The notes beneath the pieces are model-generated. The model had not been told where the DNA came from. It saw nothing but the letters and a program-made list of their open reading frames with translations, and ran no database searches. 64,000 nucleotides of DNA from NCBI GenBank assembly GCA_965240465.1, contig OZ251219.1, positions 1,472,001 through 1,536,000 on the forward strand, given 5' to 3'. The stretch is from a bacterium. Lineage in GTDB: Bacteria > SAR324 > JACQKK01. Positions 1 through 64,000 of the stretch are shown in pieces. How positions within the stretch are numbered: position 1 is the first letter of the stretch; each line of letters opens with the position of its first letter. Position numbers and translations under genes: made by a program.

Positions 1-274
1 TTGCTTGTAGATCAGCCAGCTGAAAGCGGATCTTGCGGGATTGGTCTTGGGATACGAGGGATTGAGTTTGGGCTAAGTTGCCTATATCAAAGTGTTCATC
101 TAATTGCTGACGGAGTGCTTCTGGCAAACTAGTCATTTCGCCAAAATTCTTGGTGCGATGCTGGTAAAGCCACTGAAATACCTGACGAGCACGATAAGAG
201 GGCTGGTCATGCTCTCCCAGCCAATTGGTTAGTCCTGCTAGGGTAAAGTCTTTGATATTTTGCTTTTGGAGCAT
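1..274 (-). CDS. rlmN: 23S rRNA/tRNA A2503 methyltransferase RlmN, N-terminal part (runs off the window start)
   Basis: Manual translation from ATG at 274: MLQKQNIKDFTLAGLTNWLGEHDQPSYRARQVFQWLYQHRTKNFGEMTSLPEALRQQL...SQDQSRKIRFQL, which matches the RlmN N-terminal RAxQxxxWLY...MTxL pattern. Confidence 0.85.
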   Translation of the reverse strand, partial: MLQKQNIKDFTLAGLTNWLGEHDQPSYRARQVFQWLYQHRTKNFGEMTSLPEALRQQLDEHFDIGNLAQTQSLVSQDQSRKIRFQLADLQA

Positions 275-393
275 CTATGAAGGTAAAAAGTAGGACAATT
301 TAGCAGACGTATAACGATCACAGTGTACAGCGTTATGATCTGCTTCTGATTTAATTTTTGGGATCCCTTTAGTTTGTCTCAGAACCTCATTAT

Positions 394-1920
394 CTAGCTA
401 TTAAGAATCTGTTTTTGTCTTGTCTTACCTGCTGGGGTGGGGTATACACCGCCAACACAAGCCAGGCATAGTTTTTCAGGAGGCATATGTAGAGCAAGGC
501 ACACGCGTTCAATGGGAAGGTAGTCCAAGCTATCGGCATTTAAGGACTTTGCCATGGCTTGCAATTGTTCTGCTGAGGGATAAAGGATTTTTCCATTGTT
601 ACCAGGGACCAGGAACTTGTCTGCAAACATTTCTTTTCTGGTGGGCATATCAATGCCGTAGAAGCAGGGCATTTGAATGGGAGGCGAGCCGATTCTCACG
701 TGGACTGATCGTACTTGTCCTCTTTGACGCAAGTTTTCTATTACTACTTGCAAGGTGGTACCGCGTACGAGGCTGTCATCAATTAGGTAAATATCCTTTC
801 CTTTCAATACCTCTGTCAAAGGAGTGAATTTAAGGCGGGCTGTTTTAGCACGATCGGTACTTTCTATAAAGGTTCTGCCCACGTAGCGGTTATGCAACAG
901 ACCCTGTTGCAATGGAAGCCCCATTTGGTGAGCAAATGCACTGGCCGCCGTTGATGAAGTTTCGGGTACACAAATGACCATTGCCCCCTTTGGCGAATCT
1001 CCTTTGAGACATTCTTTTTCCTGCAATGCCTGTTGATTACCTATGTTGCTACGTGCTTGATGGACCGAATGCCCGTCAATAGATGAACCAAGATTAGAGA
1101 AATACACCCACTCAAAAAAACAAGGAGTATGCTTCACGATGGGCATATAACGCTCTACCCGCCATCCTTTGGGGTTAGCTATAAGCATTTCGCCTGGTTT
1201 TAAATAACGAATTTCCTTCATATTTAAATTGCGATGTACCACATTCTCTGATGCTGCCAGTAGCATGTTATCCTGTACGGCATAGGCGAAAGGTTTAAAG
1301 CCAAGTGGGTCTCTAGCTGCTACCAATTCCCCTTCTGCATTGATGAACACAATGTTGTACGCTCCATCAAAATCTTTGGCTAATCGGGTAAATAGCTTCA
1401 CCATATCTGGTCTACGCTCTCCCTTTAACTGTCGATTGATACAGTGCATCATGACTTCAGTATCGGTACTAGAGGTAATGTGATAATCCCTGCTTTCCAA
1501 TTCCGCTTTCAGGTCTTCGTAGTTGGCCAAGTTACCGTTAAACGCCAAAGAAAACCACTTCCATTTGCGACCATGGACACGCTCAAATGGCTGAGCATCC
1601 TCTTTGTCATTATTGCCTGATGTACTGTAGCGGTTGTGTCCGATGGAAGCAAAGCCTCTTAATTGCTGCATCAGTTCCAGGTTTTTTTCTTTGTCATGCA
1701 ATGCAAACACATGTTGCACAGAACCGATGTTCTTGTAAGAACGCAAAATACGATTCCCCTCAGGGAGATAACTAGTGATGCCCGCACTTTGCTGTCCGCG
1801 GTTTTGCATATCTAGCAAGGCTCTAACTACGGGTACAGCAGAGTTGCAGCGTTCTTGCTGCTCACCAAAGTAATAACAGGCAGCAACCCCGCATTCTTCC
1901 TTAATTTCACTCATAAACAT
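394..1920 (-). CDS. purF: amidophosphoribosyltransferase
   Basis: EECG Ntn cysteine, QNRGQ, GHNRYST, NGNL, RDPLG, CFFEWVYF, IDDSLVRGTT PRPP site, PCFYGID. Confidence 0.97.
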   Translation of the reverse strand: MFMSEIKEECGVAACYYFGEQQERCNSAVPVVRALLDMQNRGQQSAGITSYLPEGNRILRSYKNIGSVQHVFALHDKEKNLELMQQLRGFASIGHNRYSTSGNNDKEDAQPFERVHGRKWKWFSLAFNGNLANYEDLKAELESRDYHITSSTDTEVMMHCINRQLKGERRPDMVKLFTRLAKDFDGAYNIVFINAEGELVAARDPLGFKPFAYAVQDNMLLAASENVVHRNLNMKEIRYLKPGEMLIANPKGWRVERYMPIVKHTPCFFEWVYFSNLGSSIDGHSVHQARSNIGNQQALQEKECLKGDSPKGAMVICVPETSSTAASAFAHQMGLPLQQGLLHNRYVGRTFIESTDRAKTARLKFTPLTEVLKGKDIYLIDDSLVRGTTLQVVIENLRQRGQVRSVHVRIGSPPIQMPCFYGIDMPTRKEMFADKFLVPGNNGKILYPSAEQLQAMAKSLNADSLDYLPIERVCLALHMPPEKLCLACVGGVYPTPAGKTRQKQILNS

Positions 1921-1950
1921 TCCATAACATAGAAAGGTCCTGAAGGCACC

Positions 1951-2838
1951 CTATTGCCAGCGTGCTATCAAGCTATCATACGCTTGCTGTACCCGCAAAA
2001 ATTCTCCCACCGAGCCACCCTGGTCAGGATGATTATGCTTAGCTAATCTCCGATACGCTGAACGAATATCCTCCAATTCTGCATCCTCATTCAAACCCAA
2101 CACCGCTAAATGCTCTGACATACCCGCCAACGGTGAATGCCCTTCGCCAACCTTGCTCCAGCCTTTCATCCCCAAAAGACGAGCCTTCGTTAACAAATAA
2201 AACATTAATTTCTCACAACGGTCTTGCACAAACATTAATTCACTAGGGGGAGTACGCCAAAAATCCTCAGTCCCTGCTCTCTCTAAAAGTGCTACGGCTG
2301 TAGCTCTCAAATAATCGGAAGACAAGGTTTCATACAGACCATGACGCTTATCCATCTCCAGTGGACGCAATCGAATCTCACGTACTAATCGCCCCACATG
2401 CATTTCCATACTCCGAAACCCCGTTGCCAACCGCTCCCGCAATTCATCCTCAGTCATAGACTCGTAGGCGTCAAAACGCATCCCTAATACATCGCCCAAG
2501 CACAACAGTACCTCACGATAGTGCTCCTGCAAAAACACCAAACCACTGTTGTACACTGCTTCCGTATCCCAACTGAAATCACAAGACTTCAATATTTCCA
2601 ATAATGCTTCATCTTCCCAAGGTGCTAAGGTACGATACACTGAATATCCGCGGTCCCTATCAAAATATCGATACCAAGCCCATAAAACCTCCTTGGCAGG
2701 CAAATCGCTCTGTAACAATAAGTGCAAACCAATGGCACTCAGGCCAGTATGACCACGTTCATTACTCACGCCATGACGCACACTACCACGCAAACCTTCA
2801 AAAAACTTTAATACAGTTCTTGTTTGATCCCGACCCAC
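1951..2838 (-). CDS. protein with C-terminal DnaJ (J) domain
   Basis: C-terminal VLGL...IRSAYRRLAKHNHPDQGG...FLRVQQAY with HPD motif; N-terminal region not recognised. Confidence 0.8.
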   Translation of the reverse strand: MGRDQTRTVLKFFEGLRGSVRHGVSNERGHTGLSAIGLHLLLQSDLPAKEVLWAWYRYFDRDRGYSVYRTLAPWEDEALLEILKSCDFSWDTEAVYNSGLVFLQEHYREVLLCLGDVLGMRFDAYESMTEDELRERLATGFRSMEMHVGRLVREIRLRPLEMDKRHGLYETLSSDYLRATAVALLERAGTEDFWRTPPSELMFVQDRCEKLMFYLLTKARLLGMKGWSKVGEGHSPLAGMSEHLAVLGLNEDAELEDIRSAYRRLAKHNHPDQGGSVGEFLRVQQAYDSLIARWQ

Positions 2839-2979
2839 AACTCAACACCATAAAATACTACCCTGACCCCACTACCATGATTCATGCTTCCACAATCAAT
2901 AACAAAACACCAATTTCTTAGAAGTAAAGCACCGCAGAAGAACTTGAATACCACACAAGTGTTATATTGCCACATCCCT

Positions 2980-3627
2980 TCACCGATTAGGAATAAAAGG
3001 GAGCGGTATCTGATAAGCAGACTTATAGCTAGAAAATACCAGCAAAGCCTCTAGCTGTGCGGCCGATATTTTAATGCTTATTCTTTTCGGAAGGGATGTT
3101 CCCTTAGCAATAGTCTGATAAGCTAAGTAATCAACAATGAGTACGGGCTTATTATTTTGCCATCGTTGCCATGAACTCAGTAATCCATCTGGTCGCAACT
3201 GCTCACGATACTCGAATGGCTCGGTGCTACCCCAGTGATTTGCTTCCCTTTTTGATGTAACTGGCGGTATGCCACTAAGCAATACTTGCAATTCCAAGCC
3301 ATTTAATAACTCCTTCAATTCTTCATTATCTTTAGGATTGATCCACAGCGTATTGCCATCGGAACGGGCTTCCCACAATGATTTACTGCTAAAAGGATGC
3401 TTTAAGCGGATCAGAGCTTTGTTGTCGGTCCAAAGCAAGGCTTCCACATTAAAGATTTGGGCTTCGGATGTTGTCTTTACCCTAATGCGTCCCTGCAGTA
3501 GCACCCCGGCTGATGGGTCAAAGGACGGCTGTCGGGTGCAACTCACAACACTCAATAGCACCATTATGATTAGGTGATGCCTAAACTGCCATCCCACAGT
3601 TATTTCATCCAGCGTTTCTCGGCCCAA
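2980..3627 (-). CDS. putative lipoprotein (LolB/DUF4292-like); likely start GTG 3597
   Basis: Hydrophobic stretch then VVSC lipobox; C-terminal YxxY...LPKRI pattern resembles LolB-fold proteins. Confidence 0.5.
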   Translation of the reverse strand: MGRETLDEITVGWQFRHHLIIMVLLSVVSCTRQPSFDPSAGVLLQGRIRVKTTSEAQIFNVEALLWTDNKALIRLKHPFSSKSLWEARSDGNTLWINPKDNEELKELLNGLELQVLLSGIPPVTSKREANHWGSTEPFEYREQLRPDGLLSSWQRWQNNKPVLIVDYLAYQTIAKGTSLPKRISIKISAAQLEALLVFSSYKSAYQIPLPFIPNR

Positions 3628-3692
3628 ATAAAGACCGATAAATAAACCACGGCTAACAAACCAACAATAAGTAAAACAATGAATTCGTGCAT
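3600..3692 (-). CDS. candidate 30-aa small membrane protein
   Basis: Manual translation MHEFIVLLIVGLLAVVYLSVFIWAEKRWMK*: one hydrophobic helix and a basic tail. Confidence 0.35.
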   Translation of the reverse strand: MHEFIVLLIVGLLAVVYLSVFIWAEKRWMK

Positions 3693-3817
3693 GAGTATTT
3701 CTTTCATTTATTATAATTTAGCCGAAAAAAAATTGCATTTTTGGCAAAATATTCTTAATAAATTAATTTTTAGTATTCAGTTTTTGCCTCTATAAGAGTG
3801 TTTCACCCTGTTATTAG

Positions 3818-4194
3818 TGGAGGCGGCGGGAATTGAACCCGCGTCCTATCAGGTCAGGGGAAGGTTTTCTACAAGCTTAGCGGCTGTTTTATTTAACTCA
3901 TGGCTTGGCAAACCGCAGCCTTACCAAAAGCGATTCTACCTATTGAGTGTCCTCAACTGCCAGCAGACAAACAGCTGAGTAAGCACGATTATGATACGGT
4001 GGTCTCTTTATCATGCGTCCAGAGGCCGCATCCGACTTAAAAGGGTCTAGGCCTATTTAGGCAGCTAGAGCCATCGGAGTGTAGTCGCTGTTTTTGGCAA
4101 CTAACGTTTCCATCGATTTTTTACGTGGCCATCGATGAACCACGGCTTGCTTACCTTTCCTTGAAAATCCTGTAGTCGAAGCCAGTACGCCCCC
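3818..4194 (-). ncRNA. ssrA: tmRNA; tag peptide (A)AKNSDYTPMALAA* at 4098-4057
   Basis: 5' GGGGGCGTACTGGCTTCGAC; 3' T-arm GCGGGTTCAATTCCCGCCGCCTCCA; internal ORF ending ALAA-TAA; directly downstream of smpB. Confidence 0.96.
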
Positions 4195-4275
4195 AAACAA
4201 AATCGGGGCTGGGGCGGCCTATCCGCCCCTCCTAGCGATTATACAACTATTAAAATTTAAATAAAAGGTCTTATA

Positions 4276-4773
4276 TCAACTCTGAGAATGTTGCTGGAGG
4301 GCTTGTTGTGCTTCTCGTTGCATTTGGCGTTGTTTAAGGGCTTCTCGTTTGTCGTGTTCTTTTTTTCCTTTCGCGAGGGCTATTTGTAGCTTTAGTTTTC
4401 CTTTTAGGAAGTAAGCTTTAACAGGCACTAATGCCCAGCCGCGTTCTCTGGTACGTCCGTATAGGCGGAGGTTTTGCTTCTTGTTCAGCAATAATTTACG
4501 AGGACGGATGGGGTCTTGTATAACGTAGCCGCCGTGTTCATAGGGAGCTATGTGAGCACCCATCAGGAAAATTTCATTGGCAGTAATACGGCAATAGCTT
4601 TCTGTTAGGCTAAGATGCCCATGGCGAACGCTTTTTACTTCCGGACCTCGCAAGACGATGCCTGCTTCTAATATCTCAATAAGCTCATAGTGGTGACGCA
4701 CGCGGCGGTTATCTGCAACCAATTTGGTAGGCAAAATTGTTGAGGTCGCAGGCTTTTTATTGGTAGCTGACAT
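4276..4773 (-). CDS. smpB: SsrA-binding protein
   Basis: NRRVRHHY, EAGIVLRGPEVKSVR, RPRKLLL, GKKEHDKRE. Confidence 0.98.
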   Translation of the reverse strand: MSATNKKPATSTILPTKLVADNRRVRHHYELIEILEAGIVLRGPEVKSVRHGHLSLTESYCRITANEIFLMGAHIAPYEHGGYVIQDPIRPRKLLLNKKQNLRLYGRTRERGWALVPVKAYFLKGKLKLQIALAKGKKEHDKREALKQRQMQREAQQALQQHSQS

Positions 4774-4782
4774 AGCAAACCC

Positions 4783-5520
4783 TTACGATGATTGGTATGC
4801 CCGATACTCCTTACCACTACTTTTTACAGATACCGGAAATTCTTTTTGGATATAATCTTGAAGTGCTTTGGGATAAAGTCTTTGCTCTATTTTTTTTACC
4901 TTTTCTTGCAATGCTTCTGGAGTGTCTTTTGATGATATCGCCGCAGATTCCGTATCTAGAATACGACCCTGATCATATTTTCCTGTGACTAAGTGAACCG
5001 TGGCACCGCTGGTTTTTTGCTTCTCTTTTAAGACAGCTTCATGAACACGCAAACCATACATGCCCATCCCCCCGAATTGAGGGAATTCACCAATCAGGGC
5101 AGGATGAATGTTGATAATACGCCCAGGCCATGTTTCTAACAAGGGAGTACCAACAAGCCTCATATAGCCAGCACAAACAATCAATTGTACTTGATGCTCT
5201 TTGAAAACAGCTTTGATAGCTTCATCGGGATTGGAGTCTGTTTTAGCACTGATATGTCTGGTAGCAATACCATGCTTATGTGCACGCTTTAGAACGTAGG
5301 CTTTAGAGTTATTGCTGACCACAATGCAGACATTCGCATCTAGCTTGCCATTGGCAATGGCCTTAATGATGGAATCCAAGCCGCTACCTCCATGAGAACA
5401 CAGAACTCCTAAATTAATACTTTGCTTGGGTGGTGTCACTGCTAATGACCCATGCTCACCATAAGTAACGGTCGCATGGGGCGATTGAGGTATTGCTATT
5501 AGTGGAGATCTGGCAGTCAT
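4783..5520 (-). CDS. purN: phosphoribosylglycinamide formyltransferase
   Basis: SHGGSG, AGYMR, INIHPAL, GATVHLV...YDQG. Confidence 0.93.
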   Translation of the reverse strand: MTARSPLIAIPQSPHATVTYGEHGSLAVTPPKQSINLGVLCSHGGSGLDSIIKAIANGKLDANVCIVVSNNSKAYVLKRAHKHGIATRHISAKTDSNPDEAIKAVFKEHQVQLIVCAGYMRLVGTPLLETWPGRIINIHPALIGEFPQFGGMGMYGLRVHEAVLKEKQKTSGATVHLVTGKYDQGRILDTESAAISSKDTPEALQEKVKKIEQRLYPKALQDYIQKEFPVSVKSSGKEYRAYQSS

Positions 5521-5631
5521 ACCCTAGGTAAGCAACAAATACGAGAAGATGGCTAGGCAACGGTACACCCTGCAATATACCACATATTCTATCTTGCTAT
5601 CAAAAATAAGCCCACGAGTAAAGGTGCCATA

Positions 5632-8600
5632 CTAAGAAGTAACTGGTTTAACAATAAATAGAAGGTCTCCCTGATTGATGGTTTGGCCACTTTCAACCAT
5701 GATTTTCCTTAGTTCAAATTTCTGATGCTGTGGGAATATATCTTGTCCAGATTGGTTAAAATCATTGAGGGTCAGAGGTTCAAAAACCTTCATAGCTTCT
5801 ATTAACCCAAGTGGCTGTGATGTATCAATTAGGGTGTGGAGTTTAACAAATGGAGGTTCTTCTGGTGATGGACTGCCATAGAAAATCCCAGTGCGAGGAG
5901 AAAGAACTTTTAATTCTTCTGAATTGGAAATAGAGATAGATTTGATGTCAATGTTGCCAATATTTGTAGAATGGCGTTGTTCAGCATCGTTGATGATAGC
6001 TTTAATGTCTGCTTTCTCGAAGAATTTTTCCAAGTAATTGGTGTCATATATTCCTTTGCGGAAGGTTTTGTCAGCAAGGATGGCTTCCATAAGAGAAATA
6101 TTGGTATAAATGCCTTCAATATGAGTGTTTTGTAGGCCTTTTAGGAGAGTATCAATGACTGTCTTGCGGTCGGGGCCGTGGGCAATAATTTGAATTATGA
6201 GGCTATCGTAGTAAGGAGGAATGGTGTCATTTTCTTCGGCTGCACTTAGGATACGCAGGTTAGGATCTTCTGGTAGGCGGAGGAAGGTGATTTTGCCTGG
6301 ACTAGGCTTAAAATGAAGTTTGTTATCATTGGTCAGTATCAATTGTTCAGCATTGATGCGTACCTCCATAGCATAACCGTTATTTTTGGGCTTTAGGTTG
6401 GCAATACTCTTCCCAGCCGCAATACGGATTTGCTCTACAACGATATCTACTTCAGATACCATTTCGGTCACAGGATGTTCTACTTGTAGTCGGGTGTTCA
6501 TTTCCATGAAGTAGGCGGTATCTCGTTTAAGGTCATGGATGAATTCTACCGTGCCTGCACCAATGTAATTTACCTCATCAGCAATTCTTTCAGAATCGGT
6601 AATAAGCCGCTTAATAAGTTCTGGCTTCAATAAAGGAGAACCTGATTCTTCTATCAATTTTTGTTTTTGCCTCTGCACAGAGCAATCACGTATTCCGAGA
6701 ATACAAGTGTTACCTTTGCCATCTCTTAATACTTGTACTTCTACATGGCGAATAGAACTAACAAAGTGCTCCATGTAGATATCACCGTTGCCAAAAGCAG
6801 AAAGAGCCTGCTGACTGGTACGCAAAAACGCGTCTTTTAATTCCTCAGAGTTTTCTACCAGACAAATCCCCTTGCCACCCCCGCCGAAAGCAGCTTTCAT
6901 CAAGACGGGGTACCCAATTTCTTTAGCAATTATTTGAGCTTTTTCACTAGAATCAATCACTCCCATACTGCCAGGGGCAACAGGAATTTTGAGATGGTTG
7001 GCAGTAGCAATAGCATTAGATTTATTGCCCATTAACTCCATGCTTTTAGCACCAGGACCAATGAAATTTAGTCCATGCTTCCGACATAGCCATGCAAAGT
7101 CTGGATTCTCAGATAAAAAACCTATCCCAGGATGGATGGCATCAGCTTTTTCCTGTTCAGCAATGCGAATAACGCTCATACCATTAAGGTAGCTTTCTTG
7201 AGGAGTGTTACCACCTAAACAAACAAGGCAGTCTGATTTTTTGAGCATGCGGGCAGGAAGGCTTTCCATATCGGCATCAGACTGAACTAATAGTACATTA
7301 ATTTTGGCAGCGTGAGCACCTTCAATAAGGCGAACAGCTGTGGTTCCTCTGGCATGTATAAGCAAATTGCGAACTGGAGAAAACTTGATGTAATCCTTTG
7401 GTAGCGGGGCTGTTTCCTGCGACAAATCGGGCTGTCGAGGCTTATATTCACCCTCAAGAACTCTTTTGATGGCTTGGGAAATACTTTCTGTAGGAATAGG
7501 TATGTTGGAATCAATATTCCTTAATCTTTTGTCTAGATCTGGGTCAAAAGGATTTATAACCAGATTGTTCATAGAAATAGGGTTGCGACTAAGATAGTTT
7601 GCCAGAGTAGATTCAGCGGTTAAATAACTGGGGACAACTCGCTGACCAGCAAAAGGAATCACTGCTCCAGAAAGATAAAATGTTTTTACCAGGGGATGAG
7701 TAACAAAGCTTGCTTGTACACCCCCAGTGCAATCTCTAAAGCCAAAACACAAGATCGGGAGGTCAAAATCTTTCACAAATCTGCTAATACGGTTGTTCAG
7801 GATGGCCATAGAAAAAAGAGAGCCCGCACCCTCTTTAACTTGCATCCCGCCTGAAGAAATAAGCATAACCAAGGGAAGTTTACGCTCAGCACAATCCAGC
7901 ATTAGGCGGCATATTTTTTCACAGCTGGCCATATCAAAAGCACCGGCCTGGAATAGTGTATTGCTCACCACCACACCGACGAGAGTTTTGAAACCCTGAT
8001 AATCAAAATTGGCAATTCCAGTCACAATACCAACCGGAGGAATGTCAGCTTTCAAAGACTTTTCAATTGATTGACGATAACCAGGAAATTGGTGGGGGTC
8101 GGCTGTAATGAGATTTTTATGAAGTTCTTCAAAATTAGTGAATAAGGTATCAATCACTTCTTGAGGATGAAGGCGATGTTCCTTTTTGTACTCACTAAGT
8201 AGATTTTGGATGAGCATATCCCTATAAGTTTTATTAAGCCTATGCCAAAAATCTTTAATACCAATGTTGCGAGGATTTATGCGTCCGTTGAAAACCGAAT
8301 TTTCTCTTTGGCTACGATAAAACTCAGGGAGCAAATGAGTGAACATATAAGACACTATCGCAAACAACGGCTCGCTGACCCTGGGATAGACAGTACGCTT
8401 CCAGCCGCTGATTTGACGAATAAATGGCTCAGCTTGACGCATTTGAGTCAGTTGACTGAGGAATTGGAAGAATTTTTCTCTGCAGTCATTATCTTTAATA
8501 GCAGGTCCTTTTATAGATCCTTGTACCTGTCCAAAGGTTTTATCTAAGAGGCTAGCAAGTGTTTCTTGGGTGATATGGTTTGTATCTTTTAATTCACTAG

Positions 8601-10248
8601 CTATAGAGGTAAGATTTTCCAGAATTTTGTCGTACAGCCTATCAAATAGCATCAGGTTATGGATAAATTCAGGCAGACATTCTTGTATCTCTTTGATGTA
8701 AAGTGAACTCATCACACTTGCTTCAGTAGCTGGCACAGGTGGTTTACAGGGGGTTTCTTTCAGTATTTCCAGTAAATGAGAAAAATTGTCAGCAGCATCC
8801 ATCTTCCATACATTAAAAAGATGCAAACTAAGCAACATGCTGAAACGTTTTATGTTGCGTTCATAGCGTTGCTGAGGGCTACCCATCAATAAACTGGAAA
8901 TAACATTCGGGGCATCTTTTCTAGTTTTGAAAGACTCCACAAAACGACGGTAGCTTTCCATGAGATCATTCTCATAACGGAGTTCTAAAGGGTTCTGTAG
9001 CCAATTTTCAAAGCGTTGTTTCCTTACTTTATCTAAACGATCTCGTAGCTCGCCCGCGGGTGTTTTTATCTGGGTAGTAACGCGAGAATAGCGTCGCAGA
9101 GAAGTGGTTCTTAGTCTCACTCGCAAGCGAAGATGTCTATGGAAACGAAAGACTGCTCCAAATACATTCAATCTTCCTGAAGGAGTTTTTTTATTACCTA
9201 TGCTGTCATTGAGGTTGTCCTCAACCAGAAGCCTGCTAGGGCTGAGATAATTTAAGATATTGTGCTTGTAATGCTCAAAGAAATAATGGTTTTCATCTTG
9301 AGAAAGAAATTGGTGAGCTTGGGTTTCCACAAAGTCCAGAGCTGCTAAAATGGCATCCTGCAGAGCATTCAAAGGCTGATTATCTGATGGAGAATAATCT
9401 ATAACACCATCTAGGTATCCGAATTTGTAAAGTTCATAAGCAGAAACTCCTGCATACTTGGCACATTCCTGCCAAGATAAATTGTGATTATAGGCAATCT
9501 CACTTAAGCCAGTGGGATGAATGGTATTAAATACACCGTCTCTGACGGAAAGTAGAAGATTAGTTGCTGCCAAAGGTATAGCACCTCCGCTGTATCCATT
9601 TCCTAGTATAATCCCAACAGTAGGTTGAGGTAGATTGATCATTCTTTCAATCAAGGCAGAAATTGCGTGAGCTTGGTTATCTAGATTAGCTTCTTCATTT
9701 GCTTCTGCACCGGGGGTATCTACCATGGCAACTACTGGGATAGAGTGTGCCGAATAAAATTGCATCCATTCATTTGCAAATCGGTGGTGGCAAGGCTTCC
9801 AAACGCCTTTGTTGCGATTACGGTTTTGTGCCAAAAACACCACTCGACGGCGACGATGCGGAGGCTGAAACTCTGCTTCAGCTAGGTAAAGGGGACCCTC
9901 GTTGAGTTCTCGGATGATTTTACAATCCATTTGTGCAATGACCTCTGGGGCACTAGTGCGTTTGGTATTTTCAGATGGGCTGATGGTATGGTGGATATAA
10001 TCATCCACACTCATGTTTTGGAGGGTACGAATTTGTTGATCTATTTCCTGTGCAGATAACAATCCTGATAATTGTGGTTTGCTAAGCCAAATCGGAGGAA
10101 CCTGACGGGTTAAAGTATACTCGGAAGCGATCCGCTCGCTTTCAATAAAAACTTTCTTAGCCTCTAATGAGGACTGCTCAGCACTACACGCTTTTTTTGA
10201 GCGTGAAGACTTGTTTTGTTTCTGAGAATTTCCGTTAGCACGGGGCAT
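5632..10248 (-). CDS. single-chain acetyl/acyl-CoA carboxylase (CT-alpha, CT-beta, biotin carboxylase, BCCP fusion)
   Basis: AccA-like VDTPGA/GYSGGA; AccD-like SSGGMQVKEG, TGGVQASF, FAGQRV; BC HPGIGFLSEN, GGGGKG, RDCSVQR, EMNTRLQVEHPVTE; biotinyl EAMK near C-terminus. Confidence 0.9.
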   Translation of the reverse strand: MPRANGNSQKQNKSSRSKKACSAEQSSLEAKKVFIESERIASEYTLTRQVPPIWLSKPQLSGLLSAQEIDQQIRTLQNMSVDDYIHHTISPSENTKRTSAPEVIAQMDCKIIRELNEGPLYLAEAEFQPPHRRRRVVFLAQNRNRNKGVWKPCHHRFANEWMQFYSAHSIPVVAMVDTPGAEANEEANLDNQAHAISALIERMINLPQPTVGIILGNGYSGGAIPLAATNLLLSVRDGVFNTIHPTGLSEIAYNHNLSWQECAKYAGVSAYELYKFGYLDGVIDYSPSDNQPLNALQDAILAALDFVETQAHQFLSQDENHYFFEHYKHNILNYLSPSRLLVEDNLNDSIGNKKTPSGRLNVFGAVFRFHRHLRLRVRLRTTSLRRYSRVTTQIKTPAGELRDRLDKVRKQRFENWLQNPLELRYENDLMESYRRFVESFKTRKDAPNVISSLLMGSPQQRYERNIKRFSMLLSLHLFNVWKMDAADNFSHLLEILKETPCKPPVPATEASVMSSLYIKEIQECLPEFIHNLMLFDRLYDKILENLTSIASELKDTNHITQETLASLLDKTFGQVQGSIKGPAIKDNDCREKFFQFLSQLTQMRQAEPFIRQISGWKRTVYPRVSEPLFAIVSYMFTHLLPEFYRSQRENSVFNGRINPRNIGIKDFWHRLNKTYRDMLIQNLLSEYKKEHRLHPQEVIDTLFTNFEELHKNLITADPHQFPGYRQSIEKSLKADIPPVGIVTGIANFDYQGFKTLVGVVVSNTLFQAGAFDMASCEKICRLMLDCAERKLPLVMLISSGGMQVKEGAGSLFSMAILNNRISRFVKDFDLPILCFGFRDCTGGVQASFVTHPLVKTFYLSGAVIPFAGQRVVPSYLTAESTLANYLSRNPISMNNLVINPFDPDLDKRLRNIDSNIPIPTESISQAIKRVLEGEYKPRQPDLSQETAPLPKDYIKFSPVRNLLIHARGTTAVRLIEGAHAAKINVLLVQSDADMESLPARMLKKSDCLVCLGGNTPQESYLNGMSVIRIAEQEKADAIHPGIGFLSENPDFAWLCRKHGLNFIGPGAKSMELMGNKSNAIATANHLKIPVAPGSMGVIDSSEKAQIIAKEIGYPVLMKAAFGGGGKGICLVENSEELKDAFLRTSQQALSAFGNGDIYMEHFVSSIRHVEVQVLRDGKGNTCILGIRDCSVQRQKQKLIEESGSPLLKPELIKRLITDSERIADEVNYIGAGTVEFIHDLKRDTAYFMEMNTRLQVEHPVTEMVSEVDIVVEQIRIAAGKSIANLKPKNNGYAMEVRINAEQLILTNDNKLHFKPSPGKITFLRLPEDPNLRILSAAEENDTIPPYYDSLIIQIIAHGPDRKTVIDTLLKGLQNTHIEGIYTNISLMEAILADKTFRKGIYDTNYLEKFFEKADIKAIINDAEQRHSTNIGNIDIKSISISNSEELKVLSPRTGIFYGSPSPEEPPFVKLHTLIDTSQPLGLIEAMKVFEPLTLNDFNQSGQDIFPQHQKFELRKIMVESGQTINQGDLLFIVKPVTS

Positions 10249-10469
10249 TGTAAAACGACATCAATGGGCAGTAAGTATTATTATTTTGGCATTAGTGAAC
10301 CAGAAGGGTAAATCTTTTTCTGTAATGGTGCAAGAAGCATCCCCAAATTGGTTATATGGTGTAGTGCTGTTGCCCCTTGCTATTTTTCCACGGATTATTG
10401 TATAGTTCACAAGCGGAATTGCTCAAAATACGTACGGGGTGGCATAAATTACACATAGAGAAATATTAG

Positions 10470-11345
10470 ATGATGTTTGGCTTACTCCCGTCTTTTGAGC
10501 GTTTAGGATATAATGTTTGGGGGTTGCGTACTGCAAGCGGTATCCCAGCGATATTACTACTATTGGGATTTTTGTATTATGCCTCGGTGCAAGTGTTGGG
10601 TATAATGGCTGGAATTGTATGTTCGTGGGCTGGTTGGGAGTTTGGTAGGATGGTGCGTAGCAAAGGAGGTGTTCCGCTACGAGCGGAGTTGATGCTCTGT
10701 TGGGGAGGCTTGTTTGCTATAGGGGCTTGGTTAGGAGGCACAGGTGGCTTGAATGCTATGCTACTACTGGGGATGTTGCAGTTGGTACTGTTAAGCATTT
10801 ATGTTCCAGCATCAACTAATGTAGAAATTGCTAGGGTAAATTCTGTGGTATGGGGTTTTTCAGGACTGGCATTTGTGATTTGGCCTTTAGCACATTTGTT
10901 ATTGCTATTGGGTTTTTATGGTAAGGGTCCTTTGTTACTGTTGTTATTGGTGGTATCAGGAAATGATACTGTCGCATTCTTCGTAGGCAAACAGTGGGGA
11001 AAACGGCCTTTGATACCCACTGTCAGTCCAGGAAAGACTTGGGAGGGTGCGATAGGGGGCTTGCTGGGAGGGGTAATGGCTGCGACTTTAACCTTTCTCA
11101 TATTTCAATACTGGCCTGTATTTAGATTTCAACTTTCCAGTTGGTGGTCGGTACTTTGGTTTGGCAGCTTGCTAAGCATAACTGCACAAGCGGGAGATTT
11201 GATAATCTCGTACATTAAACGTCAATGTGGCATGAAAGACTCTGGTCGCTTCCTACCGGGTCATGGAGGATTGTTAGATCGTATAGATGGATGGTTGTTG
11301 TCTGTGCCATTGGTTTATTATGCTTTGTGGGCAGAGCTGATCTAA
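10470..11345 (+). CDS. cdsA: phosphatidate cytidylyltransferase
   Basis: SPGKTWEG, GDL...KRQCGMKDSG..LPGHGGLLDRID; polytopic membrane protein. Confidence 0.96.
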   Translation: MMFGLLPSFERLGYNVWGLRTASGIPAILLLLGFLYYASVQVLGIMAGIVCSWAGWEFGRMVRSKGGVPLRAELMLCWGGLFAIGAWLGGTGGLNAMLLLGMLQLVLLSIYVPASTNVEIARVNSVVWGFSGLAFVIWPLAHLLLLLGFYGKGPLLLLLLVVSGNDTVAFFVGKQWGKRPLIPTVSPGKTWEGAIGGLLGGVMAATLTFLIFQYWPVFRFQLSSWWSVLWFGSLLSITAQAGDLIISYIKRQCGMKDSGRFLPGHGGLLDRIDGWLLSVPLVYYALWAELI

Positions 11346-11372
11346 GGTTAATATCCATGGAGGCCAAACGGT

Positions 11373-12578
11373 TTGAGGTCAAAAATTCAAAATTTGGTGG
11401 TACTGGGGTCTACTGGTTCGATAGGTAGGGCAACCCTGGATGTTGTACGGCAGATGAGAGACAGTCTGCAAGTATTTGGATTGGCTGCTAATAGTAACCA
11501 TCAAATGTTGGCTGAACAAATTCGCGAATTTCAGCCTGAATTTGCCGTCCTTTCTCAGGGGGGACACGCCATGGAGGCTCTTGTTAAAGCACTGCCTGAC
11601 ACCTCCACTAAGTTGCTTACAGAGGAAGAATCTCTATGCGAATTAGCTTCTCACCCCAAAACTCATCATGTGATGGCTGCTATGGTGGGGGCGATAGGAC
11701 TAAAACCAGTATATGCTGCAGTACAAGCCGGCAAACGAATTTCCCTTGCCAATAAAGAAGTCATGGTCATGGCCGGAGAACTTATTGTTAAACAAGCACA
11801 ACGCAATAATGCTATCTTGCTACCCGTTGATTCTGAACATAACGGTCTCTTCCAATGCCTACAGGCAGCCCAGCAAAATCAGGTGGAAGAACTGATACTG
11901 ACAGCTTCCGGTGGGGCATTGCGAGACACCCCATTGGAAATGCTTCCACACATTACCAAAGCTCAAGCACTTGACCATCCTAACTGGAACATGGGGCAAA
12001 AAATCACCATTGACTCAGCTACCATGATGAATAAAGGTCTTGAGATCATAGAAGCACGCTGGCTATTCAACATTCCCGTTAGTCGTATTAACACACTAAT
12101 TCACCGTGAAAGCATTGTACATGCTATGGTGCGTTTCGTTGATGGTTCCATCTTGGCACAACTAGGCCCCCCTGATATGCGATTGCCTATTGCACACTGT
12201 CTTGCCTGGCCTAAACGCTTGCCCTTGAATTTACCACGGCTGGAAATATCGCAACTGAAGCAGATCTCCTTTCAAAAGACAGACCCCCGACGCTACCCAT
12301 GTCTGGAACTAGTAAGAAAGGCAATCTCCATGGGAGGGGGTATACCAGCAGCCATCAATGGTGCCAATGAAACCATCGTTAATGCTTACTTGAATGATGC
12401 TTTCCCCTTTATAAAAATTCCTCTGCTATTAAAACAAAGCTTGACCGCATTGCAAAAATCCCAGCAACAACCCCATCCACCAGCTGCATTAATGAACATA
12501 CATAGCATAAAGGATGCTCTCATTGCTGATACCGTCGGGCGTCAAATGGCAAGGCAAGCGATAAAAAGCATTTGCTAA
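11373..12578 (+). CDS. dxr: 1-deoxy-D-xylulose-5-phosphate reductoisomerase
   Basis: LGSTGSIG, LANKE, PVDSEH, HPNWNMGQKITIDSATMMNKGLE. Confidence 0.98.
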   Translation: MRSKIQNLVVLGSTGSIGRATLDVVRQMRDSLQVFGLAANSNHQMLAEQIREFQPEFAVLSQGGHAMEALVKALPDTSTKLLTEEESLCELASHPKTHHVMAAMVGAIGLKPVYAAVQAGKRISLANKEVMVMAGELIVKQAQRNNAILLPVDSEHNGLFQCLQAAQQNQVEELILTASGGALRDTPLEMLPHITKAQALDHPNWNMGQKITIDSATMMNKGLEIIEARWLFNIPVSRINTLIHRESIVHAMVRFVDGSILAQLGPPDMRLPIAHCLAWPKRLPLNLPRLEISQLKQISFQKTDPRRYPCLELVRKAISMGGGIPAAINGANETIVNAYLNDAFPFIKIPLLLKQSLTALQKSQQQPHPPAALMNIHSIKDALIADTVGRQMARQAIKSIC

Positions 12579-12674
12579 AGACCTTATTTTTGGATAAAAA
12601 AAATTATTACGCTTGGTTCATGTAGAATGATATAAGTAGAGGAAGGAAGTGAGAGAATACTCCAGAGATTATAA

Positions 12675-13991
12675 ATGTTAACCATCATAGTTTTTATTGC
12701 CGTCATTAGCATATTAGTGTTTGTCCATGAAATGGGACATTTCACAGTTGCCCGTTGGGTTGGCGTAAGGGTGAGGGAATTTTCAATTGGAATGCCTCCC
12801 AAAGCACTGGGCTTCAAGCGAGGCGATACTGAGTACAAAATAGGCTGGCTACCACTTGGAGGCTATGTGCGTCTGGAGGGGCAAAACATTGACGATGAAA
12901 ACCCTTCGGACCCGAATAATTTCGCTGCAAAATCTAAATTCCAACGCTTTCTGATATTGGTAGCTGGTTCTTTTATGAACCTGTTATTCGCGTTGTTATT
13001 GATGTGGGGCTTCTTTTTTCTGGGAAGCAATATCCCAGCCTATCAAATATCTACACCCCTGGTTTCTGCCGTTACTAAAGGAAGTATTGTAGCCAAATCT
13101 GGTATAAAGCAAGGCGACACAATTATCGGTATACAAGGAAACCCCGTTGCTGATTGGAGTGAATTATTCAAAGCTATAGAACTTAATGTCCCCAAAAACG
13201 AGACTATCCTTATAGGCTACCGCAGATTAAATTCGCTGAATGAAAACACTGTTAGCATTAAATCTAAGGACATCCTTAAAGAACAGGCTGATTTTCTAGG
13301 CCTCATCCCCCATCAACCGGCGATCGTAGGCGGATTTAGCACTGGTTCTGCTGCCAAAAAAGCTGGGCTAAAGGTAGGAGACACGGTGACAAGCATTAAT
13401 GGCAAAGTTATAGAAAGTTGGTATGAGCTATCACAGATAGTGCGAGCTAGTGATGGTCGATTATTGAACTTAGAAATTATTAGAGACGGCAGACAAATCA
13501 CCACTAAAGTGATACCAAGAATAGTCGATAACCGCCCGCTGATAGGCGTCACCCCGCCTACGGTCAAGAAAAAACAGCCGTTTTTCTCATCTTTCTACTC
13601 AGCCGTTAAGAGATTGGGAGATATCACTGTAAGCACCGTGGTGTTTTTGGGGAAACTTGTTACAGGCCGAGCCTCATTTGATGTTCTTGGAGGTCCTGTT
13701 ATGATCGGAGCCGCTCTGGGTTCAGCAGCCCAAAAAGGCTTTTCTGACTTATTATTTCTTACTTCTTTTATCAGCCTACAGTTAGGGATATTTAACCTAC
13801 TACCTATTCCTGTTTTGGATGGCGGACATATCTTCATACTGGGATTGGAAGGGGTGTCCAGAAAGTCTATCAGTCCTAAATTGCGTGAGCGCATTCAAAT
13901 ACTGGGAATGGTTTTCTTAATTGGCCTCATCCTACTGGTGACTTTTAATGATGTCTGGAGGCTAATCACCGACCGATCTTTCGGTTTTTAG
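12675..13991 (+). CDS. rseP: RIP metalloprotease RseP
   Basis: HEMGH, LPLGGYV, two PDZ-like segments, FNLLPIPVLDGG. Confidence 0.96.
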   Translation: MLTIIVFIAVISILVFVHEMGHFTVARWVGVRVREFSIGMPPKALGFKRGDTEYKIGWLPLGGYVRLEGQNIDDENPSDPNNFAAKSKFQRFLILVAGSFMNLLFALLLMWGFFFLGSNIPAYQISTPLVSAVTKGSIVAKSGIKQGDTIIGIQGNPVADWSELFKAIELNVPKNETILIGYRRLNSLNENTVSIKSKDILKEQADFLGLIPHQPAIVGGFSTGSAAKKAGLKVGDTVTSINGKVIESWYELSQIVRASDGRLLNLEIIRDGRQITTKVIPRIVDNRPLIGVTPPTVKKKQPFFSSFYSAVKRLGDITVSTVVFLGKLVTGRASFDVLGGPVMIGAALGSAAQKGFSDLLFLTSFISLQLGIFNLLPIPVLDGGHIFILGLEGVSRKSISPKLRERIQILGMVFLIGLILLVTFNDVWRLITDRSFGF

Positions 13992-14011
13992 GCAGAAAAT
14001 CGGGTGGTTCT

Positions 14012-14755
14012 ATGCCTGCTAAACAACGCTTAGACAGGCTGTTAGTAGAGCGCGGCTTAATTGATTCTCGTGAGAAAGCACAAGCTCTGATTATGGCGGG
14101 TAGGGTTTGCGTGGAGGGTGTTTCTCGTCTTAAAGCAGGGGAGTTGGTATTGGCGAGAGCTAATATAAAAGTGAAGTTTCCTCCTCACCCATTTGTGAGC
14201 CGTGGCGGGCAAAAATTAGCGACGGCACTCAGTCATTTTAATCTTGATCCTAAAGGGATAACAGCACTGGACATTGGTGCCTCTACAGGCGGATTTACCC
14301 ACTGTTTGCTCCTGAATGGTGCTACTAAGGTGATAGCGCTGGATGTCGGGTATGGACAGTTGGCTTGGGAACTACGTAAACATCCAAGTGTGGAGGTCAT
14401 GGAGAACGTCAACATTCGGCATTTGCCCGCAGGAAGTCTACCATTGATGGACTGGCTAGTTGTGGATGTCTCGTTTATATCTTTGAAAATCGTGTTGCGG
14501 AGTGCCGCATGCTTTCTTAAGAGTGGCGGGACTGTAATAGCCTTGGTTAAACCTCAGTTTGAGGCAGGCATACGGAATGTAAAAAAAGGCGGTAAAGTTG
14601 ATTCCAATGAGATACATGAAGAAGTCTTAAAGGAAATACTGCATTGTGGAAAAAATCTCGGCTGGCAATCACTAGGAATCACACCATCGCCTATAACAGG
14701 TAAGAAATCTGGCAACAAGGAATTTCTGGCCGCTTGGCACAGTCCCAAAAACTAG
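14012..14755 (+). CDS. tlyA: TlyA family rRNA methyltransferase
   Basis: RLDRLL S4 domain, VSRGGQKL, DIGASTGGFT, DVSFISL, LVKPQFE. Confidence 0.95.
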   Translation: MPAKQRLDRLLVERGLIDSREKAQALIMAGRVCVEGVSRLKAGELVLARANIKVKFPPHPFVSRGGQKLATALSHFNLDPKGITALDIGASTGGFTHCLLLNGATKVIALDVGYGQLAWELRKHPSVEVMENVNIRHLPAGSLPLMDWLVVDVSFISLKIVLRSAACFLKSGGTVIALVKPQFEAGIRNVKKGGKVDSNEIHEEVLKEILHCGKNLGWQSLGITPSPITGKKSGNKEFLAAWHSPKN

Positions 14756-14784
14756 CTCTGGCAGCTGAGATGGTTTGATATATC

Positions 14785-15573
14785 TCAATATTTTTTTGGA
14801 TCTGTTTTTATGTTCATGTATATTTGCCGTTTTGCTTGGGTAAATTTTTCTATAGAGTAACGTAGCATCGTACGGGGCATATTATGAGCGTGTTTATTGA
14901 GGAATTCTTCCAAGGTAAGTTGGTTTATTTTGCCTGCTTCACGCAACATCCAGCCCACTGCCTTGTGGATTAGGTCGTGGGGATCATGTAGAAGGCATTC
15001 TGCTATGCCAAAGGTATCCTGCAAATCTTCTTGGCGAATGAAATACATCGTCGCTACAATGGCGATGCGGCGACGCCAAAGATTATCTGATTGTGTCCAC
15101 TGGTACAGGAGCTTCCGAGAAGTAGAATACAAATGAGATCCAACAATAGTAGGAGCACTAATATCAACCAAATCCCAGTTATTAACTCGCTCCATCTTTT
15201 CTAAGTATAGATTATGTATAAGTTGGCGTTGCTGCGGGTTACATTTTCGGTATCTCATAACCATGATTATCAAGGCCAGCATGCGTTCTTCGTGAAATTT
15301 TGAATCTAATAATTCAACCAATACAGCTGAGGATGCTTGTTCAAATTTGCACGCACAACGGCGTATGTCGGGCACGACAATGCCCATAAAATGGTCGCCT
15401 TCTCCATATTGACCAGGCCCGGTTTTGAAAAAACGAGGGTAAAATACAGCCTTTTCAGCACAGATAAAATGCTTCATTTGCACGCGGATAGCCATTATAT
15501 CGGCTGTTGTAGCACCCTCTGTAGAAATAGCTTTTGTCACCGGTTTACTCAGCAAGATAGATTGAGAGTTCAT
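14785..15573 (-). CDS. DNA alkylation repair protein (AlkD-like)
   Basis: FFKTGPGQYGEGD, NNWDLVD, WRRRIAIV, LIHKAVGWMLRE, MPRTMLRYSIE. Confidence 0.9.
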   Translation of the reverse strand: MNSQSILLSKPVTKAISTEGATTADIMAIRVQMKHFICAEKAVFYPRFFKTGPGQYGEGDHFMGIVVPDIRRCACKFEQASSAVLVELLDSKFHEERMLALIIMVMRYRKCNPQQRQLIHNLYLEKMERVNNWDLVDISAPTIVGSHLYSTSRKLLYQWTQSDNLWRRRIAIVATMYFIRQEDLQDTFGIAECLLHDPHDLIHKAVGWMLREAGKINQLTLEEFLNKHAHNMPRTMLRYSIEKFTQAKRQIYMNIKTDPKKY

Positions 15574-15584
15574 ATCAAAGTAAG

Positions 15585-15656
15585 CTCCCCGAGCAAGATT
15601 CGAACTTGCGACCTAGTGGTTAACAGCCACCCGCTCTACCGCTGAGCTATCGGGGA
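15585..15656 (-). tRNA. tRNA-Asn(GTT), CCA not encoded
   Basis: Reverse complement TCCCCGATAGCTCAGCGGTAGAGCGGGTGGCTGTTAACCACTAGGTCGCAAGTTCGAATCTTGCTCGGGGAG folds as a cloverleaf with GTT anticodon. Confidence 0.97.
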
Positions 15657-15816
15657 ATGTGTTACATAAGATAATGCAACAGGCACTTAAGCATATCGCA
15701 AAACAAATTGATAAAGTCAAATTGTCATCAAACTTAGTACACAATCAAACCACAATAGCAAGGTGATACTTGTTTAGGCATCTTGATGAAAGCACCAGCT
15801 AACATTATGTTGCTAT

Positions 15817-16716
15817 TTAAGGATTATTGCCACTGCTATTATCTTTCCAATGAGCACGCACTGTAAGTACACCCCGGGGTGAATTGACATCCAACGGCTC
15901 GTTGTCCAGACGCAGGTAGCGTGTACTGAGTACGTGAACAGCATCAACATCTCCTTGCTCTATCAGGGATACTAATTCTTGTCCCGTGCTGGATAGAACA
16001 TCTAGTAGCAACACTTTCTCATCTGATTGGACATTAAAAAATGGATGGGGCAAGGCGTTCATGTTCTCATTTTTAATAGCTTGAGTTAATTCTACTTCTT
16101 CCCAGCAATTATCATCACTTAAGACATGGAGGCATGCACGCATTTGATCTGGAGTATTGGCATCAGTAATCTTTGGCTGATTATTTTTCAATCTACGATA
16201 GTAAACAGATCCATTACGAAGGATAGTTTTCTCTGTGTCCAAGCTATTTGCCCATGGCGGATCTTGGGTAGTTGTAGCACTAATTATTTCCCCTTGGCTG
16301 TTTAGACGCAGAAAAATAAACATTGGGATTTCACCATAGCCTAAATCATACGGTGGCGATGATCGCAGATATTTGAATGATACTGCAGCCGGGTTATTAA
16401 TGCTAATTCCTGGAGCATATGTGAGGTGGATAGTAATATGTGCCTGAGTCCGGTTTATTCCATAGCCTCCAAATGATAAATCAGCAAAAGAATTAAATTT
16501 GACTCTTGGCAAAAAATAGTAAGTATTAAATAAAAAAAACCTATTATTTGTATCACTAAAATGGTTAATTGAACTTCCTATATTTATACCTCTCGGTTTT
16601 ATTTTTGGGGCTCCATATTCACCCATAGCTACAGCAGAAAAATTATCGTAGAGTTGATTCATTTTTGATGCAGTTAGTACATCTCCAATGTTGAAATCAA
16701 GATTAGACCATACCAT
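15817..16716 (-). CDS. putative tail fibre/receptor-binding protein (start ATG 16716, GGAG RBS)
   Basis: N-terminus MVWSNLDFNIGDVLTASKMNQLYDN resembles phage fibre anchors; last gene of the tail module. Confidence 0.55.
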   Translation of the reverse strand: MVWSNLDFNIGDVLTASKMNQLYDNFSAVAMGEYGAPKIKPRGINIGSSINHFSDTNNRFFLFNTYYFLPRVKFNSFADLSFGGYGINRTQAHITIHLTYAPGISINNPAAVSFKYLRSSPPYDLGYGEIPMFIFLRLNSQGEIISATTTQDPPWANSLDTEKTILRNGSVYYRRLKNNQPKITDANTPDQMRACLHVLSDDNCWEEVELTQAIKNENMNALPHPFFNVQSDEKVLLLDVLSSTGQELVSLIEQGDVDAVHVLSTRYLRLDNEPLDVNSPRGVLTVRAHWKDNSSGNNP

Positions 16717-16787
16717 ATAATTCTCCAAATTTATGATTAACAAAAAGCTAACGCTTATTAAATATATCAATTAGTATAAAAAATTAA

Positions 16788-17981
16788 TTACACTAATAAA
16801 AATCTTTGATCATCTAGTTGTCCACGTACAGGATGATCTAATTTTAATCCAAGTTGCTCTTGCATTGTATTGAGCAAGCTAATTTTAATGGAACATTTCT
16901 GCATATCAATTTCTTGAGACATAACCCGCCAAGGTATATCTAGATCTACCCCAAAATTTTCTCTTTGCTCCATAGTAATTATTTCTCCCGGTTTGCAAAG
17001 AATGGCAGCCAAAGTACTATCTACAGTTATTTTAGTAGAAGGTTCCTCAAGCGTATACAGAGTACTCCTAGCAGTATAGTTAGCATCGGTATGAGAGATA
17101 TGCCATATATTATTGCTCTTTAGTATCAATTTACGTTCACCAAAACGATTAATTGATTCATCATTTCGTGCTTCAGCTACAGTACTCCAAGTACGATTTT
17201 GAGTAGAATAATCTGCATGTACAAAAATACTATTTTTTACACTCTTAGGAGAAGTTTGTACCTGTATATTTGAAATGTACTTAGAAATAAGAGTGTGGTG
17301 AGTAGTAGGACGGGAAGTTATTTGAGAAAAACTAATCCTGCCATCTTCAATATAAATTGCAGAGCGTGCTATATCTGCTAATTGGCGTAAAGCATATCCC
17401 AATTTTGTATCCTTAAAATATGCTTTCATGCGAATATTATTCTCTCTCCAGATTGTTTCCCAATTGGAAAAAGAATTATAATTTATATCTGGATTATTGT
17501 TATTCTTTAAAGAAGAAAGTCCTCCATAGCTGGTAAGTAATAACCATGCTAATTCTGAGGGTAAGTATCTTGACCCGGTTAGATCAAGAGGTTGTTCATT
17601 TCCTAATAATACTTCTGTTACTTTGCTGATATTATCCTGTGCTTGCAGGAGAATATAGTTTTCCAAGATGGATGCTTGTTCCAAACGCCCTTGGAATAAA
17701 GTGATATATTGATATCCTGTGATTCTGTGTACCCATCCTAAGCGGATTTTACATACAGTAAGTAAAGCCTCATTGCTGGCTAATTTTTCTGCCAGAGCGT
17801 TTTTATAGGCAAGTTTAATGGATATAGTGACTGGACGCAGATTGTTCCATTCACGATTGACACGCGGCCATTGTTGTACTAGATGAGATATGTCTTCATT
17901 ATCAAGTATTAATTGCCTTTTTGGACGTGATAATGACGCCCTCATTTGTTGCCTAAACCATGAAGAAACCGAGTAAGACAT
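16788..17981 (-). CDS. putative tail tip/baseplate hub protein
   Basis: Position after the Dit-like gene; 397 aa; SINRFGER and C-terminal LKLDHPVRGQLD motifs resemble tail-tip proteins. Confidence 0.55.
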   Translation of the reverse strand: MSYSVSSWFRQQMRASLSRPKRQLILDNEDISHLVQQWPRVNREWNNLRPVTISIKLAYKNALAEKLASNEALLTVCKIRLGWVHRITGYQYITLFQGRLEQASILENYILLQAQDNISKVTEVLLGNEQPLDLTGSRYLPSELAWLLLTSYGGLSSLKNNNNPDINYNSFSNWETIWRENNIRMKAYFKDTKLGYALRQLADIARSAIYIEDGRISFSQITSRPTTHHTLISKYISNIQVQTSPKSVKNSIFVHADYSTQNRTWSTVAEARNDESINRFGERKLILKSNNIWHISHTDANYTARSTLYTLEEPSTKITVDSTLAAILCKPGEIITMEQRENFGVDLDIPWRVMSQEIDMQKCSIKISLLNTMQEQLGLKLDHPVRGQLDDQRFLLV

Positions 17982-18017
17982 AAGCTATTCCGTACATAAA
18001 ATATTTTGGGACTGAAA

Positions 18018-18398
18018 CTAGGGTATAATTTGGTAAGATTCTAGTTCTATTTTGCCTCGATAGCGGTTTGCATAAGGGAGAACATGTTGTCCCAATGGTA
18101 TCCTGCGATTGACCAAGATAACCTGATAAAGAGGTGTTGCAGTACCGTCTTCCCAGAATAAGGGGGTATTGTTTTGCCACCATCTGTTGATGAGTTCTGC
18201 TTCTTCGGTTTCCATGTGGCTGACGGAGAATCGCCAGCGTAGCCATTTACCAAAATTGTAGCGGAACATGTTACCAGCTTGTGTTCGGATGCTGGATTCA
18301 ATTTTTTGATGATCTCGGATGTAGTTGTATTCGGGATGCAGAGCTACGTTTGTTGACGAGTTTGCAAAGAGCAAGTATTTGCGAGAGTTATCGGTCAT
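18018..18398 (-). CDS. putative distal tail (Dit-like) protein
   Basis: 126 aa directly after the tape measure gene; RTQAG...Y pattern; mainly synteny. Confidence 0.5.
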   Translation of the reverse strand: MTDNSRKYLLFANSSTNVALHPEYNYIRDHQKIESSIRTQAGNMFRYNFGKWLRWRFSVSHMETEEAELINRWWQNNTPLFWEDGTATPLYQVILVNRRIPLGQHVLPYANRYRGKIELESYQIIP

Positions 18399-18423
18399 AT
18401 TTGATTAGGGGATTAGGAGTGTA

Positions 18424-19446
18424 TCAAGTTTCGGTGGCAAATTTTGGATAGACACCACTTTCATAAAGAGAATCCATGGCACCGTAGATTCTAACGGCCA
18501 ATAATTCCCTAAGGTCTCGTTCGTCCATACGCAGTAGGGAATCTATGTGGGTAGCGTTTTCCAAGATATGTACCTCCATTTGCTGAACTACGATGTTGCC
18601 TTGGGAGGAATCTTGCTTGTCTATAAATTGGGTTAAATCTTTATTTTGTGAAGGGGATAGTATTCGTTCGCCTTTATCTAAGAGATAGGTTTGCTCTTTT
18701 GGGACAAAAGAAAGACCACCATGTGCGGCTGGGGGATTTTGCTTAGCAATAGAACTCGCAAGAGCCAATCCGCTAGCTAGCTCAGCAGCTGCTACTACTG
18801 GTCCTAATGGCCAAGGAATCTCAGCTGCAGCTTTAGAAGCACGCAAATATGCAGCAATAAGGGATTGCCCAGATGCAATAGCCTTATAAGCTTGGAATCC
18901 CCGGATACCTTGACTTTTAGATATTGTTGCTAAGCGTCCTAATCCATCGGAAACCGATTGCAAGCGTGCCAGATTCTCAGATCTTTGCAGTGCAGTGAGG
19001 CTTTTTTCATGTTCGGAGTGTAGCTGCTGTAATTGATTATTATGCTGCTTAGTGCGGTTGATCTCGTAAGATTGGGATTTAGAAACATTGGCTTCTTTTT
19101 GCAGATCATGTTCGCTTTGTTGTTGGATAATTTGCTCATTTTCTAAGGCTTTTGCTTCAAGGTACTGCTTAGATTGGTTTCGTTCCAAATCGTTGCGGTG
19201 ATTAAGGTAATCGGCACGTTGTGCGAGTGAAGCTTCGTCATTAGCAGATTGGCGCGCCTGGGTATGAGCCTGATTATTGGCACTTTCTTGGGTAACGCGG
19301 TTTGTTTCTTTAGTTGATTGGCTTATTATCCGATTACTTTCCTGTATGTCATTGGCACTAGTAAGTGAACGTTTGCCCATGCGTTCTACAGTAGCAGAAA
19401 AGGCATCGCGAGCTTCAATAACAAAGGATATTTTTTGTTCGGGCAT
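18424..19446 (-). CDS. short tail tape measure protein
   Basis: N-terminal FVIEARDAFS, Q/E/A-rich helical middle, C-terminal AHGGLSFVPKEQTYLLDKGERILS; follows the chaperone pair. Confidence 0.75.
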   Translation of the reverse strand: MPEQKISFVIEARDAFSATVERMGKRSLTSANDIQESNRIISQSTKETNRVTQESANNQAHTQARQSANDEASLAQRADYLNHRNDLERNQSKQYLEAKALENEQIIQQQSEHDLQKEANVSKSQSYEINRTKQHNNQLQQLHSEHEKSLTALQRSENLARLQSVSDGLGRLATISKSQGIRGFQAYKAIASGQSLIAAYLRASKAAAEIPWPLGPVVAAAELASGLALASSIAKQNPPAAHGGLSFVPKEQTYLLDKGERILSPSQNKDLTQFIDKQDSSQGNIVVQQMEVHILENATHIDSLLRMDERDLRELLAVRIYGAMDSLYESGVYPKFATET

Positions 19447-19496
19447 GGTACGTAAAAAATAAATGGCAATAGATTGAAAGCAATAAGGATAAAATG

Positions 19497-19742
19497 TTAA
19501 TGAGAAGAAGATGCTTGTATGCGATACATTTCACTGGTTATCCATTCAAAGATTTCCACTACATGATGAGGTTGTTCGGCATAACATCTACCGTCGGGCC
19601 AGGCTGTTTGCATCCACCCACCTTGCAGATATGCGTGGCAATTTTTCCAAGCATCCCACCATGTGTAAATAGATAACCCGGCAACTGTAAGAGGCGCCAT
19701 CAATCGCATGCCTTCGGCAATACGGTGGATGGCGCGGCGGAC
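19497..19742 (-). CDS. tail assembly chaperone C-terminal extension (gpGT-like), reached by -1 frameshift
   Basis: Open -1 frame from the slippery site: VRRAIHRIAEGMRLMAPL...WPDGRCYAEQPHHVVEIFEW. Confidence 0.7.
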   Translation of the reverse strand, partial: VRRAIHRIAEGMRLMAPLTVAGLSIYTWWDAWKNCHAYLQGGWMQTAWPDGRCYAEQPHHVVEIFEWITSEMYRIQASSSH

Positions 19743-19762
19743 TTTTTTTCGCTGGGTTCCTC
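19694..19762 (-). promoter_or_regulatory. programmed -1 ribosomal frameshift signal
   Basis: GAGG upstream; A_AAA_AAG at 19748-19742; 6-nt spacer; stem GCGCCATC/GATGGCGC (19735-19728 with 19701-19694). Confidence 0.8.
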
Positions 19763-20095
19763 TTCCTGCAGTTGTCCACCGCGAATCAAAGTAGCTAACA
19801 AGGCATCTACTAGAGGACTAAAATACTGATGTTCTAAGACATCCTCTAAACTGGCTGACACGCCTTTAATCTTAAATCCAGAAAATGAAGTAATATAATC
19901 AGGGAGTATCTGTACCCCTATTTCTTGTAACCGTAGATTTTGCTCCCAAGCATTACTGGGAGAATTTTCTTCTGTAGGATGTAAATAGGGAAGCAGACTA
20001 AGCATATCTTTGCGTTTCAATGCCCGCATACTACCAGTGATAGTATGTCCATCAAATAATATACTGAATTCAAACTGTGGTAAAAATTCTTTCAT
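19700..20095 (-). CDS. tail assembly chaperone (gpG-like)
   Basis: 131 aa between tail tube and tape measure genes, with in-frame A AAA AAG near its end. Confidence 0.7.
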   Translation of the reverse strand: MKEFLPQFEFSILFDGHTITGSMRALKRKDMLSLLPYLHPTEENSPSNAWEQNLRLQEIGVQILPDYITSFSGFKIKGVSASLEDVLEHQYFSPLVDALLATLIRGGQLQEEEPSEKKSAAPSTVLPKACD

Positions 20096-20104
20096 GATAA
20101 ATTC

Positions 20105-21082
20105 TTATGTAGTGTAGGGAGCATGAGTGTTAACCAAGGTAATATTTATGGAATTTCCATTAGCTTGACGAATTGCTTTTGCTGAGAATTCAGTTTCTAA
20201 GGGACCAGGACCGCTTATTGTAGGCTTTAGTTCAACATATTGAATTTCTGGTAATGATATTTGTACAGATTCTTTAACATCACCTGATAGTGTCACACCA
20301 CTTTCAAATTCTAGGCTAAAAGAACGTCTTTCTTGATTAAGAAAAGCTACATATTCTCTATCATTATCAAATCGTGCACTACCTTGCAGGCTTATAGTTC
20401 TAAAGCCGCTTCTTTGTATCCGTGAAGGATACTTACCTCCATCTAGTGTATGTAATACCTCTAGGTTTTCATCTAATTGAATACTAAGTTGAGTGAAATC
20501 ACCATATAAGTCATTATTGATATTACACTTAGCCTGTTGCCAGCTTAGTGGCTTATCATAATTATAAGTAACACTCACAGGATTAGTGTCTTTGAAGCGT
20601 CCTCCCAGCATTCCTAATTTCAATTTAAGGAATTCTCCATTAGCGACACTTAGCTCTAGTGAAGATGCTACCATATCGTAAAATACCCTAGCTTTACTGT
20701 CGCCATGGAAGTGCTTGTATATGGCAAGCGGATGGTTAACGAATTTGCTGTTATGGTCCTGATTTTTGGGGGAAAACAGGTGAACGTAGTAATTGTTGCT
20801 TGATCTTACAGAATAAGAATTTCCTAAAACAGATTGAAATAATAATCCTACGGCTAAAGGTGAGGCTTCTACTGACAGCTCCCCACTGATGGTAATAGGT
20901 CCAGAATGAAGATTTCCTTCATCAAATACACCGTGCATATTTTGCTCTACCAAGGGTGGTTGTTCTACCGATACTGATTCTGATAGTAGTGGTAACCATT
21001 GCAAGGTAGGCATTCTAAATTGATTTGTACTTGTAGCAGACTGAAAGCCTATCGCCAACGAAGCATTTTGTCCGTACTTCAT
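20105..21082 (-). CDS. phage major tail tube protein (non-contractile)
   Basis: 325 aa; LLSESVS, ISGELSVE, GFRTISLQG, ISGPGPL patterns; AGGAG RBS; no sheath gene nearby. Confidence 0.75.
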   Translation of the reverse strand: MKYGQNASLAIGFQSATSTNQFRMPTLQWLPLLSESVSVEQPPLVEQNMHGVFDEGNLHSGPITISGELSVEASPLAVGLLFQSVLGNSYSVRSSNNYYVHLFSPKNQDHNSKFVNHPLAIYKHFHGDSKARVFYDMVASSLELSVANGEFLKLKLGMLGGRFKDTNPVSVTYNYDKPLSWQQAKCNINNDLYGDFTQLSIQLDENLEVLHTLDGGKYPSRIQRSGFRTISLQGSARFDNDREYVAFLNQERRSFSLEFESGVTLSGDVKESVQISLPEIQYVELKPTISGPGPLETEFSAKAIRQANGNSINITLVNTHAPYTT

Positions 21083-21172
21083 AATATCTCCTGTAAGGTT
21101 GTGAAAAAAATAACAAGTAAGGTAATAAATATCAGTAATGAAAATAGTAATATAATTGTAATAAGATGGTAT

Positions 21173-21637
21173 TTAACAAGGGATAGTTTGTAGAGCAATT
21201 TCATTGGTGAACAACCACGTATCGGCGTTAATATCCCTTTGAAACGGGGATATCTCCATTTCTTCCATGGCTAGTAACACGCCGCTAAGCAGAAGATTAC
21301 TGTAAAGAGCACTTAGTAGCAGATTTTGGATTTTATATAGGCGTTTGCTTGCATCTTGAGAACTTTTATGGCTAGAATCTTGAAGGTAGAGTAGCATTTC
21401 TAGTTGTGATTGCCATAATTTTGAACCCCCTAAGGTATGGGGTTTCAATTGCAATCTACCCGGATAGATTCCTAGCCAGGGTGTTAAGCTGATATCACGA
21501 TTGATGGGTTCAGCATGCTGTATTGTTAATCCTGCTTTGGTAAGTGCACTATCCTGAGAAAGCTGGGTTACTATAGCCTGAGCTATTTCTTCTACTGGTA
21601 CGTAATTTGTTTGACTGCTAGGGGATTGTTGTTTCAT
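21173..21637 (-). CDS. putative tail terminator/completion protein
   Basis: 154 aa before the tail tube gene, PWLGIY motif; synteny. Confidence 0.55.
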   Translation of the reverse strand: MKQQSPSSQTNYVPVEEIAQAIVTQLSQDSALTKAGLTIQHAEPINRDISLTPWLGIYPGRLQLKPHTLGGSKLWQSQLEMLLYLQDSSHKSSQDASKRLYKIQNLLLSALYSNLLLSGVLLAMEEMEISPFQRDINADTWLFTNEIALQTIPC

Positions 21638-21678
21638 ATTATTGTGACTATTTTTTAGGAATAGTGAGGAAACTTATG

Positions 21679-22119
21679 CTATGGAATGTATTTTGGAATG
21701 AAAGGCAATTTGGATAATCTGTCCTTAAGATTTTGCTTAAGCAATGTTTCAGCCTGGGGAAGCTCTGGGAACAGGGGCCTTTTGGGGACTCCCTGTCCTA
21801 GATGATGAAGCACCGCATATGCTGCAGTGTTGGTTGCTTTAATATCTTTTGAAGACTGGAGTAACTTAAAACTATTTCTTAATTTACCTGTGTTAACTAG
21901 CAATGGACGGGTGTTACGCTTTTTTGAACTACTGCTTCGGGGAATCCAGCTGCCACTTTGCAGTAACCTTCCTTGCCCATCAAAGTTTTTTTTAGTCCAA
22001 GCAATCATGGTTTTTCCTAATTCTTGGTGGGTCTGTTTTATCCAACTTGCAGATGCTTGAGGATTACTCCACTGACGTCCCAATTGCTCTAAGGCTTTAT
22101 GTGCATTATTTTGTGGCAT
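21679..22119 (-). CDS. phage virion morphogenesis protein (Mu gpG/P2 gpS-like)
   Basis: KNFDGQG...W..., LLVNTGKLRNSF, TNTAAYAVLHHLG, VPKRPLFP. Confidence 0.8.
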   Translation of the reverse strand: MPQNNAHKALEQLGRQWSNPQASASWIKQTHQELGKTMIAWTKKNFDGQGRLLQSGSWIPRSSSSKKRNTRPLLVNTGKLRNSFKLLQSSKDIKATNTAAYAVLHHLGQGVPKRPLFPELPQAETLLKQNLKDRLSKLPFIPKYIP

Positions 22120-22162
22120 GGCAGTATATAAGTAGTAAAAATTACTGACGGCGGTTATTTTG

Positions 22163-22546
22163 CTAATCAGGAACAAAGGTGTTTTTTATATTACGGGTAC
22201 TGCTCCAAACTTGCTGTCCAGGAGAATTTACCCAGAGCAGTTCTCCGTTATCTAACACCATGGCCTGATTACCCTGGGAGATCTCTTTAATTCTATTTTG
22301 AATCTCTTTTTGGAACGGCAGCATAATTGTTTCATCTTTGCTACGCTGGAGGATGAGCAGATAGGCAAGATCAATAGTAAGGTCGCGAGCGGTTAAATTG
22401 TTTTGTCCTAAGGGAACGGAAACCCAAGGGGCAAGCATAGCTTCTAGCCTTAAAGAGGCATAGAGCAGATAGTGGTTAGTAAGTTCTTCATCACTGATAC
22501 GAGTGATGTAGCGTTCTTTGAATTGTGAAACAGTTGCATAAACCAT
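22163..22546 (-). CDS. head-tail adaptor (Mu gp36/DUF1320-like)
   Basis: MVYATVSQFKERY, VSVPL, DLAYL, IKEISQG; directly after the capsid gene. Confidence 0.7.
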   Translation of the reverse strand: MVYATVSQFKERYITRISDEELTNHYLLYASLRLEAMLAPWVSVPLGQNNLTARDLTIDLAYLLILQRSKDETIMLPFQKEIQNRIKEISQGNQAMVLDNGELLWVNSPGQQVWSSTRNIKNTFVPD

Positions 22547-22604
22547 GGCTAATAATTGGTAAAAGTTTGATAAATAATGAAGATTGTTTTCTAAGAGTAA
22601 GGGA

Positions 22605-22680
22605 GGGAGGCAATCGAGAAACACACACTAGGGCTTTTTTCTGCCAGGGGCCTCGGCAGGTTGGCCAAGGATTACCTCCC
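22605..22680 (-). other. intergenic stem-loop structure downstream of the capsid gene
   Basis: Outer 11-bp stem GGGAGGTAATC/GATTGCCTCCC enclosing inner CTGCC...GGCAG stem. Confidence 0.5.
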
Positions 22681-22693
22681 TATATTTGCAAGC

Positions 22694-23647
22694 TTAGGAT
22701 TTAACGTTTCTGACCAAATATCCAAGAGATTTGGCTGTAATCGCCTCTGCTTGGTAGTATCCGATCTCCACTTCATGACAATGTCTCCGAGTATCATAGG
22801 GGTGGCGAACAACCTGCATGTTAGGGATGTCAGACGCCGCCCAACGGAAGAAATAGCCAAATGAAGGAGTCTCCATAGAAGCTGCATCTGGTGCATAGTA
22901 GACCAAAACATTGCTTCCCCATATTTGTTGTAGGTTGATATCTAGGCCTTCCTCAGCACTATTTCTCCATGCATTTCCAACATGTATCTTGCACTCCAAT
23001 AGTTCTTCTATTTGAGATGAACTTGGGTAGAGACCTCCTCCAGATACAATGGAATTGTTAGCACGATCACTCACTGTTCTATGGCGACGGAACAATTGCC
23101 AAGCTTGTCCAGAAAACAGAACCCGATTGGGACGGTAACCAGTAGAAGATTCTACGCTGTCTATAGCAGCTAAGATATCGTTAAGAGGTTTAGCACCGGT
23201 GGCGTTCCATTTGTTGGTAGGGGTAGAATTACCTCCCACATTATCAGTGTTGGAAATAAGTTTGGCAAGGCGGACTTCCCAATCCAACAAGATAGAATCT
23301 TGCACGCGCATTATGCGTCCCTCTTCAAATTGTTGAATAAACACCGGATCGGCATTGATACGGTCTTCTAGGGTCACATCTACCTTAAGGGCATAATTGC
23401 TACAAAAGAATCCAGATTTAGAAATACGAGAGTGGATCTTATTAGCTTCGGTGCCACGAGAACGACTAGTGTCTTCGTGTCGGAATAAATCGGCTTGTTC
23501 AAATACCACATAGTTATCGGACTGTTTGGGGACCTGTACCACGGGGAATACTTGGTCAGCAATGAAGCCCATAGGGCGATAATTAAGAACAACATTAGAA
23601 AGGTGCTGGTCTACATGTAGAATGCGACCTTGCATGTATTCGCTCAT
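22694..23647 (-). CDS. major capsid protein
   Basis: HVDQHLSNVVLNY...FIADQVFPVVQV, TGYRPN, IWG, PSFGY; strong AAGGAG RBS; position after protease and cement genes. Confidence 0.85.
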   Translation of the reverse strand: MSEYMQGRILHVDQHLSNVVLNYRPMGFIADQVFPVVQVPKQSDNYVVFEQADLFRHEDTSRSRGTEANKIHSRISKSGFFCSNYALKVDVTLEDRINADPVFIQQFEEGRIMRVQDSILLDWEVRLAKLISNTDNVGGNSTPTNKWNATGAKPLNDILAAIDSVESSTGYRPNRVLFSGQAWQLFRRHRTVSDRANNSIVSGGGLYPSSSQIEELLECKIHVGNAWRNSAEEGLDINLQQIWGSNVLVYYAPDAASMETPSFGYFFRWAASDIPNMQVVRHPYDTRRHCHEVEIGYYQAEAITAKSLGYLVRNVKS

Positions 23648-23710
23648 GTTAAACTCCTTGGGGAACTGTTGATTATAAAAGTTGGGTTGACAAAGATTAT
23701 GTGACTAGAA

Positions 23711-24088
23711 TTAGGCCTTCTTCACTGGCGTTGCGAAATTGAATACTCCTGTGCCGACAGCACCCGAAGATACGTGGGTTCCTAAACAGCGTCCTATAAT
23801 ATAGGAATCTGTAGTAGCAGATACAAAATATCCAAGACTGTTAACAGTCAACAGAGTACCTGATGTAACACTGTTACCAGCGGAGAATTTCATTACCCCA
23901 GCATAGCCAAGGGTTACAAATTCTCCTGTTTTTCCTCCGTATTGCAGAATGCCAAGAGCAGTTTCGCCTGTACTGGCAGTACTACCACTTACCGTGATTG
24001 CTTTGAATAGATCACCAGAGGCTGTCAGATCATTGAGATCTTCTCCGGCCTTGATTGTAAGGTTGGAATAATTTCCTTGAATGGCCAT
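23711..24088 (-). CDS. capsid decoration/cement protein (DUF2190-like)
   Basis: 125 aa, Gly/Ala/Thr-rich (AGEDL, GILQ, AGNSVTSG, IIGRCL), between protease and capsid genes. Confidence 0.7.
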   Translation of the reverse strand: MAIQGNYSNLTIKAGEDLNDLTASGDLFKAITVSGSTASTGETALGILQYGGKTGEFVTLGYAGVMKFSAGNSVTSGTLLTVNSLGYFVSATTDSYIIGRCLGTHVSSGAVGTGVFNFATPVKKA

Positions 24089-24103
24089 GGGGGGAACTCC
24101 TAA

Positions 24104-24610
24104 TTATTGAGGTTGAATGGTAAAGCTACGGTAGGCCTCAGACAGCTGCGGATGAGAACGCAAGACATGTTGTGCGGCTTGACTATAGCTGATGTTTAAT
24201 TCGTGCATTTTTCCTTCTGCAAGTGCTGCCAGTTGCTGAGCAGGTGTTGTTGCAGTATCCGATGAGGGCGGTCTCATAGAGGAAGCAGCTTCTTCTTGAG
24301 GAAGCACAGGGTTTGACTGTTGAATGAATTCCATTAACCAATTCAAGGAAATTTGAAGAGGTTTGCCTTCAGCAAAGTATCGTGCTTGGCAATTAATTTC
24401 GTTCATAAGAGAATCACGCAAAGTGGGACTTAATTTTCCTGATTTTACTTGAGTGTCACAGCTTCTTTTTGCACTTTGGATGGCAAGGGATAATGCCTTT
24501 GCCTGGCGCATTTTATGAGATTCGCGAAGATGTTCTTCTTGTTGCAGCTTATAGACACGCAGTTCGGAAAGTTCAGTCTGTTCTTCACTGTTGAGCATGG
24601 TGGAGGGCAT
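24104..24610 (-). CDS. nested in-frame scaffolding protein (168 aa)
   Basis: AAGGAG-aaaaat-ATG inside the protease gene, in frame (MPSTMLNSEE...). Confidence 0.55.
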   Translation of the reverse strand: MPSTMLNSEEQTELSELRVYKLQQEEHLRESHKMRQAKALSLAIQSAKRSCDTQVKSGKLSPTLRDSLMNEINCQARYFAEGKPLQISLNWLMEFIQQSNPVLPQEEAASSMRPPSSDTATTPAQQLAALAEGKMHELNISYSQAAQHVLRSHPQLSEAYRSFTIQPQ

Positions 24611-25261
24611 ATTTTTCTCCTTCCGCTTTAAGGTTAAAGAAGAGGTTGATGAATGAGATGCCTGCTGAGGAATGAATTCTTTTACATTCTCCAGAGGCAA
24701 GATGAATACCCGCGAATTGCGAGCACAAAAACCTGAAGGCCAATCTGCCGTCAGGAAAATTGATAAATCTTTCAAGTTAGTCACAGCAGGCAAGTCAGCA
24801 CCTAGCAAGGCTACGGCCTTCAGTGTTTTGCCTATTTTTCTACCCTTATATTCAGCCTCAAAGTAAATTTCTGCAGAAACCCTTCGCCAGCGACCTTCAG
24901 TAATAGCTTTTCGTACTACGGCAGGAACTTGAAGAAAGGTTGCTATTAATTTATCCCCCTCTACCCGCAATGCACTAACCCAACCCAAGGCTGGGTCGCC
25001 ATCGCTTTGCCCCAATAATGTTTGATCTTCATCATGACCAAATTTTAATGGAGGTTTTATTTCATTCTTTAGTAATTCAAAATTATGAGCAATCTCTTCC
25101 AAATCTTCTCGGCTGAAATACTCTCCATTCCATTTTCCTACACTCATAATTTCTGCTTCTAGAGAAGATCTACCTTCGGCATCTTTGTTTGGGATCTGGG
25201 AAACGGGACCTTTGTCATAAGGTAGCATTTCTTGTTCTTGGCGGAGACTCTGCATGTTCAT
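24104..25261 (-). CDS. prohead protease-scaffold protein (Mu gpI-like)
   Basis: GKWNG, PPLKFGH, PALGWV, WRRVSAEI, AVALLGADLPAVTNL; coiled C-terminal scaffold ending ISYSQAA. Confidence 0.8.
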   Translation of the reverse strand: MNMQSLRQEQEMLPYDKGPVSQIPNKDAEGRSSLEAEIMSVGKWNGEYFSREDLEEIAHNFELLKNEIKPPLKFGHDEDQTLLGQSDGDPALGWVSALRVEGDKLIATFLQVPAVVRKAITEGRWRRVSAEIYFEAEYKGRKIGKTLKAVALLGADLPAVTNLKDLSIFLTADWPSGFCARNSRVFILPLENVKEFIPQQASHSSTSSLTLKRKEKNMPSTMLNSEEQTELSELRVYKLQQEEHLRESHKMRQAKALSLAIQSAKRSCDTQVKSGKLSPTLRDSLMNEINCQARYFAEGKPLQISLNWLMEFIQQSNPVLPQEEAASSMRPPSSDTATTPAQQLAALAEGKMHELNISYSQAAQHVLRSHPQLSEAYRSFTIQPQ

Positions 25262-25349
25262 TTATCCTTGTATTTAGGTTAGCTATGGTAGAAAACTTTT
25301 TGCGTTGGTGAATTTTAATAGGATGTTAAATGATTTTTATTTGATGTTT

Positions 25350-26801
25350 CTATACCATTGATGGATGGGGTTTTATGCCATTAGCACGGTTGTTTGGGGT
25401 ATCTGGATCAGGCCTTAGCTGTCCATTGGCACGGACTCCACTCTGCTGATTTGGAGGGTACGTACCGTTAGTTGATAAAGGGAATCCCAACAATTCACGG
25501 ATGCGAGATTCGTCTTCGGTAGAGGGGGTAACCAGACCACTAGTGACAGCATCCTTCCATCTGGCAACTGTATCTTGTCGTTGCTGCTCAGTTAGAGGAG
25601 CAAAAGAGAAGCGTGGGTATTCTACTAGTCCAAAATTCCACCATGATAGCTCGCGAAATAGCTGTTCATTGAGGACATCTGCGACTGACTCTGCAATGCC
25701 ATTAAGCACAAAGAAGAATGTTTCTAGTTGGATACGGCTCTGACTATATCCTCCTGTTTGTCCTTGTTCTGAAAATCCTAACAAGTTTGGCACTAGCAAA
25801 GCTTTAGCGATGGCCTTATCTCGTGCTGCGATGGCACGCTCAAAAGCATCTGTGGAAGGGGCATTAATCATTTCTAGCTCTACATTGGCGGGAGTAATAA
25901 TGGAGGTACGCCCACTTAGGTTTTGCATTGCTTGTTTGAGAGATTCCCTATCTTGAGAACTAATGGCACCAGATATACGCCCATGAACAAAACCAGATGC
26001 CATTCTCTCTAGGTAGATATTCCAGAATTTAAATATGTTTTCTTTAGCCCACCAATGGCGATAGCATTCGCGAAGATCAGACTCCCCGTATTGCAAGTTT
26101 TCTTCTGGCTTATTCACATGATGAATAAATCGCCTTAGTGGTAGCTGGACTTCTTTTACGCCTTGTTGCTGTATCAGTTTGGTAGTGTTACCGTATTTAT
26201 CTACTTCAAAGCGAAAGGTTTCTGCGGGGCGAAGCTTTAAGGAACGTAGGCTCCAACGATACTGCCCTTGCCAAATAACGGATTGGAATGTTTTTTCGAG
26301 CAAGCTAAAGCCAAATACATGACTGGTAAGTATGTCTCCCATGGCTTGATGGAAAGATCCACACAGATGTTTTTCCATCATTGTATGAAAGAAATCAGCA
26401 GCTATTTTTTGTTCATCTGTATTGGTCTCAAATCGCCACGAACGCGAGGTGATTACCGCTTGTTTTAATCCGAGTAAGGCACGGATCTGATCATCTTTCA
26501 TTACTCTGCGATATATTCCAGATCCCCAGCCTTCGCCCATTTCTGGATGCCAAGATACGCTTGGTTGTTGTTGAAAGAATGACCTTTCAGCCCATGCTAT
26601 TTCTTTGCTGTGAGAAGTCCATGGTTTAGTGCTACGCCGTGTATCTGCATGGAGGCGAATTTCATCGGATTGCATCCCGGTTGATGTACTTGGATTATGG
26701 GAAGAAGTTTGGTCATCCACGCTATGCTTGGCAGCTGTTGATTTGCCTAGCAAGCGATGAATGATACTCTGTCTGGGTCTTTTATAAGCTTTGGTAGGCA
26801 T
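25350..26801 (-). CDS. portal protein (Mu gp29/DUF935-like)
   Basis: FGFSLLE, YGESDLRECY..WWAK, W..YLER, IAKALL, GGYSQSR, LNEQL...NFG...YPRF. Confidence 0.85.
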   Translation of the reverse strand: MPTKAYKRPRQSIIHRLLGKSTAAKHSVDDQTSSHNPSTSTGMQSDEIRLHADTRRSTKPWTSHSKEIAWAERSFFQQQPSVSWHPEMGEGWGSGIYRRVMKDDQIRALLGLKQAVITSRSWRFETNTDEQKIAADFFHTMMEKHLCGSFHQAMGDILTSHVFGFSLLEKTFQSVIWQGQYRWSLRSLKLRPAETFRFEVDKYGNTTKLIQQQGVKEVQLPLRRFIHHVNKPEENLQYGESDLRECYRHWWAKENIFKFWNIYLERMASGFVHGRISGAISSQDRESLKQAMQNLSGRTSIITPANVELEMINAPSTDAFERAIAARDKAIAKALLVPNLLGFSEQGQTGGYSQSRIQLETFFFVLNGIAESVADVLNEQLFRELSWWNFGLVEYPRFSFAPLTEQQRQDTVARWKDAVTSGLVTPSTEDESRIRELLGFPLSTNGTYPPNQQSGVRANGQLRPDPDTPNNRANGIKPHPSMV

Positions 26802-28077
26802 GTTCGCTTTCAGAGTGAGGGTTTCCTAAAATAAATTCTCTTCTGGTTTCATTTATTCCCCAGCAGCAGAGAGCCAAAGCCATGACGCAATCGTCATGCT
26901 GACCTTGAGGTGCACTGGTGCGGATGAAACCCGAAGGTAGGCGATAATGTTCATAAGCAGCTAATTCGTTCATGGTTTCTCGGTGATAAGCCAAGCTCAG
27001 CATTCCTTGCTCCATACAAAGAGCCAAGAGTTCCACCAATTGCTGCTTGCGAGAGTGAGTGAATACCACTGGATAAGCTTCTGCTCCCATACGGTTCATT
27101 TCTTCACAGATGGGGTCACCACTGCCGCTGGCATCCACATAGAGCGGTGCATAGTTAAAACGACGAGATAATGCCAGCAATCTTTCTAATTGACCCCGCC
27201 ATGGAATTCGATGAAAACGCTCACAGTACACGGTACTACGAGTATCAACACAACCTACCCATGCAACGGTGAAATCACCCCAACGGGCTAGATCTACTCC
27301 CAGTATGTAGGAGTGTCCAACTTTAGGAGCAGCATCCATTTTTACAAGTTGTATATCGTTAAGAGATTGGAAAACCTTCTGATTTTCATTAGCAAATTCA
27401 GCCATAATCTCTTGTTGATAGACTGCCCTAGGCATCTGTTTCTGTAGACCTTCTAGCTCTTTTTTGCTGAGTAATGGATTGATATGAGAAGGATGCCTAA
27501 AACTTGCCCAGTCTTGCTGCTGAGTATCTTGTCCCCAATCAAACATACGCCTGAAAAGACCATCTCCTTTGGGAGCCCCAATGCAAAAAAATCGGGCATG
27601 AGGACTTTCTATAAGCATAGGTAGCAAGGTGTGGTAATAAATGGATTCATCACGCAAAACCAGTCCTGCTTCATTTATCCAGATGTAGTCATAAGCAAAC
27701 CCTTCCAACATTTCAGGGCGTTCTGCCGAACCGAAATCACACCATGAACCGCTTTCAAAATTTAGGACATGGTCGCTTGCATCCCATTTCCACTCTGAAC
27801 CCTTAAGGCAGGGACTAAAATAACGAGCTATCAACTTGTGGATATTTCTATAACTAGTATCTATCCACAAATGACAACTCCGAGGATGTAAGTGTGCCAA
27901 TTCTACCAGTCTTGTTATCGCACCATGAGTACCACCCGCCCGACGCCCTTTTACATAGACTATGTTTCTTGTCGGACAATCAAACACCTCAAGTTGATGA
28001 GGCAAATAAGACAATGTTATGGCTTTTTCTTTTGTGTAATCAGCGTGACAGGGGAGCATTTTAATATGTCTCTTCAA
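26782..28077 (-). CDS. terminase large subunit
   Basis: LPHQ, KGRRAGGT, LEGFAYDYIWINEAG, GAPKG, INPLL, YQQEIMAEF, GVDLA, VDASG, HDDCVMALAL. Confidence 0.92.
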   Translation of the reverse strand: MKRHIKMLPCHADYTKEKAITLSYLPHQLEVFDCPTRNIVYVKGRRAGGTHGAITRLVELAHLHPRSCHLWIDTSYRNIHKLIARYFSPCLKGSEWKWDASDHVLNFESGSWCDFGSAERPEMLEGFAYDYIWINEAGLVLRDESIYYHTLLPMLIESPHARFFCIGAPKGDGLFRRMFDWGQDTQQQDWASFRHPSHINPLLSKKELEGLQKQMPRAVYQQEIMAEFANENQKVFQSLNDIQLVKMDAAPKVGHSYILGVDLARWGDFTVAWVGCVDTRSTVYCERFHRIPWRGQLERLLALSRRFNYAPLYVDASGSGDPICEEMNRMGAEAYPVVFTHSRKQQLVELLALCMEQGMLSLAYHRETMNELAAYEHYRLPSGFIRTSAPQGQHDDCVMALALCCWGINETRREFILGNPHSESEHAYQSL

Positions 28078-28244
28078 TGAATATTCTTAGTTCATCAGCT
28101 CAGTGATAAACACTCCGTAATAATACGAAGGTCATAAAAAGCCCCATTAGTATGCTCAGGCATACAAAGCTTGTCGCTAAATGCAATAATCTACTGAGAG
28201 CTACTCAGTAAGATGTTTTTATTAGTGTGTGTTGGATTATCTTT

Positions 28245-28273
28245 ATGCTAAGGCATTAGAAATACTTTTTCAA
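28245..28273 (-). promoter_or_regulatory. candidate sigma70-type promoter for the head-tail cluster
   Basis: TTGAAA (28273-28268), 17-nt spacer, TAGCAT (28250-28245); palindromes at 28192-28210 and 28150-28165 lie downstream. Confidence 0.4.
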
Positions 28274-28405
28274 GTAAAAAATGTAATTCTACGAAAAAAT
28301 AATTGGGGAATACCAAAAAGACAAAGCCATCCTCCCTTAACCTTGAAAAGGTAGCTTATGTGTTCTGCTTTCATCAGAGGATGAAGGTAAATTGATTACG
28401 GCAGA

Positions 28406-28741
28406 TTAGCCGGTAATTCTTTCTAGTAAGGGAGATATATTTCCCTGCAAGATAAAGGCGATAACCAGTCCGTAAATAACCAGAGATTCAATCAATGCCA
28501 AACCAATGATCATAGGAGTAAAGATGCGACCAGAAGCATTTGGATTGCGTGCAATACCTTCTAGGGCTGCCGAAACAGCCTTGCCTTGTCCCAACGCACC
28601 ACCCAAAGCAGCGATACCTATTGCTAATCCTGATGCCAAGGAAAGTCCTAATACAGAAATCTCGCCGTCTGCAACCGCATAAACTGGAGAAGCTCCCATT
28701 ACGAATAAGGTAGAAAACAGAGTAAGTGATTTTTTATTCAT
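28406..28741 (-). CDS. atpE: ATP synthase F0 subunit c
   Basis: [22 protein letters not shown]. Confidence 0.96.
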
Positions 28742-28833
28742 TGCGTCTCTCTAAAAATAAGCCTCTCTAAAAAACAGAATTCGCTCCCTGCTGAGGAGTC
28801 TACAAAATAAACTGATAATAACCAATAAAAAAT

Positions 28834-29544
28834 TTAATGCGGAGCATCTTGTGCATCCTGAATGTATACCGCAGCAAGCAGTACAAATACTACCGCCTGT
28901 AGTACAGATACCAGTACTCCCAAAGCCATGAAGGGTACTGGTAATCCTACTGCCAATAAGGAACTAAAAACAGTCAACACTTGGTGGTCGCCAGTCATGT
29001 TTCCAAACAAACGCATTGAAAGCGACAGAGGCCTTACTAAGTGACTGATGATTTCAATGGGTATCATCAAAGGTGCCAACAATAGCAATGGCCCCATGAA
29101 TTTTTTGCCGTAGCCCCATCCGTGTGTTTTAAGTCCTATTGTGTGTGCAGTAAAAAATATCATTAGTGCTAAGGGAAGGGTGACATTGTACTGGTCTGTA
29201 GGAGCCGCGAAGCCCGGCACCAATCCCAACAGATTGTTGCATAGAATAAACAACATGAATCCTGCCAGTAAAGGAAATACCGAGCGTACTCCTTGATGAA
29301 TAATACCCTGAAAAAAACCAGACATCCTAACCACGATGAATTCTCCTAAGAAAGCAAAATTCACCTTTCCTTGAGGAGCAGTCACCTCTTGCTTACGAAA
29401 ACTTCTACCTACCAAGAAAGCAAAAACCACTAGCACAACCGAAGCTACCAGAGCATCCACTGCTGGATGAGGATCTATGCCATAACGTGCTAGCAAGTGT
29501 TCTAGTGGTTCAAAGAGAAAATTACGCCAAGAAATTTCGTGCAT
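28834..29544 (-). CDS. atpB: ATP synthase F0 subunit a
   Basis: NLLGLVPG, RPLSLSMRLFGNM, LQAVVF. Confidence 0.96.
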   Translation of the reverse strand: MHEISWRNFLFEPLEHLLARYGIDPHPAVDALVASVVLVVFAFLVGRSFRKQEVTAPQGKVNFAFLGEFIVVRMSGFFQGIIHQGVRSVFPLLAGFMLFILCNNLLGLVPGFAAPTDQYNVTLPLALMIFFTAHTIGLKTHGWGYGKKFMGPLLLLAPLMIPIEIISHLVRPLSLSMRLFGNMTGDHQVLTVFSSLLAVGLPVPFMALGVLVSVLQAVVFVLLAAVYIQDAQDAPH

Positions 29545-29597
29545 TTTGTATAAGCTTAGATGATTAAATTCATACTTTATGAGTTCATAGCCAGCAT

Positions 29598-29972
29598 CTA
29601 CGTATTTTGGATGGTTTTAGCTGCTAAGGTGAGGCAGGCAGGCAGTATGGTAGAAATTCCAATCAATAGACCTAACGGGGATATCTGAAGCACGCGGAGG
29701 CAACCCGCAATGAATATGATGTTGAATCCCAATTTTAATGGATATACCCACCATGGAAAACGCCTAGACCTTTTAAGTAGCGAACGTACTAATTTTTCTG
29801 TCCATACCAAATTGGTAGTTACCAGTCCCACACCTAGCAGAACGGCTAGTACAAAGTCAAACTGACCTCGTATCAAGGGTAGTCCTATGAATAGTACGCC
29901 CCAGCCGATGGTAATCATCAACAAAGGGGAACGGCTGGGAAGGGTAGATTTTCTAACGTTCATCAAGATCAT
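29598..29972 (-). CDS. atpI: ATP synthase subunit I-like membrane protein
   Basis: Four hydrophobic segments, directly upstream of atpB. Confidence 0.65.
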   Translation of the reverse strand: MILMNVRKSTLPSRSPLLMITIGWGVLFIGLPLIRGQFDFVLAVLLGVGLVTTNLVWTEKLVRSLLKRSRRFPWWVYPLKLGFNIIFIAGCLRVLQISPLGLLIGISTILPACLTLAAKTIQNT

Positions 29973-30216
29973 TTGTCTGCTGTACCTTTTTCAAGGTACG
30001 CCAAGCTGAATACATAGCTATTGCCATCCCCAATGCTATTCCGGTTAATAATAACCAGGGAGCAGTATCCCAACGATTATCAAGCTTATTTCCTAACCAT
30101 AGACCTCCCAATACCGCAATCCCCATTTCTAGACCAAGGTTGCTAAGTCGCAACAATTGCAAATATTTCCGGCGGTTTGGTGGTAAAGGATTACTTGTGG
30201 ACACAAACATTCGCAA
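29953..30216 (-). CDS. AtpZ/AtpI family protein
   Basis: LGLEMG...GLWLG..LD..WDTAPW. Confidence 0.85.
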   Translation of the reverse strand: MRMFVSTSNPLPPNRRKYLQLLRLSNLGLEMGIAVLGGLWLGNKLDNRWDTAPWLLLTGIALGMAIAMYSAWRTLKKVQQTNDLDER

Positions 30217-30278
30217 TCAAAAAACCTGATCAGTAGATCATTTATACCCTACATATTCAATCAAATCAAGGTATTAAC

Positions 30279-31562
30279 TCAGGAAACCATTTCTGTGATG
30301 GTTTCAGTAATTGCCTCCAGAGTGAGTTCCAAGTCTTTATCGGTGTGTGCAGTAGATACAAATAACGCCTCGTATGGTGATGGTGGCAGATAAACACCGT
30401 GCCTTAGCATTCCTTGGAAGAAACGAACATAGAGTTTGGTGTCATAGTTGAGGACATCTTGATAAGATTTTATTGGATGTGCATGGAAAAAGAAGCCGAA
30501 CATGCCTCCAAAATGGGCTGTCTGAATAGGGATGCTTGCTTTTTCACAGGCAGAACGAAGACCATTGAGAAATACTTCACTAATACGACTTAGACGGGAA
30601 TAGGCATCTGCTCCAGACAGGCTTTCTAAAGCAGCGATTCCAGCGGCCATTGCTAAGGGGTTTCCAGACATCGTACCTGCTTGATAAACAGGACCTTCAG
30701 GTGCCAGCATTAACATGATATCTCGGCGACCACCATAAGCACCTACTGGTAGTCCGCCGCCAATTACCTTACCAAAAGTTGCCAAATCAGGACGAACTCC
30801 AAAGTATTCTTGGGCTCCACCTTTGGCAACTCGGAAGCCGCTCATTGTTTCATCAAACAGCAACAAGCAGCCGTGCTTATCGCATAATGACCGCAGTCCC
30901 CTGAGGAAATCTATCTGCGGTGGCACCAAACCCATATTTCCAGGGATAGGCTCTAGTATTACCGCAGCTACCTTGTATGCTTCTAATAAACGCTGAATAG
31001 ATTCTAAGTCATTAAACTCAGCTAAGAGTGTATCATTTGCAGTAGATACAGGTACCCCGACAGAATCTGGTACTCCTAATGTGGCAGAACCAGCTTTTAC
31101 CAGCGTGGCATCCAAACTACCGTGATAACAGCCTGCTAATTTGATAATTTTCTCTCGGGAGGTGAACCCACGTGCCAGTCTTAATGCTCCTTGTACCGCT
31201 TCATTGCCAGAGTTAACGAAACGCACCAATTCCAATGGCGAGTACCAATTTCTCAGCTGCTCCGCCAAGATTGTTTCTAGCTCGGTAGGAGTGGTAGTCC
31301 CCTTGCTAGCAGTATCATTGATTGCTTGCAAAACTTGTGGATGTGCATGTCCAGCAATAATTGCTCCCCAAGAGCAGACATAGTCCACATAACGGTTGCC
31401 ATCCACATCTTCTAGCTGGCTACCCTCACCACGAGAGATAAACAATGGCGAAGACAATCCCACCCCCTTAAATGCTCGGACAGGGCTATTTACTCCGCCC
31501 ACTAGCACCTTATTTGCACGAGAAAAGCACGCATTGGAAACTTCTGCCTTCAGATGATTCAT
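30279..31562 (-). CDS. hemL: glutamate-1-semialdehyde 2,1-aminomutase
   Basis: GGVNSPVRAF, DYVCSWG, GCYHG, FGKVIGGGLPVGAYGG, YQAGTMSGNP. Confidence 0.95.
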   Translation of the reverse strand: MNHLKAEVSNACFSRANKVLVGGVNSPVRAFKGVGLSSPLFISRGEGSQLEDVDGNRYVDYVCSWGAIIAGHAHPQVLQAINDTASKGTTTPTELETILAEQLRNWYSPLELVRFVNSGNEAVQGALRLARGFTSREKIIKLAGCYHGSLDATLVKAGSATLGVPDSVGVPVSTANDTLLAEFNDLESIQRLLEAYKVAAVILEPIPGNMGLVPPQIDFLRGLRSLCDKHGCLLLFDETMSGFRVAKGGAQEYFGVRPDLATFGKVIGGGLPVGAYGGRRDIMLMLAPEGPVYQAGTMSGNPLAMAAGIAALESLSGADAYSRLSRISEVFLNGLRSACEKASIPIQTAHFGGMFGFFFHAHPIKSYQDVLNYDTKLYVRFFQGMLRHGVYLPPSPYEALFVSTAHTDKDLELTLEAITETITEMVS

Positions 31563-31648
31563 AAGCGAATTTTTTTATATTATAAAATCAGTATATGGTA
31601 ACTTAGGATAAATACAACTAAATGAATTATTGAAGATGAATTATGTTC

Positions 31649-33277
31649 TCAAAAACTATAGATCAAGCGAAATATAAGCTGGCTAAAATCATCAGGATCA
31701 CTAACAGGCTTAGTATAATCATTCAAACGAAATGCTTCTTTAGCAAAAAGATGATTAGCTTCTATAACAGAATATGTTTGATGACGTAATGCTGTTTTCC
31801 ACTTAATGTTTATTTCTGTTCCAATATTGCTTACTAGTTCATCATCTTCATTAAGAATGGGGTTATTATATTTCAAATCGTGGACACTCATAGAGAAAAG
31901 AAAACCCTTTTTATCAGGATTTAACCAACTATATTTTAGGCTGTTCATTTGAATGTTATTGACAGAATGCCCTAATCCTCCGCCATCATAAAAACTTGGT
32001 CCAAAACCATTAAAAAACAACTGGCTACCCCTATATGACCCAGGGGTTATTTCATAGTAACCTCCTAAATTGCGATCATAACCAGCCTGTTCTTCGTCGC
32101 CAGAGGCATTCATGGTTTGCAGAGTTAGTTCATTTTTATCAAAATAAAAATTAAGTTCACTTTCATAAAATCTTCCTGTGTAGGATGAATTAATTTCTTC
32201 TCCCGTGCTCAATGTTTGCCCTTCATATCCAATATTAAATCTGCGATAAGGATGATAAACACGCTCCCCATTAACTCCCAGAACTTGTAGCCTAAAATGT
32301 AGTATAGGATTCTCCCAATTTAGATGAAAACCGTAAGTATATATTCCTTTTACATCATAGTAGACGAGGGTATTATTATCGTCATAGATAAGGGTTGGGT
32401 CTTTATTTATTTCGTTATCTTCGGGATTATTAGTTTCTTTTTTGTAATCAGAAAATCCCGGACCAAGATTTTTTCCTAGCGGAATGTTACTTTCTGTATG
32501 CTCAAAAATGAATAATTCATTACTAAAATGTCTCTTTCTTCCTGCTGGAGCTTCTTCATCCCAGAAGGTATACAAAAGACTGATATGATTGATAACATCT
32601 AATTTGTATTCTCCCACAAATGCCGTACCAAAGGGAACACACCAGCTTTTTGCCCGACAATCAAAGGTTATCGCTGGGATATTAGCCTCAAATACTGCTC
32701 CCCTGTTGCCCCCTAGCGACAAGTATTTTTTACCAATGTATATTGGCGAGCGAGGATTAGGCTCATATCGCAACCAAGATTCATACAGGGCTACCCCGTT
32801 ATCTGAGCCTTCTGAGCGAGACTCAAAACTATTTTTTTTATCGCGCAATTCGTTTGTCTTTACCAGATTGTTTCCTAGCTGAAGTACCATATTGATGGAA
32901 ACATCAGGATGTGTCACGGTTCGTAATCCAAAACGCAGGTTTTGATAGGGTGTGTTCTTTAGATTTTCTGTAAGCTCTCCAAACTCTTTGTTGTCGTTGT
33001 AGCGTAGCCAAGCTGAGAATTCGGCATCGGCCTCTACACCCCTTAGTACCAAGAGGCGTTCCTCTACTTCTTCATATTCACCTTTCTCCAAAGGCTGAAA
33101 ATTAATTTGTGCAAAGGTGGTCTGCGGAGTACCACAAAAAGACATCGCCAATAAAAGCACGGCAATCGGTGGCATTAATTGCCTAAACGCAAACAAATGT
33201 TTAAGGCGATAATTCTTGGAATGTTTTATGAGTATCATGCTTTTAATCAATATGGTGAAGAATTGTAGCAAAAACAA
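31649..33277 (-). CDS. hypothetical outer-membrane beta-barrel-like protein
   Basis: Signal-like segment ending TTFA-Q, aromatic-rich alternating strands, C-terminal RLIYSF; AT-rich. Confidence 0.5.
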   Translation of the reverse strand: MFLLQFFTILIKSMILIKHSKNYRLKHLFAFRQLMPPIAVLLLAMSFCGTPQTTFAQINFQPLEKGEYEEVEERLLVLRGVEADAEFSAWLRYNDNKEFGELTENLKNTPYQNLRFGLRTVTHPDVSINMVLQLGNNLVKTNELRDKKNSFESRSEGSDNGVALYESWLRYEPNPRSPIYIGKKYLSLGGNRGAVFEANIPAITFDCRAKSWCVPFGTAFVGEYKLDVINHISLLYTFWDEEAPAGRKRHFSNELFIFEHTESNIPLGKNLGPGFSDYKKETNNPEDNEINKDPTLIYDDNNTLVYYDVKGIYTYGFHLNWENPILHFRLQVLGVNGERVYHPYRRFNIGYEGQTLSTGEEINSSYTGRFYESELNFYFDKNELTLQTMNASGDEEQAGYDRNLGGYYEITPGSYRGSQLFFNGFGPSFYDGGGLGHSVNNIQMNSLKYSWLNPDKKGFLFSMSVHDLKYNNPILNEDDELVSNIGTEINIKWKTALRHQTYSVIEANHLFAKEAFRLNDYTKPVSDPDDFSQLIFRLIYSF

Positions 33278-33353
33278 ATTGCATCAACTAAAAAATATCA
33301 TTGTATATCAAGTGCCTTCTTTGTAATTCACATCTTTTGGTACACAAAGTTTA

Positions 33354-34586
33354 TCATTTTAATTCTTTCAATCTAGCCATCAAGTATTCCATAGTACGCT
33401 TTCCTTTTATGCGATTACAGTTACTACATAAAAGTTGTAAATTCTCTATTTCACTTCCGCCACCGTGAATTTCTGGCACAATATGGTCTGTGTCAAAATG
33501 TCTGATTCCAAATTTTTCCTTACACCCATTGCATTTACCGTCCTGCTTGCCAAAGAGAAAAAATTTATCTTCTTTGGTGGATTTTTTCTTAAAGTCCTTG
33601 TCTGTGCGGGTGGGAATGTCTGTTCTGTAAATAGGTTTATCTCTAAGCAGGTCTTTTGGAACTTCTTTTTTCAAGCGGGCTTTCACCAATTCAAAGGCTT
33701 TTGGTGCGACATCAATCCCGATCCACTTACGTCCCAAGCGTTCAGCAGCGATGCAGGTGGTGGCACAACCACAAAAAGGGTCAAGTACTAAACCTTCTGG
33801 GGGACATGAGGCTTGTATAATGCGTTCTAAAAGGGCAAGTGGCTTTTGAGTGGGATAACCTGTGCGTTCTTTAGCAGTTGGTGATAGAATACCTATATCC
33901 CATACATCACGAATATGAGATCCGAGTGACTGCTCGCCAGATTTCTTGCCACGCATACGCTTGCCCTTCTCATCAAACACATTAAGTATTTTTAATCCCC
34001 CATCTGCTTTTAAGGTGGAATCTGCCAAGGGTTCAAAAAGTTGATTCCAAAAAAATATGTTTGAATTTGTGTAGCGTAGCAAAATATCGTGCATTCTTTG
34101 AAAGCTCCTTTGTTTTGCAGGCCAACGCCTATAAGACCACACAATCTCGTTCTTAAAATGTTGGTGACCAAAGATAGTGTCTAGCAATAGCTTAAGGTAA
34201 TGGCTGGCGGTAGGATCACAATGTAGATATAGACTACCTGTGTCTTTTAATACACGGTGCATTTCAAACAAACGCACAGCCATATAAATCAAATAGTATT
34301 TGGCAGTACGGCTACCTATATCGCCTACGGCATCTAAGTACTTATAGAGCTCTGGCTGGCGGGCTTTGATTTCCTCATGCCACTCTTCTTTGACTGATTC
34401 TTCGTGCCAAATATCATCAAAAGTAGCCCCCTCAGCTTCACTGCCCACCGGAGCATGAAACTGCTTGCCCTTGTTAAAAGGCAGATCCAAGTAAATCAGG
34501 TCAATGCTGTCGCTGTTAATGCCACGTATGACTTCCAAGTTGTCACGACAAAAAATGGTGCTGGATTTCAAGGTTATCTGTGACAT
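33354..34586 (-). CDS. N6/N4 DNA methyltransferase (beta class) fused to a C-terminal HNH endonuclease domain
   Basis: DLIYLDLPFN, YPTQKP, VLDPFCGCATT; C-terminal CNGC...DHIVP...GG...NLQLLCSNCN..KG. Confidence 0.9.
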   Translation of the reverse strand: MSQITLKSSTIFCRDNLEVIRGINSDSIDLIYLDLPFNKGKQFHAPVGSEAEGATFDDIWHEESVKEEWHEEIKARQPELYKYLDAVGDIGSRTAKYYLIYMAVRLFEMHRVLKDTGSLYLHCDPTASHYLKLLLDTIFGHQHFKNEIVWSYRRWPAKQRSFQRMHDILLRYTNSNIFFWNQLFEPLADSTLKADGGLKILNVFDEKGKRMRGKKSGEQSLGSHIRDVWDIGILSPTAKERTGYPTQKPLALLERIIQASCPPEGLVLDPFCGCATTCIAAERLGRKWIGIDVAPKAFELVKARLKKEVPKDLLRDKPIYRTDIPTRTDKDFKKKSTKEDKFFLFGKQDGKCNGCKEKFGIRHFDTDHIVPEIHGGGSEIENLQLLCSNCNRIKGKRTMEYLMARLKELK

Positions 34587-34641
34587 ATCACCATCATAAG
34601 TTGTTATTGTGCATATTCAACCGTGTACTCAGCGATATAAA

Positions 34642-35289
34642 TCACCTTTCCTTAGGAATTTTGGGATTGTGGATTTTTTCATAGCCGATGGTACTTGTAA
34701 GCATTGTTGGGTGATAGTTATGTCCGGGCAACACCTTGATGTTATCATCCAGCTTAATTAGCCTAGCCAGCGATTGCTGCATTACATTAGCATCTCCGTT
34801 GGGCAGATCCGTGCGTCCGCAGCTACCACAAAAGAGGGTATCCCCAGTGAACAGGGAGTCATTTACCAAGAAGCACTGAGAGCCCTTGGTGTGTCCTGGG
34901 GTATGGAGGCAGGTTATTTTAAGGGTGCCAACCTCTAATTGAGAGCCTTCTTGGGTGGTTTTTATAAGATTTTCTGGGGCGGGTGTAGATTGTTTTTCGG
35001 CCTCGTGAACGAAGATAGGTAAGGGTTCTGGCAATTTTTGTAACAGGCTTTCTAGGCCTTCTATTTCTATAAGTCCCAGAAAATTTTTGCCACCTACGTG
35101 ATCGGGATGGGTATGGGTCAATAAAACGGATGCAAGAGTTAGCTTTTCTTGTGCTATCTTATCCAGCAAGATTTGAATATCCCAGGCGGGGTCAATCAAG
35201 GCTACTTGGCGGGTTTCGGGGCAGCCTAAAATATAAATAAAGTTAGCCATTTGGCCTAGCTGCAGTTGTCGTATAATTGGCTGTGTCAT
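34642..35289 (-). CDS. MBL-fold metallo-hydrolase (glyoxalase II-like)
   Basis: THTHPDHVGG, HTPGHT, FTGDTLF, GRTDLP, PGH. Confidence 0.9.
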   Translation of the reverse strand: MTQPIIRQLQLGQMANFIYILGCPETRQVALIDPAWDIQILLDKIAQEKLTLASVLLTHTHPDHVGGKNFLGLIEIEGLESLLQKLPEPLPIFVHEAEKQSTPAPENLIKTTQEGSQLEVGTLKITCLHTPGHTKGSQCFLVNDSLFTGDTLFCGSCGRTDLPNGDANVMQQSLARLIKLDDNIKVLPGHNYHPTMLTSTIGYEKIHNPKIPKER

Positions 35290-35351
35290 TATTTTTCCTG
35301 TAAAAGTGTTGGCGACTTATCCTAATGGAATTTTGATTAAGAGTTTTTAAG

Positions 35352-36503
35352 TTAAGAAAAGTTTTCCCCAGAAGCAATAGCATAGCCTGCCATGATTTGC
35401 TGGGATATGTGTTCGGCTGAAAACATGCTTATATGTTTAGGGATTGCATTTCTGAGCTTTTTTCTGAGAGTGTCGTCAACAAGTAATTTTTGGAGTTGAT
35501 GGGCGATATGTTCAGGGTCTTGAGGATCGGCTAGCAGGCAAGCCTTACCACCTGCTTCTGGCATGCTACTGCAATTTGAGGTAAGGCAGGTAGCATTACA
35601 CTGAAGGGCTTCTAACACAGGCAAGCCAAAACCTTCCATTATAGATAGGTATGTACAAGCTCTAGCTTGTGCATAGAGAGCTGGAATATCCATAAGATTA
35701 ACATGTCCCAAGAAGTGGACTTGTTTTGAAATACCCAGGGATGTTGCCAGCCGTTTCAGTTTTTTTCCATAGTTGCTAAAAGCCCCCACAAAAAAGATGT
35801 GAAAATCTTTACGCACAGAAATTGGGAGCTGATAGAAAGCCTGTAGTAGCATGTGTCCGTTTTTTCTTGGTTCTAGCGAGCCTAATTGCAATATAAAGTT
35901 TTGAGGAAGTTGGTAGGTTTTACGGACTCGCTGTTGTTCTTTGGGGGAGAAGTTTTCTGGGTTGTAAATGGTGTCTGCAGAGGGGTAGATGACTTGTACT
36001 TTTTCGGGAGGGATGGAGAATGCGTCACAGAGGTCATTCTTGGTGGCTTGTGAGACTGCAAATATACGGTTTGTAGACTGAGCAGCACTTTTGAAGCGGC
36101 GTTGATAATAAAAGCGGTCAACAGCAGGATATAATTTAGGATGATGCAAAAAAATTAAATCGTGAATGGTTACCACAGTAGGACAAGCCAACCGCTTGGG
36201 AAGTACATTGCTAAGCCCGTGATAAAGAATTAGTTGGTGTTCTTGAGCTTGTTTTTTTATTTTTATGAAACGCAGATATTGTTGTCGCCATTTACTGGGT
36301 CTTTTTTTAGGGGCATGTACTGTGGCATTGTCTGGTAGCTGAAAATGAGGAGGTTGCCATTCGGGATGCAATGGCACAGGCGAGTACAGGTGCATCTTAA
36401 GAGCAGGAGCATGGTTGCCAAGTGCAACAATCAGATTACGAGAATAGTTACCTAGCCCGCGATGGTTTTCTGCAAAACGTTTAGCATCAAAGCCGATGTT
36501 CAT
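35352..36503 (-). CDS. GT4 family glycosyltransferase
   Basis: MNIGFDAKR, GLGNYSR, TIHDL, EPRKN, EGFGLPVLEA. Confidence 0.92.
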   Translation of the reverse strand: MNIGFDAKRFAENHRGLGNYSRNLIVALGNHAPALKMHLYSPVPLHPEWQPPHFQLPDNATVHAPKKRPSKWRQQYLRFIKIKKQAQEHQLILYHGLSNVLPKRLACPTVVTIHDLIFLHHPKLYPAVDRFYYQRRFKSAAQSTNRIFAVSQATKNDLCDAFSIPPEKVQVIYPSADTIYNPENFSPKEQQRVRKTYQLPQNFILQLGSLEPRKNGHMLLQAFYQLPISVRKDFHIFFVGAFSNYGKKLKRLATSLGISKQVHFLGHVNLMDIPALYAQARACTYLSIMEGFGLPVLEALQCNATCLTSNCSSMPEAGGKACLLADPQDPEHIAHQLQKLLVDDTLRKKLRNAIPKHISMFSAEHISQQIMAGYAIASGENFS

Positions 36504-36693
36504 GAGGCACACAGTGGCTGTAGCAGATTTTTTGTATTTTCCATTTCTTGGGGAACACCGATTAAAAGTGGTTGGGAAAGTCGGCAATTATCATCGGTTG
36601 ATAGCATATTTTTAACATTCGGCAGACCACCATCAAGATGCTTATTCGTGCCTTACTAGCGAGTAAGAAACAAGGCTACCGCTATATCCCATA

Positions 36694-38127
36694 CTAAACG
36701 CTATCGTATAGCAAACTATCCAGAGACCCGTAGCCGCTGCTAACACCCCCCTCATCGTAATGTTCAGGCTTGGTACGCACCAAAAAACCAATGTCTTGAT
36801 TGATTATATCTCGCTCTCCTTCTGCCAGTAAGATCCCAAAACGTCCTATCTCGCTGACTGATTTCAGTGGTAGAACACTACCAGAATGGGATGTCACTAG
36901 GATAGTCTGGTGAGTAACAGGATGGATCTTACTCATTAGAACCCATGCTTGCCTTTCGCTTGGTGATAATTGGTTAAGTTTTTGTGACAGAGCTTGGTTA
37001 AACAGATTGTGTCCACCACCTTCTCTTTGAGGCTTTAGAACAAATTCATGAGGGCTTTCAAGGGCTTTCTTCCAAGCGGGAAGACCATCTCGCAGAGGTT
37101 CATCTAGTGAGTACATGGGGGTGAGGGTTTTGGGCAGATCTGGGGGACAATTGGGGGCAAAGCGTTTCAACAAATCAGGCTGACAAAGCAATTGCTGCGT
37201 TTTCTTTAGCCCAGCTAGTTGTCCAGCAGCATCGGGGATTTCTACCGTGGATGAGTGAGCTAACAATTTTCTGCCTTTCCATGCATCTGGATGAGCAATA
37301 TCTTCGGGTCGGTATCCAGAACGAAAGCAAGCCACTGCTATCTTGATGTTTCCGATCCACAGGTCAGCATTTTTCAGTCTTCCTTCTTGACCAATGTTGC
37401 TAAGAGTCATTCGCCTGACAGGGACATCTCGCTGGATTAGCTCTTGCTCTAACAGATGCTGATCGGCAAGATTTGTTTCATCGGGCTGTACGACCATCAA
37501 AAAGTAGCTGTTTTTGTGATCACATTTATGAAAAGCAGCGGTTAGTGAATCTGCTGTGTTTTTTAGACAAGGATTATTAACCAAGTTAGCTAACCAAGAA
37601 GTTTTATGTAGTAAAAAATGATGTAATTGATGAATGCGGCTGGCTAGGGCTACACAACTTACCGATTGAGTATTGATTTCTACCAGCTTAGGAACAAATA
37701 CTGGTACAGAAGAGTGATCGGGCGATAAATCAATGGGAGTAGCGGGGGAAATAAAGAAATCATGTCGGTTAAGATATAGTTTAAGAGGTTGTGTATCACA
37801 GGCGGGTAGTAAGCTCAGCAAGCATTTTACAAAGGGATCTTCTGTGGTTTCCAGTGCTTCTCGCAGGAAGGAATGGTCTTGTGCTATGGCATGGATGAGG
37901 CGGTTGAAATGTGGAGTTAGTTCAATAAGTTGAGTAAGGGTCTCAGGTGAAATAGGGGACGGTGTTAAAGCAAAATTAAGCGGCTGAGCTGGTTGTTTGA
38001 GGGGAAATTTAAGCAAATTCAGCGTATTGGCAAGGGAGCGTGCTTCTACTAAGCGAGGAGAGAGCAACTCTATTAACTGAGAACGATTAGAGCCAGTACG
38101 TATCTTATTTGTGCTAGTGGAGTTCAT
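36694..38127 (-). CDS. eukaryotic-type glutathione synthetase
   Basis: VEINT, FRSGYRP, QLAGLKKTQQ, FVLKPQREGGGHN, SEIGRFG, EGGVSSGYGSLDS. Confidence 0.88.
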   Translation of the reverse strand: MNSTSTNKIRTGSNRSQLIELLSPRLVEARSLANTLNLLKFPLKQPAQPLNFALTPSPISPETLTQLIELTPHFNRLIHAIAQDHSFLREALETTEDPFVKCLLSLLPACDTQPLKLYLNRHDFFISPATPIDLSPDHSSVPVFVPKLVEINTQSVSCVALASRIHQLHHFLLHKTSWLANLVNNPCLKNTADSLTAAFHKCDHKNSYFLMVVQPDETNLADQHLLEQELIQRDVPVRRMTLSNIGQEGRLKNADLWIGNIKIAVACFRSGYRPEDIAHPDAWKGRKLLAHSSTVEIPDAAGQLAGLKKTQQLLCQPDLLKRFAPNCPPDLPKTLTPMYSLDEPLRDGLPAWKKALESPHEFVLKPQREGGGHNLFNQALSQKLNQLSPSERQAWVLMSKIHPVTHQTILVTSHSGSVLPLKSVSEIGRFGILLAEGERDIINQDIGFLVRTKPEHYDEGGVSSGYGSLDSLLYDSV

Positions 38128-38178
38128 AGTGTAAAAGGTATTAATGGTCTTCCCCTATTTATTGCACGGAAATGACAG

Positions 38179-38868
38179 ATGAATAAATGCTTAGTCTCTG
38201 TCTCTGATTTGCACAAAGAATATCGGGAGGGTGGAGGTATCCTTCCCGTGTTAAGTGGGGCGTGCTTAGAAGTATCGGAAGGTGAAACTGTTGCGATAAT
38301 GGGGGCATCGGGGAGCGGCAAGAGTACATTGTTGCATATCTTGGGTGCATTGGACACTCCTAGTAGTGGTGATGTTCGGGTAGCAGGATATAATTTAGTA
38401 GCACTAAAAGCTACCGACGCGGCTGATTTTCGTAATCGGGTGATCGGCTTTGTGTTTCAATTTCATCATTTGTTAATGGATTTTACAGTGTTGGAAAATG
38501 TGATGATGCCCGTGTGGATTTCTCAAGGTCGTACGGTGCGTTGTAGAGAGAATGCCTTAGAACTACTAGAAGCGGTAGGACTGGTTAATCGTGCGGAACA
38601 TAAACCTTTTCAGATTTCGGGCGGTGAGCGTCAACGGGTAGCAATTGCACGAGCATTGATGAATCGCCCCAAGGTGTTGCTAGCCGATGAACCCACTGGA
38701 AGTTTGGACAGAACAAACTCCGAAAAAATTGCTGAATTATTACTCAAGTTAAACAAGAATTTTGGGCTGACACTAATACTAGCAACCCACAACCCCATGG
38801 TAGCCGCTGGAGTTTCCAAATGCCTGTTTTTGCGTGATGGTGAGTTACATGAGAACTCTTCTGTATAA
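38179..38868 (+). CDS. lolD: lipoprotein-releasing ABC ATPase LolD
   Basis: GASGSGKST, IGFVFQFHHLL, SGGERQRVAIARAL, LADEPTG; upstream of bamA. Confidence 0.9.
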   Translation: MNKCLVSVSDLHKEYREGGGILPVLSGACLEVSEGETVAIMGASGSGKSTLLHILGALDTPSSGDVRVAGYNLVALKATDAADFRNRVIGFVFQFHHLLMDFTVLENVMMPVWISQGRTVRCRENALELLEAVGLVNRAEHKPFQISGGERQRVAIARALMNRPKVLLADEPTGSLDRTNSEKIAELLLKLNKNFGLTLILATHNPMVAAGVSKCLFLRDGELHENSSV

Positions 38869-41449
38869 TCCTTTGCAGTTCTCCTTGGAAAGACCTAATA
38901 GCATGCTTCATTATAGTATGCTTCATTATAGTATGCTTCATTATAGTATGCTTCACTATAGTATGCTTCATCTCATTTTTGGACTACTTGAGGAAGTAGT
39001 TCGGGCGTTTTTTCAATCAGCAAGACTACTTTTTTTTCGGGGAATAATCCTAGCAGTACTTTTATTTGGTCTATTGTTGCTGGCACCGAATGCGTATTCA
39101 CAAATCAGCGAACTTAATGGGGTAAAGATTGTAAATGTACAAATAGAAGGTCTGCAAACAGTCGCCTCAGGAGAAATCTTAGGTCGGGTGTTATCAAAGG
39201 TGGGCAACAATTTACAAGTGGAGCTGTTAACACAGGACATTAAAAAAATTCACGCCTTAGGTTTTTTTAGCAATGTTCAAGTGTTAACAGAGCCAGAAAA
39301 GAATGGAATAAAGCTCATATTTCGGGTGACCGAAAGATTGCGGATCGGAGAACTGGAGGTGATAGGCAGCCAGCTGTTAAGCAAGAGTGTTAGAGATAAA
39401 GCAATCACCTTGCGAGAAGGAGAAGTCCTTCTAAAATCCAAATTGGAAGATAATTTAGAATCTTTGAGGCGAGAGTATCGTAAGAAGGGATATTACAAAA
39501 CACGGGTATCTGTAACACAAGAACTCCTTTCAAAAGGGAAAGCACGAGTTACTATAGTGGTGGAAGAAGACCCACGAGTGTACGTCACCAGGATTCGGAC
39601 CCAGGGCAACAAAGCGTTCAGCGGGTTACAGATTCGCCGCTGGATGCGATCTGCCGAAGTAGATTGTTTTAGTTGGATAAATCAATCTGGTTTATTCCAA
39701 GAGGAAAGGATTAACTACGATTTGCAGGCTATCAGCCTAGAATACCTACAACGAGGCTATGTGCGAGTGTTGCTCAAGAAGCCAAAAATAGTATTAGTGC
39801 GTAAACGAGGACATTATGCGGCTCATGTAGATCTATCCATAGTTGAGGGAGAGCAGTACAGCACCCGTATAGTAGATATTCAGGGGGACATCTTAGGTAA
39901 TAAAAGCACAATGCTGAAATTATTAGGTATTAAGTCTCAGGAAGTATTCAATGCACGGGAGCATAATCAGGATATATTTAGATTGCGTAGCCAGTATCAG
40001 GAGCAAGGATATGCTTTTGTGCGTGTTATTCCTGATGTAAGGATTAATGATGAACTCCGTACGGTGGACGTTGTCTATCAGATTTTTCAGGGAGAAAGGG
40101 CGTACATTGGTCGGATAGAGATTCAGGGCAATGACACAACGCATGATCATGTGATTCGCAGGGAGTTTTCACTGACTGAAAACACTTTGTACAATGGAAA
40201 GAAGCTAAAGGAATCTCAAGCAAATTTATCACGCTTGGGATTTTTTGAGCCATCTTTATCTGTTGATACCGAGGTGAGCGATGTAGACAATGTGCTGAAT
40301 GTGGCTACTAAAGTTACTGAGGGGCGTACGGGAAGTTTTCAGTTGCAGCTAACTTATGGAGAGACCACTGGAATACAGACAATTTTTTCGGTGGCTAAGA
40401 CCAATTTTTTGGGTCGCGGGCAAACCATTCGCTTAGATCTGCAAGCAGCTCAGAAGCAGAACGAACGCTCAGCAAGATTGAGTTTTACGGAACCATATTT
40501 ACTAGGAACTTCCATTTCCAGTACCACCTCTTTGTCTTTTTCCCGAGATGATGATTCTTCTGAGCTAGAGCGTGGTTTATTAAGGATAGAAACGGTATCG
40601 CAATCATTATCGCGGAAAATTATTGGACTGTTAAGAGGTAGTATTTCGGTGGCACTTGAAGATGTAGAATTTGAAAAAGATCCCGAATATAACCAGCAAC
40701 TACAATCCACGACTTTGGGATTATCATGGAATACGGTCAATCACCCGATTTTTCCATCCAGTGGAGGTTCTGTGGGGGCATTTGCCACCAATGTAGAAGG
40801 AAGTTCTCGGTTTCGTCGCTACACCCTGAATGGGAGAAAGTTTTTTAGGCTGGACTCTGAAAACATGCTGGTGTTGATGATGCGAGCTCGCTTAGGTTGG
40901 CTAGAAAAAATGGGAGAAGAAGACATCCCCGCTGAACAGCGTTATAGACTGGGAGGAGCTTATACCCTACGAGGATATAGCTACTTGGAAATCGGAGGAG
41001 CATATGGACGCAGACAGCAGGCACTCAATAGTTCATCGGCATTATTCACCGATCTTGAAGGCAACCCCATCGCAGGAAGTAATGGCTATCCTATCAATGG
41101 CTCACAAGACCAGCGTACTATTGGACTTGACCAAGAACAGCGAGATAAATTATCTGGAGGAGGAATTCAACAGCGATTGTTTAACATAGAACTATTGTTA
41201 CCCTTATCGGGACCTGCTTTTCGCAGTGCGATATTCTATGATGCGGGCCAAGTTAACTCAGAAACAGAGCAATATGAGATTCTCGGGACTCCTGAGCCGA
41301 GTTTCTTTGATCTGCGTCAATCTTATGGGGCCGGAATTAGAATTATCACACCGCTGGGGGTACTACGCTTTGAATACGGAATAAAAATAAATCCCCAGCA
41401 AAACGAAGACTCAGATGATTTTGAATTTACCATCAGCTCTTTGTTTTGA
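38834..41449 (+). CDS. bamA: outer membrane protein assembly factor BamA (true start probably further downstream)
   Basis: POTRA repeats, GNDTTHDHVIRRE, NFLGRGQ, LRGY, GAGIRIITPLGVLRFEYG, C-terminal F. Confidence 0.95.
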   Translation: MMVSYMRTLLYNPLQFSLERPNSMLHYSMLHYSMLHYSMLHYSMLHLIFGLLEEVVRAFFQSARLLFFRGIILAVLLFGLLLLAPNAYSQISELNGVKIVNVQIEGLQTVASGEILGRVLSKVGNNLQVELLTQDIKKIHALGFFSNVQVLTEPEKNGIKLIFRVTERLRIGELEVIGSQLLSKSVRDKAITLREGEVLLKSKLEDNLESLRREYRKKGYYKTRVSVTQELLSKGKARVTIVVEEDPRVYVTRIRTQGNKAFSGLQIRRWMRSAEVDCFSWINQSGLFQEERINYDLQAISLEYLQRGYVRVLLKKPKIVLVRKRGHYAAHVDLSIVEGEQYSTRIVDIQGDILGNKSTMLKLLGIKSQEVFNAREHNQDIFRLRSQYQEQGYAFVRVIPDVRINDELRTVDVVYQIFQGERAYIGRIEIQGNDTTHDHVIRREFSLTENTLYNGKKLKESQANLSRLGFFEPSLSVDTEVSDVDNVLNVATKVTEGRTGSFQLQLTYGETTGIQTIFSVAKTNFLGRGQTIRLDLQAAQKQNERSARLSFTEPYLLGTSISSTTSLSFSRDDDSSELERGLLRIETVSQSLSRKIIGLLRGSISVALEDVEFEKDPEYNQQLQSTTLGLSWNTVNHPIFPSSGGSVGAFATNVEGSSRFRRYTLNGRKFFRLDSENMLVLMMRARLGWLEKMGEEDIPAEQRYRLGGAYTLRGYSYLEIGGAYGRRQQALNSSSALFTDLEGNPIAGSNGYPINGSQDQRTIGLDQEQRDKLSGGGIQQRLFNIELLLPLSGPAFRSAIFYDAGQVNSETEQYEILGTPEPSFFDLRQSYGAGIRIITPLGVLRFEYGIKINPQQNEDSDDFEFTISSLF
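38898..38972. repeat. 15-bp tandem repeat x5 (ATAGTATGCTTCATT)
   Basis: Read directly; encodes MLHYS repeats in the bamA frame. Confidence 0.95.
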
Positions 41450-41558
41450 TATTGTATGCCTTGTCGGTTGTTAATATCTTCATATGATGATATGTTTCCG
41501 TACCCATGCCCTTAACAAGCTTGGCAGGCTAATCATTACAGAGGGCAGATAAAAACTT

Positions 41559-42218
41559 TTGACCATGCAATATCGTTTAACTCTCAAACCGCTTGTGATG
41601 CCGCGTGTTGTGCCGTGTGTGTTGCTATTATTAGATCGTTTAATATCTTGGCGAGGTACCCTATCAATCAAATTGGGGGGGGTGTGCTCATTGAAGGTAT
41701 TTTTTGCATTTATGGTGGGTGGAATTATTTTCCCTGCTTTTGTGGTAGGTAATGTTCAGGCAGAAGCAAAACAGGGGTTGAAAATTGCGGTAGTGGATAT
41801 GAATAGGATATTAAATGAGTCTAAAGCTGGTCGTGGTGAAAAAAATAAATTATTGGCAAAACGCGATAAATTGCAAAAAGAATTAAGCATTAAGGAGACT
41901 GAATTCAAAGAAAAAGTGGCTGCTCTGGATGCCAATTTACTGCTGACTGAAGAAGCCCGTAAGCAAGAAGAATTGAAATTACGCCGGCAATTTCAAGAAT
42001 TGCAAGCCCAGATGAAAGATTCCCAAGCTGATCTATCTAAACGGGAACTTGTAGCTACCCAGAGGGTGTTTAAGAAAGCAGAGAGAATTGTTAGAAGATT
42101 AGCCAAAGAAGGCGATTACGACCTCGTTTTGGAGCGTACTAGTGCTGAAACGGTGCTGTATACAAGAGAGCCCTTAGAGGATATTACTAAGCAAGTAATT
42201 TCTGAGATTGGTAATTGA
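41559..42218 (+). CDS. skp: OmpH/Skp chaperone (start probably near 41691)
   Basis: KIAVVDMNRIL.ES..G, coiled coil, YDLVLE, DITKQVI; after bamA. Confidence 0.88.
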   Translation: MTMQYRLTLKPLVMPRVVPCVLLLLDRLISWRGTLSIKLGGVCSLKVFFAFMVGGIIFPAFVVGNVQAEAKQGLKIAVVDMNRILNESKAGRGEKNKLLAKRDKLQKELSIKETEFKEKVAALDANLLLTEEARKQEELKLRRQFQELQAQMKDSQADLSKRELVATQRVFKKAERIVRRLAKEGDYDLVLERTSAETVLYTREPLEDITKQVISEIGN

Positions 42219-42234
42219 AGGATAGAGTTGCAAA

Positions 42235-42672
42235 ATGATACCTTATGAAGAAATTACAAAAATCTTGCCTCATCGCTATCCATTTTTGTTATTGGATAGA
42301 GTACTGGAAGTAAAACCCGGTAAAAGTTGTGTGGCTTTGAAGAATGTATCTTGCAATGAGCCTGTTTTTACGGGTCATTTTCCTGGTAGACCTATTTTTC
42401 CTGGGGTTATGTTGCTGGAGGCAATGGCACAAGTTGCTGGTGTGTTAGTAGGTAAGTCGGTAAAAAAGAATGTGAATGACTTTATTCTTTTGTACGTGGG
42501 AGTGGATAAAGCACGTTTTAAGAGACAAATTGTACCCGGTGATACGCTGATTATGGAAGCTAAACTGCTGACCCGTAAGCTAGATATGTGGGTATTTGCG
42601 GTTCAGTCCAAGGTGGATGATGAGCTGGCATGTCGGGCGGAGATTAGACTAGTCACAGTTCCTCGTAGGTAG
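42235..42672 (+). CDS. fabZ: 3-hydroxyacyl-ACP dehydratase
   Basis: LPHRYPFLLLDRV, FTGHFP, PGVMLLEAMAQ. Confidence 0.97.
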   Translation: MIPYEEITKILPHRYPFLLLDRVLEVKPGKSCVALKNVSCNEPVFTGHFPGRPIFPGVMLLEAMAQVAGVLVGKSVKKNVNDFILLYVGVDKARFKRQIVPGDTLIMEAKLLTRKLDMWVFAVQSKVDDELACRAEIRLVTVPRR

Positions 42673-42721
42673 CCTAAGTACCTTAGACTAACAGAATAGT
42701 CTTGTAGTTTATGTAGAGCCT

Positions 42722-43654
42722 ATGAGCCTGCGAGTAGGTGTTATTGGGGTGGGAAAGTTGGGCAGATTTCATGCTTTGAAATATGCGTCCCTAAGTGAAT
42801 GCCAATTTATTGGCGTCTGCGACCTGAATAGTCAACGCTCGCAGGCGGTAGCTGATGAGCTCGGGGTGCGTGTATTTAAGCAACCCAGGGATCTACTGGC
42901 AGAGGTAGACGCGGTAAGCATTGCAACCATCAGTACCACTCACCACAACATTGGGATGCAAGCATTAACAAGGGGAATACACGTCCTGATGGAAAAACCA
43001 CTGGCGGCTTCCACTAAGGAAGCAGAAGATCTGGTGCTTCTTGCGAACAAGCGACAGCTTATCTTACAGGTTGGTTATCTGGAACGCTTCAACGGAGCAA
43101 TACAGGCCTGTCAAACTAAGATCAAGCGACCCATTTTCATTGATGCCGTTCGGGTGTCTAATTTTTCTGGACGAGGAGAAGACATAGATGTGGTACTAGA
43201 CCTGATGAGTCATGACTTAGATTTAGCCTTGATGATGGACTCTTCCTCCATTCAAGAAATACAAGCGATTGGGGTATCTTTGATGACCGATAAGATTGAT
43301 CTAGCCAATGTAAGATTGCGTTTTGCTTCTGGCTGTGTAGCTAATATTTCTGCCAGTAGGATATCCACTCATTCGGAGCGTAATATGCGGATTTTTCAAA
43401 AAAATTGTTGTTTTTCGCTGGATTTTTCTCTGCCTGCCTGCACCATGCTTACCGTGGGAGATCTTAAAAAAGATAAGCAAACCATTGCGAACTCGCTTGA
43501 TGTTTCCAAACAAGACGCACTGGAAGCCGAAATAAGGTCTTTTATAAATTCCGTGAGAACGAAAAAACCACCCTTAGTCGGTGGTGAAGACGGTTTGCGT
43601 GTAATGAAAGTAGCTGCGAGGATAACGTCCATCATTTTGGAAAATTCTCAGTAA
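42722..43654 (+). CDS. Gfo/Idh/MocA oxidoreductase, GnnA-like (UDP-GlcNAc 3-dehydrogenase)
   Basis: GVGKLG..H, MEKP, VGYLERFN, DVVLDLMSHDLD, ASRIS; lipid A gene context. Confidence 0.75.
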   Translation: MSLRVGVIGVGKLGRFHALKYASLSECQFIGVCDLNSQRSQAVADELGVRVFKQPRDLLAEVDAVSIATISTTHHNIGMQALTRGIHVLMEKPLAASTKEAEDLVLLANKRQLILQVGYLERFNGAIQACQTKIKRPIFIDAVRVSNFSGRGEDIDVVLDLMSHDLDLALMMDSSSIQEIQAIGVSLMTDKIDLANVRLRFASGCVANISASRISTHSERNMRIFQKNCCFSLDFSLPACTMLTVGDLKKDKQTIANSLDVSKQDALEAEIRSFINSVRTKKPPLVGGEDGLRVMKVAARITSIILENSQ

Positions 43655-43681
43655 TAATTAGATTAAAAAAGGACTAATAAC

Positions 43682-44827
43682 ATGTTTAGTCTCTTAAAGA
43701 GCTGGGTGACTTTCCCCATAAATAAGCTGAGACTCTTGCCACAGCGAATATTCTGGGAGTCATGGAAATCTTTTGTACTGTTTACGGTTATACTGACATT
43801 ATTCTTGCTGTTTCAGAAATTGCATTGGCTTTTGGAATGGATTGTTAGTCACAGGGTAGACTTTAATCTGTTGGGTTGGATGCTACTCTTTTCGTTGCCG
43901 AGCATAATGCTACCCGTAATGATATTTGCAATTGTGGGAGCCGTATTTACGGTGGTAATTAGATATTCTTACAATTTTGAGTTGGTAGCCCTGATGGCTT
44001 CAGGAGTAAGTTTGCGAAGTTATGCTCAAGGTTTTCTTGTGTTTGGCTTTTCAGTGGCTTTACTGGTGGCTACTTTTAGTTTGTGGCTAAGTCCACTGTC
44101 TTTGAGATATTTGAATCAACTACAATTCCAAGCGATTAAAACACGCACATTTCAACGGATTAAACCAGGAAATCTCAATTTTTCCTTACCTAGTATAGTG
44201 ATCTTGAGTAGACAGGTAGAAGAAGGCAATCACTTATATGATGTACATTTCATGCCTCGGTATCCGAAAGATGATTTCAGCATTATTTCGGCTCTCCATG
44301 GATTTTTACTCAATACAGAAAAGCAGCGTCAGCTACTTTTGGTGATAGAAAATGGTGAATCGTTGGAGCTAAGCGAGAAAGAAAGCAGTATCACAAATAT
44401 ACAGTTTGAACGCTCGGAAAACCTGTTAGGAGGACTCGTCAGTGGGCGTCATTTCAAGAATATAAGTAGAATTGAGTTGGAAAGTACTCTCAATTTGCAG
44501 CAGCGGTTAGCTTCTGACAATCTGGGGAACTACGCTCGCCACAATATAGAGCTACAGATTTATAATCGTTGGCTGACGCCGCTGGCATGCATAGCACTTG
44601 TATTGGCTTCTGTACCTATGGCAATGTTGGATCCTCGCTCGGGCAGATATTCTAGCTATCTAAGAGCGGTCATGCTGGTTGCGGTTTATTATTTGGCTTG
44701 GCTAGCCATAACTAATCTGGTTAAAGGACGAGGGTTGCCTTCTGAGTTCATGTTAGGTCCTCTTTCGTTGGTGGGTTGCTATGGCTTGATGCGTTTGCGT
44801 CAATTGAACATTCGCCCTTGGTTTTAG
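43682..44827 (+). CDS. LptF/LptG family LPS export permease
   Basis: 3+3 TM layout, ELVALMASGVS. Confidence 0.8.
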   Translation: MFSLLKSWVTFPINKLRLLPQRIFWESWKSFVLFTVILTLFLLFQKLHWLLEWIVSHRVDFNLLGWMLLFSLPSIMLPVMIFAIVGAVFTVVIRYSYNFELVALMASGVSLRSYAQGFLVFGFSVALLVATFSLWLSPLSLRYLNQLQFQAIKTRTFQRIKPGNLNFSLPSIVILSRQVEEGNHLYDVHFMPRYPKDDFSIISALHGFLLNTEKQRQLLLVIENGESLELSEKESSITNIQFERSENLLGGLVSGRHFKNISRIELESTLNLQQRLASDNLGNYARHNIELQIYNRWLTPLACIALVLASVPMAMLDPRSGRYSSYLRAVMLVAVYYLAWLAITNLVKGRGLPSEFMLGPLSLVGCYGLMRLRQLNIRPWF

Positions 44828-45642
44828 TAGGAGGAATTGCTGGGACTTGCTGAGAGTTGCTGCAGCCATTGCCACATCGTATTGAATATTTGTTCTTTGT
44901 GCATATTCAGGCGATGGTCTCCATCCTTAAGCAACAATAGTTGCAAGGATTTCTCAGGACATTGCCGCAAGAATTCAGTACTTTTTTCCCAAGGAATGAC
45001 CTCATCAGCAATACCGTGGATTAGCAAAGCGGGGCCTTGCCACTTCTGTAGAAGCTTCTTAAAGGGATATTGATAGCTATCTTCAATCAATTGCCAACCG
45101 AGAAGAATATCCTCCCAGTCAGAATCAAGCCGCAGAATACCCTTTTTTTGCCAGTCTTTCCATCGTTTTGAGGATATATTGCTCTTTATACAATGAGGAA
45201 AATCCAAAGCGGGTGATAACAAGACTAATGGTCCTCCGCTACCGATTTTTAGTTCTCCCTGATACCAAGCAACTAAGGCAGCTCCCATACTGGAGCCTAT
45301 CAGCAATGGAAGAGGAGCTTCTGGTTGGCGTTGCTGTAAGCACCAACTAAGGGCAGTTTCCATATCCGCCAAGGCACGACTGACGGTCATCTCTGCCAGA
45401 TTTCCATCTGATTCTCCATGCCCACGCAAATCCAGCCTGAGAAAACTCCAACCGCGAGCACCAAATTCTTGCTGGAAGAAAAGAGCTTTTTCGCCTTGTC
45501 GGTCCGAAGCCAGTCCATGAACGAATACCGCCATAGGTGCAGTAGGAGAAGCCGATAACCAGTCCACCATTATCGCTTCCTTGTTGGTGGAAGAATTATC
45601 AACAACTAACCTATGGGTCTCTATAACAGGATTTTTACTCAA
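44824..45642 (-). CDS. alpha/beta hydrolase
   Basis: HGLASD...KA, GHGESDG, GSSMG nucleophile, IHG..D, GDHRL. Confidence 0.9.
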   Translation of the reverse strand: MSKNPVIETHRLVVDNSSTNKEAIMVDWLSASPTAPMAVFVHGLASDRQGEKALFFQQEFGARGWSFLRLDLRGHGESDGNLAEMTVSRALADMETALSWCLQQRQPEAPLPLLIGSSMGAALVAWYQGELKIGSGGPLVLLSPALDFPHCIKSNISSKRWKDWQKKGILRLDSDWEDILLGWQLIEDSYQYPFKKLLQKWQGPALLIHGIADEVIPWEKSTEFLRQCPEKSLQLLLLKDGDHRLNMHKEQIFNTMWQWLQQLSASPSNSSY

Positions 45643-45655
45643 TGATAAACGCGGT

Positions 45656-47014
45656 TTAAGAGTTCACACTACGGGCTTGGGCTGGGTTCACAAACGCCAA
45701 TAGCACTCCCCCTGCCAGAAAAAAGGCGTTAAGACTCAAAAGAGCAATGCGAGTATCACCGCTGATAAAAACCAATCCGCCAAATACAAGAGGCCCCATC
45801 ATAGCAGAAAAACGAGAACTTAGTGCAAAGAAAGAGAAATACTCAGCCTCCCTGCCATAAGGGATGAAGCTGGCAAATAAAGATCGGCTGATAGCCTGCA
45901 ACCCTCCCAAGAAGAGACCGATCAAGACTGCCAACCAATATAATTCTACTAGGGTGTGGATAACCTGAGCTAGCAAAATAGTTATGCTGAAAGCTATCAA
46001 GCAAATAAAAATAGTGGTTTTTTCACTAGTGCGATTACTCAGCCAACCCAAAAAAAGAGTGCCAGGTATGTTCATAACCTGAATGATGATAATCATTAAA
46101 ATCAAGTCCTTAATACCTACTTTTTGGCTCAGGGAGGCATCGGTATAGATGTTTTGCAGAGCGTACGGGGTTGCATTTGAAATAAGGGTAGCAATGCCAT
46201 CATTATACAACAAGAAAGCCAATAAAAAGCGGAGGTGGTGCGGGTGTTTAAGTAAATTAAGCAGAGAACGTTTTAAGCTGCCAAAAATGCTTTTTACTTG
46301 GGTCTGGGAGGTAGCTGGTAGCCATCCCAAAGATAAGATGCCAAAACATCCCCACCAGAGCCCTATCAGCAAGAACGCGGTAGGTAGGTGATCGGGGACC
46401 AGCCATATCAGCAGTGCCAGCAATATCAATGCCCCTCCAGCGTAGCCCAGGGCATACCCTAAGCTAGAAAGACGAGCATTTTCCTTAGGGTTAGAAGTCA
46501 ATTGAGGCAAATAAGCATTGTAAAATACATTGGCAGATTCATATCCTACATTGCCTATAAAGACCAACAGCCCAATCACTGCCCAAGACCAAGAAACATC
46601 GCTCCACAAGGGCCAAAGCGATTGCCCCACAGTAGCCGTAGCACCAAGCAAGCAAAATAACAGTGCAAACTGCTTGTGCTTGCCACGGGCATCTACCACA
46701 GGACCTAAAAGTAATGCCCCTAAGGCAGCTACTCCCGCTGATGCCCCCACCAATATTGACCAAGCTGCTTCTGCCGTCCAACGACTTCCAAATAACGGTA
46801 AGGCTAGGGCAGAACCTACTCTTAGACCTCCAGCTTCTTCTGCCGCTTGTTCAAACAGGGCAATAAACCAAGCCGAACCCAATACCGTCATCACACAAAG
46901 GACAAAAGCACTGTTAGCCCAATCGTAGAAAGCCCAACGCCAGCCGTTCTTTCCAATTCCCCGCCCTAAATCTGGAATACGATTTTTTAAGTCAATCAGC
47001 AGAGAATTAAACAT
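45656..47014 (-). CDS. MFS transporter (UMF1/Atg22-like)
   Basis: WAFYDWANSAF, FYNAYLP, GYALGY.G, YNDG, QAISRSLF. Confidence 0.88.
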   Translation of the reverse strand: MFNSLLIDLKNRIPDLGRGIGKNGWRWAFYDWANSAFVLCVMTVLGSAWFIALFEQAAEEAGGLRVGSALALPLFGSRWTAEAAWSILVGASAGVAALGALLLGPVVDARGKHKQFALLFCLLGATATVGQSLWPLWSDVSWSWAVIGLLVFIGNVGYESANVFYNAYLPQLTSNPKENARLSSLGYALGYAGGALILLALLIWLVPDHLPTAFLLIGLWWGCFGILSLGWLPATSQTQVKSIFGSLKRSLLNLLKHPHHLRFLLAFLLYNDGIATLISNATPYALQNIYTDASLSQKVGIKDLILMIIIIQVMNIPGTLFLGWLSNRTSEKTTIFICLIAFSITILLAQVIHTLVELYWLAVLIGLFLGGLQAISRSLFASFIPYGREAEYFSFFALSSRFSAMMGPLVFGGLVFISGDTRIALLSLNAFFLAGGVLLAFVNPAQARSVNS

Positions 47015-47039
47015 AGTGTGAGTACTCTGTTATCGGCAG

Positions 47040-47137
47040 GCAAGCAAGGATAGCAAACAAGGATCGCAAACAAGGATCGCAAACAAGGATAGCAAACAAG
47101 GATCGCAAATAGGGATCGCAAACAAGGATCGCAAATA
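47040..47137. repeat. 13-bp tandem repeat x about 7.5 (GCAAACAAGGATC)
   Basis: Read directly between the murC-murB stop and the MFS start. Confidence 0.95.
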
Positions 47138-47146
47138 TGGCTCCAA

Positions 47147-49525
47147 TTAGGGAAGTACTTGTACCTCTGTTTCCAGTTGAATTCCACTATGATTTAATAC
47201 TTCTTGCTGTACCTTTTTAATGAGATTTAAGACATCGCTAGCAGAGGACTTGTTAACATTGATTATAAAATTAGAGTGCTGGGTACTCACCTTTGCTCCC
47301 CCGATTGTTAGTCCTTTTAAGCCTGCCCGATCAATCAGCTGAGCGGCTGTGTCCCCTGTGGGATTCTTAAACACCGACCCACAATTAGCACCTCTTGGAT
47401 GATGCTTCTTACGCCATGCTAGCATTTCTTGCTGTTGCTGCTTGGCTTTGGTAGGGGTGGTGGATAATAGTTCAAATTCGGCAGCGTAGATAACAGATGA
47501 AGAGGAAAAAGGAGAACTACGATAGGAAAATCTACCTCCATTTTTTGTTTTTAGCTTTGGTTCATTTGCTTGCCATTCCTGTATTTTTCCCCGCGGCAAG
47601 CACAACCATACCCGTGATAAGAATTTTGCTATTTCGCCTCCATGAGCTCCAGCATTCATTTTCACCGCTCCTCCGATGCTACCAGGGATCACCGAGAGAA
47701 ACTCCATACCTCCTAAATTCACTGCACGACATTTTTCCACAAAAGCTGCATTAGCCAAGCCTGCTCCCACTCGCACCCTATTTCCCTTGACAGACAAGGT
47801 CTGCATTCCTCTTCCTAGCCTGATCACTACCCCAGCCAAACCCTCATCTTTTATCAACAAGTTAGAACCCTTCCCCAGCACCCACCAAGGAACCTCAGTT
47901 CTGCCCAACCAGCCCATCAAGGCTTGTAAATCCGATTGACTATTAACATCTACTAAGCACAAGGCTTTTCCTCCTATTCGCAGAGAATTTTTGCTAGCCA
48001 GCGGTTCATGCCAACAAATAGTGGAATCGGACAAAACATCTCGCAATGAGACTCCCCAAGTAGGCTCTTCTTTAGTAGCAGTGGGAGGAGTAGCAGTGGA
48101 AGTAGTAGCAGTGGAAGTAGTAGCAGTGGAAGTAGTAGCAGTGGAAGGGGGTGAAGAGGTCTCAGCAAGTACCCTATGCCATAGTTTGGTTATATCACCA
48201 GCACCCATGGTGATAAACAATCCTTCGGACCAACGATTATTCAATAATGGTGGGATGAGATCTTTCCAGTGGCTGAGTAACTGTGGTTTGTGTTTCATCC
48301 AATGTGCTATGTTGGCGGCTGAAACATTGGGAAGTGGTTGTTCTCGGGCTGAATAGATGGGTGTTAGTAGTACTTCATCGGCTAGGTTTAGGGCTTGGGC
48401 GAATTCTTTAGCAAAATGCTTGGTGCGAGAATAAAGGTGCGGCTGGAATGCCACCACCAGAGGACCAGGATAAAGTCCCTTTAGGCTGGCTAGGGTTTTT
48501 TGTATCTCGGTCGGGTAATGAGCATAATCATCCATGAGTACTAGATTGCCTAGCTTCCCTAATTGCTGTTGACGGCGATCTACACCACTAAATTTTTCCA
48601 AGCCCTCAATGATTTTATCTATCGGCAGTTGCATGCTATTGGCTAGGGCAAATGCTCCCGCCAAGTTAAGGGCATTGTATTGACCTCGCAATGTAGAACG
48701 GAATTGATGCTCTCCTGTAGCTAGTTTCAGCCTGAGTTCTGTGCCATCTATTCCCAGCGACTGCCATTGGAGGCAAACATCAGCCCTTTTATCCATCCCG
48801 AAGGAAACACTTTTAGTAGCAGGCATTCTTTCCGCTAGGGCTTTAACGCGAGGATCATCCAGATTATAAACCAGAATGCCATCAGCGGGCAGCCGTTTTA
48901 TGAAATCCTGCATCACGGCTTCTAGGGTTTCCATGCTGCCGTGAATATCCAAATGATCGGCTTCTATGTTGGTCAGTAGAATTGCTTGGGGAGATAATTT
49001 TAAGAAGCTGCCATCACTTTCATCGGCTTCACAGACGCAAAATGGACCTTCTCCAGAACGAAAATTGCCCGACCATTTGGATAAATTACCCCCCAGAAAA
49101 ACAAGGGGGTCTTGCTCACAGGATTCTAAGGAACAAGCCAAAGCCGCGGTAGAAGTGGTTTTACCATGGGTCCCAGTGACAGCTAATAATCGCCGTCCCT
49201 GAGTAAGAGCTGCCATCATTTCACTGCGATGAAACTTGAGGATCCCCAACTTCTTTACCTCTTGCCAAATGGGATTATCAGCTTTTAAGGCACTGGAAAA
49301 TACCACCGCATTAGCATTGCTAAACAAATCACCGCGGTGACCAATCTGCGTGGAAATACCTGCTGCCCTCAGAGATTCCAGCACCGAACTGGGTTCAATA
49401 TCGCTACCAGATACATGAACTCCACGCCTATGTAACTCCATTGCCAAGGCACTCATACCAATGCCTCCAATCCCCAAGAAATGATACCGCCAATCCAGCG
49501 ATATAATCGGCATGGTGGTACTCAT
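47147..49525 (-). CDS. murC: MurC-MurB fusion (UDP-MurNAc-L-Ala ligase + UDP-GlcNAc-enolpyruvate reductase)
   Basis: MurC: GIGGIGMS, GTHGKTT, EADESD, DDYAH, FQPHLYSRT; MurB: GKGSNLL, IPGSIGGAVKMNAGA, FSYRSS, GSVFKNP, HSNFIIN, LETEV. Confidence 0.93.
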   Translation of the reverse strand: MSTTMPIISLDWRYHFLGIGGIGMSALAMELHRRGVHVSGSDIEPSSVLESLRAAGISTQIGHRGDLFSNANAVVFSSALKADNPIWQEVKKLGILKFHRSEMMAALTQGRRLLAVTGTHGKTTSTAALACSLESCEQDPLVFLGGNLSKWSGNFRSGEGPFCVCEADESDGSFLKLSPQAILLTNIEADHLDIHGSMETLEAVMQDFIKRLPADGILVYNLDDPRVKALAERMPATKSVSFGMDKRADVCLQWQSLGIDGTELRLKLATGEHQFRSTLRGQYNALNLAGAFALANSMQLPIDKIIEGLEKFSGVDRRQQQLGKLGNLVLMDDYAHYPTEIQKTLASLKGLYPGPLVVAFQPHLYSRTKHFAKEFAQALNLADEVLLTPIYSAREQPLPNVSAANIAHWMKHKPQLLSHWKDLIPPLLNNRWSEGLFITMGAGDITKLWHRVLAETSSPPSTATTSTATTSTATTSTATPPTATKEEPTWGVSLRDVLSDSTICWHEPLASKNSLRIGGKALCLVDVNSQSDLQALMGWLGRTEVPWWVLGKGSNLLIKDEGLAGVVIRLGRGMQTLSVKGNRVRVGAGLANAAFVEKCRAVNLGGMEFLSVIPGSIGGAVKMNAGAHGGEIAKFLSRVWLCLPRGKIQEWQANEPKLKTKNGGRFSYRSSPFSSSSVIYAAEFELLSTTPTKAKQQQQEMLAWRKKHHPRGANCGSVFKNPTGDTAAQLIDRAGLKGLTIGGAKVSTQHSNFIINVNKSSASDVLNLIKKVQQEVLNHSGIQLETEVQVLP
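48075..48149. repeat. 15-bp tandem repeat x5 encoding the Ser/Thr linker (STATT)n
   Basis: GTAGCAGTGGAAGTA units at the MurC/MurB junction. Confidence 0.95.
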
Positions 49526-50569
49526 TTAACCTCCTATGCGATGCATCTCTACTTTTTTCAGGTCGGTAGCTGGTATGTTATCAGCAGAGTCGCCAAGCGT
49601 TTTTCTTTCTTCTGAGTAACGATCGGTGCGTTGTTGCCAAGTTTCTTGGATTAACTCTAACAATTCCTCATCTGAAGCACCACGGCGTAGGGGAGTACGC
49701 AAATCTAAACCTTTGGTAGCAAATAAACAGGTGAATAATTCTCCATCGGCAGATAATCTTGCTCGGGTACAACTACTACAAAAAGGCTCCGAAATAGACG
49801 CTACCACCCCTATCTCCCCCTGCCCATCCACATACCTATGACGGCTGGCTGGCTTTTCATCTCGTCTCCCGATTAACTCCAACGCCCACCTCTGATTTAG
49901 TAATCGCAGTATTTCGGCGGCTTCCACTACCTTCTGCGGCTGCCAGCCACTGCAACCGCCCACATCCATGTACTCAATAAAGCGTAAAATTACGCCACTA
50001 CCCCGAAATTGCTCTGCCATGGCTACTATCTGATCCTTATTCACCCCCTGGATAACCATATTCACCTTAACAGGATCAAGACCAGCTGCCTGAGCTGCCT
50101 CAATCCCCTTTAGCACCCGAACAACTGCTCCCTGCTTTGTCCCATTACCGCTACCTATGCCAATAATGCTACGAAAAATTTCCTCATCCAAACTATCCAA
50201 ACTGACTGTTATCCTGCTTAATCCTGCCCGACTTAAATCATCTGCCATTGATTCCAAAAACCAGCCATTAGTAGTCAGAGATAAATCACTTATGCCAGTC
50301 AAATTCCGCAATCGTTCCACTAATTTTAGCATCCCCTTGCGTAATAACGGTTCACCTCCTGTCAGGCGTAACCTAGTAGCCCCTAATTGCACTCCTAGTG
50401 AAGATAAGCGTACTATTTCATCATCGCTCAGTAGATTTGTATGATCGGTAAATTTCCAGTCTTTGCCATATCCATCGGCTGGCATGCAGTACTCACAGCG
50501 AAAATTACAGCGGTCAGTCAGTGAAATACGCAAATCGCGTAATTGCCGTCCTAACTTATCTTCAAGCAT
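49526..50569 (-). CDS. moaA: GTP 3',8-cyclase MoaA
   Basis: LRISLTDRCNFRCEYCMP, LTGGEPLL, RFIEYM, FCSSCTRARL..DG.LFTCLF, terminal IGG. Confidence 0.97.
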   Translation of the reverse strand: MLEDKLGRQLRDLRISLTDRCNFRCEYCMPADGYGKDWKFTDHTNLLSDDEIVRLSSLGVQLGATRLRLTGGEPLLRKGMLKLVERLRNLTGISDLSLTTNGWFLESMADDLSRAGLSRITVSLDSLDEEIFRSIIGIGSGNGTKQGAVVRVLKGIEAAQAAGLDPVKVNMVIQGVNKDQIVAMAEQFRGSGVILRFIEYMDVGGCSGWQPQKVVEAAEILRLLNQRWALELIGRRDEKPASRHRYVDGQGEIGVVASISEPFCSSCTRARLSADGELFTCLFATKGLDLRTPLRRGASDEELLELIQETWQQRTDRYSEERKTLGDSADNIPATDLKKVEMHRIGG

Positions 50570-50675
50570 TTAGTAATCTCAACATGTCGGGTTTTCTCTA
50601 CGACATCACATGGCATCACGAGGATGGTGAAGTTATAGCAACGCGATCACCTGTTTATACTAGCAGAAAGTATTG

Positions 50676-51800
50676 CTAGGACAAAGCTCCTAGGATGGTA
50701 TTAGTAATCAGGTCTTGAATATCTGGATTAAGGTAAGCGTGCATGGGGAGGCTGATAACTTGTTGGGTAAGAGCAACTGTGATATTAGTTTCGCCTGAGA
50801 TATGGCTGAAGTGCTGATAAGCGGGTTGTCGGTGGAAAGGAATGGGGTAATAGATAGCAGTGGGGATGTTTTGTTGCTGGCTGGCAATGGCGATTTTATC
50901 CCTCTGGTCGCTGATGATGGTATACTGTGCCCAAGTACTGGAGCGATCTGCCTTGAGTTGAGGAGTGCTTACAACTCCTCCTAGGGCTTGCTGATAGCGT
51001 TGAGCAATTTGCTGTCTGCGTTGGAGTTCCTCGGGAAAGATGCTGAGTTTTTGCCTTAGAATGACCGCTTGGATGCTATCTAGGCGTGAATTAAGTCCGA
51101 TGTAACAATGCTCATAGCGGTGGCTGCCTTGCCCATGTTGACGCAAGGAACGTAATTTTTGGGCTAGGTCATGATCCTGAGTAAAGACCGCCCCTCCGTC
51201 TCCATAACAGCCAAGTGGCTTGGAAGGAAAAAAACTGACCGCAGTGGCATCTCCCAAAGTGCCGACTGACTGCTGCTGATATTTCGCCCCGAAACTTTGG
51301 GCTGCATCGGCAATGAGGAATAGATTGTGCTCCGAGCAAAACGCTTGCAGGGCTTGATAATCATCAGGCTGACCGAATAGGTCTACTGCGATAAGGACTT
51401 TTGGTTTGAGTTTTTTTCTGGAGGCAACTTCTAGGGCTGATAGCAGTAGTCGGGGATTGAGCATGAAAGTGTCTTTTTCCACATCCACGAAAATGGGAGA
51501 TGCCCCAACCATGGCAACAGATTCCGCGGTAGCAATGAAGGTGAAATCGGGGACTATCACTGCATCGCCACTCCCTATGCCAAGGGCGAGCATAATGAGC
51601 AATAGGGCATCTGTCCCGTTGGCACAGGTAATACAGTGCTTTGCCCCACAGAAATCAGCCAGCTCTGATTCTAGAGCCTCTACTTCTGGCCCTAAAACAA
51701 AGCGACCATCTTTGAGAAGTGCTGCTAGTGACTGGCTGAGTTGAGGTTCCAGTCGTTCTCGCTGGGCTTGTAGGTCAATAAAGGGGATGGAAGTAGACAA
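50676..51800 (-). CDS. DegT/DnrJ/EryC1 sugar aminotransferase (GnnB/WbpE-like)
   Basis: ANGTDAL, FTFIAT, DAAQSFG, SFFPSKPLGCYGDGG, NSRLD. Confidence 0.9.
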   Translation of the reverse strand: MSTSIPFIDLQAQRERLEPQLSQSLAALLKDGRFVLGPEVEALESELADFCGAKHCITCANGTDALLLIMLALGIGSGDAVIVPDFTFIATAESVAMVGASPIFVDVEKDTFMLNPRLLLSALEVASRKKLKPKVLIAVDLFGQPDDYQALQAFCSEHNLFLIADAAQSFGAKYQQQSVGTLGDATAVSFFPSKPLGCYGDGGAVFTQDHDLAQKLRSLRQHGQGSHRYEHCYIGLNSRLDSIQAVILRQKLSIFPEELQRRQQIAQRYQQALGGVVSTPQLKADRSSTWAQYTIISDQRDKIAIASQQQNIPTAIYYPIPFHRQPAYQHFSHISGETNITVALTQQVISLPMHAYLNPDIQDLITNTILGALS

Positions 51801-51855
51801 TGTAAATTATTTAGGAGAAAAAAATAAAAATATCTGAGTCACTTTGCCAGAAAAT

Positions 51856-52485
51856 CTAATCAGAAAAAACCGGGTGCTGATGATGTGGAAAAAGCACCCC
51901 TTGCCATTTCAAGTGATTACGGCGTCGCTTCAAGGAGGAGGAAAGAATATAAGTTTGAGTTTGTTGACAATGCTTATGAGGACGCAAGCGAACATAAACA
52001 TTATTGATTTCTCCATGCTTTTTATCAATGTGGTAGGCCTTGAGCAGGTCTTTAATGATGCTCTTACGCTGGGTAGCGTCTTCAAAAATATCAGGTGGTA
52101 AGACGGGTCGGTGAAGAAGTTCATCGGTGGTAATGCCAGTGTGTTGGATGGCACTATCGCTAACTGACTGAGGCGGGCAATGACTAAGTGAGTGCTCGCT
52201 TGGCAAGGTGGGATAAGCTACAAAAACAAACGGAAGGGAGTCCTTAATGAAATCGTGTTCTGCCAATCTTTCATTTATGCGTCTAGAGGCTTGCCCTACG
52301 ATAATGGGGGGAATAAAGGGGATGATTATCATTATCAAGTAAGCATAAGACCATTGATCCATTATGCGACTCAGAGTGCTCTGGATGATCAGGATACTGA
52401 ACCCAATCACAAAAGAAGCCCGCAAAGGGGTCTGAATAATAAACTCAATGGTGCGTCCGAATAGACTCGGTCGTCTTTGCGACAT
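51856..52485 (-). CDS. hypothetical membrane protein
   Basis: ORF with two N-terminal TM segments; no family recognised. Confidence 0.5.
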   Translation of the reverse strand: MSQRRPSLFGRTIEFIIQTPLRASFVIGFSILIIQSTLSRIMDQWSYAYLIMIIIPFIPPIIVGQASRRINERLAEHDFIKDSLPFVFVAYPTLPSEHSLSHCPPQSVSDSAIQHTGITTDELLHRPVLPPDIFEDATQRKSIIKDLLKAYHIDKKHGEINNVYVRLRPHKHCQQTQTYILSSSLKRRRNHLKWQGVLFPHHQHPVFSD

Positions 52486-52577
52486 AATACGCTTAGAAAA
52501 ATCAAGTGATAGATAGCAGCTCGGGCATTTCCAAACAAGCAACCGCCCATGTTAGCATGAATGCAGGATAAAAATGG

Positions 52578-52586
52578 TGCTATAAT
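52578..52586 (+). promoter_or_regulatory. extended -10 promoter element (TGcTATAAT)
   Basis: Perfect TGnTATAAT upstream of the Rieske/FMN gene. Confidence 0.5.
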
Positions 52587-52607
52587 GTGGTGTTCCGTGT
52601 ATGAATT

Positions 52608-52667
52608 GCAAATAGCATGGCAAATGACATGGCAAATGACATGGCAAATGACATGGCAAATGACATG
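52608..52667. repeat. 12-bp tandem repeat x5 (GCAAATGACATG)
   Basis: Read directly, in the leader of the Rieske/FMN gene. Confidence 0.95.
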
Positions 52668-52758
52668 GCAACCAACACGATAGGCAACATGATACATTCA
52701 CTGTGAAATCCCGCTATGAGATGTCGCTACGAAATGTCCTGCGGTTTGGGAGATTGAT

Positions 52759-54393
52759 TTGAACGAAAGCGTTGTACCCCTAGAGCGTGTGAAAGTAGCG
52801 GTTTGGAGTGAATTGGCAGACCGTAATCCTGCCTACGCTCTGGTAGCTGGGGTTGACTTGGTATTGGTGCGTTGGGATGAGCAAGTTTCGGTATTGTATG
52901 GGCGATGTTTGCATCGCGGAGCCTTAATGTCGGATGGGAGAATTGAGGGGGATAATTTGATATGCGGCATGCATAATTGGGATTATTGTTTTGAGACTGG
53001 GGTCAGTGGTTACAACTCCGCAGAGAGATTACACAAGTTTAATGCTTGGGTGCAAGAAGATGCTGTGTATGTTGACCGATTGGAAATAGAAGCGTGGGAA
53101 AAGGACAATCCGCAACCTTATGACCGAGATACCTATCAGGGACTGTACGCTGATATTCATGGTACCCCTGATGAACCACACAACGCTTATATTAGAGAGT
53201 TAGCGGTCAATGGTCTTGAGAAGATGGGTCAGCATGGCTGGGTATCGGCTATGGGTGTATCTCGGGAAAGATTGCCTAGTTGGGATGATATTCAGATAAT
53301 CACTGCTCAGTTGGCGGTTAGTCCTCAGCAGGATAATGTTGCGGTTGGTACGGAGCTAGTGATTGGCACCCGAGCCAAAAAGCCCTTACTTTTGAGTATT
53401 CCTTTGTTTGTCAGCGACATGAGCTTTGGTGCTCTTAGTGAGGAAGCCAAGGTGGCTTTGGCAAAAGGGGCAGAATTAGCAAAGACTGGCATTTGCTCTG
53501 GTGAAGGAGGTATGTTACCTGAGGAAAAACAAGCTAATTCACGCTATTTTTATGAGCTCGCTAGTGCACGTTTTGGCTGGTCTTTGGATAGGGGAGCTAG
53601 TTGTCAGGCATTTCATTTCAAATCTGGTCAAGGTGCTAAGACTGGTACTGGCGGTCATTTGCCCGGCAAAAAGGTGCAGGGTAAAATCGCTAAGGTGCGT
53701 GGACTTACTCCGGGTACCTCTGCGATTAGTCCCGCAGCTTTCCCCGACCTCCATACTCCTCAAGATTATGCCCGCCTAGCTGATGAAGTCCGCCAAGCTT
53801 CGGGTGGCATCCCGATCGGCTTTAAGATGTCCGCCCAGCATATTGAAAAAGACTTGGACTTCGCCTTAGAGGCTGGTGCAGATTACATCATTCTGGATGG
53901 CCGTGGCGGAGGAACTGGGGCAGCTCCTAACATCTTCAAGGATCATATTTCGGTCCCTACCATGGCGGCTTTGGTGCGGGCTCGCAGACACCTAAATAAA
54001 TTGGGGCAACAGGACATCACTCTCATTATTACAGGCGGCTTGCGTACCGAAACCGATTTTGTCAAAGCACTGGCACTAGGAGCAAACGGTATCGCCGTTT
54101 CCAACTCAGCCATACAGGCGATCGGTTGTTTGGGTATGCGTGCCTGTCATACCAATAACTGCCCCGTAGGAATTGCTACCCAGCAATCTCATTTGCGGGC
54201 ACGACTGTTAGTGGATGCCTCGGCACAACAGCTGGCAAACTTCTTCCAAGCCACCGTGGAACTGATGAAAATTCTCTGCCGTGCCTGCGGGCATACTCAC
54301 CTTAATCAATTCAACACCGACGACGTCGCCACCTTGAACAGAGATATTGCCATGCTTACTGGTATTAATTATGCTGGCGTTATGTCGCCATAA
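52759..54393 (+). CDS. Rieske [2Fe-2S] + FMN-binding glutamate-synthase-family protein
   Basis: CLHRG...CGMHNW Rieske; MSFGALS, SGEGG, GQGAKTGTGGHLP, DGRGGGTGA, C..MRACHTNNCPVG. Confidence 0.9.
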   Translation: MNESVVPLERVKVAVWSELADRNPAYALVAGVDLVLVRWDEQVSVLYGRCLHRGALMSDGRIEGDNLICGMHNWDYCFETGVSGYNSAERLHKFNAWVQEDAVYVDRLEIEAWEKDNPQPYDRDTYQGLYADIHGTPDEPHNAYIRELAVNGLEKMGQHGWVSAMGVSRERLPSWDDIQIITAQLAVSPQQDNVAVGTELVIGTRAKKPLLLSIPLFVSDMSFGALSEEAKVALAKGAELAKTGICSGEGGMLPEEKQANSRYFYELASARFGWSLDRGASCQAFHFKSGQGAKTGTGGHLPGKKVQGKIAKVRGLTPGTSAISPAAFPDLHTPQDYARLADEVRQASGGIPIGFKMSAQHIEKDLDFALEAGADYIILDGRGGGTGAAPNIFKDHISVPTMAALVRARRHLNKLGQQDITLIITGGLRTETDFVKALALGANGIAVSNSAIQAIGCLGMRACHTNNCPVGIATQQSHLRARLLVDASAQQLANFFQATVELMKILCRACGHTHLNQFNTDDVATLNRDIAMLTGINYAGVMSP

Positions 54394-54450
54394 TTTCTCA
54401 AGTGATAATTACACGAGTTTGATTTCTCAAGTAATAATTGCACGAGTTTG
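54393..54450. repeat. 29-bp direct repeat x2
   Basis: ATTTCTCAAGTGATAATTACACGAGTTTG / ATTTCTCAAGTAATAATTGCACGAGTTTG. Confidence 0.9.
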
Positions 54451-55350
54451 ATTCGCACTTTCTGCACCTTTTTCATATTCATCACCATGACTACAAAATC
54501 TTACATTACCTCCAATGCCATTAGTACTGGATGGCGAAATATCCCTGTCCCACCTGTGCCTTCGCTAGCAAGTGCTCGCCTACGACTGCACTGGGGATCA
54601 CAAATTCCCTGTGCTGCTGCCAGTCAGTTAATAGAACCCTTACCCGATTACAGCCACTGCAACCTGACATATAATGCCAATTTGAATGCTCTTTTAAGCC
54701 GTCCCTTGCCAAAACATAAGGATTTATCAGCAGGTTTGGTACTAACCGAATGTAGCCTTCTGGTTACCGACAAAAAATTCCAACCCCTAGCATCTAAGCC
54801 GTTGGCAGGACTAACACTGGAAGAAGGAATGAAATGGATGGCTTCTGCCCTCAAGGAATATGGAGGAGACGTACCTCCACTAGTGCGTCCATTTCAGGAA
54901 ATCCCAGCTAGCCCCATTGCCAACAAAGAGCCTTTTCCTGATGGCGACCCCGCTGGATTAGCTGAGGTAGATAGATGGTTCGCCAACAGCTTCTCAACCT
55001 TGCTTCCATTGGCTAAATCCCTGAAGAGCAGTACGGTTTGGTGCTGGCCTCATCATTTTGATGTAGCTACCTTACTCTTCCTAGAAGACAAACCACCTGA
55101 CAAAGCCCAACAAATTAACATTGGCTTCAGCCCTGGCGATGGCAACTTTGATCACCCATACTGGTATGTTACCTTCTGGCCCGATTCCACCGAACCCTTG
55201 CCTCCTTTGGAAGGTCAGGGAATTTGGTGCCAAGAAGCATTTAAGGGGGCTCTGCTCCTTACCGATCATTTGGCTATCAGTGACCAGCCCGAACAATTAG
55301 CAGCCTATCTTAATTCTGCCATAGGGGCTTCCATCAAATTAGTAGGTTGA
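54448..55350 (+). CDS. conserved hypothetical protein (DUF5996-like); likely start ATG 54487
   Basis: RLHW..Q, DYSH.NL, CWPHHFDVA, GFSPGD...PYWYV. Confidence 0.6.
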   Translation: MIRTFCTFFIFITMTTKSYITSNAISTGWRNIPVPPVPSLASARLRLHWGSQIPCAAASQLIEPLPDYSHCNLTYNANLNALLSRPLPKHKDLSAGLVLTECSLLVTDKKFQPLASKPLAGLTLEEGMKWMASALKEYGGDVPPLVRPFQEIPASPIANKEPFPDGDPAGLAEVDRWFANSFSTLLPLAKSLKSSTVWCWPHHFDVATLLFLEDKPPDKAQQINIGFSPGDGNFDHPYWYVTFWPDSTEPLPPLEGQGIWCQEAFKGALLLTDHLAISDQPEQLAAYLNSAIGASIKLVG

Positions 55351-55481
55351 TTTTATTACTATTTCTTGTTCAATGTCTCCAGTATGTGTACCGAGCAACA
55401 ATGATTAGCGGCTATCATTAGCAAGTTGAACGGTGTATGCTTCGTGGTGGATGGGGAACATAAGTCGGAACACAAATAAAC

Positions 55482-57467
55482 GTGCAGGGTATCATGTCTG
55501 AAGATTTAGCCAAGCAATTGGTGTGGCACAAAGCCATAGACAAGGATGAGCTGGCTGAGGGGCGGGTGAAGTCGGTCACTTGCGATAGACAGACGCTTTG
55601 CATGACTCGTTGGCAAGGCAAGTATGCGGCTTTGGATAATCGTTGTCCGCACCAAGGGGGGCCGCTGGGGGAGGGTTCTATAGAGAATGGTTTTTTGCGT
55701 TGCCCTTGGCACGGCTGGGATTTTGATCCTATCAATGGTCGTCCGCCGGGTGGTTATGATGACGGGGTGCGGGTTTTTCCAGTAGAGGAAAGAGAAGACG
55801 GCATTTATGTTGGTTTGGAGCCAGAGAAGCAGCCGATTGCGACTGTCAGCGATGTTATGGTTCGTACTATGACCAATTGGGGAGTGTGCAATGTGTTTGG
55901 GATGGTAGGTCATTCCAACTTGGGCTTGGCGGAGGCGATTAGACTAGAAGAGAAAGCAGGACGGCTACGCTATATTGGAATAAGACATGAAGGGGCCGCA
56001 GCTTTTGCGGCTTCGGGATATGGCAAGTTGACTGGTCGGGCGGCGGCATGTTTGGCGATTGCTGGTCCTGGAGCTACTAATTTACTGACTGGCTTATGGG
56101 ATGCCAATGTGGATAGATCGCCCGTGTTGGCTTTGACTGGGCAGGTGGATACTCAAGTTTTGGGGCCGGGTGCCTTTCAGGAGGTTGATTTGCAAGCAGC
56201 TTTTGGGAAAGTAGCCTTTTGGAGTCAGTCAGTGCTGCCCGGTAGTCGTCATGTGGAGTTAATGAATCTGGCTTGCAAGCACGCCATGATTGAGCGAGGA
56301 CCTACTCATCTTATTTTTCCAGATGAAGTACAAACACTCCCTGCTCCCGTGAAAGTAAGTGCTGGAAGCCCTGAGGGTCGTTTGCCTGCTAGTGAAATTA
56401 TTCCTCCTCAGGGCGAGCTGCAAAATGCTTTGGATTTACTAAGGAAATCCAAGCGACCAGTTATCATTGTGGGGCATGGAGCGCGATTTCACATGGACGG
56501 AGTACTGGCTTTGGCGGAAAAAATGAATATCCCCGTACTGACTACTTTCAAGGGCAAGGGGCTGATTGCCGATACTCATCCATTAGGCTGTGGCGTCTTA
56601 GGTAGGAGTGGTACTCCCATTGCCAGCTGGTTTATGAACGAAAGCGATTGTTTGTTAGTGTTTGGGGCGAGTTTTAGCAATCACACTGGGATTTCATCAT
56701 ATAAGCCGATCATTCAGGTGGACTTTGACCCCATGATGTTAGGTAAGTTCCATGCGGTGCAGGTGCCAGTTTGGGGAGAAATCGGAGTGACCGCAACTCT
56801 GCTACTGGATCAATTAGGCTCGGTCAAGTTTGATTGGACGCGAGAACAGGTAGCCGAAAGATGGTGCATATGGAGAAAAGAAAAAGCTAGTCGCCGTAAA
56901 GATGACCTCGGCAAGGGATTAAATTCAGCCGTGTTATTTGATGCTCTTTCTCGTTTAGCTCCTCCCGATGCCATCATACCAGTTGATGTAGGCAACAACA
57001 CCTATTCCTTTGGGCGATACTTTGAGTGCTGCGGGCAAGCGGTATTGATGTCGGGTTATTTGGGATCCATTGGATTTGCACTACCAGCAGCCTTGGGGGC
57101 TTGGTGTGCTACTCAGGAGGAGGATCCACTTTTTAAGGGGCGTAAGGTTATTTCTGTTTCTGGAGACGGTGGTTTTGGTCAGTATATGGCAGAAATAACC
57201 ACCGCAGTAAAATTCAAAATGAACATAACCCATGTTCTATTGCATAACAAACAGTTAGGGAAAATCAGCAAAGAACAGAGGGCTGGTAGCTGGCCCGTCT
57301 GGCAGACTTCTTTACACAATCCAGACTTTTCTCGCTATGCCGAATTATGTGGTGCTTTGGGAATTAGGGTCTCTGAGATTAGCGAATTGGACGAAGCCTT
57401 AAAGACGGCTATCGCTTACCCTGGCACTAGCTTGGTGGAAGTACTCACAGACCCCGAACTTATCTAG
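55482..57467 (+). CDS. Rieske [2Fe-2S] + thiamine-diphosphate enzyme (pyruvate oxidase-like)
   Basis: CPHQGG...CPWHGW; RHEGAAAFAA, GPGATN, DVGNN, GSIGFALP, GDGGF...N. Confidence 0.9.
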   Translation: MQGIMSEDLAKQLVWHKAIDKDELAEGRVKSVTCDRQTLCMTRWQGKYAALDNRCPHQGGPLGEGSIENGFLRCPWHGWDFDPINGRPPGGYDDGVRVFPVEEREDGIYVGLEPEKQPIATVSDVMVRTMTNWGVCNVFGMVGHSNLGLAEAIRLEEKAGRLRYIGIRHEGAAAFAASGYGKLTGRAAACLAIAGPGATNLLTGLWDANVDRSPVLALTGQVDTQVLGPGAFQEVDLQAAFGKVAFWSQSVLPGSRHVELMNLACKHAMIERGPTHLIFPDEVQTLPAPVKVSAGSPEGRLPASEIIPPQGELQNALDLLRKSKRPVIIVGHGARFHMDGVLALAEKMNIPVLTTFKGKGLIADTHPLGCGVLGRSGTPIASWFMNESDCLLVFGASFSNHTGISSYKPIIQVDFDPMMLGKFHAVQVPVWGEIGVTATLLLDQLGSVKFDWTREQVAERWCIWRKEKASRRKDDLGKGLNSAVLFDALSRLAPPDAIIPVDVGNNTYSFGRYFECCGQAVLMSGYLGSIGFALPAALGAWCATQEEDPLFKGRKVISVSGDGGFGQYMAEITTAVKFKMNITHVLLHNKQLGKISKEQRAGSWPVWQTSLHNPDFSRYAELCGALGIRVSEISELDEALKTAIAYPGTSLVEVLTDPELI

Positions 57468-57501
57468 CGTAGTTTATCTAGCGTAGTTTATCTAGTATAG
57501 T
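57460..57501. repeat. 14-bp tandem repeat x3 (TTATCTAGCGTAGT)
   Basis: First copy contains the upstream TAG stop codon. Confidence 0.9.
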
Positions 57502-57503
57502 TT

Positions 57504-58772
57504 ATGGTGGTGACTATGCTTGACCTACGCTTGGTAAGAGAACAACCCCAGCTACTTAAAGAGAACATTGCTAACAGAGGCATTCAAGCCGATGTAGATG
57601 CCTTGCTTAGCAAAGATGATATAGCCCGTAAGATTCGCACCCGACTGGAAGGAATCCAAAAACGGCGTAATAATCTTAATACTGAGATCAAAGCTGCCAG
57701 CCAAGCTGAACGGGCTCAGTTGGTTGTTGAGAACAAAGCCTTAAAAGAGCAAGAAACTCAGCTAGAAAAAGAAGTCTGTCAAGCAGAGGGAGTCAGAACT
57801 CAGTTGTTGAATAAAATGCCTAATTGGACTCATGGGGAATCTCCTATTGGCAAGGATGAATCTAGTAATCGGGTACTGAGGGTCGTTGGTGAACCCGCTA
57901 CCTTTAGCTTTGCACCCAAAGATCACCTCCAACTAATGCTGAACCTAGACTTGGTAGACTTTGAACGAGCTGCTAAGGTCAGCGGACAAAAATTCTATTA
58001 TCTTAAAAATGAGGCGGTACTTTTGGAGCAAAGTCTTATTAATTTTGCCCTCAGCTATCTGCAGAAAAAGGGCTTTACCCTGTTAACCACCCCCGATTTA
58101 GCCAGACAGAGCATTATGCAAGGTATAGGATTTCAACCTCGGGATGAGGCTACTCAGGTTTATAACCTAGAAAATACTGACCTCAGTCTGGTAGCAACCT
58201 CAGAGATCACCTTAGGAGGATTTTTTAGTGAAGAAATACTTTCGGCAGAACAGCTGCCCTTGCTACTGGCAGGATTATCTCATTGCTTTCGTACTGAAGC
58301 TGGTTCTGCGGGTAAGGAGTCCAAAGGATTATTTCGGGTTCATCAATTCACTAAGGTGGAAATGTTTGCCTTCACTACTCAAGAAACCTCAGATCAAATG
58401 CACCAACAACTACTGGACTGGGAGGAAGAAATCTACCAACAACTACAAATCCCCTTTCGCGTGGTGGATATATGTACTGGCGACCTGGGCGCACCTGCAT
58501 ATCGTAAGTTTGATCTAGAGGCTTGGATGCCAGGACGCCGTCAATGGGGCGAAATTACTTCCACCTCTAATTGCACTGATTATCAAGCTCGCCGACTGGG
58601 GATCCGTTATAAATCGCCCCCGAATAAGGGAACTAGACTGGTTCATATGCTAAACGGCACAGCCATTGCTACTACTCGCACTATGATCGCTCTATTGGAA
58701 AATGGACAACAGCCTGATGGTTCCATCCACTTTCCTCCCGTACTACAACTTAACCCTATTAAGACTCGTTGA
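57504..58772 (+). CDS. serS: serine--tRNA ligase
   Basis: MLDLRLVR, ATSE, CFRTEAG, RVHQFTKVE, TSTSNCTDYQARRL, HMLNGT. Confidence 0.98.
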   Translation: MVVTMLDLRLVREQPQLLKENIANRGIQADVDALLSKDDIARKIRTRLEGIQKRRNNLNTEIKAASQAERAQLVVENKALKEQETQLEKEVCQAEGVRTQLLNKMPNWTHGESPIGKDESSNRVLRVVGEPATFSFAPKDHLQLMLNLDLVDFERAAKVSGQKFYYLKNEAVLLEQSLINFALSYLQKKGFTLLTTPDLARQSIMQGIGFQPRDEATQVYNLENTDLSLVATSEITLGGFFSEEILSAEQLPLLLAGLSHCFRTEAGSAGKESKGLFRVHQFTKVEMFAFTTQETSDQMHQQLLDWEEEIYQQLQIPFRVVDICTGDLGAPAYRKFDLEAWMPGRRQWGEITSTSNCTDYQARRLGIRYKSPPNKGTRLVHMLNGTAIATTRTMIALLENGQQPDGSIHFPPVLQLNPIKTR

Positions 58773-58794
58773 CACTCACAATCTTAGATCTTCC

Positions 58795-59352
58795 ATGTTT
58801 AATTCCAAGAAAAATGAAGCTCTCAAGGTTCTGATCGCCATGCCACAGCTCAAAGATAGCTATTTTGAAAAAACCGTTATCTTTCTATGTGAATACAACA
58901 CGGATGGAGCCATGGGCTTTGTTGTCAATATCCCTTCGGCAACCTCCGTGGACGATCTAATGCAGGAACTGAATATCTCCGTTCCTCAGCTACAAACAGA
59001 ATCCATTCTGCTAGGAGGACCCGTACAACCTGAATTCTGCTGGTCCATCCATACCAACGATTATAAAGCCCCCTCTACTACTCCCTTTGGTTCTACTTTT
59101 GGCATCAGCTCCATCACTGATATTATCCCTGCCATTTGTGATGGACATCCACCAGAAAATTACATCCTCGGAGTAGGATATGCAGGCTGGGGGGTTGGTC
59201 AACTGGATAAAGAAATAGATCAAGAATCATGGTGGCTGGCTGAAATTGACCCCTCCTTACTATTGAAAACCAAATGTGAAAACCGCTGGGAAATGGCCAT
59301 GGATCACTCAGGCTTGTCCAGAAACTCCCACACACATTTTTGCAGAGCTTAG
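58795..59352 (+). CDS. YqgE/AlgH family protein
   Basis: LIAMP...D.YF..TVI, GAMGFVVN, GGPV, GYAGW..GQL..EI. Confidence 0.92.
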   Translation: MFNSKKNEALKVLIAMPQLKDSYFEKTVIFLCEYNTDGAMGFVVNIPSATSVDDLMQELNISVPQLQTESILLGGPVQPEFCWSIHTNDYKAPSTTPFGSTFGISSITDIIPAICDGHPPENYILGVGYAGWGVGQLDKEIDQESWWLAEIDPSLLLKTKCENRWEMAMDHSGLSRNSHTHFCRA

Positions 59353-59518
59353 TGTCAGCCTAGTGTCATTTTGCAGAGCCTAGTGTCATTTTGCAGAGCC
59401 TAGTGTTATTTTGCAGAGCCTAGTGTCATTTTGCAGAGCCTAGTGTCATTTTGCAGAGCCTAGTGTTATTTTGCAGAGCCTACCATTTTGCCAGGGCCTA
59501 GTGTCAGCCTAGTGTCAT
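59336..59518. repeat. 20-bp tandem repeat array (ATTTTGCAGAGCCTAGTGTC), about 7 copies plus partial units
   Basis: No spacers; starts in the last codons of the YqgE gene; every third unit has GTT, giving a 60-bp higher-order period. Confidence 0.95.
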
Positions 59519-59560
59519 TCTATCTATCGGCAAGTAGCATGAAAGCATAGCATTCAGCAT

Positions 59561-60649
59561 TTAATCCTCTGCTACCCCGCTTCTGTTGTCATCCTCAATG
59601 CTACGATGAAATCTAGCATGACGATCTTCCCTTACTATCTGCGTCTTCCGTTGCGGTGGACGCCCTGCTTGTTGTTGATATGCCGTCTCGCACCAGTGCC
59701 AGAATATGTCTAAGAAATTCACTACTTCTGTGGATGGCAAACATTTTACGCTGGCTGCTCCCTCTCTGCCCCCGCCTCCAAAGCGTTCTGCCACTTTCCA
59801 TGCATCGCTGGGGCTATTTAACGGAGCGCGAATAGAGGCATCAAAGCTGCCATCGTGATTTTCTAGGGCTATCAATAACGCTTTATCAGGGTACTGACGC
59901 CCCAACTGCCCTAACCATACCTTGCGAACGCGGCGAACTGGTTCCCTAGGACGCAAAATGTACACCAGTCCATCGGGTTGATCTTCAACAATTAATAATT
60001 TCCTTGCATGCTCTAGATCTTCTTTCATCACCTTCCCGATCCGTGCCAGACGCTCATTTTCTTTGATAAAATCTAGAGGATTATCATATGCCATCATATT
60101 ATAGTGCATTTCAGTCACCGATAAATGCCCCGCATTCAGTAAGTCTCCATATGCATTGTAATTGAGCAATTCCGCTAGGGACTGTAGCTGTTCAACATCG
60201 TTTTCACTCAATCCGCTACCTTGCAGCAGTTTTTTTGCCTCAGATGGCATGTTGTCGCCAAATGCTCCTACGGCAGCCCATTCTTGATGAGCACCATTCA
60301 AGTGCTTATTAACCAACAAACTAGTACATGTTTCTGGGCTAGCATCTAAGTGCAATTCCAGTCTTTCATGCTCTGGCTGCTCAGAAGATATATGATGATC
60401 AAAACAACGAACCCTACATCCCTGTTTTAATAATTGCTTCAACGACACCAAATTACGCTCCAAAGGTAAGTCCAGCATCAAGATATCTCTGTTTTCCGCG
60501 GTCAAGATGGACATCAGCAAGCTGTGCTGGCTAAGCCCACCCGATACCACTTGGCGTTCATTCAACGGCTCTGCTAGTCGTATTTGCTGGATGGAACACA
60601 ACCCATCAGCATCCCCATGAAAAACGTCTATGGCTGTCATCGGTTTCAT
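59561..60649 (-). CDS. DHH-family phosphoesterase-like protein
   Basis: FHGDADG, LD, FDHH, GAFGDN, SIRAP, GGGGREGAA. Confidence 0.8.
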   Translation of the reverse strand: MKPMTAIDVFHGDADGLCSIQQIRLAEPLNERQVVSGGLSQHSLLMSILTAENRDILMLDLPLERNLVSLKQLLKQGCRVRCFDHHISSEQPEHERLELHLDASPETCTSLLVNKHLNGAHQEWAAVGAFGDNMPSEAKKLLQGSGLSENDVEQLQSLAELLNYNAYGDLLNAGHLSVTEMHYNMMAYDNPLDFIKENERLARIGKVMKEDLEHARKLLIVEDQPDGLVYILRPREPVRRVRKVWLGQLGRQYPDKALLIALENHDGSFDASIRAPLNSPSDAWKVAERFGGGGREGAASVKCLPSTEVVNFLDIFWHWCETAYQQQAGRPPQRKTQIVREDRHARFHRSIEDDNRSGVAED

Positions 60650-60824
60650 CAGTTGAAAGGAACAAGCTTATGCCACCGTCACTATAGCATTATATTAGCA
60701 AGGTATGTAAGAGAAACAGATGAAATGGATTATGCCCTAACTGCAGATAATTTGAAAGAGTGGCTTTCACCACAAAATGTGATAACTTTGCCAAGCGGGA
60801 TAACCAGCAAATTGAGGGTGTTTA

Positions 60825-62210
60825 TTGAATCCAAATAAAAACTTAAAAATTCCATTTGTAGTGCAAAGCACTCAAACAAGAGAACAAACTAATCCATCAG
60901 AATGCCCAAGCGGACTGGAGGGAGTACCATCCGATTTACCCAAAGAGGTTGGTTCACCTACTAAAGAGCTAGAAGAAAAATCTCGGAACATTTGGAGTGT
61001 CAGTGAATTTACCCATCGGGTCGGAGAGTTATTGGAGTCGGGTCTGGGTTCGGTGTTGGTGAAGGGTGAGGTTTCGGGATTTATTAGGGCGTCTTCGGGG
61101 CATTGCTATTTTCAGTTAAAAGATGAGGAAGCAATTTTACGGGTAGTCATATTTAGGGGGATAGCAGAAAGGATACGCTTTCAGGTAGAGAATGGATTGC
61201 AGTTGGTGGTTGGTGGCGACATAAGGGTGTACATGCAGAGGGGGGAATATCAGTTGCAGGCGGTTCGGGTTTTACCGCAGGGTATGGGCGAGCTTCAGCT
61301 GGCTTTTGAGCAGTTACAAAAACGATTGCAAGCAGAAGGCCTTTTTGATGAAAAACTGAAACGGAAATTGCCATGGCTTCCTAGGGCTGTGGGAGTAGTG
61401 ACATCGCCAAATGGGGCTGCTCTGCATGATATATTGGAGGTATTAAACAGGCGTTTTTTGGCTCTGCCAGTGGTGGTACAGCCGTGCGTGGTTCAGGGAG
61501 CTGGAGCAGGACAGAAATTGTCAGCTGCGGTACAATCATTGAGTACGCAAGCAGAGGAGCTAGGTATAGACGTGATCATAGTAGGTAGAGGAGGTGGTTC
61601 AGCAGAAGATCTGTGGGCTTTTAATGACGAGGGCTTAGCACGTGCCATTCGTGCGTGTAGTGTTCCAGTGGTTTCGGCAGTGGGTCATGAGATTGATTTT
61701 ACCATTGCCGATTTGGTAGCTGACCAGCGAGCCCCTACGCCTTCTGCTGCTGCTGAGATAGTCTCACCCCGACAGGATGATCTACTGGATCTAGTGATGA
61801 ATTCACGCCTAAGACTACATAGGGCAATGGAGCAAATACTTATCAGAAACAAGGAAAAACTACGCCATTTGCAGGTCCAAATTCGCTCTCCAATAGATTT
61901 CTGGCGATATGAAAAGCAGCGTCTCTATGGCCTACAAAAGCAGCTGTACGACCTCAAGAAAACTCTATTTGACACACCGAAAGCCCATTTGGCTCAGTTG
62001 AAAACCGCTCTAGATGCCCTAAGTCCGCTAGCGGTTCTGGCACGCGGATATGCGATTGTTAAGAATCGAAGCGGGCAGGCATTGCTTTGTGCTAGCAAAG
62101 CCAATCTGGGTGAAGCCCTAGATATTCGCTTGCATCAGGGAGAGTTGAATGTCAGGGTGGAGGGGATGTCTGTTGCTGATGCCAAATCTAGTCCGAAAAA
62201 AGATGACTAG
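60825..62210 (+). CDS. xseA: exodeoxyribonuclease VII large subunit (start uncertain)
   Basis: SGHCYFQLKD, VTSPNGAALHD, RGGGSAEDLWAFN, SAVGHEIDFT, PTPSAAAE, LARGYA. Confidence 0.97.
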   Translation: MNPNKNLKIPFVVQSTQTREQTNPSECPSGLEGVPSDLPKEVGSPTKELEEKSRNIWSVSEFTHRVGELLESGLGSVLVKGEVSGFIRASSGHCYFQLKDEEAILRVVIFRGIAERIRFQVENGLQLVVGGDIRVYMQRGEYQLQAVRVLPQGMGELQLAFEQLQKRLQAEGLFDEKLKRKLPWLPRAVGVVTSPNGAALHDILEVLNRRFLALPVVVQPCVVQGAGAGQKLSAAVQSLSTQAEELGIDVIIVGRGGGSAEDLWAFNDEGLARAIRACSVPVVSAVGHEIDFTIADLVADQRAPTPSAAAEIVSPRQDDLLDLVMNSRLRLHRAMEQILIRNKEKLRHLQVQIRSPIDFWRYEKQRLYGLQKQLYDLKKTLFDTPKAHLAQLKTALDALSPLAVLARGYAIVKNRSGQALLCASKANLGEALDIRLHQGELNVRVEGMSVADAKSSPKKDD

Positions 62211-62244
62211 CCCGAAAAAAGCTGACTAGTCCGAAAAAAGCTGG
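62188..62244. repeat. 19-bp tandem repeat x3 (CTAGTCCGAAAAAAGCTGA)
   Basis: Overlaps the xseA stop codon. Confidence 0.9.
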
Positions 62245-62319
62245 TAAGCCCAGCAAAGAAACTGAGATTTACTGCTTAATGCTTTTTATCTCCTGCTAGC
62301 ATCCTGAAAATACGAGCCT

Positions 62320-63777
62320 ATGGCAAAGAACATAACCCCACGCAATGAAAATTATAACCAGTGGTATTTGGATGTCATAAAAGCAGCACAATTGGCGGAT
62401 TATGCTCCAGTCAAAGGTTGTATGGTAATTAGACCCAATGGTTACGCCATTTGGGAATTGATGCAAGCTGAATTAAATGCTCGCTTTAAGGAAACAGGAC
62501 ATCAAAATGCTTATTTTCCCATGCTTATTCCAGAGCATTTTATCAAGAAAGAAGCCGAACATGTGGAAGGATTCTCTCCTGAATTAGCAGTGGTTACTCA
62601 TGCTGGAGGTAAGCCACTAGAGGAATCTCTGGCTATCCGACCTACCTCAGAAACAATGATCGGACATATGTACGCCCAGTGGATAAAGAGCTATCGGGAC
62701 CTTCCTTTGCTTATTAACCAGTGGTGCAATGTTGTGCGTTGGGAAATGCGTACTCGTCTCTTCCTGCGTACCTCAGAATTCCTATGGCAAGAAGGGCATA
62801 CCGCCCATGAAAATCATCAGGAAGCCGAAGCTGAAACCCTTAAGATTCTTGATATTTACAGGCAATTTTTCATCAATCATCTTGCCATGCCCGTGATAGC
62901 AGGCAAAAAAAGCGAAACTGAAAAATTCCCAGGGGCCTTGCATACCTACACCGTAGAAACCATGACCCAAGACCGAAAAGCCTTGCAAACGGGGACATCC
63001 CATAACCTAGGACAAAACTTCGCCCAAGCCTTCCAGATCAAATTCTTAGACAAAAACAACCAACTGCAATTAGTCCACACCACCAGCTGGGGAGTATCCA
63101 CTCGCATGATCGGCGGACTTATTATGACTCACAGTGATGACGACGGTTTAGTACTACCACCCAAGGTAGCTCCACTCCAAGTGGTCATTGTTCCGATTGC
63201 CAAAACCGAAGCCGAAATAAAAAAAGTCATGCCAATCGCAGAAAAAATCGCTGCCAACCTTCAGGAAAACTTTGAGCCACATCGCATCAAACTAGACCAA
63301 AATTTCGATGACCGACCCGCAGAACGCTTCTTCCACTGGATACAGCAAGGAGTACCACTAAGAATAGAAATAGGATCTCGCGACATCGCCCAAGAGCAAG
63401 CCATCCTGGTCAGGCGTGATAACAGAGAAAAAATTACGACCTCCTTTTCTTCTTTGACACAACAAGTCCAGCAAACCATGGAGAAAATCCAACTAAACCT
63501 GCTACAAAATGCCCAAAAATTTCAACATCAGCATTCATATCAGGTAGATTCCCTCCCCCAATTTCAACAGCAAATTGAACAAGGAGGATTCTGCTACGCT
63601 CACTGGGATAACACCACAAAATCCGAACAAAGGCTCAAATCCTTAGCTAAGGCTACTCTTCGCTACATCCCTTTTAAGCCTTCCGACCTGCCACCACATA
63701 TCAGCCCAGAACCCGGTAAATGCATTGTTAGCGGCCAGCCATCTAAGCAGCGAGTATTGTTTTCTCAGGCTTACTGA
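62320..63777 (+). CDS. proS: proline--tRNA ligase (archaeal/eukaryotic type)
   Basis: HVEGFSPE, RPTSET, VVRWEMRTRLFLRTSEFLWQEGHT, TSWGVSTR, terminal AY. Confidence 0.97.
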   Translation: MAKNITPRNENYNQWYLDVIKAAQLADYAPVKGCMVIRPNGYAIWELMQAELNARFKETGHQNAYFPMLIPEHFIKKEAEHVEGFSPELAVVTHAGGKPLEESLAIRPTSETMIGHMYAQWIKSYRDLPLLINQWCNVVRWEMRTRLFLRTSEFLWQEGHTAHENHQEAEAETLKILDIYRQFFINHLAMPVIAGKKSETEKFPGALHTYTVETMTQDRKALQTGTSHNLGQNFAQAFQIKFLDKNNQLQLVHTTSWGVSTRMIGGLIMTHSDDDGLVLPPKVAPLQVVIVPIAKTEAEIKKVMPIAEKIAANLQENFEPHRIKLDQNFDDRPAERFFHWIQQGVPLRIEIGSRDIAQEQAILVRRDNREKITTSFSSLTQQVQQTMEKIQLNLLQNAQKFQHQHSYQVDSLPQFQQQIEQGGFCYAHWDNTTKSEQRLKSLAKATLRYIPFKPSDLPPHISPEPGKCIVSGQPSKQRVLFSQAY

Positions 63778-63834
63778 GGTTAAATTATCACCGCCCCCGA
63801 TGGTGATAGGTTGAAAAAATTTGGGAGTATCAGT

Positions 63835-64000
63835 ATGGCACCTCAAGGTTATCGGGCTTTGGATGTAGAGGGGGTCAGGGCTTATGGTGCCGATGCCGAT
63901 GCGATTAGCAATATTTTGGGCGGGGATGCTCCCGACTGGCAAATAAGAGAGGTGGGAGATGGCAACTTAAACTTGGTCTTTGTGCTGAAAGGAACCAGCG
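63835..64000 (+). CDS. mtnK: S-methyl-5-thioribose kinase, N-terminal part (runs off the window end)
   Basis: Manual translation MAPQGYRALDVEGVRAY...WQIREVGDGNLNLVFVLKG; EVGDGNLNLVF is the MtnK signature; GGGAG RBS. Confidence 0.85.
   Translation, partial: MAPQGYRALDVEGVRAYGADADAISNILGGDAPDWQIREVGDGNLNLVFVLKGTS

Follow-up and report, generated by a model that had tools for sequence, protein, structure and literature searches.

A phage-derived head-tail gene cluster retained in a SAR324-related bacterial lineage: a candidate gene transfer agent

Gene transfer agents (GTAs) are defined by Kogay et al. 2022 (PMC9662315) as particles made of tailed-phage proteins that contain mostly random host DNA and deliver it to cells, and that are encoded by an endogenized genome, too big for the head and inherited mostly vertically with host co-diversification. 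Few lineages of GTAs are known so far. Besides RcGTA (Rhodogtaviriformidae, Alphaproteobacteria), the experimentally known GTAs BaGTA, VSH-1, Dd1 (Desulfovibrio) and VTA are presented in a review (PMC11841831) as products of separate domestications of tailed phages, each packaging host DNA, the gene sets of VSH-1 and BaGTA being divided or dispersed like the one described below; the review states, as a problem of the field, that new GTAs are not recognisable by similarity to RcGTA.

We analysed a stretch of 64,000 nucleotides of bacterial DNA (the window) that contains a 12.3 kb cluster of phage structural genes. As in RcGTA, the cluster is an operon of head and tail genes only, comparable in size and set amid housekeeping genes, is inherited vertically with host co-divergence under purifying selection, and has a putative separate lysis locus, a predicted short non-contractile tail and parts spread over several loci. 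Unlike RcGTA, it belongs to a SAR324-related phylum (the sequence-only reading had proposed a non-alphaproteobacterial lineage, and the relatives are labelled SAR324 or Deltaproteobacteria), lacks a small terminase gene, co-occurs with a large glycosyltransferase and combines a Mu-type portal with a lambda-E-like (phrog_1005) capsid protein. Membership of the RcGTA-like family, which calls for an HK97-type capsid and portal homologous to RcGTA g5/g3, was rejected on these protein families: the HK97-type capsid PF05065 is absent from the whole genome, and the portal is Portal_Mu (PF06074) rather than HK97-type. With BaGTA, VSH-1, Dd1 and VTA the cluster was compared by description; homology to Dd1 of Desulfovibrio is conceivable, but the capsid type was missing or only weakly matched in the sampled genomes of the phylum outside the family (see below). 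PBSX of Bacillus is a chromosomally fixed, non-replicating, phage-like element with DNA-containing particles, whose regulators and lysis genes form one block of about 28 kb, and whose particles kill and are not known to transfer DNA; the cluster is likewise fixed in the chromosome and each has a lysis cassette, but the cluster's parts are dispersed.

The cluster runs on the minus strand from window position 28077 to 15817 (C1:1487.8-1500.1 kb of a 1.6 Mb genome; Table 1), and its 15 intact head and tail ORFs share one orientation and are closely spaced (gaps of 9-90 bp). The coordinates, strand, count and neighbours read from the letters were recovered unchanged, the neighbours being atpE (PF00137, 28406-28741), 328 bp upstream of the cluster, and tRNA-Asn, 160 bp beyond its downstream end. 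The proposed virion roles stood for TerL, portal, protease, major capsid protein (MCP), gpG-like/Neck1 protein, tube and tape measure, which have significant phage-family matches in profile searches, for the chaperone pair (frameshift site) and for the hub (fold); the adaptor, terminator, 'Dit' and fibre are placed by position only, with no family match in profile searches and no PDB-sequence match (for the adaptor candidate the best was 'Gene product J', non-significant at E 0.41). The portal is Mu gp29-like as suggested; the 'Mu gpI-like' label of the protease is not supported by Pfam, which gives no match. The presumed 'cement' protein retains a head role, but under a PHROGs label of head scaffolding protein; its family profile has no PDB-sequence match, and its location upstream of the capsid gene would fit a decoration protein. 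Judged from the genes, the proteins of the predicted particle derive from tailed phages.

Table 1. Features of the cluster and its flanks (window coordinates)
Feature	Position	Strand	Evidence or remark
Large terminase TerL, 431 aa	26782..28077	-	phrog_2, 2e-31
Portal protein, Mu gp29 type, 483 aa	25350..26801	-	PF06074 Portal_Mu 6.8e-56; phrog_113 6e-65
Head maturation protease, probably scaffold-fused, 385 aa	24104..25261	-	phrog_976 1.3e-37, full length; Pfam blank
Small head protein (decoration or scaffold), 125 aa	23711..24088	-	phrog_673 'head scaffolding protein' 9e-11
Major capsid protein MCP, 317 aa	22694..23647	-	phrog_1005 7e-59; PF03864 Phage_cap_E 4.8e-6 (weak)
Head-tail adaptor candidate, 153 aa	22163..22624	-	position only; kept in 9 relatives
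gpG-like / Neck1 tail-completion protein, 165 aa	21679..22176	-	PF05069 Phage_tail_S 3.8e-5; phrog_26 1.4e-10
Tail terminator candidate, 154 aa	21173..21637	-	position only; kept in 8 relatives; no family or PDB-sequence match
Tail tube protein, 325 aa	20105..21082	-	PF18906 Phage_tube_2 1.3e-20; phrog_290 2.8e-28
Tail assembly chaperone pair	19497..20095 (G 19700-20095, T 19497-19709)	-	-1 slippery site A_AAA_AAG at 19748-19742
Tape measure protein, 340 aa	18424..19446	-	phrog_13674 2e-16 and 5 further tape-measure PHROGs
Small tail-tip protein in distal-tail-protein position ('Dit'), 126 aa	18018..18398	-	no family match
Tail hub, gp27/VgrG-like fold, 397 aa	16788..17981	-	AF2 model and Foldseek
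Tail fibre / receptor-binding candidate, 317 aa	15817..16770	-	no family match of its own
tRNA-Asn, downstream flank, not att site	15584..15656	-	ARAGORN
Non-coding upstream region with blocks conserved G000-G001	28078..28405	.	promoter-like TTGAAA-17-TAGCAT, 28273-28245 (minus strand)
atpI-like, atpI2, atpB, atpE (conserved upstream flank)	28406..30216	-	Pfam
hemL	30279-31562		beyond atp genes, further upstream of cluster

TerL, 75% identical to its ortholog in the relative G001, shows no change across 10 orthologs in what we take to be its nuclease Asp motifs, its Walker A motif (GRRAGGT) and its Walker B-like motif (WINE), and the chaperone heptamer keeps the X_XXY_YYZ register in G000 and G001, with the downstream -1 frame conserved as protein. 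The PF05069 score of the Neck1 protein (24.0 bits) is just under the cut-off of 24.3. Syntenic tape-measure orthologs are 289-342 aa long, versus 660 aa for a non-syntenic copy in G007, and the small tail-tip protein is kept in G001 (65%) and L018 (35%). The AF2 model of the hub, with a pLDDT of only 62.4, has 58 Foldseek PDB matches at E<=0.001, among them Mu gp44, T4 gp27, the phage 80alpha baseplate and the T5 tail tip. The N-terminal ~40 aa of the fibre candidate share 51% identity with the final tail gene of G007, which itself has a weak tail-fibre PHROG match. Hub and fibre are the least conserved genes of the cluster (fibre 53% identity to G001, dN 0.36).

Functions that a phage would need for an independent life are missing, as had been claimed: no integrase, replication or lysis genes were found in or beside the cluster. 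Genome-wide, PF00589 has just two matches (C1:309 kb and C1:1446 kb), each more than 40 kb from the cluster, no att-like direct repeats bracket it, and there is a single strong TerL match. Among relatives, no fully bounded locus has an integrase, att repeats or replication genes, and in G007 the entire interval from atpE to a carbamoyltransferase gene consists of structural genes. With its fixed flanks, the element thus resembles the fully endogenized genomes, often at several loci, of the GTA definition. An inducible temperate prophage was considered and rejected, there being no integrase with attL/attR and no immunity or replication modules adjoining the virion genes; the genome's sole S24 repressor lies 195 kb from the cluster and has a homolog in the cluster-less G008. 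The absence of a small terminase gene also stands, the 328 bp upstream gap fitting no ORF of that size. Larger-genome relatives have a small ORF directly upstream of TerL that is missing from the window cluster and G001; by position it is possibly a small terminase, although it has no family match and its model matched no solved structure. A candidate relocated homolog of this ORF in the window genome is weak (HMM E 0.0014, hhalign probability 83%). Three larger-genome relatives have an endolysin within the cluster.

The position of the cluster is conserved at most loci. Of the predicted order atpE-cluster-tRNA-Asn, the atp side is shared by at least six genera, and the tRNA-Asn side is not conserved. 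The order hemL-atpIBE abuts TerL in six relatives, and atpE lies 0.3-2.1 kb upstream of TerL at seven of ten loci (the window, G001, G015, G007, G004, G011 and G017); two of the others are interrupted by contig ends, and that of G009 differs, having no atp flank and adjoining Mrr and tRNA-Gly. The conserved downstream neighbour, in place of tRNA-Asn, is one carbamoyltransferase gene convergent to the tail end (four of the five loci that extend far enough), which has been lost from the window genome. The tRNA-Asn has its 3' end directed away from the cluster; no second copy of its sequence was found at the opposite cluster end, and no tRNA beside the cluster in G001 or other relatives. The conserved upstream blocks are notable because synonymous sites are saturated; the TTGAAA-17-TAGCAT element may be a promoter, in a region where promoter-like sites are as numerous as by chance. 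The site is demonstrably empty in three family genomes (G008, G002 and G012), and the system is therefore dispensable.

Of the 18 other genomes in this SAR324-related family, 11 have an orthologous cluster; related genomes do not count as independent samples, and almost all of these are MAGs. MCP is single-copy in the window genome and was found in 12 of the 18, with 59-73% identity to the 11 of orthologous type; it was found in none of 45 genomes of the sister family f2, in none of five from f3-f6 and in 3 of 19 from f7 (3 of 24 other phylum genomes), every match there being weak. Carriers fall on both sides of the deepest split in the RpoB tree (rooted with an outgroup), and 12 orthologous MCPs form a single clade (SH-aLRT 92) separate from 33 viral contigs. 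The proposed comparison of phage and host trees gave a large measure of agreement: the tree of TerL, portal, protease and MCP and the RpoB tree both contain (G000,G001), (G004,G017) and the addition of G007. G009 is placed differently in the two, and a host-like placement was not rejected by the AU test (p 0.12 and 0.078, for groups chosen after the tree had been seen). Inheritance is thus mostly vertical, with co-diversification as in GTAs and G009 as the exception. The additional, non-syntenic copy in G007 is sister to the ortholog clade, and exchange with active phages is therefore possible.

Cluster genes have been under strong purifying selection, by the dN/dS comparison that had been proposed. 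Between G000 and G001, dS is 1.5-4.9 or not computable (saturated synonymous sites), dN is 0.17-0.36, and dN/dS is 0.06-0.16 in the 11 computable genes, compared with 0.10 for hemL and 0.04 for atpB. MCP is 73% identical to that of G001 and 62-67% to those of other genera (RpoB 77% and 61-69%), so that cluster proteins are conserved to about the degree of RpoB despite saturated synonymous sites. All head genes and the TerL catalytic motifs are selected no less strongly than the tail genes.

A search for a near-identical free phage among isolates and IMG/VR found no close one. The best isolate matches reach 28% identity for MCP and 26% for the portal, the siphophages Roseobacter phage RDJL Phi 1 and Pseudomonas phage JD18 sharing the capsid family at 27-28% MCP identity; in IMG/VR the best identities are at most 50% for MCP and 36% for TerL. 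IMG/VR contigs of 37-45 kb have the capsid, portal and protease families of the cluster (MCP 37-50% identity), and none of 33 related viral contigs has its TerL type. These contigs are 3-4 times the size of the cluster, and the head might therefore hold more than the 12.3 kb cluster.

Lysis functions had been expected elsewhere in the genome, and an orphan cassette does lie amid housekeeping genes at C1:611.7-612.9 kb: an M15_3 endolysin, a PF11351 holin (31.5 bits, cut-off 24.8) and a spanin-like 98 aa membrane/coiled-coil protein, with counterparts in G001 that are 62-69% identical. Ordinary lytic phages can have PF11351 holins as well (among the search results listed), so the family name proves nothing. 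A large glycosyltransferase gene lies at C1:1.29 Mb, about 195 kb from the cluster; all five cluster genomes lacking an in-cluster copy have a homolog, and no strong match was found in four cluster-less family genomes or one sister-family genome. We infer that both loci serve the cluster.

The computational checks of the earlier proposal of a GTA-like domesticated element (synteny, trees, selection, orphan lysis genes, free phages) all favour it. Domestication by the host lineage is well supported, and we regard the cluster as a retained phage-derived particle system that probably works as a GTA; particle-borne DNA transfer would be its function. We give roughly even weight to the fuller proposition that it is an independently domesticated GTA lineage that founds its own viriform family and has no predecessor in the SAR324-related phylum, with dispersed lysis, glycosyltransferase and possibly small-terminase functions, and with co-inherited particle glycosylation. 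The comparisons show that an ancestor of the family gained a tailed phage, with Mu-type portal, lambda-E-like capsid protein and non-contractile tail, between the atpIBE operon and the carbamoyltransferase gene, and that the cluster is inherited vertically under purifying selection, also in the reduced 1.6-1.7 Mb genus of the window. In the proposed mechanism, the conserved region upstream would drive transcription of the 15-gene operon; a procapsid would form from portal, protease-scaffold, capsid protein and small head protein, and TerL, with its ATPase and nuclease motifs intact, would fill it with DNA by the headful. Since the cluster has no small terminase, packaging would either need no specific pac site or be started by a relocated homolog that has diverged, and the DNA taken up would be that of the host. 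With the upstream ORF missing and the relocated homolog weak, the particles may even take up no DNA. Neck proteins, tube, G/GT chaperones, tape measure, gp27-like hub and fibre would finish a particle with a tail of about 50 nm, as predicted from the 340 aa tape measure. The particle may be modified by the glycosyltransferase and would be released by the M15 endolysin, three-transmembrane holin and spanin-like protein encoded about 880 kb away. The parts are 195-880 kb apart, too far for one particle to hold the complete system.

The cluster presents the genomic features of the formal GTA definition with another ancestral phage and in another phylum, and is a concrete candidate for experiment. 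The combination of a fixed site, trees that agree with the host's, genes left intact at saturated dS and lysis genes placed at other loci offers a template for finding further GTAs, and the case bears on why reduced genomes keep such costly systems and on whether domesticated particles regularly include glycosyltransferases.

The main rival to the GTA reading, which we hold to be unlikely, is a PBSX-like defective phage whose particle was selected for killing or competing with relatives, any host DNA in the heads being incidental and not productively delivered. The evidence for domestication is identical under both and cannot tell killing from transfer; the hub and fibre evolve fastest and have lower GC, as expected in arms races with target cells, and the LexA-like HTH+S24 repressor beside the p120-glycosyltransferase operon may be likened to that of SOS-induced bacteriocin particles. 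Known tailocins have no head, portal or terminase. Killing alone needs none of these, yet the TerL motifs and head genes are selected, and no immunity or killing determinant was identified. That the cluster is instead a functionless defective prophage remnant, or that temperate phages have repeatedly integrated at one site, is very improbable and disfavoured. Prophage decay commonly leaves head-tail clusters that lack lysogeny genes, three family genomes lack the cluster at the site, and the G009 copy sits beside Mrr and tRNA-Gly; but the 15 ORFs, frameshift signal and catalytic motifs are intact despite saturated synonymous sites, where an unselected remnant would have decayed, fully bounded loci have no integrase, att repeats or replication genes, both flanks are common to several genera, the tree follows the host, and no similar free phage was found.

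Exaptation of the particle for another use, such as interaction with a eukaryotic host or a cargo other than random DNA, seems improbable to us, though less so than a remnant. Other uses have been proposed for GTA remnants of endosymbionts, and George et al. 2022 (PMC9254644) argue that gene transfer can hardly explain why symbionts with small clonal populations retain GTA genes. All 15 genes are kept in the window's genus, with genomes of 1.6-1.7 Mb versus 2.3-5.2 Mb elsewhere in the family. Nothing examined points to a symbiotic lifestyle for the window bacterium, however, and the tail genes are complete, unlike those of the endosymbiont GTA remnants. The cluster is also kept by large-genome relatives from environmental MAGs, and its function therefore predates genome reduction. 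As a separate observation, the p120-glycosyltransferase operon that the LexA-like HTH+S24 repressor adjoins is the one that co-occurs with the cluster.

The 15-gene head-tail operon is a phage-derived virion gene set that has occupied one site since the ancestor of its family, inherited vertically and kept under purifying selection, with its auxiliary genes dispersed across the chromosome; we regard this description as well supported. The sequence-only reading had proposed a structure-only operon of this size, and the co-oriented ORFs and phage-family profile matches for the main virion proteins bear it out (see table). Three motifs in the large terminase (TerL), which we take to be Walker A, Walker B-like and nuclease aspartate motifs, are invariant across 10 orthologs. 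In the tail chaperone pair, a slippery A_AAA_AAG stands in the right register some 48 nt ahead of the stop of the first ORF, and the sister genome G001 keeps the site as well as the -1 frame peptide. The structure model of the 397 aa protein (pLDDT 62, a modest confidence) has a gp27/VgrG/Mu gp44-like hub fold with 58 PDB matches at E<=0.001, and with modest confidence we assign this protein as the predicted tail hub. The adaptor, the terminator, the fibre and the 126 aa protein encoded next after the tape measure are named from gene position, and family profiles of the adaptor, terminator, hub, small tip and small head proteins gave no significant match to PDB sequences.

Coordinates and supporting matches of the features discussed (positions within the window unless prefixed by a contig, C1, or a fetched locus, L; G000 is the window's own genome)
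Feature	Location	Strand	Size or evidence
Head-tail cluster	28077-15817	-	15 ORFs, gaps of just 9-90 bp
TerL	cluster	-	phrog_2 profile match, 2e-31
Portal, Mu-type	cluster	-	PF06074, 6.8e-56
Head maturation protease	cluster	-	phrog_976, 1.3e-37
125 aa head protein	cluster	-	phrog_673, 9e-11
Major capsid protein (MCP)	cluster	-	phrog_1005, 7e-59; PF03864, 4.8e-6
gpG-like/Neck1 protein	cluster	-	phrog_26, 1.4e-10; PF05069 slightly below cut-off
Tail tube protein	cluster	-	PF18906, 1.3e-20
G/GT-type chaperone pair	two small ORFs downstream of tube gene	-	slippery site and conserved -1 frame
Tape measure protein	cluster	-	phrog_13674, 2e-16
Low-GC segment	16001-18000		GC 0.35 (0.42-0.45 nearby)
ATP synthase c subunit	28406-28741		111 aa; PF00137 at residues 35-98
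tmRNA gene	3817-4194	-	tag peptide AKNSDYTPMALAA
1538 aa ORF	5632-10248	-	
M15_3 endolysin	G000 C1:611.7-612.9 kb cassette		169 aa
PF11351 three-transmembrane holin	G000 C1:611.7-612.9 kb cassette		133 aa, above gathering score
Membrane/coiled-coil protein	G000 C1:611.7-612.9 kb cassette		98 aa
scpA-adjacent protein	G000:C1:1328719-1329672 (L043:6720-7673)		317 aa
GT4+GT2 glycosyltransferase	G000 C1:1291.0-1293.4 kb		816 aa
Repressor, p120 and glycosyltransferase	G000:C1:1290998-1294852 (L038:7999-11852)		HTH_31+Peptidase_S24 repressor
Extra capsid copies	G007:C1:63000-110500 (L018, L020)		59% and 47% identical

The cluster sits among housekeeping genes, with atpE (328 bp away), atpB, two atpI-like genes and hemL upstream, and tRNA-Asn (160 bp away), an AlkD-like gene, then tlyA-like, rseP, dxr and cdsA downstream. 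The genome is a single contig of 1.599 Mb, on which the window spans C1:1472001-1536000 and the 12.3 kb cluster C1:1487.8-1500.1 kb. It holds only two PF00589 recombinases, each more than 40 kb from the cluster, in agreement with the earlier claim that no integrase accompanies it, and no direct repeats bracketing the cluster were found. The 3' end of tRNA-Asn is directed away from the cluster, MCP is single copy, and searches of the genome with phrog_2 and PF05065 returned no second strong terminase and no HK97-type capsid. Together these checks argue against a mobile prophage. The tRNA-Asn gene itself was ruled out as an att site by its orientation, the lack of a repeat and the lack of conservation.

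All genes of the window were mapped onto 13 retrieved loci, 10 of which include TerL. In seven of these 10 (the window, G001, G015, G007, G004, G011 and G017, spanning six genera), hemL/atpI/atpB/atpE lie directly upstream of TerL with gaps of 0.3-2.1 kb, so that the expected order of atpE, cluster and tRNA-Asn holds on the atp side but not on the tRNA-Asn side, which is not conserved. The G009 cluster has Mrr, tRNA-Gly and PAP2 genes in place of the atp flank, and the G005 and G003 loci run into contig edges. One aspartate/ornithine carbamoyltransferase gene, with about 61% identity from genome to genome, is convergent to the tail end in G001, G007, G009 and G017; it has been lost from G000, where a 28% paralog alone remains, elsewhere. 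The site is empty in G008, G002 and G012, in which the atp operon is followed by unrelated housekeeping genes. MCP was found in 12 of the 18 other family genomes searched (11 with the type that is 59-73% identical, and G016 with a 45% copy only), in none of 45 genomes of the sister family f2, in none of five from families f3-f6, and as weak matches only in 3 of 19 from f7; nearly all relatives are MAGs, and these absences depend on completeness (61-97%). Synteny is unaffected by binning errors, because it is physical linkage within contigs.

With the RpoB tree rooted on five outgroup genomes, cluster carriers fall on either side of the family's deepest split, and G008, which lacks the cluster, is the sister of the window's genus, a pattern that means one ancient acquisition in the family with losses afterwards. 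When MCP was placed in a tree with 33 relatives from IMG/VR, the 12 orthologous copies grouped in a single clade (SH-aLRT 92), to which a second, non-syntenic copy in G007 is sister. The comparison of cluster and host trees that had been suggested from the sequence shows large agreement (quick or single-search settings, 10-21 taxa): a concatenated TerL, portal, protease and MCP tree of 10 genomes shares with RpoB the pairs (G000,G001) and (G004,G017) and the point at which G007 joins, G009 alone has another position, and host-like groupings, named after the tree was seen, were not rejected by AU tests (p 0.12 and 0.078). MCP is 73% identical to that of G001 and 62-67% to those of other genera, and the corresponding values for RpoB are 77% and 61-69%.

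The dN/dS comparison, likewise proposed beforehand, indicates purifying selection. All 15 cluster genes are intact in both G000 and G001 despite saturated dS (NG86, 1.5-4.9; not computable for four of the 15); dN is 0.17-0.36, and dN/dS is 0.06-0.16 where computable, in the range of hemL (0.10) and the atpI genes. Because dS is saturated, these NG86 ratios are rough upper bounds. A near-identical complete free phage was also sought, and the cluster has no free-phage counterpart among the records searched: the best matches among 50,697 phage records are 28% identical for MCP and 26% for the portal, and IMG/VR holds 33 contigs with MCP 37-50% identical (some 37-45 kb long), none of which carries the TerL type of the cluster. 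The nearest viral TerL is 36% identical.

Putative auxiliary functions are encoded elsewhere, the glycosyltransferase about 195 kb and the lysis cassette about 880 kb away from the cluster. The orphan holin and endolysin for which a genome search had been advised are both present in a lysis cassette between prfB/tenA and a parA-like gene, which G001 shares at 62-69% identity. The Pfam name of the holin is no evidence in itself, since PF11351 is also found in lytic phages; what counts is that these phage lysis genes stand as an orphan cassette in a genome where no phage structural genes beyond the cluster were detected. Larger-genome relatives have a conserved small ORF (core of about 90 aa) directly upstream of TerL, and three of them (G005, G009 and G011) have an M15 endolysin in that part of the cluster as well; neither is present in the clusters of G000 or G001. 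This upstream ORF is possibly a small terminase. It has no Pfam, PHROG or PDB-sequence match, its AF2 model (pLDDT 70.7; an HTH-like pair and one long helix) has no PDB match at E<=0.001, and most of its neighbours in the ESM Atlas are hypothetical proteins of viruses. Its profile matches the protein adjoining scpA in G000 (E 0.0014; hhalign of the two alignments, probability 83%, E 9e-6, 78 columns), which scores just 0.75 in the ESM Atlas, has its G001 ortholog in the corresponding position, and may be considered a weak candidate for a relocated small terminase. The candidate contains a long Pro/Ala/Ser/Thr-rich repeat stretch that the G001 ortholog lacks.

In six relatives' loci (L010, L014, L015, L018, L019 and L021) a 4.3 kb insert between the capsid and adaptor genes encodes a GT4-methyltransferase-GT2 protein (about 1000 aa) and a glycosyltransferase of about 350 aa, which suggests particle glycosylation. 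All five cluster genomes without the in-cluster copy have a homolog elsewhere (43-46% identical in G000), and no strong match was found in four cluster-less family genomes and one sister-family genome, related genomes being non-independent samples. The G000 homolog follows p120, a 120 aa Cys-rich ORF, and a repressor lies divergent to this gene pair, an arrangement common to G000, G001, G004 and G007. G000 has no S24 protein other than this repressor, and cluster-less G008 has a homolog of it without p120 and glycosyltransferase neighbours; the repressor is therefore probably the host's LexA-like regulator, and SOS control of the p120-glycosyltransferase operon at C1:1291-1293.8 kb is offered as a lead only. 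Conserved blocks in the non-coding stretch upstream of TerL, including a promoter-like TTGAAA-17-TAGCAT, suggest that the cluster has its own control region. Promoter and terminator scans gave counts near or below shuffled expectation, and no operator common to the regions upstream of TerL, between repressor and p120, and upstream of the endolysin was found.

The formal definition of gene transfer agents (GTAs) (PMC9662315) lists phage-derived proteins, endogenized multi-locus organisation and host co-diversification as genomic criteria, all three of which we find here from the genes alone, and random packaging, limited head capacity and delivery to other cells as experimental ones. We lean, with moderate confidence, towards a GTA-type function. 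The portal, terminase and head genes are selected as strongly as the tail genes, which points to DNA-filled particles rather than a tailocin. The same gene set could instead form a PBSX-like killer particle, which we consider rather unlikely, or have been exapted for another use of the particle, which is less probable still; that it is a functionless remnant or a site-specific temperate phage is very improbable, given the selection on its genes and the checks against mobility.

The cluster does not belong to the Rhodobacter (RcGTA) family, since its portal and capsid are of other types. Relatives of the host are labelled SAR324 cluster, Deltaproteobacteria or simply bacterium, and the host lineage is non-alphaproteobacterial, as had been stated. 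Work on reduced endosymbiont genomes (PMC9254644) describes GTA genes kept under purifying selection; the cluster is likewise kept in a reduced genome, but its tail is complete, unlike those cases. Among the papers found on GTAs or prophage capsids in SAR324, no title describes such an element, and one of these papers mentions a PICI-like element, not a GTA.

GC over the head genes is at genome level and falls to 0.35-0.39 over the hub and fibre genes, the most diverged of the cluster; exchange of a receptor-binding module, or its rapid evolution, may lie behind this. Shortening of the tape measure in the reduced genus was ruled out, syntenic copies all being 289-342 aa. A conserved ORF of about 260 aa (29-47% identical among copies) lies between the tail chaperones and the tape measure in L010, L012, L014, L016 and L017; neither G000 nor G001 has it, nor does the non-syntenic copy in G007. 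Next to the cluster, the ATP synthase c subunit has an N-terminal signal-like extension that precedes its PF00137 domain. Capsid homologs that are 45-47% identical occur in L034 and L037, whose contigs come from the bins of a Bathyarchaeia archaeon (3 kb contig) and of an Acidiferrobacterales bacterium; most likely they are either prophages or wrongly binned viral contigs, belonging to the same capsid group. The G007 MAG, which also has the atp-linked cluster, carries its two extra capsid copies on one 117 kb contig, accompanied by a terminase of another type (phrog_38), a tape measure of 660 aa and a glycosyltransferase within the cluster, and these copies may represent a prophage of the ancestral type that is still active or was so recently.
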